From contig JAFEAP010000023.1 of the NCBI GenBank assembly GCA_018266355.1, forward strand, positions 151,758-183,757: a stretch of 32,000 nucleotides of DNA. Reading direction: 5' to 3'. Shown piece after piece: positions 1 to 32,000 of this stretch. Numbering within the stretch: position 1 is the stretch's first letter; each line of letters opens with the position of its first letter. A program made the position numbers and the translations under genes. Source of the DNA: Bdellovibrionales bacterium (lineage in GTDB: Bacteria; Bdellovibrionota; UBA1018). The notes beneath the pieces were generated by a model. That model was not told where the DNA came from. It saw nothing but the letters and a program-made list of their open reading frames with translations, and did not search any database.

Positions 1-1242
1 CTTCGAGTTCGCAAACGTCGGCTTCCCGGCTTCGACGATCTCCGGGAACTTCTTCGCGAGCCGCTTCGATTCGGCGCCGTTCTTCGAATAGAGATTCGCG
101 AACTTCACGATCCAAGCCGTGCAAAGCTCCGTTTTCTTCTTCAAGCAAAGGTCGCCGTAAGCCTCGAGGTGCCGCGGGCGGAGGAGGTAGGTCGCGTTTT
201 CGGCGGTCGCCCGCTGGAACGCCTTTTCGAAAAGCCGCGTCGCTTCGCCGTTCGCTTTCCGTCCGACCTTCGCGAGCGCTTCCGCGAGCTCGGCTTTCGC
301 GATTTCCTTCGGGGCTCCCGACCACCAGGGCGAGTAAAGGTAGAGGTCCTCGATCTTCGTCCAAGCCGAGAGCGCACGGAGCGAGTCGGCCTCGATTTTT
401 TTCCAATCGGCCTTCTTCTTCGCGTCTTCGTCGTCGGTCGCCGCGATCGCCGATTCGGCGGCGCGGATCGAAGCTTGGCCGCGGATCGCGAGCGCGTGGT
501 CGGCGAACTCGCCGTCGCGTTCGACCGGGGCGGCGAGCTTCACGGCTTCGTCGAACTTCTCCGCGTCGAGCGCGGCCGAAGCGGCCGCGAGCGCTTTCGC
601 GGACTTCGTCGCCTTCGTTTTTTTACCGACGATCTTCGCCCGAAGTGCCGAGCGGCGGGCTTCGTAGCTCGCGACGGGATCGATCGCGGCCGGAGTCGCC
701 GTCGCGGTCGGCGTCGGGGCCTGAGTAGGCGACGGCGCGGCGCGGGCGACGGTCGGCGCGGAGAAGAGCGCCGAGGCGAGCAGGCCCGCGGCGAGGAATC
801 CCACTCCGGCAAGGGAGGCGACCGAAGATCCTTCGGACTTCAGTTTCGTGAGCGCGCGTTCGCACATCCCGGCCTTCAGCCACGCGCACGGCGCGCAGAT
901 CGTGCGCATCGTCTCGACGGTGATCCGCTCGCGGATCTTCGCCTTCGCCTCGCCCCAGCTGAGACGGTCGCCCGGGCGGATCCCGAGCGCGGCGGCGTGG
1001 GCGTCGTCGAGGGAGCGAATCTTCGCCTCGGTTTCGCAGAGGTTGCCCCGGCGGTTCGGGCACGGCTCGCAGATCGAGTCCGTCCGGGCGGTCACTTCGA
1101 TTTCGAGCGCGTCGCCGCCTTTCGACTCGCGGAGTTCGCGCGCGAGACGCGCGTAATTCTCGACGAAGGCTTCGCTATAGCCCTTGCCCTCGAAACCGAT
1201 CGTGCAAAGGAAATGATGCGGACGAAAACGAATGTCGGACAT
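1..1242 (-). CDS. DUF1284-like cysteine-rich domain protein, TM segment, Pro/Thr/Ala linker and helical C-terminal region; runs off the left edge
   Basis: Manual minus-strand translation from ATG 1242: MSDIRFRPHHFLCTIGFEGKGYSEAFVENYARLARELRE...DSICEPCPNRRGNLCE...TICAPCAWLKAGMCERA, then SSVASLAGVGFLAAGLLASALFSAPTVARAAPSPTQAPTPTATATPA. One open frame through the window edge. It is missing from the ORF track because it has no stop in the window. Confidence 0.7.
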   Translation of the reverse strand, partial: MSDIRFRPHHFLCTIGFEGKGYSEAFVENYARLARELRESKGGDALEIEVTARTDSICEPCPNRRGNLCETEAKIRSLDDAHAAALGIRPGDRLSWGEAKAKIRERITVETMRTICAPCAWLKAGMCERALTKLKSEGSSVASLAGVGFLAAGLLASALFSAPTVARAAPSPTQAPTPTATATPAAIDPVASYEARRSALRAKIVGKKTKATKSAKALAAASAALDAEKFDEAVKLAAPVERDGEFADHALAIRGQASIRAAESAIAATDDEDAKKKADWKKIEADSLRALSAWTKIEDLYLYSPWWSGAPKEIAKAELAEALAKVGRKANGEATRLFEKAFQRATAENATYLLRPRHLEAYGDLCLKKKTELCTAWIVKFANLYSKNGAESKRLAKKFPEIVEAGKPTFANSK

Positions 1243-1257
1243 GGGCCCTCTAGCGGT

Positions 1258-1794
1258 TCAGGGCTGTTGGAAGAAGGAGAGGGCCTTGATCGCCCCTTCG
1301 ATTTCCTTCCGCGCGGCCTCGTCCTTCGTCGCGGCGAGCGCGCGGTCGAGGTGGGTCTTCGAAGCGGAGATTTGGTCGGCGACCGACTCGACCATGAAGT
1401 TGTAGTCCTCGGCCAGTTCTTGGAAATGGTCGTTCTTCCGGAAGCCGACCTTCGCGAGCGATCCGTTCCGAAGGCCGTTCATCGTCTTCGAAAGCTTGAA
1501 GAGCGGGCCGGCGATCCGGTGGCTCATGAAGAGGCTCATGAGGAAGGTCATCAGCATGAAGCAGACCTGCATCAGCGCGAGCCAGAAGAGCATGTCGTGC
1601 CGGGACTTCTGGAGGAACGGGATCATCGGGCCGTTCGGATCGGCGGAGATGTACTTGAAGAACCAATCGTAGAGCTGCGAGACGAGCATCGGATAAATGA
1701 CGCTCAGCACGAAAAGCCACGAGCACACGTAAATCGCGAAACGGACCTGGAAGGGCCGGTTGATCAGCAGGATGCGGCGGCGAAATTGGCTCAT
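1258..1794 (-). CDS. Two-TM protein with HAMP-like region
   Basis: 178 aa. Two hydrophobic segments (FAIYVCSWLFVLSVIYPMLV, FWLALMQVCFMLMTFLMSLF) followed by the HAMP-like SHRIAGPLFKLSKTMNGLRNG...LAEDYNFMVESV. Confidence 0.65.
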   Translation of the reverse strand: MSQFRRRILLINRPFQVRFAIYVCSWLFVLSVIYPMLVSQLYDWFFKYISADPNGPMIPFLQKSRHDMLFWLALMQVCFMLMTFLMSLFMSHRIAGPLFKLSKTMNGLRNGSLAKVGFRKNDHFQELAEDYNFMVESVADQISASKTHLDRALAATKDEAARKEIEGAIKALSFFQQP

Positions 1795-1868
1795 GACTTC
1801 TCGATTTTAGGGGGCTCACCGCGTAAAGGAAAGTCGAAAAGCCCCCGGAAAGCGGATAAGAGGAGGGC

Positions 1869-2354
1869 ATGAATTCCGACGCGATCACCATCCGTCCGGC
1901 GCGGGTTTCCGACCTCGACGCCCTCCATCGCCTCGAAGTCGAGTGCGTCGGCGGCCAAGCCCTACCGCCCGCCCAGTTCCGATGGCTCCTCGAGAGCCAA
2001 GGCCCGGATCCGTCGTTCATCGTCCGCGTCGCGGTCGACGCCGATCGGCCCGACGAGCCGATGGGATTCATCTGCTGGAAGCGGAAACCCGATGCGGCCG
2101 CGCCCGCTTATGAAATCCTCGACCTCTCCGTCGGGAAGCTCTACCGCGAAGAGCGGGTCGAGCACGCGCTCCTCGCCGACGCGATCGAGCGAGCCACCGC
2201 CGACGAGATGTTCGGGATCGCCGTGAACGTCGCGCGCGCGAACCTCGCGGCGGCGGCGTTCTACCTCAGCCACGGTTTCAACGTCGGGCACACCGTCGAG
2301 AATTACTACGCCGACGGGACCGCGATGGAAGTTTTCCTGAAGCGGATTCGTTAG
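1869..2354 (+). CDS. GNAT-family N-acetyltransferase (RimI-like)
   Basis: 161 aa. ITIRPARVSDLDALHRLE start, central YEILDLSVGKLYREERVEHALLADAIERA, C-terminal ARANLAAAAFYLSHGFNVGHTVENYY typical of GNAT folds. Confidence 0.8.
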   Translation: MNSDAITIRPARVSDLDALHRLEVECVGGQALPPAQFRWLLESQGPDPSFIVRVAVDADRPDEPMGFICWKRKPDAAAPAYEILDLSVGKLYREERVEHALLADAIERATADEMFGIAVNVARANLAAAAFYLSHGFNVGHTVENYYADGTAMEVFLKRIR

Positions 2355-2362
2355 CGGATTCG

Positions 2363-3235
2363 TTAGTCGTTCTTTGCGGGCAGGCGCCAGATCCCGTACC
2401 CGTCGGCATCGAACTCGAAAGGTTCGAGTTCGTCGTTGCCGTACTTTTCGTGGATCTTGAGAAGCGCGTCCACGCGGCCGACGGAAAGCTTCCACTCGTC
2501 GTCCCCGTCGAGGAGCATCTTCCGGCGCGCTTCGAGGAACGCTTTCATCCACGTGAATTCGTCCGCGCCGCGCGCGGGCGTGGCGCCGCCTAAGCCCTCC
2601 TTCGTCCGCTTCACGAGTTCCGCGATGCCCTCACCGTAACCTTCGCCGTGCTGGACGAAGGAGTCGTAGATGACGAGCCAAGACCAGACGTGCTTCAGGC
2701 CGAGTTTTTTCGCGAGTCGGGCGGAGGGTTTGAAGTAGCGCCGCTCGGCGACGGCGTCCTGGGCTCCGCGGAAGTCCGCATCGTGTTCGAGAGCCTTCAC
2801 CGCGGCCGCGAACCCCCGCGCTTCGAGGCGGCGCACGTTCTCGGGACAGCCGATTTTCTCGTCGAACGCGTCTTCCATCACGGCGCGAAAATCGTGAAGG
2901 GGATTTCCCGGATGGATGCGGTCGTACTCGGCGAGGAGCTCCCCGCCGTCCTGGCAGGTCGTGAAACCGATCTTTCCGAAGGTGATCCCGCGTTTATCGG
3001 AATCGCGGAGCCGCTCGACGTAGGCGTACTGGGGCAGCGGCGTCGAGTTCTCGAAGAGGGTGGTGATCTGCTCGATGATCGCGCGTTTCTCCTCCGGATC
3101 GGTGATCGCGGCGGGCTCCCGATCGGCGACGTGCGCGCAGCCGGAGAGGAGGGAGACGAAGGCGATCGAGAGCGGCCCGAGGCCGCGGGGAAATCTCACC
3201 TTCCCAGGATAAGGTGCTGGCGACTCCCCCTGCAA
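2363..3235 (-). CDS. Putative GH46-type chitosanase, predicted lipoprotein
   Basis: 290 aa with lipobox-like LSIAFVSLLSGC. GH46-like blocks: ITTLFENS...YAYVERLRDSDKRGITFGKIGFTTCQDGGELLAEYDRIHPGNPL, ARGADEFTWMKAFLEARRKMLLD and RVDALLK. An alternative GTG start near 3199 would place the signal peptide at the N-terminus. Confidence 0.7.
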   Translation of the reverse strand: MQGESPAPYPGKVRFPRGLGPLSIAFVSLLSGCAHVADREPAAITDPEEKRAIIEQITTLFENSTPLPQYAYVERLRDSDKRGITFGKIGFTTCQDGGELLAEYDRIHPGNPLHDFRAVMEDAFDEKIGCPENVRRLEARGFAAAVKALEHDADFRGAQDAVAERRYFKPSARLAKKLGLKHVWSWLVIYDSFVQHGEGYGEGIAELVKRTKEGLGGATPARGADEFTWMKAFLEARRKMLLDGDDEWKLSVGRVDALLKIHEKYGNDELEPFEFDADGYGIWRLPAKND

Positions 3236-3309
3236 GTCGGGCTCGCGGTCGTCAAACCACCGTCAGTGTGTTTCGAGGATCGAAATGCGTTGGGAATCTA
3301 CCTTGTTCC

Positions 3310-3768
3310 TCAGATGGTATCGCTACGAGGAGGAGGATCGACCGGCGGGGTTCCGGTATTGTCCCAATGCTGCTCCTGATTTCCTTTTGCCTTCGTTTTT
3401 TCGGTTAAGAAATAGCCATGCGAACCCGTTACGCGATAGGTCTTTCCGTTGGATTTGTATTCCAGGGGAGTCTTCCAGCCGTCGACATAATACATTTGTG
3501 ACTGGCAAAGTACTTTACCCATTTGGCAGTCTTCTTTCGCGACGTTTTTTCGAAACGCCTTAATTTCTTTCAGGCTAGTCGGATACTTTCCGTTTTCTGA
3601 CTTCATGATTTCCAGAAAATAATGCCACGTATTCAGCGTGTCTTTGGTTGTGTCGCTCGGACCGGCAAACATGTCTCCGAATGTTGGTGACAGATAAAGG
3701 AATACGCCAGCAAAGGCTACGCTTCGAATTGCAATTCTCCAGACCGATTTTATTGATTTCTTACGCAT
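3310..3768 (-). CDS. Small exported protein with GspG-pseudopilin-like C-terminal motif
   Basis: 152 aa. N-terminal hydrophobic segment (VAFAGVFLYLSPTFG), NGKYPTSLKEIKAF, and YYVDGWKTPLEYKSNGKTYRVTGSHGYF resembling the 'DPWGNPYxYxSxG' region of T2SS major pseudopilins. Confidence 0.45.
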   Translation of the reverse strand: MRKKSIKSVWRIAIRSVAFAGVFLYLSPTFGDMFAGPSDTTKDTLNTWHYFLEIMKSENGKYPTSLKEIKAFRKNVAKEDCQMGKVLCQSQMYYVDGWKTPLEYKSNGKTYRVTGSHGYFLTEKTKAKGNQEQHWDNTGTPPVDPPPRSDTI

Positions 3769-3792
3769 AAAATTTCGGATCGCAGTGCGTGA

Positions 3793-6162
3793 TTATCGTA
3801 CGATCGTGATCGTTTTCGTAGAAATATCTCCTTCTAGATCTTGAAGAGTGACGCTGAAACGATCAGTCATCATGTTGTTTGAAGTTGGCTGGTAGGTCAA
3901 AGTGCCATCGTGATTTTGAACAACTAGCCCGTACTGTCCTTGTGTAAAGGTTTTAATTGAGACGACGGTATTTGATTTTTTTCGACAAAAATCGGGCACG
4001 GGATCAATAGTCACAGATTTTCGCCGCCAGTGAACTGCTTGGTCTGGAATGGTTTTGAGAAGATCCAAGTCAACAACGCGAAGCAGCTCTGCCTTTGTGA
4101 TTTCAAGTTCGTTTGTTTTCTCAGTCGAATCTTTCAACAATCTGGTGATCGTGGCTCGAAGATTAAACAACTCCAAGACAGCTAATATCTTTTGCTTTTC
4201 GTCGGAGCTATTTGGTCGACGTCTCATGCACGCCCGGCCTTTAAGAGTGGCTTCAATTAACTTCGCCTCTATGAGGAGAATATCGCGGCCTACCCGGGGT
4301 TTTGCTTTATAACTAGTTTCAGCAACGGCTTTAATGGCATCGATAAGTAGCTTAGAGGATGGATTGAAAGTCTCAAGAACTTGATTATTTCTGACTACCT
4401 GAACGTTATTTGGAATATCCATTATAGGGATTTGGACTAAAAAGAAGCTCTTCGAAACAGGCCGGATGTCGCCGTTATCCGTAATGAGACCGAAGCTTGG
4501 CGCGAAACTAGCCTGACCCACAACTTCACCCTCAGAATCGACCAGTTGAATCTTTCCCTCGGCGCTGGCTTCATACGGAGTGGTAGTTCCAGCAGGAAGA
4601 AAATAGGCAGAAAGTAGTTGAACTGTGTTGGTTTCCGAGACGAATCCGGAAATTACCATCACCATTGGATCAGATGGGGAAATTAAAAGCCTTTGAAACA
4701 GCGAAGAATACTCACTTGAGGAGATCCATCTGCCAGTGAGATTTTCTCGGAACCTAAGGCTTCCTTGCCCCATGAGATCAGCCGCATCCAAGATGGGCTG
4801 ATTTTGGTCGACCCAAAACGAGTTTACAGTTGCCGCGTTGTACGCGTGGCCTATGCCAAATAGGTGTGCTACCTCATGTGCCGTTGCCGACCAAAAATTA
4901 GTTCGAACAAGGGCAGAATGAGGTTGGAAGAGTGATTGGCCCGGGATCGGGGCGGGCGCCATCCCCGCTGCGTCGAGTGCATGATCGTCGAAATATTGGT
5001 CGGAAACCAATCCAATCGCGACATTGGCGTTTGTGGAATTTCTCTGGCTCATTACAGCTCGAAGTTCCAGTTGTCCTAGATCTTCTTCGATGGCGTCGTT
5101 TCCAAGAAGGTTGTCCGAGTCTAATTTAGTCGATGCCGCGACTGAAGATCCTACTGAACTGAAGACGCTTCCTTTCGCAACTGGATACATTCCTTCGAGT
5201 AATGGCGTAGCCATCGCCACATGAGTTTGAACATCGTTTAAATCCGGACCATTTCCTGTTCCCACGATGGGAAAATAGCTTAGATCGATTGAGGAAGTTC
5301 TTTTTACTCGGATTGTCTTTTCGATCGATGCATCGCTAATGCCCTCGCTAAAGGTCTTGATTGACAACCTAGTTGCCGTGATGTCGGCCACTGACACCGG
5401 GGAAAAGGTGACGTATTTCCCCGAATAATCTTGAGCCGAACTTAGGGTTAGTGATCGAAGTGTCGACGTGGTTTCACCGAGGGAGAGACTAACGTTTATG
5501 TTGATGGGCCGCGCGATGGCGGGTCCGTTTATGAGCGACACCTTCGCGGTGATTGCTGCCGCTTTGTCTAGAACTAAATCGTAGTCGGCGGTACTGCCAG
5601 GCAGCTTCGCGTTTGGGACTGCTTGAGTCACCGTAACGTCGGAAATTGTTATTTCCGGATCGGAGCTCGGGGTCGGAGATGGAGTAGGGCTAGGGATAGG
5701 CGAAGGTTGCGGGCCAGGACCTTGAACGAAAATGCTTCTAAAATTTAACCAGATGTCTTTAGCGGAGTTGGTCGGAAGGAGACCATTAGTGCAGGAGAGC
5801 CGATTTGCGAATCCGGTGATGTGATTCGTCCCCGGCACGAGATTCAGTGGAGTTACTTCGCTATTCGCGGATTGAAGAACGCAATACAAATTTCCAATTT
5901 CCGTAAGGTCGAGCGTGATGTCTATGTACGTGTCGACGAGCTCGCCATTTAGTGGCGACATTTCGAAATATGTACTCGCGAAACTTTGGCCGCCCGGCCA
6001 ATAGGGATTGGCGACGGAGGATAAGAAAATCAGGGCGCCATCAAAGAAATAAGGCGCGTCTACCGAATCTATCAGGAGGCTGTAAGTGGTGGGTGGATTC
6101 GACGGAACGGTCGCGAAATAGCGTCTCCGGAAAATGCCCTGGCTGGTCGTGACCGCTGACAT
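3793..6162 (-). CDS. Putative secreted metzincin-type metalloprotease, multidomain; signal peptide lies upstream of an in-frame stop
   Basis: 789 aa. HEVAHLFGIGH (HExxHxxGxxH) with downstream DLMG, a possible Met-turn. Proline-rich linker PQPSPIPSPTPSPTPSS. C-terminal DGTLTYQPTSNNMMTDRFSVTLQDLEGDISTKTITI resembles cadherin/Ig-like repeats. Confidence 0.7.
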   Translation of the reverse strand: MSAVTTSQGIFRRRYFATVPSNPPTTYSLLIDSVDAPYFFDGALIFLSSVANPYWPGGQSFASTYFEMSPLNGELVDTYIDITLDLTEIGNLYCVLQSANSEVTPLNLVPGTNHITGFANRLSCTNGLLPTNSAKDIWLNFRSIFVQGPGPQPSPIPSPTPSPTPSSDPEITISDVTVTQAVPNAKLPGSTADYDLVLDKAAAITAKVSLINGPAIARPININVSLSLGETTSTLRSLTLSSAQDYSGKYVTFSPVSVADITATRLSIKTFSEGISDASIEKTIRVKRTSSIDLSYFPIVGTGNGPDLNDVQTHVAMATPLLEGMYPVAKGSVFSSVGSSVAASTKLDSDNLLGNDAIEEDLGQLELRAVMSQRNSTNANVAIGLVSDQYFDDHALDAAGMAPAPIPGQSLFQPHSALVRTNFWSATAHEVAHLFGIGHAYNAATVNSFWVDQNQPILDAADLMGQGSLRFRENLTGRWISSSEYSSLFQRLLISPSDPMVMVISGFVSETNTVQLLSAYFLPAGTTTPYEASAEGKIQLVDSEGEVVGQASFAPSFGLITDNGDIRPVSKSFFLVQIPIMDIPNNVQVVRNNQVLETFNPSSKLLIDAIKAVAETSYKAKPRVGRDILLIEAKLIEATLKGRACMRRRPNSSDEKQKILAVLELFNLRATITRLLKDSTEKTNELEITKAELLRVVDLDLLKTIPDQAVHWRRKSVTIDPVPDFCRKKSNTVVSIKTFTQGQYGLVVQNHDGTLTYQPTSNNMMTDRFSVTLQDLEGDISTKTITIVR

Positions 6163-6294
6163 TCCACTAAACTGTGAGTATTAAAATATCCATTGGGACG
6201 AAAGAATTTCGTAGCCTTCCGCTTCGGCGGTCGCGGTGAAAGTGAAAAGACTTGCGAGACCAAGAAGTGCGAAAAGGAAGGAGCGATTCAGCAT
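6163..6294 (-). pseudogene. Signal-peptide-encoding 5' segment of the metzincin gene, separated by an in-frame TAA
   Basis: Manual translation from ATG 6294: MLNRSFLFALLGLASLFTFTATAEAEGYEILSSQWIF*YSQFSG then M of the 789-aa ORF. 6294 and 6162 are exactly 44 codons apart. A GAGG-like RBS lies just upstream. Confidence 0.6.
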
Positions 6295-6489
6295 ACGTGC
6301 CTCGGGTAATGGGTGTATCGAAGAGTGTTGCCTGGAAATCGCCACCGAATAATGAGTCCTTCACGACACCGAGTGGGCCTTTTGGGTGACAAGACGGAAT
6401 CTTGATAGGGTGAGGCCACTTACCTCGCTTTTAGTTTTTGATAAGCTCTTCGCTACTGAGTCGGAAACGCCCGATTCGATTTTTAGCGT

Positions 6490-7407
6490 CTATCTACGCG
6501 ATTCGATCGAAAGCTGCGTGATCGAGAAGAGGAGCACGAGCGCGGCCGCCGCCTGAACCCCGGCGAGCGGGGCGTTCAGGAAGACCGTGTTCAAGGTCAC
6601 CGCCGTGACCGGGAAGAGGAGCTCCATGAACGTCGTCTTCGACGCCGTCGTACGCAGCATGCCCTGGTAGTAAAGGATGAGCGCGAGCATTCCCGGCACG
6701 AGCGCGACGTAGAGAAGAGAGCGGAGGATCGTGAAATCGCCGAGCTTAGCGAACGAGGCGGCCGCGCCGCCGTCGGAAAACGAGCCCGCGAAGGCGAGCA
6801 TTCCCGCGAGCGTGACGAGGCCGAAGACGAAGCGCCAATACGTCACGACCATCGGCGGGAGCTTACCGACGACGCCTTTTCCGACGACCGTCGCGAGGGC
6901 CCAAAGTCCGGCCGCCGAGAGGGCGTAGAGCGAACCGCGCGATTCGGCCGCGCCACTTCCCAAACTACCGAGGAAACCGAATTCCCACGTCGGAAAACTG
7001 ATCGTGAGCCCCGCGAGGAGCGCGAGCGGCGCCCAGATATAGAACGTCTTCTTCGGGCGCTCGCCGAGGAAAATCGAGGCGAGCAGGACGACGAAAACGG
7101 GCTGGAGTTTCTGGAGCAGGATCGAGACGGACGGGTTCACGTACTTGAAACTCGCCGTGAAGAGGACCGTCGCCAGCGCCGAGGCCCCGCCGCCGAGGAG
7201 GAAGAGGCCTGCCCACTGGGGCGCGGAGACTTTCGTGAGCTGCTTCCGGTGCTTCACGAACATGAACGGGGTCAGGAGCGCGACCGCGAGCGCGTGATCG
7301 AAAAAGACGACGAACGTCGGGTCGAGTCCGTGCTGGATCAGCGGGTAGCGCACGAGCGCGTCGGTCGCCCAGAGGATCGCGGCGAGTGCGACGAGCAGCG
7401 GGCCCAT
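6490..7407 (-). CDS. EamA/DMT-superfamily transporter
   Basis: 305 aa, about 10 hydrophobic segments, LLVALAAILWATDALV... and SVSILLQKLQPVFVVLLASIFLGERP typical of EamA repeats. Confidence 0.85.
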   Translation of the reverse strand: MGPLLVALAAILWATDALVRYPLIQHGLDPTFVVFFDHALAVALLTPFMFVKHRKQLTKVSAPQWAGLFLLGGGASALATVLFTASFKYVNPSVSILLQKLQPVFVVLLASIFLGERPKKTFYIWAPLALLAGLTISFPTWEFGFLGSLGSGAAESRGSLYALSAAGLWALATVVGKGVVGKLPPMVVTYWRFVFGLVTLAGMLAFAGSFSDGGAAASFAKLGDFTILRSLLYVALVPGMLALILYYQGMLRTTASKTTFMELLFPVTAVTLNTVFLNAPLAGVQAAAALVLLFSITQLSIESRR

Positions 7408-7408
7408 G

Positions 7409-8743
7409 TTACGCGCGATCTCCGTACCAGGTGAGGAAGTTCGGCAGCGCTTGGGAGGCCATGTGCTTCCGGAGGTCGTCCTTGCGGAGGCCTTCGGCGC
7501 CCGGGAACACGGCCGGATCGTAGATCGCGAAGCAGGCGTTGATCGGTTGGTAGTGCTTCGGGTCCGAGCCGGTGACGTAGCGGAGGAGCGCGCCCATCGC
7601 GGTATTCACCGGCGGGACGTCGAGCGGTTTACCGCGGACGCGATCGAGGATGAAGTTCGCGGCGAGCAGTCCGCACGCCGCGCTCTCGAGGTAGCCCTCG
7701 ACGCCGGTGACTTGGCCGGCGAGGTAAACCCGCGGATGACCCTTGAGCGAGAGATCGGCCCGAAGGACGCGCGGGCCGTTCACGTAGGTGTTCCGGTGGA
7801 TCGAACCGAGGCGGATGAATTCGGCGCGGGCGAGCGCCGGGATCATGCGGAAGATCTTCGATTGCTCGCCGTACTTCAGTTTCGTCTGGAAGCCGACGAG
7901 GTTGTACGCGGTCTTCGATACGTTCTCGGCGCGAAGCTGCACGCACGCGTAGGGGCGCTTGCCCGTGCGCGGGTCGGTAAGACCGACCGGCTTCATCGGG
8001 CCGAAGCGGAGCGTGTCGCGTCCGGTGGCGGCGATCGATTCGATCGGCTGGCAGCCTTGGAATAGGATCTCCTTCTCGAAGTTCTTCGGCGGGACTTTTT
8101 CGCCGGCGAGGAGCGCGTCGAGGAAGGCGTTGTATTCCGGCTCGGAGAGCGGGCAATTCAAGTAGGCGGCTTCCTCGCCCTTATCGTAGCGATTCGCGAG
8201 GAACGCGTGCTCGCGATCGATCGTCGCGGCGTCGACGATCGGGGCGATCGCATCGTAGAAGTAAAGGTCGTCGCCGGTCTGGGCGCCGATCCACGCCGCG
8301 AGGGCTTCCGAAGTGAGTGGTCCGGTCGCAAGCAGCGTGATGCCGTCCTCGAACGGGCGCGTGACTTCGCCCGCGTGGCGGGTGATCGCGGGATGGGCGG
8401 AGAGTTTCTTCGTCACGTACTCCGCGAAGACGTCGCGGTCGACGGCGAGCGCGGCGCCCGCGGGAACGCGCGCGACGTCGGAGGCCTCGAGGGCGAGCGA
8501 TCCCATCGCGCGCATCTCGGCCTTCATCATGCCCGGCGCGGACACGGGATCGGTCGTCTTGAACGAGTTCGAGCAGACGAGCTCGGCGCAGCGATCGGTC
8601 TTGTGCGCTTCGGTCATCTTCGTCGGGCGCATCTCGTGGAGGTGGATTTCGAGGCCGGCGCTCTCGGCGTGCCGGCCGAGGAACCACGCCGCTTCCGAGC
8701 CCGCGAGTCCGCTGCCGACGATGTGGACTTTCTGCTTCTGCAT
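7409..8743 (-). CDS. trmFO: Methylenetetrahydrofolate--tRNA-(uracil-5-)-methyltransferase TrmFO
   Basis: 444 aa. VHIVGSGLAGSEAAWFLG FAD-binding motif, EMRPTKMTEAHKTDRCAELVCSNSFK, LLATGPLTSEALA, GCQPIESIAATGRDTLRFGPMKPVGL, YLESAACGLLAA. Confidence 0.95.
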   Translation of the reverse strand: MQKQKVHIVGSGLAGSEAAWFLGRHAESAGLEIHLHEMRPTKMTEAHKTDRCAELVCSNSFKTTDPVSAPGMMKAEMRAMGSLALEASDVARVPAGAALAVDRDVFAEYVTKKLSAHPAITRHAGEVTRPFEDGITLLATGPLTSEALAAWIGAQTGDDLYFYDAIAPIVDAATIDREHAFLANRYDKGEEAAYLNCPLSEPEYNAFLDALLAGEKVPPKNFEKEILFQGCQPIESIAATGRDTLRFGPMKPVGLTDPRTGKRPYACVQLRAENVSKTAYNLVGFQTKLKYGEQSKIFRMIPALARAEFIRLGSIHRNTYVNGPRVLRADLSLKGHPRVYLAGQVTGVEGYLESAACGLLAANFILDRVRGKPLDVPPVNTAMGALLRYVTGSDPKHYQPINACFAIYDPAVFPGAEGLRKDDLRKHMASQALPNFLTWYGDRA

Positions 8744-8797
8744 TCGACGCGGGTTATAACATGTTACTCTCTATATAGAAGAGGAACCCCTCCCGAA

Positions 8798-9727
8798 ATG
8801 AAGCCCGCCCGGCTCGTCGACGCCATCGCGAAGTTTCTGGAAGTGCTTGAAATCCAAAGGAAAGTTTCGAGCCACACCCTTCGGGCGTACGCCTCCGACC
8901 TCGCCGAATGGGTCGGGGCGATGGCCGAGCAGGGATTCGCGGATCTCGCGGCGCTCGACCGGGGTTTGAAACCGCTTCACCTCCGCACGTACCTCGCGAA
9001 GAAAGTGGAAACCCACGAGAAGTCGAGCCTTTGCCGGAAGCTCTCGGCGATCCGGAGTTTCCTGAAACATGCGCGCGCGGAGGGATGGCTCACGCGCGAC
9101 GTCGGTTCGCTCGTACCTTCGCCGAAACTCGAGCGGCACCTGCCGAAATTCCTGCGCATCGACGAAGCGGAAGAACTGATCGAAGCGCCGGATACGGCGA
9201 CCGTGCTCGGACGCCGCGATCGCGCGATTTTCGAGCTGATTTACGGCTCCGGACTGCGCGTGAGCGAAGCGGTCGGGCTCGACCGCGGCGCCGTCGATCT
9301 CGGCGAGGGGTGGGTCCGCGTGCTCGGGAAGGGCTCGAAAGAGCGCACGATTCCGGTTTCGCCGGCCGCCGTCGCGGCGATCGATTCGATGCTCGGCGAT
9401 GCCCCGCAGGGCGATCCGGCCGAGGCGCGGCGGGCGCCGCTGTTCACGAATTTCCGCGGGGGAAGGCTCACCTCCCGGAGCGTCGCGCGCATCCTCGCGA
9501 AGCACCTCGTGCGCATCGCCGCGAGCCGGGCGATTTCGCCGCACGGACTTCGTCATTCTTTCGCCACGCACTTGCTCGCGGCGGGCGCGGATTTACGGGG
9601 AATTCAGGAACTTCTCGGCCACGCCCAGCTCTCCACGACCCAGCGCTACACTCACGTCGATTTGGGCGGCCTCGTCGATGAATATCGCGCGGCGCATCCC
9701 CTGGAAAAGGCGCGCAAGCTAAGGTAG
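8798..9727 (+). CDS. xerC: Tyrosine recombinase XerC/XerD-like
   Basis: 309 aa from ATG 8798 (the track ORF from 8207 is over-extended across divergent trmFO). Integrase residues in GSGLRVSEA, GKGSKER, HGLRHSFATHLL, LGHAQLSTTQRYTH. XerC versus XerD is not resolved by eye. Confidence 0.88.
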   Translation: MKPARLVDAIAKFLEVLEIQRKVSSHTLRAYASDLAEWVGAMAEQGFADLAALDRGLKPLHLRTYLAKKVETHEKSSLCRKLSAIRSFLKHARAEGWLTRDVGSLVPSPKLERHLPKFLRIDEAEELIEAPDTATVLGRRDRAIFELIYGSGLRVSEAVGLDRGAVDLGEGWVRVLGKGSKERTIPVSPAAVAAIDSMLGDAPQGDPAEARRAPLFTNFRGGRLTSRSVARILAKHLVRIAASRAISPHGLRHSFATHLLAAGADLRGIQELLGHAQLSTTQRYTHVDLGGLVDEYRAAHPLEKARKLR

Positions 9728-9744
9728 CCTTTTCACCGCACCGC

Positions 9745-10368
9745 ATGGATTGGCTCGTCGATTTCCTCCTTAATTTTTACGGTCCCTGGCCGTACCTGCT
9801 GATTTTCGGAATTCTGCTCCTCTGCGGGTTTGGGCTGCCGGTTCCCGAGGACGTCACGCTCTTCGCGGGGGGGCTGCTCGCGTACTACGGCGTCTGCGAC
9901 CTCTGGCTGATGATCCTCGTTTGCTTCCTCGGCGTGATGCTCGGCGATTCGGCGATGTGGTTCGTCGGCCGCCACTACGGTCGGAAAATCCTGAAGAAGC
10001 CTTTCTTCCATCGCCTCCTACCCGACGAGCGGATCGCGCTCGCGTCCCGAAAACTGAACAGCAAGGGCTCGAAGCGCATGCTCTTCTTCGGGCGATTCAT
10101 GCCGGGGCTTCGCGCCCCGATTTATTTCACGTCGGGACTCCTGCACGTTCCGTACATCCGATTCTTCTCGATGGACGGACTCGCGGCGGCGATCAGCGTC
10201 CCGCTCTTCGTCGGCTCCGTCTATTACTTCGGCGATTCGCTCGATTCCGTCATCCGGTGGATCAAACGCTTCGAGCACGGGATCGTCTTCATCGTGATCG
10301 GCGCGGGACTTTTTCTCGCGTTCCGCTGGTGGCGTTCGCGCCGGACCACGCCCGAGGGGGTCGCGTGA
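9745..10368 (+). CDS. DedA-family membrane protein
   Basis: 207 aa. GFGLPVPEDVTLFAGGLLAYYG, GVMLGDSAMWFVGRHYGRKIL, FFGRFMPGLRAPIYFTSGLL motifs. Confidence 0.9.
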   Translation: MDWLVDFLLNFYGPWPYLLIFGILLLCGFGLPVPEDVTLFAGGLLAYYGVCDLWLMILVCFLGVMLGDSAMWFVGRHYGRKILKKPFFHRLLPDERIALASRKLNSKGSKRMLFFGRFMPGLRAPIYFTSGLLHVPYIRFFSMDGLAAAISVPLFVGSVYYFGDSLDSVIRWIKRFEHGIVFIVIGAGLFLAFRWWRSRRTTPEGVA

Positions 10369-11357
10369 GAGCGCGCCTCGCTTTCGTTTTGCCCGCGATC
10401 GGACTCGGGCTCGCGTTCGCGTTCGGCGGGTGTACTTCCCGTTCGACGCCCGAGCCCGCGAATCCGACGGCCGAAGCGGTGGCGGTCGCGCCCGCCGATG
10501 ACGCGAAGACGAAGCAGGCGATCTTCGATCTCTGCCGGAAGATGGACGAGTCGATCGCGCCGTTCAGGTGGGACCTGAAAACCTGCGCGGACATCCCGTG
10601 GCGCACGGACCGGAATTCCGAGGAGGGCCGCCCGCTCATCTACGCCGAGTTCGGCGAACCGACGAGCGCGAACAAGACGCTCATCCTCGCGATGGTCCAC
10701 CCCGACGAGATCACGCCGCTCTACCTCGGCTTCCAGCTCGCGCAGTACTTCCGCGCGCACGAGTCCGAACTGAAGGACGCGCACGTCGTCGTCGCGCCGT
10801 TCGTGAATCCGGACGGGTTCTTCCGCAAACCGCGGACGCGGATGAACGCCCGGGGCGTCGACGTGAACCGGAATTTCGATACTCCGCTCTGGCGGGAGAA
10901 GGCCGTGAAGGAGTGGAACACGAAGCTCGGGAAGAACCCGCGCCGTTTCCCCGGCAACGCGCCGAACTCCGAAGCCGAGACGAAGTTCCAAGTCGACCTG
11001 ATCGAGCGCTTCAAACCGGCGAAAATCCTTTCGATCCACGCGCCGCTGAACGTGATGGACTACGACGGCCCGACGAGCCTCACCCTCGATCGCTTCGCGA
11101 AAGAGTACGTGCACGAGTGCTACCAGCTCCGGAACCGCATCCGCGCGAAAATGACCGGATATTTCCCGGGTTCGCTCGGGAATTATTCGGGCGTCGAACG
11201 GGGTATCCCGACGGTCACCCTCGAACTCCCGTCCGCGAATCCGAAGCTCGCGGAAGCGTATTGGAAGAAGTTCCAGCCCGGGATCCACTCGATGGTCGAC
11301 TTCAAGTTCGAGAACGACGATCGGAAGATCGTGACGAATCCGCCCCGTCGTAAATAG
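10365..11357 (+). CDS. M14-family zinc carboxypeptidase-like lipoprotein (MpaA-like)
   Basis: 330 aa from GTG 10365 overlapping the dedA stop. Lipobox LAFAFGGC. M14-like blocks HPDEITPLY, VNPDGFFRK, NARGVDVNRNFD, ILSIHAPLNVMDYDG. Confidence 0.75.
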   Translation: MRARLAFVLPAIGLGLAFAFGGCTSRSTPEPANPTAEAVAVAPADDAKTKQAIFDLCRKMDESIAPFRWDLKTCADIPWRTDRNSEEGRPLIYAEFGEPTSANKTLILAMVHPDEITPLYLGFQLAQYFRAHESELKDAHVVVAPFVNPDGFFRKPRTRMNARGVDVNRNFDTPLWREKAVKEWNTKLGKNPRRFPGNAPNSEAETKFQVDLIERFKPAKILSIHAPLNVMDYDGPTSLTLDRFAKEYVHECYQLRNRIRAKMTGYFPGSLGNYSGVERGIPTVTLELPSANPKLAEAYWKKFQPGIHSMVDFKFENDDRKIVTNPPRRK

Positions 11358-11384
11358 GCTCGCCCGACCGTAGCGAGGCGGGCT
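11357..11384. terminator. Possible bidirectional terminator between convergent genes
   Basis: Imperfect inverted repeat GGCTCGCCCG...GAGGCGGGCT between convergent stops, followed by TTCTAGTT. Confidence 0.35.
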
Positions 11385-11387
11385 GTT

Positions 11388-12560
11388 CTAGTTCGGAAGC
11401 TTCGTGACGAGATCCGCGCGGACCCAAGCCGTGCGATCGGAAGAACCGATGCGCGGGCTTTCGATCTTCATCCATCCGTCCTTCTCTTCGACGAGATTCG
11501 CGACGGCGGAGCGGTCGAGCGTCTGGACGGCGGTTCCCTGCATTCCGGGCGAGGCGCGGAGCACGGCGCGCGGCACGCGGACGATCACCGTCGTCCGGAC
11601 GTTCTCGGCGCGGACGGCGGAGTTCGCCTTCGACCGGATCGAATCGGCTTCGGTCGGGGCGGACGGAGCGGAGGGCGCGATCACCGGCGAAAGCGCTTGT
11701 TTGCCCTCGTGATAGAGGTAGATGCCCGAACCGATCGCGAGGACGATCGCGACCCAAAGCGCGATCATCGGACGCAGGCTCGCGCGGTATTCGGAGACGG
11801 CCTTCTCGGAAGCGAGCGTCGACTCGATGATCGGGTCGACGGACGAGCTCGTGTCGATCACTTCGACGGCTTCCGGCGGCGGGTTCATCACGGTCACGTC
11901 GACTTCCATGTCGTCGATCGCTCCTTCGGCCGAGATCGCGTTCACGGTCGGGATTTCGTCGATCGCGTCGTCGTCGAGCTCGGACGGGAACGCGCGCTCG
12001 ATCAGGTCGATCGGGGTGACCGTCGGCTTCAGCAGGAACGCGGGCGGCTTCGCGTAGGCGAAGACCGGGGGCGCGGCGGCGACGTCGTCTTCGATCGCGT
12101 TCGCGTCGGCGATCGCGATGGATTCGAAAGAGGGCACGAACGGCGGCGGAGCGCTCGGGCGGGTCACGATCGCATCCATCGCCATGTTCATCGTCATCAT
12201 CGCCGCGTTCGGCGGCGGCGGCGTCGCGGATCGGGCGGACGGAGACGGCGCGGGCGCGATCGCGTCGATCTTCGCCGCGATCTTCGTCGCGTTCGAGAGT
12301 TTGTCAGTCAGATCGCGGATCTGCGATTCCATCGATTGGATCTTCGTCGTCGCGTTCGCGGTCTGGGTGAGCCGGAGTTCGACTTCGAGCTGGGCTTCTT
12401 CCTCGAGGCGGCGCGCCTTCACATAATCGGCGAGAACCGCGCTCCGATGGACGAGCGCCATACCTTTGCACTTCGCGCAGCGGACGTAGGCCTTCTTCGT
12501 GTTCTCGAAGTCGATGCCGGCGGTGACCAGTTCTTCGCAGTGAGGGCAGTTCCAACGCAT
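11388..12560 (-). CDS. N-terminal zinc-ribbon, coiled-coil, acidic/Pro-rich linker, TM and C-terminal SH3b-like domain protein
   Basis: 390 aa from ATG 12560 (track starts at 12728). MRWNCPHCEELV...VRCAKCKGMAL, coiled coil, ASLRPMIALWVAIVLAIGSGIYLY TM, then VPRAVLRASPGMQGTAVQTLDRSAVANLVEEKDGWMKIESP...GRTAWVRADLV-like SH3. Confidence 0.65.
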   Translation of the reverse strand: MRWNCPHCEELVTAGIDFENTKKAYVRCAKCKGMALVHRSAVLADYVKARRLEEEAQLEVELRLTQTANATTKIQSMESQIRDLTDKLSNATKIAAKIDAIAPAPSPSARSATPPPPNAAMMTMNMAMDAIVTRPSAPPPFVPSFESIAIADANAIEDDVAAAPPVFAYAKPPAFLLKPTVTPIDLIERAFPSELDDDAIDEIPTVNAISAEGAIDDMEVDVTVMNPPPEAVEVIDTSSSVDPIIESTLASEKAVSEYRASLRPMIALWVAIVLAIGSGIYLYHEGKQALSPVIAPSAPSAPTEADSIRSKANSAVRAENVRTTVIVRVPRAVLRASPGMQGTAVQTLDRSAVANLVEEKDGWMKIESPRIGSSDRTAWVRADLVTKLPN

Positions 12561-12783
12561 GGTTCTTCTCCAGTTCCTATCTTCTAGGATCGAAGAAGGA
12601 GGGGATCGGAACAATCGGTAGAATCTGCCTCTATATAATGAGGACGACGGGGCAATTTCTGCCGAGCGGGAGTCCGCGTTTTCTCCGTACTGGACTCCGG
12701 TGAGGTCGAATATAACGCGATAAGTCAAATCTCTGACCCCGAACCCCCGATGGGGCTCGTTTACCGCTTATCCCGGAGTTTTT

Positions 12784-13107
12784 ATGAAAATCGCGTTCGT
12801 CCTCGCCGCCCTCGTCGTTTCGTCCGTCCCGAACTTCGCTTTCGCCGCCACCGAAGTCGTGTGCGAAGCGGCCACGATCGTCACGAACCCGGGCGGAGAC
12901 GGCTCGACCCAAACCCAGGGCGACGATGACGGCGAAAAGATCAACAAGCGGATCGCCGAGCTCCAAGCCCAAGGCAAGAAGGTCCAAATCAAGGCCCTCA
13001 CGTCCTCCGCGGCCGCGCTTTCGCCAGCGGCGGCGCTGAACCAAAGCCGTCAAATCGTGACGAAGGGATTCATGTACTCGAAGAACTGCGCGGCGCTCGA
13101 ATACTGA
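12784..13107 (+). CDS. Small secreted hypothetical protein
   Basis: 107 aa with clear signal peptide MKIAFVLAALVVSSVPNFAFA and GGAG-like upstream sequence (CCCGGAGTTTTTATG). Confidence 0.6.
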   Translation: MKIAFVLAALVVSSVPNFAFAATEVVCEAATIVTNPGGDGSTQTQGDDDGEKINKRIAELQAQGKKVQIKALTSSAAALSPAAALNQSRQIVTKGFMYSKNCAALEY

Positions 13108-13122
13108 GCGCGCGTAGATGGC

Positions 13123-13914
13123 TTACGTGCCCGTAGGAGATTCGACCGACGGCGGTAACGCCGTGGCCGACGGGCCCGCGGGCCCGGCCGTTTCGTCGAA
13201 GATCCGAATGACGACGCGGCGATTGCGATCGTTCGCGGTCGTCTCGTCGACGGCGGCCGGATCGCGTGCGGGCTCGACTTCCGGCCGCGTGTCCGCATAA
13301 CCGATCGCCACCAGGCGCTTCGGATCGAAACCGTGGTCGATGAACGCGCGCACGACGCGCGCGGCGCGGGCGCTCGAGAGTTCCCAGTTCGAAGGATACG
13401 GACCGGAGAGGATCTTCCGCGAGTCGGTGTGCCCTTCGACGGCGACCTTGAACTGCTTGTGTTCGGCGGTTTGGATACGGGAAATCTCGGCGAAGAACGG
13501 TTCGAGGGTCTTCGCGCCTTCGGGCGAAATCTCCGACGAGAGCGTGTCGAAGAAGGTCGTCGATTGGAAGACGAGCGAGACGCCGTCGGCGCCGAAGCGC
13601 ACGGCGGCTTCCTTCTCGAGGCCGTTTTTCTCGATCACTTGGTGGAGGAAACGCGCGTACTCGGCGTTCGCCGACTTGAAATCGCCGCCGAACTGCTTCG
13701 CGACCGACTCGCGCACCTTCTCGTACTTCGTCGCATCGAGCTTCGCGAACGAGAAGAGCATGATGAAGAAGCCGCAGAGGAGCGTCATGATGTCCGCGTA
13801 GGACATCAGCCAGTTCGACTCGTCGTGGCCGGCGGCGTGGAGATACGGATCGATCTCCGGGTGCCGGCTCTGCTCGACGACTTCGGGTTGCTTCTTTCTA
13901 TCCAGCCAGCCCAT
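13123..13914 (-). CDS. motB: MotB-like stator protein with OmpA-like peptidoglycan-binding domain
   Basis: 263 aa. NWLMSYADIMTLLCGFFIMLFSFAKLD ion-channel helix; VAVEGHTDSRK...NWELSSARAARVVRAFIDHG and YADTRPEVE OmpA-like motifs. Confidence 0.9.
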   Translation of the reverse strand: MGWLDRKKQPEVVEQSRHPEIDPYLHAAGHDESNWLMSYADIMTLLCGFFIMLFSFAKLDATKYEKVRESVAKQFGGDFKSANAEYARFLHQVIEKNGLEKEAAVRFGADGVSLVFQSTTFFDTLSSEISPEGAKTLEPFFAEISRIQTAEHKQFKVAVEGHTDSRKILSGPYPSNWELSSARAARVVRAFIDHGFDPKRLVAIGYADTRPEVEPARDPAAVDETTANDRNRRVVIRIFDETAGPAGPSATALPPSVESPTGT

Positions 13915-13921
13915 ATCGGAT

Positions 13922-14704
13922 TTACGCCGCCTTCTTCAGGACGCGTTCGCCCGGGAGGAGGAACGAGTTCAGCCCTTCGCGCATCGCGACCGGGTTCACT
14001 TGGGACTTCAGCATGACCGCGCCTTCCATCATGATCCGGCGGAGGTTCATCTCCTCGCGCGTGCGCTCGGTCAGGTTCTCCGCGATCGGGAGGAAGACGA
14101 GGTTCGCGAGCGCGATCCCGTAAAGGGTGCCGATGAGGCCGACGGACATCGCCGGGCCGATCAGCGACTGGGAATTCGGTTGGCCGATCTTCTGGAGGAC
14201 GCCGATCATCCCGAGCGTCGTCGCGAGGAGGCCGAACGCCGGCGGGAAACGCCCGATCGTGCGGAACATGTTCGCCTCGAGCAGGTAACGGCCCTCGATC
14301 GTCTTGATCCGCTGTTCGAGCGTCGAACGGATCTCCTTGTCGGTGAGGACGCCGCCGGCGACGAGCGTGACGGCTTCCTTCAGGAACGGGTGCGAGATCG
14401 CGTTCGCGGCTTCCTTCAGCGTCGGCAGGCCCATCGCGGCCTTGCGATTCAATTCGAGGAGCTGCGAGATCGCGCCCTGGTAGTCGACGGCGTTCCGGCC
14501 GAGCACCCGGTTCACGAAGACTTTCGTGAGGGCGAAAATCTTGGAAAGCGGGAAACTGATCGACGTCGCGGCGAACGTCCCGCCGATGACGATCAGGATG
14601 CCGTGAAAATCGAGGAAGAACCCGAGATTGTCCGTCGTGGCGGTCATCGCGCCGTACATCACGCCGAGTCCGACGAGGAGCCCGAAGAGGGAAGAGGGAT
14701 TCAT
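13922..14704 (-). CDS. motA: MotA/PomA-like stator protein
   Basis: Track ORF starts at 14743. The likely ATG is 14704 (MNPSSLFGLLVGLGVMYGAM). DFHGILIVIGGTFAATSISFP, FRTIGRFPPAFGLLATTLGMIGVL, GLIGTLYGIALANLVFLPIAENL. Confidence 0.9.
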   Translation of the reverse strand: MNPSSLFGLLVGLGVMYGAMTATTDNLGFFLDFHGILIVIGGTFAATSISFPLSKIFALTKVFVNRVLGRNAVDYQGAISQLLELNRKAAMGLPTLKEAANAISHPFLKEAVTLVAGGVLTDKEIRSTLEQRIKTIEGRYLLEANMFRTIGRFPPAFGLLATTLGMIGVLQKIGQPNSQSLIGPAMSVGLIGTLYGIALANLVFLPIAENLTERTREEMNLRRIMMEGAVMLKSQVNPVAMREGLNSFLLPGERVLKKAA

Positions 14705-15201
14705 GCGGCCTTCTTTCCGTCGCCCTTCAAGGCGACCTTCCAAAGCTGGTACTGGGTATCGACGTAGTTATCGTCGAGGCTGCGCAGGCGCTTCGCGAGC
14801 TCCTGGGTGCAGCGGCGGTAGAACTCGCACTTAGCGGTTTCGTTCTGGGCGAGGAAGCGCTGGAACACTTCCGCGGGAAGATGGAACGCCTTCACGGCGG
14901 TCAGCGCCTGGACGGTGGCCGAACGGGGAGCATCGTCGACGAGGGACATCTCGCCGAACGAATGGCCCGCCCGAAGCTGGGCGATCTCGACGAGGTCGCC
15001 CGAGGCGCGGTTCGTCTTGAAGATTCCGACCTGGCCTTCCATGACGAAGAAGAGCCCGCCCGAAGGCTCCCCTTCGATCACCATGAGGGTGAGCGCGTCG
15101 TAGGTGAGGATCTCGCCGCTCTTCAGGAACGTCTCGAGGTCCGCGTCCGAAAACGCGGCGAGGAGCTTCACTTCGCGGAGGTGGGCTGCGGTCATGTTCA
15201 T
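14701..15201 (-). CDS. Cyclic-nucleotide-binding (CNMP) domain protein
   Basis: 166 aa. GLFFVMEGQVGIFK, ELxxGHSFGEMSLVDDAPRSATVQALTAVKAFHLP, the canonical phosphate-binding cassette. No HTH recognised. 4-nt overlaps with both neighbours. Confidence 0.88.
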   Translation of the reverse strand: MNMTAAHLREVKLLAAFSDADLETFLKSGEILTYDALTLMVIEGEPSGGLFFVMEGQVGIFKTNRASGDLVEIAQLRAGHSFGEMSLVDDAPRSATVQALTAVKAFHLPAEVFQRFLAQNETAKCEFYRRCTQELAKRLRSLDDNYVDTQYQLWKVALKGDGKKAA

Positions 15202-17570
15202 GAGGCCTTCCGGATCGAAGCGACGTTATTCGAGGCGTAAGCCGCGAAGAGGCGGTCGTTCACGTCGGCGAGGTTCACGAGCGTGTCCTGGGCCATCATC
15301 TTCACGCGGTTCAGCACCTTGCGTTCGAGCGCACCGTAGATGTCGCGGCTCGGGTTCTGCATGACCGCGAGTTCCTCCTCGAGGTCGCTCACGAGGTCGC
15401 GCGGACACTTCGCGAAGACGGAACCGCGGATGTCGTCGCGGCAACCCTTCAGGAAGTTCAGCAGCTCGTCGTGGCGCAGGCTCAGGATCACCTCGAGCAG
15501 CTGGCCGTCCGGGAGGAAGGCGAGCGTGTCGACGGATACGAGCTTGTGCTTAACGACCCGGGCGCTCTCCGGGTTGTTCATCTCGAGGTTGCGGACGACC
15601 GATTGCTGCACGGTCGGTTCGCTGCGCTCGAGCAGGTTCACGAGCACCTCGCTGCCCGGCAGGGCTTCGGTGTTCAGCCGCGGGTTTTCCATCCGCTTCC
15701 GCTTGAGGGCGTTCGCGACGTTCTGGATGTAGTCGCGCGGGAGGTAGTCGATCCGCGAAAGCTCGGCGAGGAGTTTCAAGCGGGTCGCCTCGTCGATCGC
15801 GCCGAAGATCGCCGCCCGCTTCTGGTTATCGCACTGGGTGAGCACGATCGCCTTCACGGTGAGGGACTCGTTCCGCACGAGTTCCATGATCTGCATGCCG
15901 TCCATCTCCGCGAGGTAGTCGAACTGGGCGGAGGAGCGGGAAGCGACGACGGCCATCTTGCCGGCGACCGTCCGATGATGGAGCTTCTTCAGGAGTTCGA
16001 GTTTCTCGGCGTCGTCGAGTTCGATCGGCGTGCGCGCGTAGAATTCCATCAGCTCGTTCAAGTCGTGCTGGAGCGAGGGATCGCGAAGGAGATCGAGGAC
16101 TACGCTTTCGCCGAAGATCGAGAGGTAAGCCGACGTCGTCTCGATGCCTTCCTCGGTGAGGATCCGGCCGAAGACGTATTTAGCCACGCGCGGTTGCTCG
16201 GCGAAAATGCCCATGAGTTCGTCGCGGAGGCGATCGATCTCATAGCGGCGCCCGATCGAGGATCCGCCGTTCGACGGCGGGGCTCCTTCGGGCGGGGCGA
16301 GGTTCGCGAGCGTCGCCTCGCCGCCGGAAGCCGGCAGCGCCGGCATCGGAGCGGCGGCCATCGGCATGTTCTTCGTCTCGATCGTCGTCTTCGATCGAAG
16401 CGTCGAGAAGGCGATGAAGCCGAGGAGGCCGAGGATGATCGCGGCGAAAATCGAGGCGTAGGTGCGCATCGTCTTGAATTCGGTGGTGAGCGCGTCTCCG
16501 TTTTCGATGCGTTCGATCTTCTCGAAGTGCTGGAAGTTCTCGGTTCGCTGGTCCTTCGTCACGTTCGATTCGCGGTCGGTGCGGTTCGTCGAGTCCGAGC
16601 TCGTCGTCCGGTTGTTCGCTTCGGAGGTCGACGCCGTGCGGTTATCCGTGGTGTTGTGGTTCTGTTGGTTGTAGTTTTCCGTGCGTTTCGATTCGAGGGA
16701 TTCCTTCGAATCCCGGCTCTGGGTCTTCGCGTAGGTCTTTCCGTCGGCGCCGACGTAAGTCGGCATACCGGCGAACTCGGATCCTTCGTTCGCGATGCGC
16801 GGAAATTTCATCGCCTTTGCGCGGAGGTCGGAATTCTTGAAGTCGCCGACTTTCAGCTGGGCCATCTCGAGGATGTTCGCACGGTCGCCGTCCGGAATCG
16901 CCTCCTCCATGAGGAGGGTCGCGCCGATCGATTTCACCCGCACGGCGACGCCGGCGGTCTCGAAGTACTCGCCCGCGGTGCCGTAGCCGGCTTCCTCGGC
17001 GTTCACGAGTTCGGTCTGGAGCTCGTAGTCGGAAAGCATGCAGTCCTTCGGGCAAACCTTCGCGATGACTTCCTCGATCGCCCCCTTGTACTGCTTCGTG
17101 ATCCGGTCGCGGAGTTCGGTGACTTTCGCCGCGCTTTCGGCGGGCGACGGGAAGCGCGCGGTTTTCGTCGCGACTTTCACCGGGTAGTCGAGGGTCTCGA
17201 GGTAGCGGTTCACGAGGTCGAGGACCCGCGTGCGGGTGTTCGGGCCGATTTTCTCGTCGATGAGGACTTTCACTTCGGCCGAGGCCGGTTCGAGCTCGCC
17301 GCGCGCGCCGGCGTCGACTTCGTCGAATCCCGGGGCGATCGTGTCGGCGGAGGCGACGTCGACGTCGACGTCGATCGAGAGGAGTTTGCACTCGTCGGAG
17401 CAGTACTTCATGAAAACGGGATCGACGATCGCGTGGATCGCGGTGCGCGCGGTCTTCTTCACTGATTCGATCGCGGCGGTCGTGCCGGAATCCTTGGCGT
17501 GGGCCGGGGCGGCAAAGACCGCCGCCGAGGCGAGGAGGGATAAATAGAGGATCGACGACTTCGTTTTCAT
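15198..17570 (-). CDS. Signal peptide + duplicated CxxxC periplasmic region + TM + FliG-like cytoplasmic C-terminal domain protein
   Basis: 790 aa. MKTKSSILYLSLLASAAVFAAPAHA signal. Periplasmic part with FliF/YscJ-reminiscent ASAEVKVLIDEKIGPNTRTRVLDLVNRYLETLDYPVKVATKTARFP. TM YASIFAAIILGLLGFIAFSTL. C-terminal VVKHKLVSVDTLAFLPDGQLLEVILSLRHDELLNFLKGCRDDIRGSVFAKCPRDLVSDLEEELAVM resembling the FliG C-terminal domain. Confidence 0.75.
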   Translation of the reverse strand: MKTKSSILYLSLLASAAVFAAPAHAKDSGTTAAIESVKKTARTAIHAIVDPVFMKYCSDECKLLSIDVDVDVASADTIAPGFDEVDAGARGELEPASAEVKVLIDEKIGPNTRTRVLDLVNRYLETLDYPVKVATKTARFPSPAESAAKVTELRDRITKQYKGAIEEVIAKVCPKDCMLSDYELQTELVNAEEAGYGTAGEYFETAGVAVRVKSIGATLLMEEAIPDGDRANILEMAQLKVGDFKNSDLRAKAMKFPRIANEGSEFAGMPTYVGADGKTYAKTQSRDSKESLESKRTENYNQQNHNTTDNRTASTSEANNRTTSSDSTNRTDRESNVTKDQRTENFQHFEKIERIENGDALTTEFKTMRTYASIFAAIILGLLGFIAFSTLRSKTTIETKNMPMAAAPMPALPASGGEATLANLAPPEGAPPSNGGSSIGRRYEIDRLRDELMGIFAEQPRVAKYVFGRILTEEGIETTSAYLSIFGESVVLDLLRDPSLQHDLNELMEFYARTPIELDDAEKLELLKKLHHRTVAGKMAVVASRSSAQFDYLAEMDGMQIMELVRNESLTVKAIVLTQCDNQKRAAIFGAIDEATRLKLLAELSRIDYLPRDYIQNVANALKRKRMENPRLNTEALPGSEVLVNLLERSEPTVQQSVVRNLEMNNPESARVVKHKLVSVDTLAFLPDGQLLEVILSLRHDELLNFLKGCRDDIRGSVFAKCPRDLVSDLEEELAVMQNPSRDIYGALERKVLNRVKMMAQDTLVNLADVNDRLFAAYASNNVASIRKAS

Positions 17571-18334
17571 TATTTCCCCTCGCTTTCGGAGGCGAGACCC
17601 CGGGTCGCGCGTTTGCGATCGAGGTATTTCTTCAGGGCCAAGTTCTGCGGATTCAGCCGGAGCGACTGCTGCCAGGACCGGACGGCGAGCTCGTAGCGGC
17701 CGAGGCGGTCGAGAAGCGTGCCGCGCATCTCATAGAGTTTAGGGGCGGTCGGGAAGTCGACGAGGAGGTCCTCGACCTCGAGGAGCGAGGCTTCGTAACG
17801 GCCTTCACGGTAGAGACGTTTGATGCGGTCGAGACCGGCGAGGTAGCTCTTATCCGCGTGCGGCGTCGAATCGGCGGAAGGCATCACGCCGAGGGTCTGT
17901 TCGATGTCGTTCCGTTCGCCCTCGAACTCGCCGCCGTTTTTCGGGAACGATTCGGTGATTTCGCGGTCGGCGATGACCGGCTTCTTGTTCCGGTAGGGAT
18001 CGTCGAGGTCGGCCGTGGTTTCGTCCGCGCCGGCCGCACGGGTCGGCAGCGAGACTTCGTCGAGCTTCGTCGACTGGTCGGGGAAGGTGACTTCGAAACT
18101 GCGGTCGCCCTTACGCGTGCGGAAAACGGTTCCGGTCTCGGCGGTCGCGGCCGCGCCGCCGCCGGCTTGGTACCCTTCGAAAGGATTCGTGATCGGACCG
18201 TCGGATTTTTTCTCGTTCGTGGCGAAGACCGTGCTCATCGTGGAACAAGCGGGGACGGCGGCGAGCACGACGAGCGTCGTCGTGAAGGCTCGGGTCATCT
18301 CGGCTAGGTTTTTCTCGGGTTTGCGGTTCGCCAT
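17570..18334 (-). CDS. TPR-containing lipoprotein
   Basis: 254 aa. Lipobox LVVLAAVPAC. TPR-like SLLEVEDLLVDFPTAPKLYEMRGTLLDRLGRYELAVRSWQQSLRLNPQNLALKKYLD. Overlaps the next gene by 1 nt (TAATG). Confidence 0.7.
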   Translation of the reverse strand: MANRKPEKNLAEMTRAFTTTLVVLAAVPACSTMSTVFATNEKKSDGPITNPFEGYQAGGGAAATAETGTVFRTRKGDRSFEVTFPDQSTKLDEVSLPTRAAGADETTADLDDPYRNKKPVIADREITESFPKNGGEFEGERNDIEQTLGVMPSADSTPHADKSYLAGLDRIKRLYREGRYEASLLEVEDLLVDFPTAPKLYEMRGTLLDRLGRYELAVRSWQQSLRLNPQNLALKKYLDRKRATRGLASESEGK

Positions 18335-18353
18335 AAAATCCCTTTAAATCCTT

Positions 18354-19475
18354 TTAAAACAGGGCACTGATGCCCAATCCATATTCGATCCCGGAAACGC
18401 TTTTCTCGGTCCCGGTGATGAGCGTCGTCGCCTTCGGCCGGTAACCGAGCGTCGTGCTCACGGCCCAGTGCTTCGCGAGCCGCCATTCGTAGCCCGCGCG
18501 GAAGACTCCGCCGAGGTAGCCCGACGCGTACGTGCCGCCGACCCCGGTGACGATCGTACCGCGCACCTGGTTGTAGTTCTCTTCCGCGCCGATCAGGTTC
18601 CACGCGTGGACGAAGAGCATCGTCATGTTGAAGGAACCGTAGATGCGGGCGCCGGTATCCGTCGTGGTCGACTCGACCGGCGATCCGGAGAGCGTACGGA
18701 CGTCGGTGATGTAGTCGAGTTCGAACCCGACTTCCTTTTTCCGGTTGTCGTAGCGTTCGACGAGGCGGAAACCGAGGCTCAGGCAACTCGAGCGCTCCCC
18801 CGCGTCCGGTTCGTTCAGGTAAGAGATCGTCCCGCGGTATTGGAGCGTCGGGATGTATTCGTTTTGTTTCACGGAAGCTTCCATCTGGGAGAAATCGACG
18901 CCTCGACGGTACGCGGAAGCGCGGGAGGTCTCCGAATTGTAACTGCGCGACCAGACGACGCTTCCCGTAGCGGCGTCGGCCGTCGTCATCGAGAGCACCA
19001 TTCCGGTGGGTTGGAACGAGAACGCGAGATCCATGAAGTTTTCGATGCCCTGGGCCTTCGCGATGCGCGCGAGTTCGTTCGGATTCAACTCCGCGGAAGT
19101 CACGAGGATCTGGTCTTGGTTCAGCGTCGCCTTGCGTGCGCGGCACGGAAGACACTGCACGACGCGCGTCTTCGTCGTGGCGAGGATCTTTTCGGTGACG
19201 ACGAGTTCGAGGTGGTTCCGGAACGACGGCGGGATGTTCTCGCTCATCGCGATGTTCCGGATCGCGAGATCCTTCAATCCGCTCACGCTTCCGTTTTTCA
19301 GGTCGTATTCGAAATCGGAGAGGAGGTCGCCGAGGACATCGTAGAAATTCCGCGTCTCGGTTTGGGAAGCCGCGTGCGCGCGCGCCGGCATCGCCGACGT
19401 GAGTACAGCGAGGGTGGTAGCGAGTGCAGTGATGAAGCGGCGATTCTGAAGATTCATAGAGGGTCTTTCGGACAC
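18354..19475 (-). CDS. Exported protein with CsgG/FlgO-like N-terminal domain and C-terminal outer-membrane beta-barrel
   Basis: 373 aa if GTG 19475, or ATG 19457 (MNLQNRRFITALATTLAVLTSAMPARAHAA signal). LELVVTEKILATTKTRVV...GMVLSMTTADAATGSVVWSRSYNSE is CsgG/FlgO-like. Alternating strands end in YGLGISALF with terminal Phe. Confidence 0.6.
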   Translation of the reverse strand: MSERPSMNLQNRRFITALATTLAVLTSAMPARAHAASQTETRNFYDVLGDLLSDFEYDLKNGSVSGLKDLAIRNIAMSENIPPSFRNHLELVVTEKILATTKTRVVQCLPCRARKATLNQDQILVTSAELNPNELARIAKAQGIENFMDLAFSFQPTGMVLSMTTADAATGSVVWSRSYNSETSRASAYRRGVDFSQMEASVKQNEYIPTLQYRGTISYLNEPDAGERSSCLSLGFRLVERYDNRKKEVGFELDYITDVRTLSGSPVESTTTDTGARIYGSFNMTMLFVHAWNLIGAEENYNQVRGTIVTGVGGTYASGYLGGVFRAGYEWRLAKHWAVSTTLGYRPKATTLITGTEKSVSGIEYGLGISALF

Positions 19476-19504
19476 TCCTTCCTCACTCCCGTTTCGGGTC
19501 GGGA

Positions 19505-19526
19505 CGAAAACTTCTTTAAGTTTTCG
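19505..19526. promoter_or_regulatory. Perfect 9-bp inverted repeat upstream of the six-gene operon
   Basis: CGAAAACTT-CTTT-AAGTTTTCG read directly from the sequence. Confidence 0.4.
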
Positions 19527-19632
19527 GGGCTTAGGCAGAGATTTCCGGGTTCGGCGACGAGAGTGATGAAAACATGACTCAGGAAATCAGTCGGGTATTC
19601 CGATGAGGACGGGTGAAGGACTCCGGAATCGC

Positions 19633-20607
19633 ATGGGAAACCGTCTTCTCCGCCCGACATCGACGAAATTCGTCAGCGCCAGCTTCCTGGCGGCGCTCGT
19701 CGGCGGCCTTTCCTCGTGCGCGGTCCTCCAACCGAACGTGATCGAACCGACGGCCGACGCGCCCGCGCCGCCCGCCGCCGTGGAGGCGCCCGGTTACGCC
19801 GGCGTTCCGCATCCGCTCGGACTCCAAATCGGCGACGTCGCCGCGCTCTTCGCGACGCCCGGTGCGCCGAAGCGCGGAAGCGACGAGATGAAGACCTGCG
19901 CGGCCGACTACGATGCGCTCGCGAAGGCCACTAAGGCCAAGGACGAACTCAAACAAGGACTCCTCGAACTCGTCCGTAAGGAGCCGATCCGTTATCACTG
20001 GTGCTTTTACTCGAAGATCCTCGACCTCGAGGAGAAACTCCGCGGGGCCCAGATGCTCGACGATCGCCAGCGTGCGGTCGTCGAAGCGTATCGATTCCTC
20101 GCGCCGCTTTCGCGCGTTTTCTACCGCGAATTCCACGACTCCCGGTACCTGCGGTGGGCGGTCTCGTACTACCGCCGCGCGAGCGAACTCGCGTTCTATC
20201 GGCGGGTCGAGACTTCGCCGGGATTGACCCAGGAACTCGTCGGCGCGGGCGGCGACGAGACCACGCGAGGAATCACCGAGAAGGCGACGAGCGTGCTCGA
20301 AAAGTACGGGATCATCGTCCCGGAACGCCTCCAGCCCGGGCAGAGTCCCGACGAGATTCCGAAGGGTGACGCCCTTCCGAGCGACGCTTACGTGAATACC
20401 GGTTCAGGCGTGCTCGATAGCACGGCGACCGGCAGCGAAGCCAAGCCCGGCGCAGGAGCTGAAGATCCGACGGCGTCCACCGCCGCCTCTAATCCTCCTG
20501 CGGCAGCTCCGGACTCCGTCGTTCCGGACGCTCCCGCCGAAACGTCGCGCGCGCCCGCGGCTGAGAGTTCGTTTCCGGCGCTGACGAACCCGCTGCAAGG
20601 CGAATAG
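19633..20607 (+). CDS. Hypothetical lipoprotein
   Basis: 324 aa from MGNRLLRP (track ORF from 19603). Lipobox LVGGLSSC; Ala/Pro-rich C-terminus. Confidence 0.6.
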   Translation: MGNRLLRPTSTKFVSASFLAALVGGLSSCAVLQPNVIEPTADAPAPPAAVEAPGYAGVPHPLGLQIGDVAALFATPGAPKRGSDEMKTCAADYDALAKATKAKDELKQGLLELVRKEPIRYHWCFYSKILDLEEKLRGAQMLDDRQRAVVEAYRFLAPLSRVFYREFHDSRYLRWAVSYYRRASELAFYRRVETSPGLTQELVGAGGDETTRGITEKATSVLEKYGIIVPERLQPGQSPDEIPKGDALPSDAYVNTGSGVLDSTATGSEAKPGAGAEDPTASTAASNPPAAAPDSVVPDAPAETSRAPAAESSFPALTNPLQGE

Positions 20608-20643
20608 CCGTTTGCCAGTCCGCGCGCCATGGGCCGGTCCCGC

Positions 20644-20743
20644 GTAGCCAATTGTGCGTTTTGGATCGGCAATCGCTCACGAACGGACCGGAACCCTTCA
20701 GCTTTTCGGAGAACGCCGAAAACCAAAACGCACAAATGGCTAC
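20644..20743. repeat. 100-bp palindromic element with 21-bp inverted arms
   Basis: GTAGCCAATTGTGCGTTTTGG (20644..20664) versus CCAAAACGCACAAATGGCTAC (20723..20743), 20/21 complementary. Inner TTTTCGG/CCGAAAA 7-bp inverted repeat at 20703..20722. Confidence 0.75.
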
Positions 20744-20785
20744 GGAGCCCGGGTTCGTCGAAGCGGGCCGCCTCGATCGACGCTT

Positions 20786-21661
20786 CTAGGCCGCGATCGA
20801 TCCGGTATCGGACTCCGCGGCGATTTCGGCGGTCTTTTCGCTGGAAATCCGCGCTCGCGCGACGGACATGCGTTCGGCGACGAGCGGATGGGGTTCGCCG
20901 CCGATCGCGCGTTGGAGCGTTTCGAGGGCCTCGAGCAACCGGCCCGGCGAGACGCCGAGGCGATCCATCGCGTGGGCGTCGGCCTCGAATTCCTGATCCC
21001 AGAGGAGGCGGCGGACGGTCATCCAGGTGAGCGCGGCCGGGATCACGCCGCTCAGGAGCGAGAGGAAACCGCCGAATTCCGTATAGCCGCTCCAATGAAG
21101 TCCGATGAGCGCGATCGAGGTGAAGAAGGAAGCCGCGACGAAAGTCGTGATGCCCGCGAACACGCGTTTCCCGAGGTGACGGCAGGCGAGGTGGGAATAC
21201 TCGTGGGCGAGCACGGCTTCGAGCGCCGGACGCGGGAGGATCCGCGCGGCGCCTTCGGCGACGAAGATCGCCGGCCGGAACGGACCGAAACCGAAGGAGA
21301 AACCGGAGACGAAGACGTTCGGGGCTCCGCCGGGCAGATCGGCATCGGCGGCGGCGAAAAGACGGATTCCGTTCCACTCGCCGATCGGGCGCGCGAAGAA
21401 CGCGTGACGAAGGACGAGGGGGCTCGCGAAGAGGCTCGCGGAAGCGCCGGCCGCGAAGCCGGCGACCGTCGAAAGGACGACGACGAGGAGCTGGAGGACC
21501 GGTGACCCTTCGTGGAGGGCGGTGCGACCGACGAGGAGCACGCCGCCGACGCATCCGGCGAAGAGGCCGATCGCGGTGATTCCGATCACGCTTCCGAAAA
21601 GAAGAACGTTCGAGAGTTGGTTCCGAAGGCGGTGATGGAAATGATCGCGAATCGCATCCAT
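20786..21661 (-). CDS. M48-family membrane metalloprotease
   Basis: 291 aa. LEAVLAHEYSHLACRHLGKRVFAG (HExxH), downstream EFEADAHAMDRLG, several hydrophobic segments. Confidence 0.85.
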   Translation of the reverse strand: MDAIRDHFHHRLRNQLSNVLLFGSVIGITAIGLFAGCVGGVLLVGRTALHEGSPVLQLLVVVLSTVAGFAAGASASLFASPLVLRHAFFARPIGEWNGIRLFAAADADLPGGAPNVFVSGFSFGFGPFRPAIFVAEGAARILPRPALEAVLAHEYSHLACRHLGKRVFAGITTFVAASFFTSIALIGLHWSGYTEFGGFLSLLSGVIPAALTWMTVRRLLWDQEFEADAHAMDRLGVSPGRLLEALETLQRAIGGEPHPLVAERMSVARARISSEKTAEIAAESDTGSIAA

Positions 21662-21718
21662 TCCTTTACCGGATCGGGTCGGTGGACGCGCGCCTGAACG
21701 GGCAGAGACTGCCTACCC

Positions 21719-22831
21719 CTACTCCGGGATCAGCCCGCGGGCCCAGTCTTGCGGGCGTCGGATCCGCCAGATGAACCCGTCGAGGACGTAGTGGGTCGCT
21801 TGGGGGAGCGTCAGCAGGGCGACGAGGATCGCGGTCAGCGCCGGTCCGGGCCGGAAGTCGCCGAGGAATCGGTGAAATTCGGGAAAGAGCGCGACGTGAT
21901 CGCGCCAGATCCAAACGTCCCAGAACCCCTCCTCGAGGTAGGCGAGGAGGAAGAGTACCCCGAGGTAGACGGGGACGAGGGAGAGCGTGAAGAAACGTCC
22001 GCTTCGGATTCGATACGCGCCGACGGAAAGCACGCGACGCGGGTCTCGCTCGGAGCCGGTTCGCCCGGTGATCCACACGAGTGCGAGGTAAGGCACGCCG
22101 TGGGCGACGACGTTCGTCAGCGTGAAAAGGAGATCGCTGTTGAAGACGACGATCCCGACGTTCCACGCGAGCGCCGTTCCGACGATCCAAAGCACCTTCG
22201 TCGCCGAGAATCGGCCGATGCGTCGACGGACGGAGAACTGCTCGAGGATCCAAGCCGCGCCGATCGCGAGCGCCGCGATCCGGGCGAGGAGCTCGACTGC
22301 GGGCGGAAGTCCGGTCGCGAAATCTCCTGCGATGAACCAAACGAAGTCGCGCGGGAGATGCGCATGCCAGTACACGAGGGGATAGAGGGTCGCCGCGTAG
22401 ACCGCCGCGCGGTCGAGGGGGGTGACGCCGCTTCCGTCCTTCGCTCCGTAGAGCGCGAGAAATCCGTACTGCTGCCTTACGAAGTGGAAGACCGCGACGT
22501 AAGTGAGCACGCGCCAAAAGAGCGCGGGATCGACCGAGTGGATGAGCGCGCCGACCGCCCATGCCGCGATCGGGATCCACAGGAGCGCTCCGCGGTGCTC
22601 CGCGCGTTCCTTCGGATCGAGGTAAGTCCGAAAGAGCGTCGAGTAGACGTGGGCGACGTCGACGAGCAAGACGAGGGCGAGCCATCCGTACGGGCCGAGG
22701 CTAGGGATCTCGAGCTCTCGCGCGCGCGCGTAGACTCCGACGGCGATCGCGGCGGCGGCTGTGAACCACGCGGGCCCGATGAAGAACGCGAGATCGAATC
22801 CGGGGCCGCGGATCCACCTAGACTTTTCCAC
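21719..22831 (-). CDS. Polytopic membrane protein with conserved-looking histidines
   Basis: 370 aa, multiple TM helices; VDVAHVYSTLFRTYLDP, VAVFHFVRQQYGF, YWHAHLPRDF, VVAHGVPYLAL, QATHYVLDGFIWR. Confidence 0.65.
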   Translation of the reverse strand: MEKSRWIRGPGFDLAFFIGPAWFTAAAAIAVGVYARARELEIPSLGPYGWLALVLLVDVAHVYSTLFRTYLDPKERAEHRGALLWIPIAAWAVGALIHSVDPALFWRVLTYVAVFHFVRQQYGFLALYGAKDGSGVTPLDRAAVYAATLYPLVYWHAHLPRDFVWFIAGDFATGLPPAVELLARIAALAIGAAWILEQFSVRRRIGRFSATKVLWIVGTALAWNVGIVVFNSDLLFTLTNVVAHGVPYLALVWITGRTGSERDPRRVLSVGAYRIRSGRFFTLSLVPVYLGVLFLLAYLEEGFWDVWIWRDHVALFPEFHRFLGDFRPGPALTAILVALLTLPQATHYVLDGFIWRIRRPQDWARGLIPE

Positions 22832-24524
22832 GGCGCTCCGTCCGTCCGAGATCGGAGAGCACCCGCTTCGCGGCGAGGACCCCCCGGTACTGGGCCTCCT
22901 CGAAAAGCGACATCCCCGAGATATCCGAATGCGCGAAATGCACGCGGCCGAACGAGCGCTCGAGGCCCGCGCGCTCGTCGCCCGAGAGGTATCCGGGCGC
23001 GGGCGAGATCATCCCGTGACCCCAAACCCGGTAATCGATTCGTGTCACGCGGCTTCGGATATCGGGATGCATCCCCTCGAGGTCGGCGAGGATCCGTTCG
23101 CGCCATTCGGCGGGCGTCGTCCGCGCGGCACGGAGGCGGGCCTCCTTCGCCGGCCGATCGGAAAGCGGCCAGTAATGAGTGAGGACGCTCCCTCGCGCGA
23201 TCGACTCGGTCTGGTGAGTCGCGACGACGTAGCCGAGCGAGTCCGAGTAATAACTCACGTTATCCCACGCGGTGAGCGGAGCGTGACCTTCCTCGGTCGT
23301 CCCTGGGAGATCCTCGACGGTCAAGTTCGCGACCAGCCAGGGGGCGTAAACGGCCGAGTCGATCGGCGCGCGGGCCGCTTCGGGCAGGATCCGATTCGCG
23401 ACGAACCGTGGAGTCGCGACGACGACGCTCTTCGCGCGGATCCGGGAGCGGGCCCCGTCGTTCGCGCGCAACGTATCGACGAGTACCGCGTCGCCCTCGA
23501 CCGAGATCCGGGTCGCGGCCTCGCCGGCGCGGATTTTTCCCGCACCGAGGGCCCGCAGTTTCCCGGCGAGGAATCCGTTCCCCTCCGGCCAGGCGAGAAT
23601 CGCCTGGGAATCGGCGTTTGCGGCGACGCCGCGCCGGGCGGCATGGTAATGGATGCCGGCCCAAGCCGACGTGCGCTCGAGCGGGCTGCCGAAATCGTCG
23701 CGACACGCGTAGTTCAAGTACCACCGCAGCGGCCGCGACCGATATCCCTCGCGGTCGAGCCATTCCGCCATCGACATCCGATCGAGCTCCGCGAGGTCCT
23801 TCGCGCGGAAACGGTCGCGCGACCCTTCCGCGATCGGGATCGCGAAGATCGGCCGTCCGTCGGAACCTTTCCGGTCGCCGAAGCGGCGCATTTCGTCGAA
23901 GAACCGCCGCATCTCAGCGCGTTCGTCGCCGGTGAGTCCCGCTTGGGGCACGATGCCTTCCTGGAATTTTCCCTCGATCCAGAGCCGTTCGACGGCGTCG
24001 TGGCAGATCATCGTCTCGTCGAACGTCGGGCGTCCCTTTCCGTCCCGACCGGTGATCGCGCCGATTTCCTCGAGGAATTCGTGGACGAAGCGCGATTCCG
24101 CGTTCGGGATCGGAAGATAGTGGGCCCCCCACGGATAGGCGGAAACGGCGTTCTCGCCCGACATCGAGTTTCCGCCGGTGCGGTCCTCGAGTTCGAGGAG
24201 GAGGTAATCGGAAAATCCGTTCCGGGAGAGCCACCACGCGGCGGAGAGCCCCGCGATTCCGCCGCCGAGGACGAGGACCGGGACGTCTTCGATCGCTCCG
24301 GCGGGTGCCTCGGCGGGAATCGTCCCGTCGCGCAGCCGGTGGCCGAGGGCCGCGTTCGGCGAGTGCTCCTCGATCGGGATGGCGGTGAAGCGGAGGTCGC
24401 GCAGCCAACGGTGCCAGGGAAACGCGGCGGCGGCGAGAAAGCCGCCGGCCGCGATCAGGAAGTGCCGACGGTCGAAGGATCCGGCGCGCCTCGCGCGGTC
24501 AGTGGAGGTACGCGTCCCACTCAT
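22818..24524 (-). CDS. FAD-dependent (amine-oxidase-like) oxidoreductase with N-terminal export/anchor segment
   Basis: 568 aa. FDRRHFLIAAGGFLAAAAFPW and VPVLVLGGGIAGLSAAWWLSRNGFSDYLLLELEDRTGGNSMSG dinucleotide-binding motif. Confidence 0.8.
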   Translation of the reverse strand: MSGTRTSTDRARRAGSFDRRHFLIAAGGFLAAAAFPWHRWLRDLRFTAIPIEEHSPNAALGHRLRDGTIPAEAPAGAIEDVPVLVLGGGIAGLSAAWWLSRNGFSDYLLLELEDRTGGNSMSGENAVSAYPWGAHYLPIPNAESRFVHEFLEEIGAITGRDGKGRPTFDETMICHDAVERLWIEGKFQEGIVPQAGLTGDERAEMRRFFDEMRRFGDRKGSDGRPIFAIPIAEGSRDRFRAKDLAELDRMSMAEWLDREGYRSRPLRWYLNYACRDDFGSPLERTSAWAGIHYHAARRGVAANADSQAILAWPEGNGFLAGKLRALGAGKIRAGEAATRISVEGDAVLVDTLRANDGARSRIRAKSVVVATPRFVANRILPEAARAPIDSAVYAPWLVANLTVEDLPGTTEEGHAPLTAWDNVSYYSDSLGYVVATHQTESIARGSVLTHYWPLSDRPAKEARLRAARTTPAEWRERILADLEGMHPDIRSRVTRIDYRVWGHGMISPAPGYLSGDERAGLERSFGRVHFAHSDISGMSLFEEAQYRGVLAAKRVLSDLGRTERRGKV

Positions 24525-26064
24525 TTTCGAAGGTCCGGACGAGGATTTGATTGTTCAACCGATTTACCGAGTGCAGGACGGCGGGATCCGTCGCGCGCAT
24601 GTCGGCGGGAAACGCGAGGAGGAGCGGCGTGACCGCCGTCGAAAGGTACTGGAGTCCTTCCGGGTACTTCGTCGGGATTTTCCATCCGCCGAAATCGCCG
24701 AGGACGTATCCCCATTCCCCGAAGGACGGCACGTTCGTGTGGTACGGGTGCGTGCGGAACCCGGCCGAGGCGAGGGTGTTGTCGACGATTTGGAACGCGT
24801 TTTTCGCGACGTAAGGGGAGGTGCTCTGGATCACGACCGCGCCGCCGGGCGCGACGGCGCGCTTCAGCTCGCGGTAGAACGCGTCCGAATAGAGTTTTCC
24901 GATCGAGAAGTTCGAGGGGTCGGGAAAGTCGACGATCACGAAATCGAAGGTGTCCCGATTCGCACGCAACCAGACGAAAGCGTCGGCGTTCGTGATCGCG
25001 AGCTTCGGATTCCGGAGAGAGTCGCGGTTCAAACCCCGCAGGACGTCGTTGTTCGAAAAGAGCCGGGTCATCTCCGGATCGAGGTCGACGAGCCGGATCG
25101 ATTCGATCGAGGGGTAGCGGAAAACCTCGCGCGCGGCGAGCCCGTCGCCGCCGCCGAGGATGAGAACGCGTTTCGGATTTTCGATCCCGGCGAGTCCGAC
25201 GTGCACGAGCGCCTCGTGGTACCGGTACTCGTCGCGCGAGCTGAACTGGAGGTTCCCGTTCAGGAAGAGGCGGAGATCGTGCGGCGCCTGGGTCAGGACG
25301 ATCCGCTGGTAATGGGTCGCCTTCGAGTAGACGACCCGGTCCGGGAACGACGACGCGTCGGCGAGGCCCATGATCTGCTCGCCGAACGCGAAACCGACGA
25401 CGAGCGCGAGGAGAGCGAGGATTCCGCCGAACTGGAGCGCCGAGATCGAATGGAGCTGGCGGCGGAAGAGGTGAAGCGTCCAAAGCGCGACGACGACGTT
25501 CAAGATCCCGAAGAGGAACGCCGAGCGCACGAGGCCGAGGTGCGGGACGAGGACGAGGGGGAAGATGAGCGAGGCGAGCAGGGCGCCGATGTAGTCGACG
25601 GTGAAGACCTTCGAGACGAGGTCCCGGAACGCGTACTCCTTCCGGAGGATCCGCATGAGGAGGGGGATCTCGAGGCCGACGAGCGTGCCCGTGAGCATGA
25701 CGAGCGCGTAGAGGAGCACTCGGAAGGATCCGACGTGTTCGAACGCCGCGAAGAGGATCGCGGCCGAGAATCCTCCGACGAGTCCGACGAGGATCTCGAC
25801 GCGGATAAAGACCCGGGAAAGGTCCCGGGTGAAGAACTTCGAGGCGTACGAACCGATGCCCATCGAGAAGAGGTAGCACCCGATGATCGTCGAGAACTGG
25901 GTCACCGAATCTCCGAGGAGGTAACTCGCGAGCGCGCCCGCGATCAGTTCGTAGACGAGCCCGCACGTCGCGATCACGAAGACCGAGAGGAGCAGGACGA
26001 ACGCCGGCGAGAGTAACGTGCGTTCGGGGGCGTCGCCGTGAGCGGCGGCGCGCGCGTTAGCCAT
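24499..26064 (-). CDS. Spermidine-synthase-like aminopropyltransferase fused to N-terminal membrane domain
   Basis: 521 aa. N-terminal TM helices (FVIATCGLVYELIAGALASYLLG). C-terminal LFLNGNLQFSSRDEYRYHEALVHVGL, VLILGGGDGLAAREVFRYPSIESIRLVDLDPEM, FDFVIVDFPDPSNFSIGKLYSDAFYREL. Confidence 0.9.
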   Translation of the reverse strand: MANARAAAHGDAPERTLLSPAFVLLLSVFVIATCGLVYELIAGALASYLLGDSVTQFSTIIGCYLFSMGIGSYASKFFTRDLSRVFIRVEILVGLVGGFSAAILFAAFEHVGSFRVLLYALVMLTGTLVGLEIPLLMRILRKEYAFRDLVSKVFTVDYIGALLASLIFPLVLVPHLGLVRSAFLFGILNVVVALWTLHLFRRQLHSISALQFGGILALLALVVGFAFGEQIMGLADASSFPDRVVYSKATHYQRIVLTQAPHDLRLFLNGNLQFSSRDEYRYHEALVHVGLAGIENPKRVLILGGGDGLAAREVFRYPSIESIRLVDLDPEMTRLFSNNDVLRGLNRDSLRNPKLAITNADAFVWLRANRDTFDFVIVDFPDPSNFSIGKLYSDAFYRELKRAVAPGGAVVIQSTSPYVAKNAFQIVDNTLASAGFRTHPYHTNVPSFGEWGYVLGDFGGWKIPTKYPEGLQYLSTAVTPLLLAFPADMRATDPAVLHSVNRLNNQILVRTFENEWDAYLH

Positions 26065-26278
26065 GGACGGCGCTCGCGATGATCTGGGCGATGGCCATCG
26101 CCATCGATCCGACGACGATCGCGACCGCGATGTTCTTCTCCTGGCGGATCTCGTGCCAGAGGCTACCGGGGGTGATCTTGTCGAAGACGTAGAATCCGAC
26201 TCCGAGGGCGACGAGCCCGACGACGGAATAGACGAGGGCGGCGATGAGACTTTTCAATCCGAGGGCTTCCATGGGCAT
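26057..26278 (-). CDS. DUF350-like small membrane protein
   Basis: 73 aa, two TM: SVVGLVALGVGFYVFDKITPGSLWHEIRQEKNIAVAIVVGSMAMAIAQIIASAVHG. Confidence 0.75.
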   Translation of the reverse strand: MPMEALGLKSLIAALVYSVVGLVALGVGFYVFDKITPGSLWHEIRQEKNIAVAIVVGSMAMAIAQIIASAVHG

Positions 26279-26283
26279 TTCTC

Positions 26284-26421
26284 CTATTTATGGTAGGCGC
26301 GGGGTCCCGTGGGACTGAACCGGCCGGTCGTGACCGAACTCCAAAGGCTGTAGCCGCGCGACGAGGCGACGGCGGCGAGGAAAATCAAAAGGGTTCCGAA
26401 GTAGAGGTAAAATTTTTGCAT
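26284..26421 (-). CDS. 45-aa single-pass membrane peptide (not in ORF track)
   Basis: Manual translation: MQKFYLYFGTLLIFLAAVASSRGYSLWSSVTTGRFSPTGPRAYHK*. It fills the gap between two tightly spaced operon genes. Confidence 0.55.
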   Translation of the reverse strand: MQKFYLYFGTLLIFLAAVASSRGYSLWSSVTTGRFSPTGPRAYHK

Positions 26422-26453
26422 AAAATCCTTAAAGCGCTCTTCGCGTTTTCCTT

Positions 26454-27833
26454 TCAGTCATCGCTACTCCAGTCGTCGCCGTCCCCGCTGTCGGACGGAG
26501 CGTAATCGCTGTTCGACCACCGCTCCGATTCGAAAGCGGACGAACGGAAAAAGGTGAAGAGCGGATAGACGCTCAGGATGAGCCAGGCGAGGAAGAAATT
26601 CGAACCGACCGAAACCCCGCGCACGCCTTTCAACCGGTAGCTCACCGGTGTCGGCGTGTTCGCCCCGTTCGCGGCGCTCGGCGTGATCACGAGGTGGTAG
26701 GTGCCGGGACCGATGCCGGTCTCGAGGTCGTCTCCGCTCGTCGATCCTTCCGACCAGCTCCCGTCCGAGTCGTATCCCGACCAGTACTCCGCGCCGACCT
26801 GCATGTCGTGGGCTTCGCCGGTGGAGTCGTTCACGAGGTCGACGTCGGCGTCGAAGTAGGAGTTGTTCAAGTCGGCGTGCAGGTCGAGTTCGAAGTTCCC
26901 GTTTCCGGTGATTTCATATGGTCCGAGACGGACGACCTTTTCCGCCGCCGTCGCGGTCGGTTCGTAATGGAGGGACTCCTCGAAGAGTTCCTGATGCGGG
27001 CTGCGGATCTTATGCAGGACGAAGAGGACGAGAATCGCGATCGTGAAGAGGAACCACGTGTCCCGTAGTCCCCGCCAGCGTTCGAGGTAGGGATTCGGTT
27101 GGTTCGGCGCGACGCCGATCGCGTAGGGAAGCGGGTTCGGCAGGCGGAACGCGGCTCCGACCGCTTCGGGAGTGAGGTAAGTGCATCTCGTCCAGATTCG
27201 TTCGGACTCGTTCGTCTCGCACGAGAGCAGATCCGGGGGATCGACGTAATCGGCGAGCTTCGACTTATCGCCCTTTCGCACCCGCCAGTAAAATTCGCCG
27301 ATGACGAAATCGACGATGCCGACGCTGTTTTGGAAATGGACGAAGGTGCGACCGCCGAGTTCGGCCCGCGGCTTCATGCCCGTCTTGAAGCTGATGCTGT
27401 CGTCGACTTTCGGGACGCCTTTCAGCGGGCTCACGTAGCTCCACTGACCGCCGGCCTCGGAGAGCCACCGGAAACCCTGGTAAGGATTGAAAAGGAGGTA
27501 TTCCTTCCAAGCGTATCCCGAGGCTTCGTCGTGTCGGCCCATCACGCCGAGGATTTCGAAAACGGATCCCTCGAATTGGCCGCGCGTTCCGATCGGGAGA
27601 TCGATCCGGCGTTTCAGGACTTGGCCTTTTTCGACGAGCTGCACGTCTTCGCGCGAAGTATCGAGGGTCGCGCCGCACGAGCCGCAGCCGACGGTGATCG
27701 TCTGGCCGACGGCCTTGATGTTCAGGGTCGCGCCGCAGCCTGGGCACTGGAAGACCCGGACGCTCGGCTTGCTCGCGGGGGGCGGCGCCGAGGCCGGAGG
27801 CGCGCCGCTTTCGGGAGGGAGATCACCAGCCAT
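26454..27833 (-). CDS. Zinc-ribbon DUF4178-like protein with TM segments
   Basis: 459 aa. VFQCPGCGATLNIK...VGCGSCGATLD; IGTRGQFEGSVFEILGVMGRHDEASGYAWKEYLLFNPYQGFRWLSEAGGQWSYVSPL; TM FLFTIAILVLFVLHKI-like segment and a TM near the C-terminus. Confidence 0.7.
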   Translation of the reverse strand: MAGDLPPESGAPPASAPPPASKPSVRVFQCPGCGATLNIKAVGQTITVGCGSCGATLDTSREDVQLVEKGQVLKRRIDLPIGTRGQFEGSVFEILGVMGRHDEASGYAWKEYLLFNPYQGFRWLSEAGGQWSYVSPLKGVPKVDDSISFKTGMKPRAELGGRTFVHFQNSVGIVDFVIGEFYWRVRKGDKSKLADYVDPPDLLSCETNESERIWTRCTYLTPEAVGAAFRLPNPLPYAIGVAPNQPNPYLERWRGLRDTWFLFTIAILVLFVLHKIRSPHQELFEESLHYEPTATAAEKVVRLGPYEITGNGNFELDLHADLNNSYFDADVDLVNDSTGEAHDMQVGAEYWSGYDSDGSWSEGSTSGDDLETGIGPGTYHLVITPSAANGANTPTPVSYRLKGVRGVSVGSNFFLAWLILSVYPLFTFFRSSAFESERWSNSDYAPSDSGDGDDWSSDD

Positions 27834-28467
27834 CGAGCACCCTCAGACCGGCGAAATGAAATTCGGGGAAGTCGACCCATTCGCCGACGTAGACTTCCGG
27901 GCCGGTGTCCGGAAACCCGATCGACGCCGTGGCGACGCCGCCTTCGCCGGCGGGAACCGTGAGGTCGACGCTGAAATATTTCTTTCCGGGTCGCACGACC
28001 TTCGGGAGTTCGCCCTGGATGCCCGCGACCCAAGCCTCGCGCGCGTCTTCGACTTCGAACGTGTATTTACCGATCGCGATCGAAGTTCCCGGTCGCAGGG
28101 CTTTCGGATCGAGCTTCGGCGCCGAGGACGAGGGCACTTCCTTCAGCATCGCCCAGTTTCCCTGGGACTCCGCGAGCCAACCCGTTTCTCCGGAGTCGAA
28201 GGCGACGAACCACTCGTTCCACGTCCCCTCCGCCCAGTCGACGCGCGAACGGCCGACGACGGTGAATCCGGAGCCGCGATACTTTCCGACGGCGCCGATC
28301 TGCAGCGGAGTCAGGTCGTCGGCGAGCGTCGCGACCTTACCGAGCGATTCGAGGGTGAGGTCCTTGCGGATGAGCAGGTTCCCGCACGACCCGCACGTGG
28401 TCGTGACCCCGTCGGCCGTGCGAAACGGAACTTCTGCGCCGCAAGCCGGGCAGAGGAACCGCGCCAT
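27823..28467 (-). CDS. Zinc-ribbon DUF4178-like protein
   Basis: 214 aa. FLCPACGAEVPFRTADGVTTTCGSCGNLLIRK; IGAVGKYRGSGFTVVGRSRVDWAEGTWNEWFVAFDSGETGWLAESQGNWAMLKEV. Confidence 0.7.
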   Translation of the reverse strand: MARFLCPACGAEVPFRTADGVTTTCGSCGNLLIRKDLTLESLGKVATLADDLTPLQIGAVGKYRGSGFTVVGRSRVDWAEGTWNEWFVAFDSGETGWLAESQGNWAMLKEVPSSSAPKLDPKALRPGTSIAIGKYTFEVEDAREAWVAGIQGELPKVVRPGKKYFSVDLTVPAGEGGVATASIGFPDTGPEVYVGEWVDFPEFHFAGLRVLDGW

Positions 28468-29465
28468 CAGGTGATCTTTTTCAGGAGTTCGGCTTTTTTA
28501 GCGTCGAACTCGGCTTGGGTCAGTACTCCGTTCTTCATCAGATCGTGGAGTTTCTGGATCGACGCCATCACGTCGTCCTTCGCTCCTCCTCCGGCGCCGG
28601 CGCCGAAGGATCCGCTCATCGCGGCCGCCATTTGGCTTCCCATCGCCATGCCGGCGCCGAGGCCCGCACCGACGCTCGCGTTCCCGTTCGGATTCGCCGC
28701 CGCCGTCGCGATCGAGTCCGCGGTTTGGAACTGGGTGTAGCGGCCGAGGTCGCCCACCATCCGCATGCTCGCGGCCTTGTCGAAGTAGGTCTGGAGTTCC
28801 TCGGGCAGCGTGATGCTCTGGACGAAGAACGTCTGGAGCGCGAGACCGTAATCCGCGAACGCCGGCGTGATCGCGCCGCGGAGGGTATCCGAAAACTTCT
28901 GCTGGTTCGCGGCCATGTCGATGAAGCCGACCTCGGCACCGCCGAAGTGCGAGGCCATCTGGGTCAGGATGATCGAGCGGAGCTGGCCCTCGAGTTCGGT
29001 CGCGGTGTAGGTCGGTCGCGTGCCGCCGACTTTTTGGTAGAACTTCTTCGGCTCGGCGATCTTGTACGAGAAGGCGCCGTTCGCGCGGACGCGGATCGGG
29101 CCCATCTCCTTGTCGCGGATCGTGATCGGATTCGTCGTGCCCCACTTCTGGTCGAGCTGTTCGCGGGTCGAGAAGAAGTAGACGTCGGATTTGAACGGGT
29201 TCGCGAACGCCTTGTCCCAATTCATCAGGTTCGTGAGGAGCGGGAGGGTGCGGGTGTTCAGCGTATGGAGGCCGGGGCCGAAGACGTCCGCGATCTTTCC
29301 TTCGTTCACGAAGAGGGCGAACTGAGTGTCGCGGACGGTGAGCTGGGCGCCCGTCTGGATCTCGCGATCCTGCATCGGATACTGGTTTACGAGCACGCCT
29401 TCGGGCGACTCGGGCCATTCGATGACGTCGATGAACTGCTTTTTCAGAAAATTGAAGATGCCCAT
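28467..29465 (-). CDS. SPFH/band-7-like (YdjI-type) protein with SHOCT-like C-terminus
   Basis: 332 aa. FIDVIEWPESPEGVLVNQYPMQDREIQTGAQLTVRDTQFALFVNEGKIADVFGPGLHTLNTRTLPLL; C-terminal ASIQKLHDLMKNGVLTQAEFDAKKAELLKKI. Confidence 0.8.
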   Translation of the reverse strand: MGIFNFLKKQFIDVIEWPESPEGVLVNQYPMQDREIQTGAQLTVRDTQFALFVNEGKIADVFGPGLHTLNTRTLPLLTNLMNWDKAFANPFKSDVYFFSTREQLDQKWGTTNPITIRDKEMGPIRVRANGAFSYKIAEPKKFYQKVGGTRPTYTATELEGQLRSIILTQMASHFGGAEVGFIDMAANQQKFSDTLRGAITPAFADYGLALQTFFVQSITLPEELQTYFDKAASMRMVGDLGRYTQFQTADSIATAAANPNGNASVGAGLGAGMAMGSQMAAAMSGSFGAGAGGGAKDDVMASIQKLHDLMKNGVLTQAEFDAKKAELLKKIT

Positions 29466-29597
29466 GACTCGGTTTTCCTCTCGGGGTGAATGTTCCTAAG
29501 AATAGTGAGGGGGTTCTCGGCATTTCCAGCGAAATCGCGTTCCGGCGAACGGTTCTATGCGGCGCGGCGCGGGCCTTCTTTGTGGTACACCGGAGGC

Positions 29598-30584
29598 GTG
29601 GCGAAAACCCCCCGAAAGTTAGACGGTGCGAAGGGCGAGATCCCCGAACGCATCGCGCGGCTGATCTCCGACATGCGGTCGGGAAAGCGGCTCGCGCTCG
29701 CACGTCTCATCTCGAAAGTGGAGAATCGCGACGAGGACTTGCACGAAGTGATGCGCGGGATTTACGCGCTCTCGGGCAAGGCCGAAGTCTGGGGCATCAC
29801 CGGCCCGCCGGGGGCGGGTAAATCGACGATGGTCGATCGCCTCGCCGTGCATCTCCGTGAGCGCGGAAAACGCGTCGCGATCGTCGCCGTCGATCCGTCT
29901 TCGCCGTTTTCCGGCGGCGCGATCCTCGGCGACCGGATCCGGATGCAGCGGCACACGAGCGACGACGGCGTCTTCATCCGCTCGCTCGGTACGCGCGGCA
30001 AGCACGGCGGGCTTTCGCACGCGACGAAGGAAGTCGTGCTCGTCCTCGACGCCGCGGGATTCGACGTGATTCTCGTGGAAACCGCGGGCGTCGGTCAGAC
30101 CGAACTCGACGTGTTGAAGCTCGCCCAAACCGTGATCGTCACGCTCGTTCCCGAGAGCGGCGATTCCATCCAGGTGATGAAGGCCGGGCTGATGGAGATC
30201 GCCGACGTTTTCGCGGTAAACAAGGCGGATCGCCCCGAAGCGGATAAGCTCGTGAAAGAACTCGTCACGATGGTCGGCATGAACGATCACGACGAGAATT
30301 CGTGGATCATTCCCGTGCTCAAGACCGAGGCCGTGCGCGACGTCGGCGTGAAGGAACTGACCGACGCGATCGCTTCCCACCAGGCGTGGCTCACGAAGAG
30401 CGGACATCGCGAGGAAAAGGGACGTCGGTTCCTGAAGGAAGAAGTGCTCGACATCCTCGCCGAGCGACTCGAGCGCACGCTCGCCGGCGCGTTCGAGACC
30501 CGGTCGGGTCAGGAACTGCTCGAACAACTCCTTCGACGGGAGATCGATCCCTATTCCGCGGCTGACGTGATCTCCAGAGTTTGA
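29598..30584 (+). CDS. meaB: MeaB/ArgK-family P-loop GTPase (methylmalonyl-CoA mutase chaperone type)
   Basis: 328 aa from probable GTG 29598 (track ORF from 29490). VWGITGPPGAGKSTMVDRLAVHL, VAIVAVDPSSPFSGGAILGDRIRMQRH, FIRSLGTRGKHGGLS, VILVETAGVGQTE, NKAD. Confidence 0.9.
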   Translation: MAKTPRKLDGAKGEIPERIARLISDMRSGKRLALARLISKVENRDEDLHEVMRGIYALSGKAEVWGITGPPGAGKSTMVDRLAVHLRERGKRVAIVAVDPSSPFSGGAILGDRIRMQRHTSDDGVFIRSLGTRGKHGGLSHATKEVVLVLDAAGFDVILVETAGVGQTELDVLKLAQTVIVTLVPESGDSIQVMKAGLMEIADVFAVNKADRPEADKLVKELVTMVGMNDHDENSWIIPVLKTEAVRDVGVKELTDAIASHQAWLTKSGHREEKGRRFLKEEVLDILAERLERTLAGAFETRSGQELLEQLLRREIDPYSAADVISRV

Positions 30585-30761
30585 CTCGGAGCGCATTAGT
30601 CCGAGCTATGCAGTTGCGTTATCGAAATTATTAAGGCGTGTTTCGGCTTGAATTCGTCTCTTTTCTCAGTGGGTCTGGTGTATAAAAATAAGTCAATTCA
30701 AGTAACTAATGCATCGCGTCATAAACGCATGAATACCTGACTGTTTTGCATTAAAAACGTC

Positions 30762-30789
30762 TAAAGTCCCGACAGTACCTGACCGAAAT
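30762..30789 (+). promoter_or_regulatory. Candidate sigma-28-type flagellar promoter
   Basis: TAAAGTCC-N12-ACCGAAAT resembles the TAAAG(T/N)...(G)CCGATAA flagellar consensus, upstream of a flagellin gene with a leader of about 200 nt. Confidence 0.5.
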
Positions 30790-30807
30790 GCTCTTTGATC
30801 GAATGGA

Positions 30808-30830
30808 CTCTGTGAAATGGTTTCACGGAG
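30808..30830 (+). promoter_or_regulatory. Hairpin in flagellin leader
   Basis: CTCTGTGAAA-TGG-TTTCACGGAG: 10-bp stem with one T-G pair. Confidence 0.45.
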
Positions 30831-30998
30831 GCCCATCTCGGTTTCGCAGGGGTACAGCAAATTCCTGCAAAAACAGCAATGGCCGTACGCCGTCCGAGAG
30901 GTGTCTCCCGGGGGGGATGGAGAAGTCCGTCCGCTTCCCGAGAAAAGACTCCGGTGGGCGCACGTCCTCGTCAGTGGTCCGTATGGAGGTAGGTAGGT

Positions 30999-31832
30999 AT
31001 GGGTCTTCGAATTAATACGAACGTGCAGTCTCTCGCAGCTCAACGTTCCTTGAGCGTGAACGGCAACAACCAGAAGCTGAATCTTGAACACTTGTCTTCG
31101 GGTTCGCGGATCGTCCGCGCGGCGGACGACGCCGCCGGCCTCGCGATTTCCGAAAAGATGAAGTCGCACATCCGGTCCCTCGGCCAGGATATGCGCAACG
31201 CCAACGACGGGATCTCGATGATCCAAACGGCTGAAGGCGCGATGAACGAGACGGGGAACATCCTCACTCGTTTCCGCGAGCTTTCGATCCAAGCCGCTTC
31301 GGACACCATCGGCGATACCGAACGCGGTTTCATCGATAAGGAAGTCCAACAGCTCGGCGCGGAAATCGACCGCATCGCGAAATCGACCGAATACAACGGT
31401 CGCAAACTTCTCTCCGGAGAAGGCGATATGCTCGAAATCCAAGTCGGTCTGAAGAACGACAAGGTTCTCGACCGTTTCCAATACGACGTGGCGAAGGTGA
31501 ATTCGACCGCGGAAGCCCTCGGCGTGGCCGGTATGACCGTCGCGACGAAGGAAGAAGCGCAGAACAACCTCGACAAGATCGACAAGGCGATCACGACGCT
31601 TTCCGGAAACCGCGCCGAAATGGGCGCTCTCCAGAATCGTCTCCAGTCTTCGATCAACAACATGCAGATCTATAACGAGAACCTCTCGGCTGGTAACAGC
31701 CGGATTCGCGATATCGATGTTGCGTCGGAAACTGCGGAACTCACGAAGAACAACATCCTCACCCAAGCAACGACGTCGGTCCTCGGTCAAGCGAACCAGA
31801 ACTCGATGCTCGCCCTGAAGCTCCTCGGATAA
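30999..31832 (+). CDS. fliC: Flagellin
   Basis: 277 aa. MGLRINTNVQSLAAQRSL...LEHLSSGSRIVRAADDAAGLAISEKM; C-terminal ENLSAGNSRIRDIDVASETAELTKNNILTQATTSVLGQANQ. RBS GGAGG at 30985..30989. Confidence 0.95.
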   Translation: MGLRINTNVQSLAAQRSLSVNGNNQKLNLEHLSSGSRIVRAADDAAGLAISEKMKSHIRSLGQDMRNANDGISMIQTAEGAMNETGNILTRFRELSIQAASDTIGDTERGFIDKEVQQLGAEIDRIAKSTEYNGRKLLSGEGDMLEIQVGLKNDKVLDRFQYDVAKVNSTAEALGVAGMTVATKEEAQNNLDKIDKAITTLSGNRAEMGALQNRLQSSINNMQIYNENLSAGNSRIRDIDVASETAELTKNNILTQATTSVLGQANQNSMLALKLLG

Positions 31833-31881
31833 TCTCCGGGTAGTTAAGGATCACGAGATCGAGTTGCCGAAGTCCGTTGTA

Positions 31882-31910
31882 AGGGAGTCGGGCCGTTCGT
31901 CCGGCTCCCT
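31882..31910 (+). terminator. Strong hairpin downstream of flagellin
   Basis: AGGGAGTCGGGC-CGTTC-GTCCGGCTCCCT, 12-bp stem with G-T pairs. No following U-tract, so it may be a leader or processing element rather than a terminator. Confidence 0.4.
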
Positions 31911-31918
31911 GGGCAACC

Positions 31919-31948
31919 GACCCGCGAATCGAAAGTCCCTCGCGGGTC
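31919..31948 (+). other. Second hairpin downstream of flagellin
   Basis: GACCCGCGA...TCGCGGGTC perfect 9-bp inverted repeat. Confidence 0.5.
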
Positions 31949-32000
31949 GATAAGAGGCTCTTCAGTATCCACCAGGGAGGGGGATCCGGTTGTTTTCCCG

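Follow-up and report, generated by a model that had tools for sequence, protein, structure and literature searches.

The core of the flagellar motor combines the rotor proteins FliF, which builds the MS-ring, and FliG with MotA5B2 stators, and FliG and ring-building-motif (RBM) domains normally act as rings; the injectisome protein SctJ likewise forms 24-mer rings. In the Tol-Pal and Ton systems (TolQRA-TolB-Pal-CpoB; ExbBD-TonB), an inner-membrane ion motor of 5:2 stoichiometry acts on a single-pass protein that extends through the periplasm to an outer-membrane partner, the output is mechanical and non-secretory, and the Tol-Pal operon includes a TPR protein, CpoB. The gliding (AglRQS-Glt, in Myxococcus and Bdellovibrio) and type IX (GldLM-GldKN/PorKN, with PorG and the TPR lipoprotein SprE/PorW) motors also have 5:2 stoichiometry and reside in the inner membrane; their partners are TPR proteins, small barrels in the outer membrane and lipoproteins, and they work at the cell surface. 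Here, we describe an operon, conserved in uncultured Bdellovibrio relatives, in which a MotAB stator is encoded together with a 790-aa protein that looks like FliF and FliG fused together. Our literature search found no published account of such a machine, in line with the first-pass annotation of this DNA, which knew of no described system with this gene set. The explanation that we favour, with about even confidence, is that the products of the operon form a self-contained trans-envelope machine driven by MotAB, with the flagellar rotor-stator module as its source and with expression in the motile phase.

Organization and conservation of the operon

In the 32,000-nucleotide stretch of DNA analysed here (the window), six tightly packed and partly overlapping ORFs occupy positions 13123-19475, all on the minus strand. 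They encode an outer-membrane protein (18354..19475; 373 aa from GTG 19475, or 367 aa from ATG 19457, the start given by NCBI), a TPR lipoprotein (17570..18334; 254 aa), the FliF-like/FliG-like fusion (15198..17570; 790 aa), a stand-alone cyclic-nucleotide-binding (cNMP) protein (14701..15201; 166 aa), MotA, a flagellar-type stator A subunit (13922..14704; 260 aa), and MotB, the stator B subunit (13123..13914). Read directly, the junctions comprise 19 nt between the TAA of the outer-membrane protein gene and the ATG of the TPR gene, one base common to the TPR and 790-aa genes (TAATG), two 4-nt overlaps (ATGA) joining the cNMP gene to the 790-aa gene on one side and to the MotA gene on the other, and 7 nt from the MotA TAA to the MotB ATG. 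Because of the ATGA overlap with the cNMP gene, we placed the start of MotA at ATG 14704 and not at the upstream TTG 14743 of the ORF finder. The first-pass annotation had reported these six genes, their identities, predicted compartments and tight coupling, all of which hold; of the junction distances that it gave, only the first, 20 nt, needed correction.

Of the related loci, 54 extend for 2.3 kb or more on each side, and in every one of these the genes for the outer-membrane, TPR and FliG-like proteins, MotA and MotB follow one another collinearly on a single strand, so this five-gene arrangement is not due to chance. In lineages at 22-33% identity (Silvanigrellales-like loci and one locus of 69% GC), the core genes are still clustered, in permuted order, and the TPR gene, present in 54/54 loci, was also found in the distant loci L081, L082, L083 and L084. 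Co-conservation is thus strong for every gene except that of the cNMP protein, which 10 of the 54 loci lack and which is absent from all distant loci examined. The latter is a clear member of its family (Pfam cNMP_binding, 64.6 bits for a cut-off of 27.5; E 8e-18), has no DNA-binding domain, and retains its phosphate-binding cassette (FGEMSL..PRSAT) and C-terminal helix in 62 orthologs. The protein, whose gene is translationally coupled between the FliG-like gene and motA, is a clade-specific accessory and not a core component, and so would be the possible second-messenger input suggested earlier.

Two neighboring genes may contribute. A divergently transcribed lipoprotein of 334 aa (19603..20607, plus strand), with a conserved lipobox and no family match in Pfam, adjoins the cluster in 51/54 loci and is a probable accessory component. 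A possible accessory is encoded downstream of motB (11388..12560, minus strand), in this position in 27/54 loci: its translation, which probably starts at the Met of MRWNCPHCEE, contains a zinc ribbon, a coiled coil, a TM helix and a C-terminal SH3_3 domain.

The stator and the FliF-like/FliG-like protein

MotA (Pfam MotA_ExbB) matches C. sporogenes MotA (E 4e-34) and Vibrio PomA (E 4e-31) over its full length. MotB (Pfam MotB_plug and OmpA) possesses, like its counterpart in the flagellar core, the plug, the channel Asp and the OmpA-like peptidoglycan-binding domain, and the Asp of SYADMMTLL and the GHTD...NRRV motif are kept in 67 orthologs. The stator is of the flagellar type and, judging from these matches and conserved motifs, looks functional. 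The charged loop of MotA is conserved as N-K-K-A-S-x-G-L-x-A-L-N-E/D, in a register shifted by one or two residues from the canonical R90/E98, which counts against our favoured explanation. Beyond the generic MotA/ExbB superfamily, no component is homologous to those of the gliding and type IX motors, which, unlike this operon, lack a FliG-like acceptor.

The 790-aa protein starts with a signal peptide, followed by two alpha-beta-beta-alpha-beta domains (residues 28-138 and 144-254), each with an invariant CxxxC, a disordered linker (261-340), a conserved helix and TM segment (338-391), a second linker and a cytoplasmic FliG-like module (435-789). The first-pass annotation's claim of FliG similarity was confirmed: FliG_M (38.7 for a cut-off of 25) and FliG_C (43.7 for 23.3) both exceed their Pfam gathering scores in the region of residues 560-762, phmmer against PDB retrieved T. 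maritima FliG-MC at 1.9e-9, and a Foldseek search with the AlphaFold model returned full-length FliG (E about 1e-6, about 315 columns). As in the flagellar core, the N-M-C acceptor retains its torque-helix charges (basic, acidic, basic), at the positions of E. coli K264, R281, D288/D289 and R297, in 30-33 of 33 homologs. In contrast, the EHPQR motif is replaced by E-S-L-T, the MFxF motif is lacking, and the score for the fliG equivalog is 47.7 for a cut-off of 226.7; the protein is therefore unlikely, from its sequence, to sit in a C-ring or to bind FliM, and without the two motifs there would be no FliM/FliN switch.

After FliG, the best structural matches are FliF MS-rings (E 4e-4 to 1e-3, 217-280 columns). 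This RBM-like fold of the periplasmic half had gone unnoticed in the first-pass annotation. The resemblance appears at the level of fold only, and the alpha-beta-beta-alpha-beta fold is a common one: the periplasmic profile gave no sequence-level match in PDB or Pfam, and no YscJ_FliF match was found. SctJ (PrgK/EscJ), which runs from a signal peptide through RBM1, RBM2 and a TM helix to a cytoplasmic tail, has its parts in the same order as this half but matches it weakly in structure (3j1x, E 0.14); SctJ is lipidated and its tail is short, whereas the tail here is a complete FliG-like module. The overall layout equals that of engineered FliF-FliG fusions (PDB 8z4d), which are reported to form rings (PMC6079021, PMC10941966). 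The 790-aa protein differs from the flagellar core in that it occurs naturally as one polypeptide, has a cleavable signal peptide and a single TM helix, and contains only two RBM-like domains, with neither RBM3 nor a beta-collar. It also differs in its long flexible linkers (80 disordered residues in the periplasm and 45 residues in the cytoplasm in the AlphaFold model), which, as modelled on both sides of the TM helix, would suit a rigid rotor poorly.

Outer-membrane components

The outer-membrane protein, which has no family in Pfam or NCBIfam and whose 335 homologs are all annotated as hypothetical, begins with a signal peptide and an alpha/beta domain located in the periplasm, and its C-terminal part is an 8-stranded beta-barrel whose last residue is Phe. 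In Foldseek searches of its AlphaFold model (pLDDT 78) against PDB, the barrel resembles OmpW, NspA, OmpX and OmpA (E 2.5e-6 to 1e-4) and the N-domain resembles the C-domain of LpoB (4q6l, E 8e-5), TolB (7mx5, E 3e-5) and GNA1162 (4hrv). The protein is thus an anchor barrel with a docking-type domain; because it has 8 strands, the barrel is not a channel, and a CsgG-type pore was rejected. From the CsgG/FlgO-like label first given to this protein, the outer-membrane beta-barrel and a fold likeness to LpoB and the TolB N-domain can be retained, while Pfam and NCBIfam offer no support at the sequence level. Its partner, the TPR lipoprotein, comprises a lipobox, a long disordered stretch and C-terminal TPR repeats (TPR_2, TPR_1 and TPR_16 at residues 168-231, each just under the Pfam cut-off); the lipobox Cys is conserved, a simple pattern detecting it in 44 of 72 relatives.

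Flagellar context and competing explanations

A FliA (sigma-28)-type promoter, TAAAG-N16-CCGAAA (19492..19518, minus strand), lies 17 nt upstream of GTG 19475. This pattern occurs twice in the window for 0.1 expected, and its second copy (30762-30788, plus strand) precedes a flagellin gene (30993-31832; Flagellin_N, E 3.6e-40; Flagellin_C, E 1.3e-21), 11.5 kb from the operon. Neither the promoter nor the flagellin gene had been noticed in the first-pass annotation. Matches with at most one mismatch were found in 22/63 regions upstream of the outer-membrane protein gene of relatives, compared with 45/3000 random windows. In 28/49 relatives, the cluster has one or two flagellin genes at a distance of 1-6 kb, and one adjoins the cluster of a distant relative. 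We found no fliM, fliN, flhA or rod genes in the window or in the flanks of relatives, in agreement with the earlier view that this is not a standard flagellar operon, although the window does hold a flagellin gene. The promoter, the flagellin synteny and the flagellin beside a distant relative fit a flagellar role equally well. Of the envelope-spanning machine first proposed, the identities, FliG likeness and co-conservation stand, a core role for the cNMP protein and a CsgG channel do not, and the case for a function separate from the flagellum is less strong than was thought.

It is thus possible, if on balance unlikely, that the operon encodes a flagellar motor accessory, its motAB being one of several flagellar stator sets and the co-encoded proteins a basal scaffold or regulator. 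B. bacteriovorus has three such sets. In Bdellovibrio, stator genes are also located apart from the remaining flagellar genes (PMC11323537). The barrel and TPR lipoprotein would then play roles like those of FlgO/FlgP, MotX/MotY or PflA/PflB, and the membrane-anchored FliG-like protein would dock, park or counter-hold stators beside the true C-ring. The flagellar type of the stator and the promoter, which has exactly the spacing of the flagellin promoter and is conserved in relatives, agree with such a role. So do known accessories in which the ring proteins FlgY, FlbB and MotE, which are ARM-like, have TPR partners (PflA, MotC, MotK) and touch stators (PMC13023049). Flagellar periplasmic scaffolds (E-ring/collar FlgY/FlbB/MotE with the TPR proteins PflA, PflB, MotC, MotK and FlcB; the Vibrio H/T-ring with FlgO, FlgP, MotX and MotY) share with the operon the joint encoding of an ARM/FliG-like repeat protein, a TPR protein and a stator, as well as an outer-membrane protein, a lipoprotein and FliA-type expression. 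On the other hand, the promoter is indecisive because FliA (consensus TTAAG-N16-CCGATA) drives two-thirds of attack-phase promoters in B. bacteriovorus, including those of many non-flagellar genes (PMC3627812). The flagellin synteny takes in the unrelated meaB, alongside flagellin in the same 28/49 relatives, and may reflect simple inheritance, and no flagellin gene lies near the distant loci L081-L084. The operon proteins have no sequence match to FlgO, FlgP, MotX, MotY, PflA or PflB in Pfam and NCBIfam. Furthermore, E-ring ARM domains are of the MgtE_N type and surround the MS-ring in the periplasm, whereas those found here are true FliG M and C domains, placed in the cytoplasm by topology, and we know of no flagellar accessory in which a cytoplasmic FliG homolog with its torque-helix charges kept is fused to a periplasmic domain.

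An improbable alternative is a force transducer of the Ton/Tol type, in which the 790-aa protein, as a ringless monomer or dimer, would be pulled or wound by a motor gripping its cytoplasmic FliG domain, unlike the grip on the TM helix of TonB and TolA. With the flexible linker in the periplasm, the N-terminal domains would be able to reach the outer-membrane protein and TPR lipoprotein and tug them, in parallel with TolA-TolB-Pal-CpoB; both linkers, the TolB-N/LpoB-like domain, the TPR partner recalling CpoB and the 8-stranded anchor barrel are consistent with this. However, the motor is of the plug-bearing MotAB type and not of the TolQR/ExbBD type, FliG and RBM domains both usually form rings, and the complete FliG N-M-C module exceeds the needs of a simple grip. 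The operon also differs from the Tol-Pal and Ton systems in that coupling would not pass through a TM helix inside the motor, and it has no homolog of TolA, TonB, the TolB propeller or Pal. Very improbable is a brake or decoy, whose tethered FliG-like domain would compete with rotor FliG and immobilise or sequester stators under cNMP control, stopping swimming upon attachment to a surface or prey: conserved torque-helix charges without switch motifs, and a cNMP gene between the FliG-like gene and motA, would suit it, but that gene is dispensable and the strict co-conservation of a dedicated motAB, an outer-membrane barrel and lipoproteins would be left unexplained.

The self-contained machine that we favour would dispense with the type III export apparatus, rod, hook and switch; genes for an export gate, rod, hook or L/P-ring are absent from the operon, which instead has the outer-membrane barrel and lipoproteins. 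MotA5B2 units, held on peptidoglycan by the OmpA-like domain of MotB and gated by its plug, would be turned by ion flow, and the cytoplasmic face of MotA would push the charged torque helix of the FliG-like module. The 790-aa protein, with one inner-membrane pass and two RBM-like domains on a long flexible linker, may oligomerise into an MS-ring plus FliG ring made of one polypeptide, driven round or at least tensioned. Its periplasmic domains would hand the work to an outer-membrane complex of the LpoB/TolB-N-like barrel protein and the TPR lipoprotein, with or without the divergently encoded lipoprotein, and in one clade the cNMP protein may gate or brake the rotor-stator contact on cAMP or cGMP. 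Given its FliA-type promoter, the operon would be made together with the motile (attack-phase) programme, and its output would be mechanical rather than secretory: work at the outer membrane that serves, for instance, movement on surfaces, handling of the envelope or sheath, or prey contact.

Organization and conservation of the cluster

The six open reading frames fill positions 13123-19475 of the minus strand, in the order outer-membrane protein (OMP, 373 aa), TPR lipoprotein (254 aa), FliG-like protein (790 aa), cyclic-nucleotide-binding (cNMP) protein (166 aa), MotA and MotB. Read directly from the sequence, the genes are separated by 19 nt at the first junction, overlap by 1 nt (TAATG) at the second and by 4 nt (ATGA in both cases) at the third and fourth, and are separated by 7 nt at the last, which agrees with the first-pass annotation except for the first gap, previously given as 20 nt. 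Because of the 4-nt ATGA overlap with the cNMP gene, we placed the start of MotA at the ATG at 14704 and not at the TTG proposed by the ORF finder. We also excluded the possibility that these were chance ORFs in a high-GC window, given the coding-type third-position GC content of all six (0.77–0.86), their Pfam domains and their hundreds of homologs. The block is bounded on either side by plus-strand genes, encoding a 107-aa secreted protein (12784-13107) and a lipoprotein (334 aa, 19603-20607), and its 790-aa product is identical to JST04_11130, encoded on a 313-kb contig. The 107-aa signal-peptide protein, whose gene sits between motB and a zinc-ribbon/TM/SH3 gene (11388-12560, minus strand), has no assigned family, and none of the 80 related loci described below was found to encode it.

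These 80 loci were obtained by scanning one genome per species, and flanking genes were compared in the 54 with at least 2.3 kb on either side. Nearly all come from MAGs labelled Bdellovibrionota, Oligoflexia or Bacteriovoracaceae, a few having another phylum label or none. The OMP, TPR, FliG-like, MotA and MotB genes were present, collinear and on one strand in all 54 loci, and the divergent lipoprotein gene was found in 51, whereas the cNMP gene was missing in 10; the co-conservation initially expected of six genes is therefore that of five. The zinc-ribbon/TM/SH3 gene lies downstream in half of the loci (27/54). A profile search of 1.84 billion representative sequences returned 1341 proteins with E-values up to 1e-3 and 106 with E-values up to 1e-30, including dozens of full-length matches. 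Where homologs have names, these are "hypothetical", "FliG C-terminal domain-containing" or the erroneous "flagellar motor switch protein FliG". The last name is given by JGI to about one quarter of the homologs listed, which are membrane proteins of 750–990 aa, a mis-annotation that would inflate flagellar gene counts and distort genome-based inference of motility.

Clustered homologs were also identified in four distant loci (L081-L084). The Silvanigrellales-type order is OMP-TPR-MotA-MotB-FliG-like, and the five proteins of L081 are 24–28% identical to those of the window; a homology search with a Silvanigrellales-type member as query returned 10 proteins. L084 (69% GC) has the same five genes, with 23–33% identity, inside a longer operon, in L082 the order TPR-FliG-like-MotA-MotB continues with MoxR, DUF58 and VWA genes, and in L083 only the TPR and FliG-like genes occur together. 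That the cluster has persisted despite rearrangement and deep divergence argues more strongly than any other evidence for a joint function of the core proteins. The L084 core belongs to an 11-gene same-strand block (82-12529), which also encodes additional lipoproteins and small barrels of no known family. The MoxR AAA, DUF58, DUF4381 and VWA genes directly 3′ of the motor genes in L082 (9001-15573 of a 2.17-Mb contig) correspond to a Bat/aerotolerance-type operon; BatE has an SH3 domain, as does the window's own downstream neighbour.

Stator, FliG-like protein and envelope partners

MotA (13922-14704, minus strand) contains a MotA_ExbB domain (Pfam, E-value 5e-20) and, in PDB searches, matches Clostridium sporogenes MotA (4e-34) and Vibrio PomA (4e-31) over its full length. 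From these matches, and with a tolQ match of only 0.01, versus 1e-41 for MotP (NCBIfam), we classify the stator as flagellar-type. MotB (13123-13914, minus strand) contains MotB_plug and OmpA-like peptidoglycan-binding domains (Pfam), and its channel aspartate (SYADMMTLL) and peptidoglycan-binding motifs are kept across 67 orthologs. Neither subunit reaches the NCBIfam equivalog cut-offs (MotA, PomA and MotP; MotB and MotS), the best scores being 141.6 for MotP (cut-off 394) and 132.6 for MotS (cut-off 264). MotA keeps a charged cytoplasmic loop (N-K-K-A-S-x-G-L-x-A-L-N-E/D), whose conserved basic pair and acidic residue each lie 1–2 positions off the register of E. coli R90/E98. The 166-aa protein is a stand-alone cNMP-binding domain (cNMP_binding, Pfam E-value 8e-18) with an intact and conserved phosphate-binding cassette (FGEMSL..PRSAT) and a conserved C-terminal helix; it has no helix-turn-helix DNA-binding domain of the CRP/FNR type, the match to CRP covering only residues 11–132.

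The 790-aa protein (15198-17570, minus strand) scores above the Pfam gathering thresholds for both FliG_M (38.7 bits) and FliG_C (43.7 bits) over residues 560–762, and matches Thermotoga FliG-MC by phmmer (E-value 1.9e-9). Its AlphaFold model (33 homologs, pLDDT 72) consists, in order, of a signal peptide, two alpha-beta-beta-alpha-beta domains (28–138 and 144–254), a disordered linker of 80 residues, a conserved helix that continues into a single TM helix (338–391), a 45-residue linker and an all-helical module (435–789). The best Foldseek match in the PDB is full-length FliG (E-value about 1e-6, about 315 aligned columns, that is, the whole of FliG), which, together with the Pfam scores, bears out the FliG similarity first noticed from the sequence alone. 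FliF MS-ring chains come next (7bk0, 8t8p and 6scn; E-values 4e-4 to 1e-3, 217–280 columns). From these matches, the modelled protein is laid out like a natural fusion of FliF-like and FliG-like parts, in which the likeness to FliF is at the level of fold only. We rejected sequence-level homology of the periplasmic part to FliF/SctJ, for which no match was obtained either with a 14-sequence profile against the PDB or with each sequence against Pfam, including YscJ_FliF. The model also lacks RBM3 and the beta-collar, just two domains resembling ring-building motifs (RBM) preceding the linker; in FliF, RBM3 and the beta-collar hold the rod and export gate.

FliG is a soluble protein of about 330 aa, whereas this one has 790 aa, a signal peptide and a TM helix, and its score for the fliG equivalog TIGR00207 is 47.7 against a cut-off of 226.7. 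The torque helix keeps its charge pattern (basic, basic, acidic, basic) in 30–33 of the 33 homologs, at K708, K/R724, E731–733 and R742, which align to E. coli K264, R281, D288/D289 and R297, respectively. The FliM-binding EHPQR motif and the MFxF hinge have no counterpart, the aligned positions reading E-S-L-T...E and L-V-S-[IVL] with no variation towards either motif. Judging from these residues, the FliG-like module looks suited to meeting the stator, not the switch complex. Four invariant cysteines form one CxxxC per periplasmic domain, at the same place, the end of helix 1 (residues 57/61 and 173/177); they may form disulfides or bind a metal, and fit an oxidising compartment. One such pair is retained (CPGRCEL) in P0383, one of the distant one-domain relatives.

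The 373-aa OMP belongs to no Pfam or NCBIfam family, and its homologs likewise have no Pfam domain. In its model (pLDDT 78), an alpha/beta domain precedes an 8-stranded barrel with a terminal Phe. By Foldseek, the N-terminal domain matches TolB (3e-5), the LpoB C-domain (8e-5) and GNA1162 (1.7e-3), and the barrel matches OmpW, NspA, OmpX and OmpA. An 8-stranded barrel matching OmpW, OmpX and OmpA rules out a secretion or curli-like channel (CsgG), and the model describes not a channel but an anchor that has a docking domain in the periplasm. For this reason the CsgG/FlgO-like label initially attached to the protein is kept as a resemblance of fold alone: no FlgO or CsgG sequence match was found in Pfam or NCBIfam at E-values up to 0.1, and the TolB-N/LpoB-type domain presumably shares a fold group with CsgG and FlgO. 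The TPR protein has a conserved lipobox, as has the 334-aa product of the divergent gene.

Promoter and genomic surroundings

Within the 32-kb window, TAAA-N16-18-CCGA[AT]A is matched at exactly two sites, versus 0.1 expected. Both sites read TAAAG-N16-CCGAAA; one (19518-19492) lies 17 nt 5′ of the operon's first gene and the other 5′ of a flagellin gene (30993-31832) that the first-pass annotation had missed. Matches with at most one mismatch precede the OMP gene in 22 of the 63 relatives' loci, against 45 of 3000 random windows, and the FliA consensus of Bdellovibrio bacteriovorus is TTAAG-N16-CCGATA (PMC3627812). From the motif, its enrichment in relatives and this consensus, the operon probably depends on FliA and is expressed during the motile phase, which would suit an independent machine and a flagellar accessory alike; in B. 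bacteriovorus, FliA controls two-thirds of attack-phase promoters, including those of many non-flagellar genes (PMC3627812). The strict E. coli sigma-28 pattern (TAAA-N14-17-CCGATA) gave 0 matches, and two sites when A was allowed at the fifth −10 position; no FliA-type motif was found in L081-L084. The scan for sigma-70 promoters and terminators was uninformative, with 0 promoters and terminators at shuffle level.

The flagellin gene with its FliA-type promoter adjoins meaB (29490-31832, plus strand), and synteny of this block with the cluster extends to relatives: among the 49 whose upstream sequence is long enough, 28 have one or two flagellin genes and meaB 1–6 kb away. Flagellin also stands beside the cluster in one distant relative, and no other flagellar gene family recurs in the flanks of the related loci. 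B. bacteriovorus has three motAB pairs. The promoter and the flagellin synteny support a second reading, in which the operon encodes a flagellar accessory or specialised stator set, as does the pairing of the ARM-like proteins FlgY, FlbB and MotE with TPR proteins around flagellar motors (PMC13023049). However, the ARM domains of these proteins are periplasmic, whereas the FliG-like module of the window is cytoplasmic, and we regard this reading as rather doubtful.

The approximately 9 kb between cluster and flagellin block contain M48 peptidase, amine oxidase, spermidine-synthase-like, two DUF4178 and SPFH genes. The minus-strand genes at 21719-29495 form a same-strand run that may constitute a polyamine-related membrane module; their products are a 429-aa protein of unknown family, a flavin amine oxidase, a spermine/spermidine-synthase-domain protein of 584 aa, two DUF4178 proteins and a SHOCT-tailed SPFH/Band-7 protein. 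On the other side, two genes form a low-GC island (3310-6162, minus strand; 47–50% versus about 63% elsewhere), probably horizontally acquired, which encodes a 152-aa exported protein and a 789-aa protein with a zinc-protease-like motif (HEVAHLFGIGH) and a C-terminal Big_9/Cadherin_5 domain; RNA genes were discarded as the cause of the low GC, no rRNA or tRNA being found. Next to it, a lipoprotein gene (2363-3235, minus strand) contains a glycosyl hydrolase family 46 (chitosanase) domain (E-value 2.9e-34).

Proposed mode of action and significance

The reading we favour, at about even chances, is that of an autonomous MotAB-driven trans-envelope machine. In such a machine, peptidoglycan-anchored stators would rotate and push against the FliG-like module at its torque helix, and the fusion protein, probably forming a ring through its RBM-like and FliG-like parts, would relay rotation or tension to the barrel and lipoproteins of the outer membrane by way of its linker; in one clade, the cNMP protein may modulate the rotor–stator contact. 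The long linkers, the TPR partner and the TolB-N/LpoB-like domain of the OMP would also be compatible with a puller of the Ton/Tol kind that forms no ring. Tol-Pal and Ton, however, combine a TolQR or ExbBD motor with a TolA or TonB transducer, whereas no TolA or TonB domain was found (Pfam) and the motor is flagellar-type, and we consider such a puller unlikely. A role of the operon as a stator brake or decoy is very improbable.

Returning to an autonomous machine, we propose tentatively that it may represent a new class of rotary machine, in which a ring of a single FliF-like/FliG-like fusion is spun by its own MotAB independently of the flagellum and passes rotation or tension to an outer-membrane complex. 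To our knowledge, every characterised use of the MotAB–FliG torque interface is inside a flagellum, and all other known 5:2 motor systems (Ton, Tol, Agl-Glt, GldLM and Zorya) couple to their partner differently. The earlier impression that no system with this gene set had been described agrees with the full-text literature searched, reviews of 5:2 motors apart, which gave no description of it; the paper found with PF01706 deals with ordinary FliG. Nor is the gene set described in a survey from 2025 that covers MotAB and its relatives outside the flagellum (PMC12505986).

Even as a flagellar accessory, the operon would provide a new motor component, a second, membrane-tethered FliG, relevant to the start, stop and adaptation of sheathed flagella in predatory bacteria. 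As an autonomous machine, its stator, membrane-anchored FliG-like acceptor and outer-membrane partners would be a new route for ion-motive energy across the Gram-negative envelope, and the operon offers a minimal, genetically compact rotor–stator pair for structural and single-molecule work. The system also bears on how the flagellar motor evolved, because its rotor–stator module is separated from the export apparatus. If the proposed new class is real, such a module can exist and work without a type III export apparatus, and the machine, widespread in Bdellovibrionota and present in at least one unrelated high-GC lineage, would either derive from the flagellar motor by reduction or be related to that motor's ancestor.

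What the first reader, a model, noticed from the sequence alone, without database searches (positions are those of the whole stretch)
15198..17570. Single polypeptide combining a secreted-type, possibly MS-ring-like periplasmic region with a FliG-like rotor domain
The order is signal peptide, periplasmic region, one TM helix, then a FliG-C-like cytoplasmic domain. The periplasmic stretch 'VKVLIDEKIGPNTRTRVLDLVNRYLETLDYPVKVATKTARFP' recalls FliF/YscJ ring-building domains. In flagella FliF and FliG are separate proteins held by FliF's C-terminus; here they may be natively joined with type I topology. A Ser/Thr/Asn/Asp-rich linker (TENYNQQNHNTTDNRTASTSEANNRTTSSDSTNRT) precedes the TM.
Basis: partly seen in the sequence, partly recalled or inferred. 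Interest (0 to 1): 0.75.

Follow-up and report, generated by a model that had tools for sequence, protein, structure and literature searches.

The report
Membrane-tethered FliF/FliG fusion with own stator
A group of uncultured Bdellovibrio-like bacteria encode one protein that joins a flagellar-rotor (FliG) domain inside the cell to MS-ring-like domains outside the inner membrane, next to its own MotA/MotB ion motor, which suggests an undescribed use of the flagellar torque machinery.

Summary
The ORF at 15198-17570 (minus strand, 790 aa) has a signal peptide, two homologous alpha-beta-beta-alpha-beta periplasmic domains, a low-complexity linker, a conserved juxtamembrane helix, one TM helix and a full-length FliG-like cytoplasmic part (N, M, C).

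In the PDB, only FliG and FliF match the predicted structure at E<1e-3. The periplasmic half has no detectable sequence relative outside its own family.

The torque-helix charges are conserved. The FliM-binding EHPQR motif and the MFXF switch motif are lost.

The gene lies in a tightly overlapping operon found in about 80 Bdellovibrionota species: OM-barrel-like protein, TPR lipoprotein, fusion, cNMP-binding protein, flagellar-type MotA, then MotB with an invariant channel Asp.

A sigma-28-type motif precedes the operon in 50 of 68 loci (1.6 expected). The same motif precedes the window's flagellin gene.

Distant variants usually keep the MotAB linkage in another gene order. One subgroup stands alone beside a DsbA-like gene.

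I found no paper on this family. The nearest precedent is the short Chlamydia FliF-FliG fusion.

Most likely a dedicated stator drives this tethered FliG-like protein. Whether it is part of the flagellar motor or a separate machine is unresolved.

The parts
15198..17570 (-). 790-aa fusion protein (whole ORF): signal peptide, 2 RBM-like domains, linker, juxtamembrane helix, TM helix, linker, FliG-like N-M-C
17496..17570 (-). aa 1-25: signal-peptide-like N-terminus (MKTK, hydrophobic core, AHA|KD). Homologues mostly keep an AxA site. It could instead stay uncleaved as a first TM, as in FliF.
   Evidence: sequence reading; no SignalP available
17148..17489 (-). aa 28-141: periplasmic domain D1, alpha-beta-beta-alpha-beta. 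It carries invariant C57/C61 and a PGF motif in the beta1-beta2 loop.
   Evidence: AF2 pLDDT about 80-90; Foldseek FliF top hits; invariants
16800..17141 (-). aa 144-257: periplasmic domain D2. It has the same fold, invariant C173/C177, and a small helix-hairpin insert between beta1 and beta2. It is homologous to D1.
   Evidence: hhalign of D1 against D2: prob 96.8%, E=2.5e-10
16560..16799 (-). aa 258-337: Ser/Thr/Asn/Gln-rich disordered periplasmic linker, variable in length between homologues
   Evidence: pLDDT 28-42; alignment gaps
16464..16559 (-). aa 338-369: highly conserved charged juxtamembrane helix (consensus RQERFERxEKIERVENGDAVQAELQKFK; invariant E350 I352 E353 R354 E356 G358 D359 A360)
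16398..16463 (-). aa 370-391: single transmembrane helix
   Evidence: hydropathy; continuous helix 359-391 in the model
16248..16397 (-). aa 392-441: Pro/Ala/Gly-rich disordered cytoplasmic linker
   Evidence: pLDDT 31-39
15246..16247 (-). aa 442-775: full-length FliG-like region (N, M, C). EHPQ is replaced by NESL and MFXF by KLVS.
15366..15404 (-). aa 723-735: torque-helix equivalent P-[KR]-[DE]-L-x-x-[ED]-L-E-[ED]-E-L. K708 and R/K742 flank it.
   Evidence: column counts over 28 homologues; alignment to T. maritima and E. coli FliG
18354..19475 (-). 373-aa first gene of the operon: signal peptide, conserved N-terminal domain with CxxC, and a C-terminal half that looks like an OM beta-barrel (ends ...SALF; weak DUF3575 match). 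It belongs to an orphan family.
17570..18334 (-). 254-aa putative lipoprotein (…AAVPAC) with C-terminal TPR repeats. Its stop overlaps the fusion's ATG.
14701..15201 (-). 166-aa stand-alone cyclic-nucleotide-binding protein with an intact phosphate-binding cassette (FGEMSL…PRSATV). ATGA overlaps link it to the genes on both sides.
   Evidence: present in 65 of 85 loci
13922..14704 (-). MotA, 260 aa counted from the internal ATG. It is a flagellar-type stator A subunit.
   Evidence: Full-length match to Clostridium MotA 8ucs/6ysf (E=4e-34) and PomA (E=4e-31); NCBIfam MotP/PomA best; K/R88-K/R89, E/D99 and K/R110-E111 conserved
13123..13914 (-). MotB, 263 aa: TM helix with invariant Asp (SYAD), plug, and an OmpA-like peptidoglycan-binding domain
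19492..19518 (-). sigma-28 (FliA)-type promoter motif TAAAG-N15-CCCGAAA, 43 nt upstream of the first gene of the operon

Best explanation
The 790-aa protein is a membrane-tethered paralogue of the flagellar rotor protein FliG. Its exported half is a tandem pair of FliF-like (ring-building-motif type) domains.

It is the central gene of a six-gene operon: OM-barrel-like protein, TPR lipoprotein, fusion, cNMP-binding protein, MotA, MotB. The operon is transcribed from a sigma-28-type promoter together with the late flagellar genes.

Proposed mechanism:
1. The operon's own flagellar-type MotA5B2 stator is fixed to peptidoglycan by MotB. Ion flow through it depends on the invariant MotB Asp.
2. 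The stator pushes on the conserved charged torque helix of the fusion's FliG-C domain, as stators do on FliG in a flagellum.
3. The FliM-binding and switch motifs are gone and no fliM or fliN is nearby. The unit therefore works without a C-ring and probably in one direction.
4. Copies of the fusion assemble side by side into a ring or array, through FliG-type ARM stacking and the RBM-like domains.
5. Movement passes across the inner membrane through the single TM helix and the conserved juxtamembrane helix. It then passes along an approximately 80-residue flexible linker to the periplasmic domains.
6. The periplasmic domains dock on the TPR lipoprotein and OM protein.
7. The small cNMP-binding protein gates the device in response to cAMP or cGMP.

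I take this to be a self-contained rotor-stator module that is co-expressed with the flagellum, not a core flagellar part.

Shown: the domain architecture, the predicted folds, the conserved interface residues, the operon, the synteny and the promoter motif.

Inferred: the physical MotA-fusion contact, oligomerisation, the periplasmic partners, the output and the role of cNMP.
For: - Architecture and folds.
- Only FliG and FliF reach E<1e-3 against the PDB for the full model.
- Torque-helix charges are kept in 26-28 of 28 homologues: K708, K/R724, D/E725, E/D729, E731-E733, R/K742. The partner charges in MotA are kept in 69-71 of 71: K/R88-K/R89, E/D99, K/R110-E111.
- MotA is a full-length flagellar-type stator subunit (E=4e-34 to 8ucs; tolQ only 0.009).
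- The MotB Asp, plug and OmpA domain are conserved.
- Start and stop codons overlap between TPR and fusion, fusion and CNB, and CNB and MotA (coordinates).
- Synteny holds in every locus long enough to show it, with one exception (L019, 5.6 kb): TPR in 81, MotA in 77, OMP in 76 and MotB in 73 of 85 loci.
- The linkage to MotAB, TPR and OMP survives at 22-28% identity in a different gene order (L087). It also survives in the one-domain short variant.
- No other flagellar structural gene lies in the operon.
- EHPQ and MFXF are replaced.
- The TIGR00207 fliG equivalog score of 47.7 is far below the cutoff of 226.7.
- Engineered FliF-FliG fusions form rings and work (PMC11481574; PMC4768692).
Against: - No direct evidence exists for a MotA-fusion contact or for ring formation.
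- The flexible linker of about 80 residues is a poor torque shaft.
- The sigma-28-type promoter, the flagellin genes 4-11 kb away in at least 25 loci (adjacent in one short-variant contig), and the flagellar type of the stator all fit a role inside the flagellar motor equally well.
- In one subgroup (L090, L091) the fusion gene has no MotAB, OMP or TPR gene within 10 kb. The linkage is therefore not universal.
- I could not check whether these genomes hold a separate canonical fliG, fliF or motAB.
- The FliF resemblance is fold-level only, and BON domains share the topology.
Confidence: 0.45

Rival explanations
1. The module is an accessory part of the flagellar motor of this clade. MotAB would be a flagellar stator, possibly the only one. 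The OM protein and TPR lipoprotein would form a periplasmic scaffold like FlgO/P/Q, PflA/B or MotX/Y. The fusion would form an extra inner-membrane ring around the stators, and its FliG-like domains would hold, park or idle against the outer face of MotA. It would act as a stator-docking ring, an idler ring or a brake, tuned by cNMP.
For: - A sigma-28-type motif lies upstream of the operon in 50 of 68 loci, against 1.6 expected.
- The same motif sits before the flagellin gene of the same window and before one flagellin paralogue in 9 of 46 upstream regions.
- Flagellin genes lie close by in at least 25 loci and directly next to a short variant.
- All characterised stators of this type are flagellar (PMC12505986).
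- MotA is the best-conserved protein of the operon, at 59-93% identity.
- In L090 and L091 the fusion has no stator genes nearby, so it would have to use stators encoded elsewhere.
- Rings of TM proteins around stators have precedents (H. pylori cage, E-ring; PMC13023049).
Against: - No fli, flg or flh structural gene is in or next to the operon.
- A fixed FliG-like partner on the far side of a rotating MotA pentamer would jam it. An idler ring has no precedent.
- MotAB diverges in step with the fusion in distant variants (26% identity in L087), as expected of a dedicated pair.
- No sigma-28 motif was found at the operon starts of the distant variants.
Confidence: 0.35
2. It is a regulator, not a force-transmitting machine. 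The tethered FliG-like domain would act as a decoy that sequesters MotAB stators away from the flagellar rotor, working as a clutch or stator reservoir. Release would be controlled by the cNMP-binding protein and by what the periplasmic domains sense.
For: - The torque-helix and MotA charges are conserved, so binding is plausible.
- A homologous CNB protein stays near the fusion even where MotAB is absent (38% identity, E=1e-28 in L091).
- The operon is co-regulated with flagellin.
- Brakes such as YcgR act at the same interface (established knowledge).
Against: - A decoy does not need a full FliG (N, M and C), two conserved periplasmic domains, an OM protein and a TPR lipoprotein, all kept over deep divergence.
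- The CNB gene is missing in about 20% of loci.
- Encoding the stator together with its own inhibitor in a 1:1 operon is unusual.
Confidence: 0.1
3. The FliG-like part is only a generic ARM/MgtE_N-type protein-binding domain, and the periplasmic part a BON-like or other alpha/beta domain. The protein would be an envelope sensor or scaffold unrelated to torque, and its adjacency to MotAB would reflect regional synteny in one clade.
For: - There are weak MgtE_N matches (and for the variants).
- BON proteins OsmY and DolP match the periplasmic model at about 2e-3.
- There is no sequence-level link to FliF.
- The tier-1b variants stand alone.
Against: - FliG_M and FliG_C pass Pfam gathering scores.
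- Full-length FliG structures are the top matches, and FliF outranks BON by three orders of magnitude.
- The torque-helix charge pattern is conserved.
- MotAB linkage recurs in three gene orders at 22-28% identity, which regional synteny cannot explain.
Confidence: 0.07

Closest known systems
Flagellar rotor FliF (MS ring) plus FliG (top of the C ring) driven by MotA5B2 stators
   Same: - The membrane topology matches FliF followed by FliG: exported RBM-type domains, a TM helix, then cytoplasmic FliG N-M-C.
- FliG and FliF are the only significant PDB fold matches.
- The torque-helix charges and the MotA partner charges are conserved.
- The stator is of the flagellar type, with plug, Asp and OmpA-like domain.
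   Different: - It is one polypeptide.
- It has two RBM-like domains instead of three, with no beta-collar and no sequence similarity to FliF.
- A disordered linker of about 80 aa lies between the domains and the membrane.
- The FliM-binding EHPQR motif and the MFXF switch motif are lost.
- No export-gate, rod, FliM or FliN genes are nearby.
- It is encoded with an OM protein, a TPR lipoprotein and a cNMP-binding protein.
Natural FliF-FliG fusion of Chlamydiaceae (Bergeron 2016, PeerJ, PMC4768692)
   Same: It is a natural single chain. A signal or TM segment and RBM-type periplasmic domains are followed by a TM helix and a FliG-like cytoplasmic domain.
   Different: - The chlamydial protein is about 330 aa. 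According to the paper it has RBM2 plus one RBM-like unit and only a FliG-M-like domain.
- It lies in a non-flagellated organism that has a T3SS.
- The paper reports no torque-generating FliG-C domain and no MotAB partner.
- The present family has full FliG N-M-C with a torque helix and a dedicated MotAB.
Engineered FliF-FliG fusions of Salmonella and Vibrio (PDB 8z4d; PMC11481574; bioRxiv 10.1101/2023.02.06.527414)
   Same: They show that a covalent FliF-FliG chain can assemble rings. In Salmonella such a chain supports rotation (as cited in PMC4768692). The FliG part of 8z4d matches the query (E=4.5e-4).
   Different: They are laboratory constructs of complete FliF joined to complete FliG inside a normal flagellum.
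Non-flagellar 5:2 ion-driven motors coupled to an envelope-spanning partner (ExbBD-TonB, TolQR-TolA, AglRQS-GltG/J, GldLM)
   Same: - The overall logic is the same. An inner-membrane ion motor is paired with a single-pass protein whose long flexible periplasmic segment reaches outer-membrane partners.
- It is encoded with OM-barrel and TPR proteins, as in Glt.
   Different: - Here the motor belongs to the flagellar MotA/PomA class (E=4e-34; tolQ 0.009).
- Coupling would occur through the cytoplasmic FliG-MotA interface, not through TM-helix contacts.
- Those systems are not described as using a FliG-like domain (my knowledge; PMC12505986 mentions none).
E-ring proteins FlbB / FlgY / MotE (FEMS Microbiol Rev 2026, PMC13023049)
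   Same: They are single-pass flagellar ring proteins carrying an ARM/MgtE_N/FliG-like domain.
   Different: Their ARM-like head is periplasmic and follows an N-terminal TM and coiled coil. Here the FliG-like part follows the TM after an exported N-terminal half, so it is cytoplasmic, and it is a complete FliG with a torque helix.

Membership tests
FliG (flagellar motor switch protein) | FliG_M and FliG_C domains recognisable by sequence | tested here: met
   PF14841 38.7 bits (cutoff 25); PF01706 43.7 bits (cutoff 23.3); 1lkv E=1.9e-9 over aa 550-760
FliG (flagellar motor switch protein) | Full-length equivalog score (TIGR00207) | tested here: not met
   47.7 bits against a cutoff of 226.7. 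It is a divergent paralogue, not an orthologue.
FliG (flagellar motor switch protein) | Three-domain N-M-C fold | tested here: met
   Foldseek aligns about 315 columns with full-length FliG (8umx_B E=8.4e-7; 3hjl E=9.7e-7). The model pLDDT is 80-90 over aa 442-775.
FliG (flagellar motor switch protein) | Charged torque helix facing MotA (E. coli K264, R281, D288, D289, R297) | tested here: met
   K708; K/R724 (offset by one); E732/E733 aligned to D288/D289; R/K742 (offset by one). These are conserved in 26-28 of 28 sequences.
FliG (flagellar motor switch protein) | EHPQR motif of FliG-M that binds FliM, and the MFXF switch hinge | tested here: not met
   EHPQ aligns with NESL, and MF(V/L)F aligns with KLVS. 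Both replacements are conserved in the family.
FliG (flagellar motor switch protein) | Soluble protein held on FliF by the FliG-N / FliF C-terminal co-fold | tested here: not met
   It is joined covalently to a TM helix through a 50-aa linker. No FliF C-terminal peptide equivalent was seen.
FliF / YscJ (MS-ring, ring-building-motif proteins) | Sequence membership (Pfam YscJ_FliF, YscJ_FliF_C) | tested here: not met
   - hmmscan of the protein found no hit at E<=1.
- hmmscan of 24 periplasmic regions found none at E<=10.
- The PDB profile search found no FliF.
- hhalign against E. coli FliF gave E=0.18.
FliF / YscJ (MS-ring, ring-building-motif proteins) | alpha-beta-beta-alpha-beta RBM fold in tandem, flanked by membrane segments | tested here: met
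   - Two such units appear in both models, at pLDDT about 80-94.
- FliF chains are the top seven Foldseek hits (E=1.6e-6 to 1.7e-3). EscJ and PrgH rank lower.
- Both units carry an insert between beta1 and beta2, the position of the insert in the split RBM3 of FliF (PMC4768692).
FliF / YscJ (MS-ring, ring-building-motif proteins) | Beta-collar and assembly into a ring of about 33-34 subunits | not testable with these tools
   No long beta insert is present.
Flagellar stator MotA/MotB (PomA/PomB class) | Four-TM A subunit with a large charged cytoplasmic domain; B subunit with channel Asp, plug and PG-binding domain | tested here: met
   - Full-length alignment to MotA 8ucs/6ysf (E=4e-34) and PomA 8bri (E=4e-31).
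- MotB_plug and OmpA Pfam domains are present.
- The Asp in SYAD is invariant in 56 sequences.
Flagellar stator MotA/MotB (PomA/PomB class) | NCBIfam equivalog cut-offs (MotP/PomA/MotA; MotS/MotD/MotB) | tested here: not met
   The best MotA score is 141.8 bits against 394. The best MotB score is 132.6 bits against 264. It is a distinct subfamily.
Flagellar stator MotA/MotB (PomA/PomB class) | Drives a flagellum | not testable with these tools
   Only indirect evidence is available: a sigma-28-type promoter and flagellin genes nearby.
Sigma-28 (FliA) regulon | Promoter TAAA/TCAAG-N(~15)-GCCGATAA upstream of the transcription unit | tested here: met
   - T[CA]AAG-N13-15-CCGA[AT]A with at most 1 mismatch occurs in 50 of 68 upstream regions, against 1.6 in shuffles.
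- The only two perfect matches in the window precede this operon and the flagellin gene.
- Function was not tested.

The most novel reading that the evidence does not exclude
This would be a second rotary motor without a filament or export gate. A ring of FliF/FliG-fusion subunits would be turned by its own MotAB stators, and its motion would be delivered through long periplasmic tethers to an outer-membrane complex (OM barrel plus TPR lipoprotein). The purpose could be surface movement, envelope or sheath remodelling, or force-dependent transport. It would be the first non-flagellar use of the FliG-MotA torque interface, and possibly a living model of a minimal or ancestral rotor.
Probability: 0.3. 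Interest if true: 0.92.

Novelty: new variant of a known kind. Interest (0 to 1): 0.78.

Why it matters
The FliG-MotA interface is known only from flagella. All other 5:2 ion motors (Ton, Tol, Agl, Gld, Zor) couple to their partners in other ways.

This is a conserved family in which FliG is welded through the membrane to FliF-like domains. It has shed the FliM and switch motifs and travels with its own stator and outer-membrane partners.

It could be either of two things. One is a new accessory ring of a complex flagellar motor. The other is an independent machine that reuses the flagellar torque generator.

Either way it offers three things:
- a natural minimal rotor (no C-ring, no export gate) for studying torque generation and MS/C-ring assembly
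- a testable case for how flagellar parts are recruited or shed in evolution
- a possible cyclic-nucleotide input to a stator-rotor pair

Two isolates (Bdellovibrionota FG-1 and FG-2) carry it, so experiments are feasible.

Tried and rejected
1. Sequence homology of the periplasmic half to FliF/YscJ or any other family. I tried Pfam on the protein and on 24 homologous regions, a PDB profile search, and hhalign against E. coli FliF. Nothing was significant. The best hhalign stretch (E=0.18) falls on the alpha1-beta1 start of FliF RBM3, which is suggestive only.

2. A profile search of 1.84 billion representatives with the periplasmic profile. It found no FliF proteins, only 152 members of the same superfamily.

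4. Inverted topology, with a periplasmic FliG-like domain as in E-ring proteins. I rejected it because of the N-terminal signal-type segment in all homologues, the invariant Cys pairs in the N-terminal half, and the conserved torque-helix and MotA charges.

5. Ton/Tol/Agl-type motor. I rejected it because MotA matches flagellar MotA/PomA over its full length while tolQ scores 0.009.

6. Identity of the OM protein. There was no Pfam or PDB relative, even with a profile.

7. Sigma-70 promoters and terminators inside the operon. None rose above chance.

8. tRNA and Rfam scans of the window found nothing.

9. Literature. Six full-text searches found no description of this family.

10. I could not determine whether the same genomes also carry canonical fliG, fliF, fliM or further motAB genes.

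Full report
OBSERVATION

The ORF at 15198-17570 lies on the minus strand and encodes 790 aa.

Hydropathy finds only two hydrophobic segments. The first is aa 5-25, an N-terminal signal-type segment (MKTK, hydrophobic core, AHA|KD). The second is a TM helix at aa 370-391.

Pfam FliG_M (aa 560-629) and FliG_C (aa 661-762) pass their gathering scores.

The protein is real and conserved. More than 120 clusters at 90% identity hold full-length homologues of 740-840 aa at 44-82% identity. The 100% match is a hypothetical protein (JST04_11130) of a 'Bdellovibrionales bacterium' MAG. In a 28-sequence alignment everything is conserved except the two low-complexity linkers.

ANATOMY

AlphaFold2 was run with the family alignment, once for the full chain (pLDDT 72) and once for the periplasmic part alone (pLDDT 81.5). 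The models give these parts:

1. Two periplasmic domains, D1 (aa 28-141) and D2 (aa 144-257).
   - Each has the order long helix, long strand, insert, long strand, helix, strand (alpha-beta-beta-alpha-beta).
   - Each has an invariant CxxxC at the helix-strand junction (C57/C61 and C173/C177). Some homologues have Cx9C instead.
   - D1 and D2 are homologous to each other (hhalign prob 96.8%, E=2.5e-10).
2. A disordered Ser/Thr/Asn-rich linker of about 80 aa and variable length.
3. A strikingly conserved charged juxtamembrane helix (…EKIERVENGDA…) that runs straight into the TM helix.
4. A Pro/Ala-rich cytoplasmic linker of about 50 aa.
5. An all-helical region, aa 442-775.

The region aa 442-775 matches T. 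maritima FliG-MC (1lkv, E=1.9e-9) and full-length Aquifex FliG (3hjl, query 489-767 to chain 46-327) by sequence. By Foldseek it matches full-length FliG over about 315 columns (8umx_B E=8.4e-7). It is therefore a complete FliG-like N-M-C unit, not just FliG-C.

For the periplasmic model, the top seven PDB matches are all Salmonella FliF MS-ring chains (8zds_B E=1.6e-6, prob 1.0). BON proteins OsmY and DolP follow at about 2e-3, with EscJ and PrgH at about 1e-2. For the full model, FliG and FliF are the only families below E=1e-3.

TM-scores are modest (0.28-0.42). No sequence-level link to FliF could be found. The FliF likeness is therefore a fold-level statement.

WHAT IS KEPT AND WHAT IS LOST IN THE FliG PART

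I aligned the protein to T. maritima and E. coli FliG and counted residues over 28 homologues.

Kept:
- The torque-helix pattern: K708 (E. coli K264), K/R724-D/E725 (R281, offset by one), E/D729, E731-E/D732-E733 (D288/D289) and R/K742 (R297, offset by one).

Lost:
- The FliM-binding EHPQ motif, which is replaced by a conserved NESL.
- The MFXF switch hinge, which is replaced by KLVS.

The NCBIfam fliG equivalog model scores 47.7 bits against a cutoff of 226.7. This is a divergent paralogue that should still face a stator but cannot bind FliM.

CONTEXT

The gene is third in a minus-strand operon with overlapping stops and starts:

| Coordinates | Product | Notes |
|---|---|---|
| 18354-19475 | 373-aa exported protein | Conserved N-domain; barrel-like C-half ending in Phe; orphan family |
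| 17570-18334 | TPR lipoprotein | |
| 15198-17570 | The fusion | |
| 14701-15201 | 166-aa stand-alone cNMP-binding protein | Intact phosphate-binding cassette |
| 13922-14704 | MotA | |
| 13123-13914 | MotB | |

MotA aligns over its full length with flagellar MotA (8ucs/6ysf, E=4e-34) and PomA (E=4e-31), while tolQ scores only 0.009. MotB has the plug, the OmpA-like domain and an invariant channel Asp. The MotA loop charges that face FliG in PomA/MotA are conserved: K/R88-K/R89, E/D99 and K/R110-E111.

No other flagellar structural gene lies in the operon.

CONSERVATION OF THE MODULE

A scan of one genome per species found 80 or more loci. All are labelled Bdellovibrionota, Oligoflexia or Bacteriovoracaceae MAGs, or are obviously mislabelled bins. 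Isolates 'Bdellovibrionota bacterium FG-1' and 'FG-2' are also among them.

tblastn of the window's proteins against 85 loci gave these counts:

| Protein | Loci with a match (of 85) |
|---|---|
| TPR lipoprotein | 81 |
| MotA | 77 |
| OM protein | 76 |
| MotB | 73 |
| cNMP-binding protein | 65 |

The gene order is the same wherever the contig reaches far enough, with one exception. In L019, a 5.6-kb contig, the fusion is followed directly by the SH3 gene and no CNB, MotA or MotB gene was found. The cNMP-binding protein is missing in one subclade.

A profile of the periplasmic half was searched against 1.84 billion representative proteins. It found only 152 relatives, in three forms besides the window's family:
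- **986-aa form.** The order is OM protein, TPR, MotA, MotB, fusion, at 22-28% identity to the window's proteins (L087).
- **One-domain form of 540-615 aa.** The order is TPR, MotA, MotB, fusion, followed by two further conserved genes.
- **Oligoflexaceae-type form.** The fusion stands alone next to a DsbA-like gene with no stator within 10 kb. A homologue of the cNMP-binding protein lies 1.2 kb away in L091.

The linkage to MotAB, TPR and the OM protein survives rearrangement at very low identity. That argues for function and not for mere regional synteny. The exception shows the linkage is not obligatory.

REGULATION AND THE LINK TO FLAGELLA

The window carries a flagellin gene at 30999-31832. 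At least 25 related loci carry one or two flagellin genes 4-8 kb upstream of the module, and one short-variant contig has one directly adjacent. These organisms are therefore flagellated.

A motif T[CA]AAG-N13-15-CCGA[AT]A matches the sigma-28 (FliA) promoter consensus TAAA/TCAAG-N15-GCCGATAA, which I cite from established knowledge. It lies just upstream of the first gene of the operon in 50 of 68 loci with at most one mismatch, against 1.6 expected from shuffles. The same motif lies upstream of one flagellin paralogue in 9 of 46 regions, against 0.05 expected.

In the window, the only two perfect matches on either strand are at 19518-19492 (43 nt before the operon) and 30762-30788 (about 210 nt before flagellin). 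The operon is therefore very probably expressed with late flagellar genes.

The distant variants L087-L089 show no such motif at their operon starts.

MECHANISM

Shown by the analysis:
- a flagellar-type stator and a FliG-like partner that keep both sides of the electrostatic torque interface
- a covalent connection of that partner through one TM helix to exported FliF-like domains
- co-inheritance with an OM protein and a TPR lipoprotein
- loss of the FliM and switch motifs
- a motility-type promoter

Inferred:
- PG-anchored MotA5B2 pushes on the fusion's torque helix.
- Fusion subunits pack into a ring or array by FliG-type ARM stacking and through the RBM-like domains. Engineered FliF-FliG fusions do form rings (PMC11481574).
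- Movement is carried to the periplasmic domains and their OM partners.
- The cNMP-binding protein modulates the device, possibly at the altered FliM site.

The flexible linker of about 80 aa could span up to roughly 25 nm, enough to cross the periplasm. It is a poor torque shaft. A pulling or tethered output of the TonB/TolA kind, or a ring located near the OM, is as plausible as an MS-ring sitting on the membrane.

I put about 0.45 on a self-contained rotor-stator module co-expressed with the flagellum. I put about 0.35 on an accessory ring or scaffold of the flagellar motor itself. The sigma-28 motif, the flagellin synteny, the flagellar class of the stator and the stator-less Oligoflexaceae variant all favour the second reading. 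The remainder goes to a decoy or clutch role, or to a torque-unrelated scaffold.

COMPARISON WITH WHAT IS KNOWN

The closest natural precedent is the Chlamydiaceae FliF-FliG fusion described by Bergeron (PMC4768692). As described there, it is about 330 aa, has RBM2 plus one RBM-like unit and a FliG-M-like domain only, lies in a non-flagellated organism, and has no MotAB partner mentioned.

Engineered Salmonella and Vibrio fusions (8z4d) show that such chains assemble.

E-ring proteins (FlbB, FlgY, MotE) carry a periplasmic ARM/MgtE_N-like head (PMC13023049), which is the opposite topology.

A 2025 survey of MotAB and its non-flagellar relatives mentions FliG only once, in describing the canonical flagellar stator-rotor interface, and no FliG-type partner outside flagella (PMC12505986).

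Six full-text searches found no description of this family. Public annotations call it 'hypothetical protein', 'FliG C-terminal domain-containing protein' or 'flagellar motor switch protein FliG'.

VERDICT

I classify the feature as a new variant of a known kind: flagellar rotor-stator parts in a new, fused, C-ring-less arrangement with envelope partners.

Three questions remain open, and none could be answered with the tools at hand:
- whether the fusion forms rings
- whether it sits in the flagellar motor
- what its output is

Noticed in passing
window 30999-31832 (+), with motif at 30762-30788: A flagellin gene of 277 aa, 69% identical to the L005 flagellin. It has a perfect sigma-28-type motif about 210 nt upstream, which implies a long 5' leader. 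In related loci the motif sits 270-340 nt upstream of one of two tandem flagellin paralogues.
   Followed up: partly
window 2363-6162: A low-GC stretch (47-50% against about 63% elsewhere). It carries a GH46 chitosanase-like gene (2363-3235, -) and a 789-aa protein with a C-terminal Big_9/cadherin-like domain (3793-6162, -). It may be horizontally acquired.
   Followed up: no
window 22818-29465 (-): A run of genes on one strand: SPFH/Band-7 with SHOCT, two DUF4178 proteins with zinc-ribbon-like N-termini, a 521-aa spermidine-synthase-domain protein, and a flavin amine oxidase. It could be a polyamine-related membrane module. MeaB lies next to it (29490-30584, +).
   Followed up: no
window 11388-12728 (-); 37 related loci: An SH3_3-domain protein directly downstream of MotB recurs after the module in 37 of 85 loci, often only as a short SH3 match. 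It may be a peripheral, peptidoglycan-binding member of the module.
   Followed up: partly
L090 8803-9813 and L091 7408-8382: In the stand-alone Oligoflexaceae-type variant, a DsbA/thioredoxin-like gene sits immediately upstream of the fusion gene in both loci. This fits the invariant CxxxC pairs forming disulfides.
   Followed up: no
L088 1120-13365; L089 890-13292; contig of P0219: The one-domain short variant sits in larger operons. Two further conserved genes (about 311-325 aa and about 178-180 aa) follow the fusion. Upstream lie repeated pairs of genes, one unknown of about 530-570 aa and one barrel-like of about 220-280 aa (Pfam OMP_b-brl hits recorded in L088 only), which suggests a bigger envelope apparatus.
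   Followed up: partly
L019 (5.6-kb contig); L072 and L074 (isolate FG-1): In L019 the fusion is followed directly by the SH3 gene with no CNB, MotA or MotB. Isolate FG-1 shows two copies of the N-terminal 600 aa, each cut off at a contig end. This could be a duplication or an assembly problem at the repetitive linker.
   Followed up: no
window 15471-17465 (+) and other long antisense ORFs: Several ORFs of 250-660 aa overlap the real genes on the opposite strand. They are rich in Arg, Gly and Ala, as expected by chance at 63% GC, and are not genes.
   Followed up: yes
window 7409-8743, 9745-10368; L004: TrmFO/GIDA-family and VTT-domain genes flank the module, both here and in the 46%-identity locus L004. 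Wider synteny is therefore conserved across the clade.
   Followed up: no
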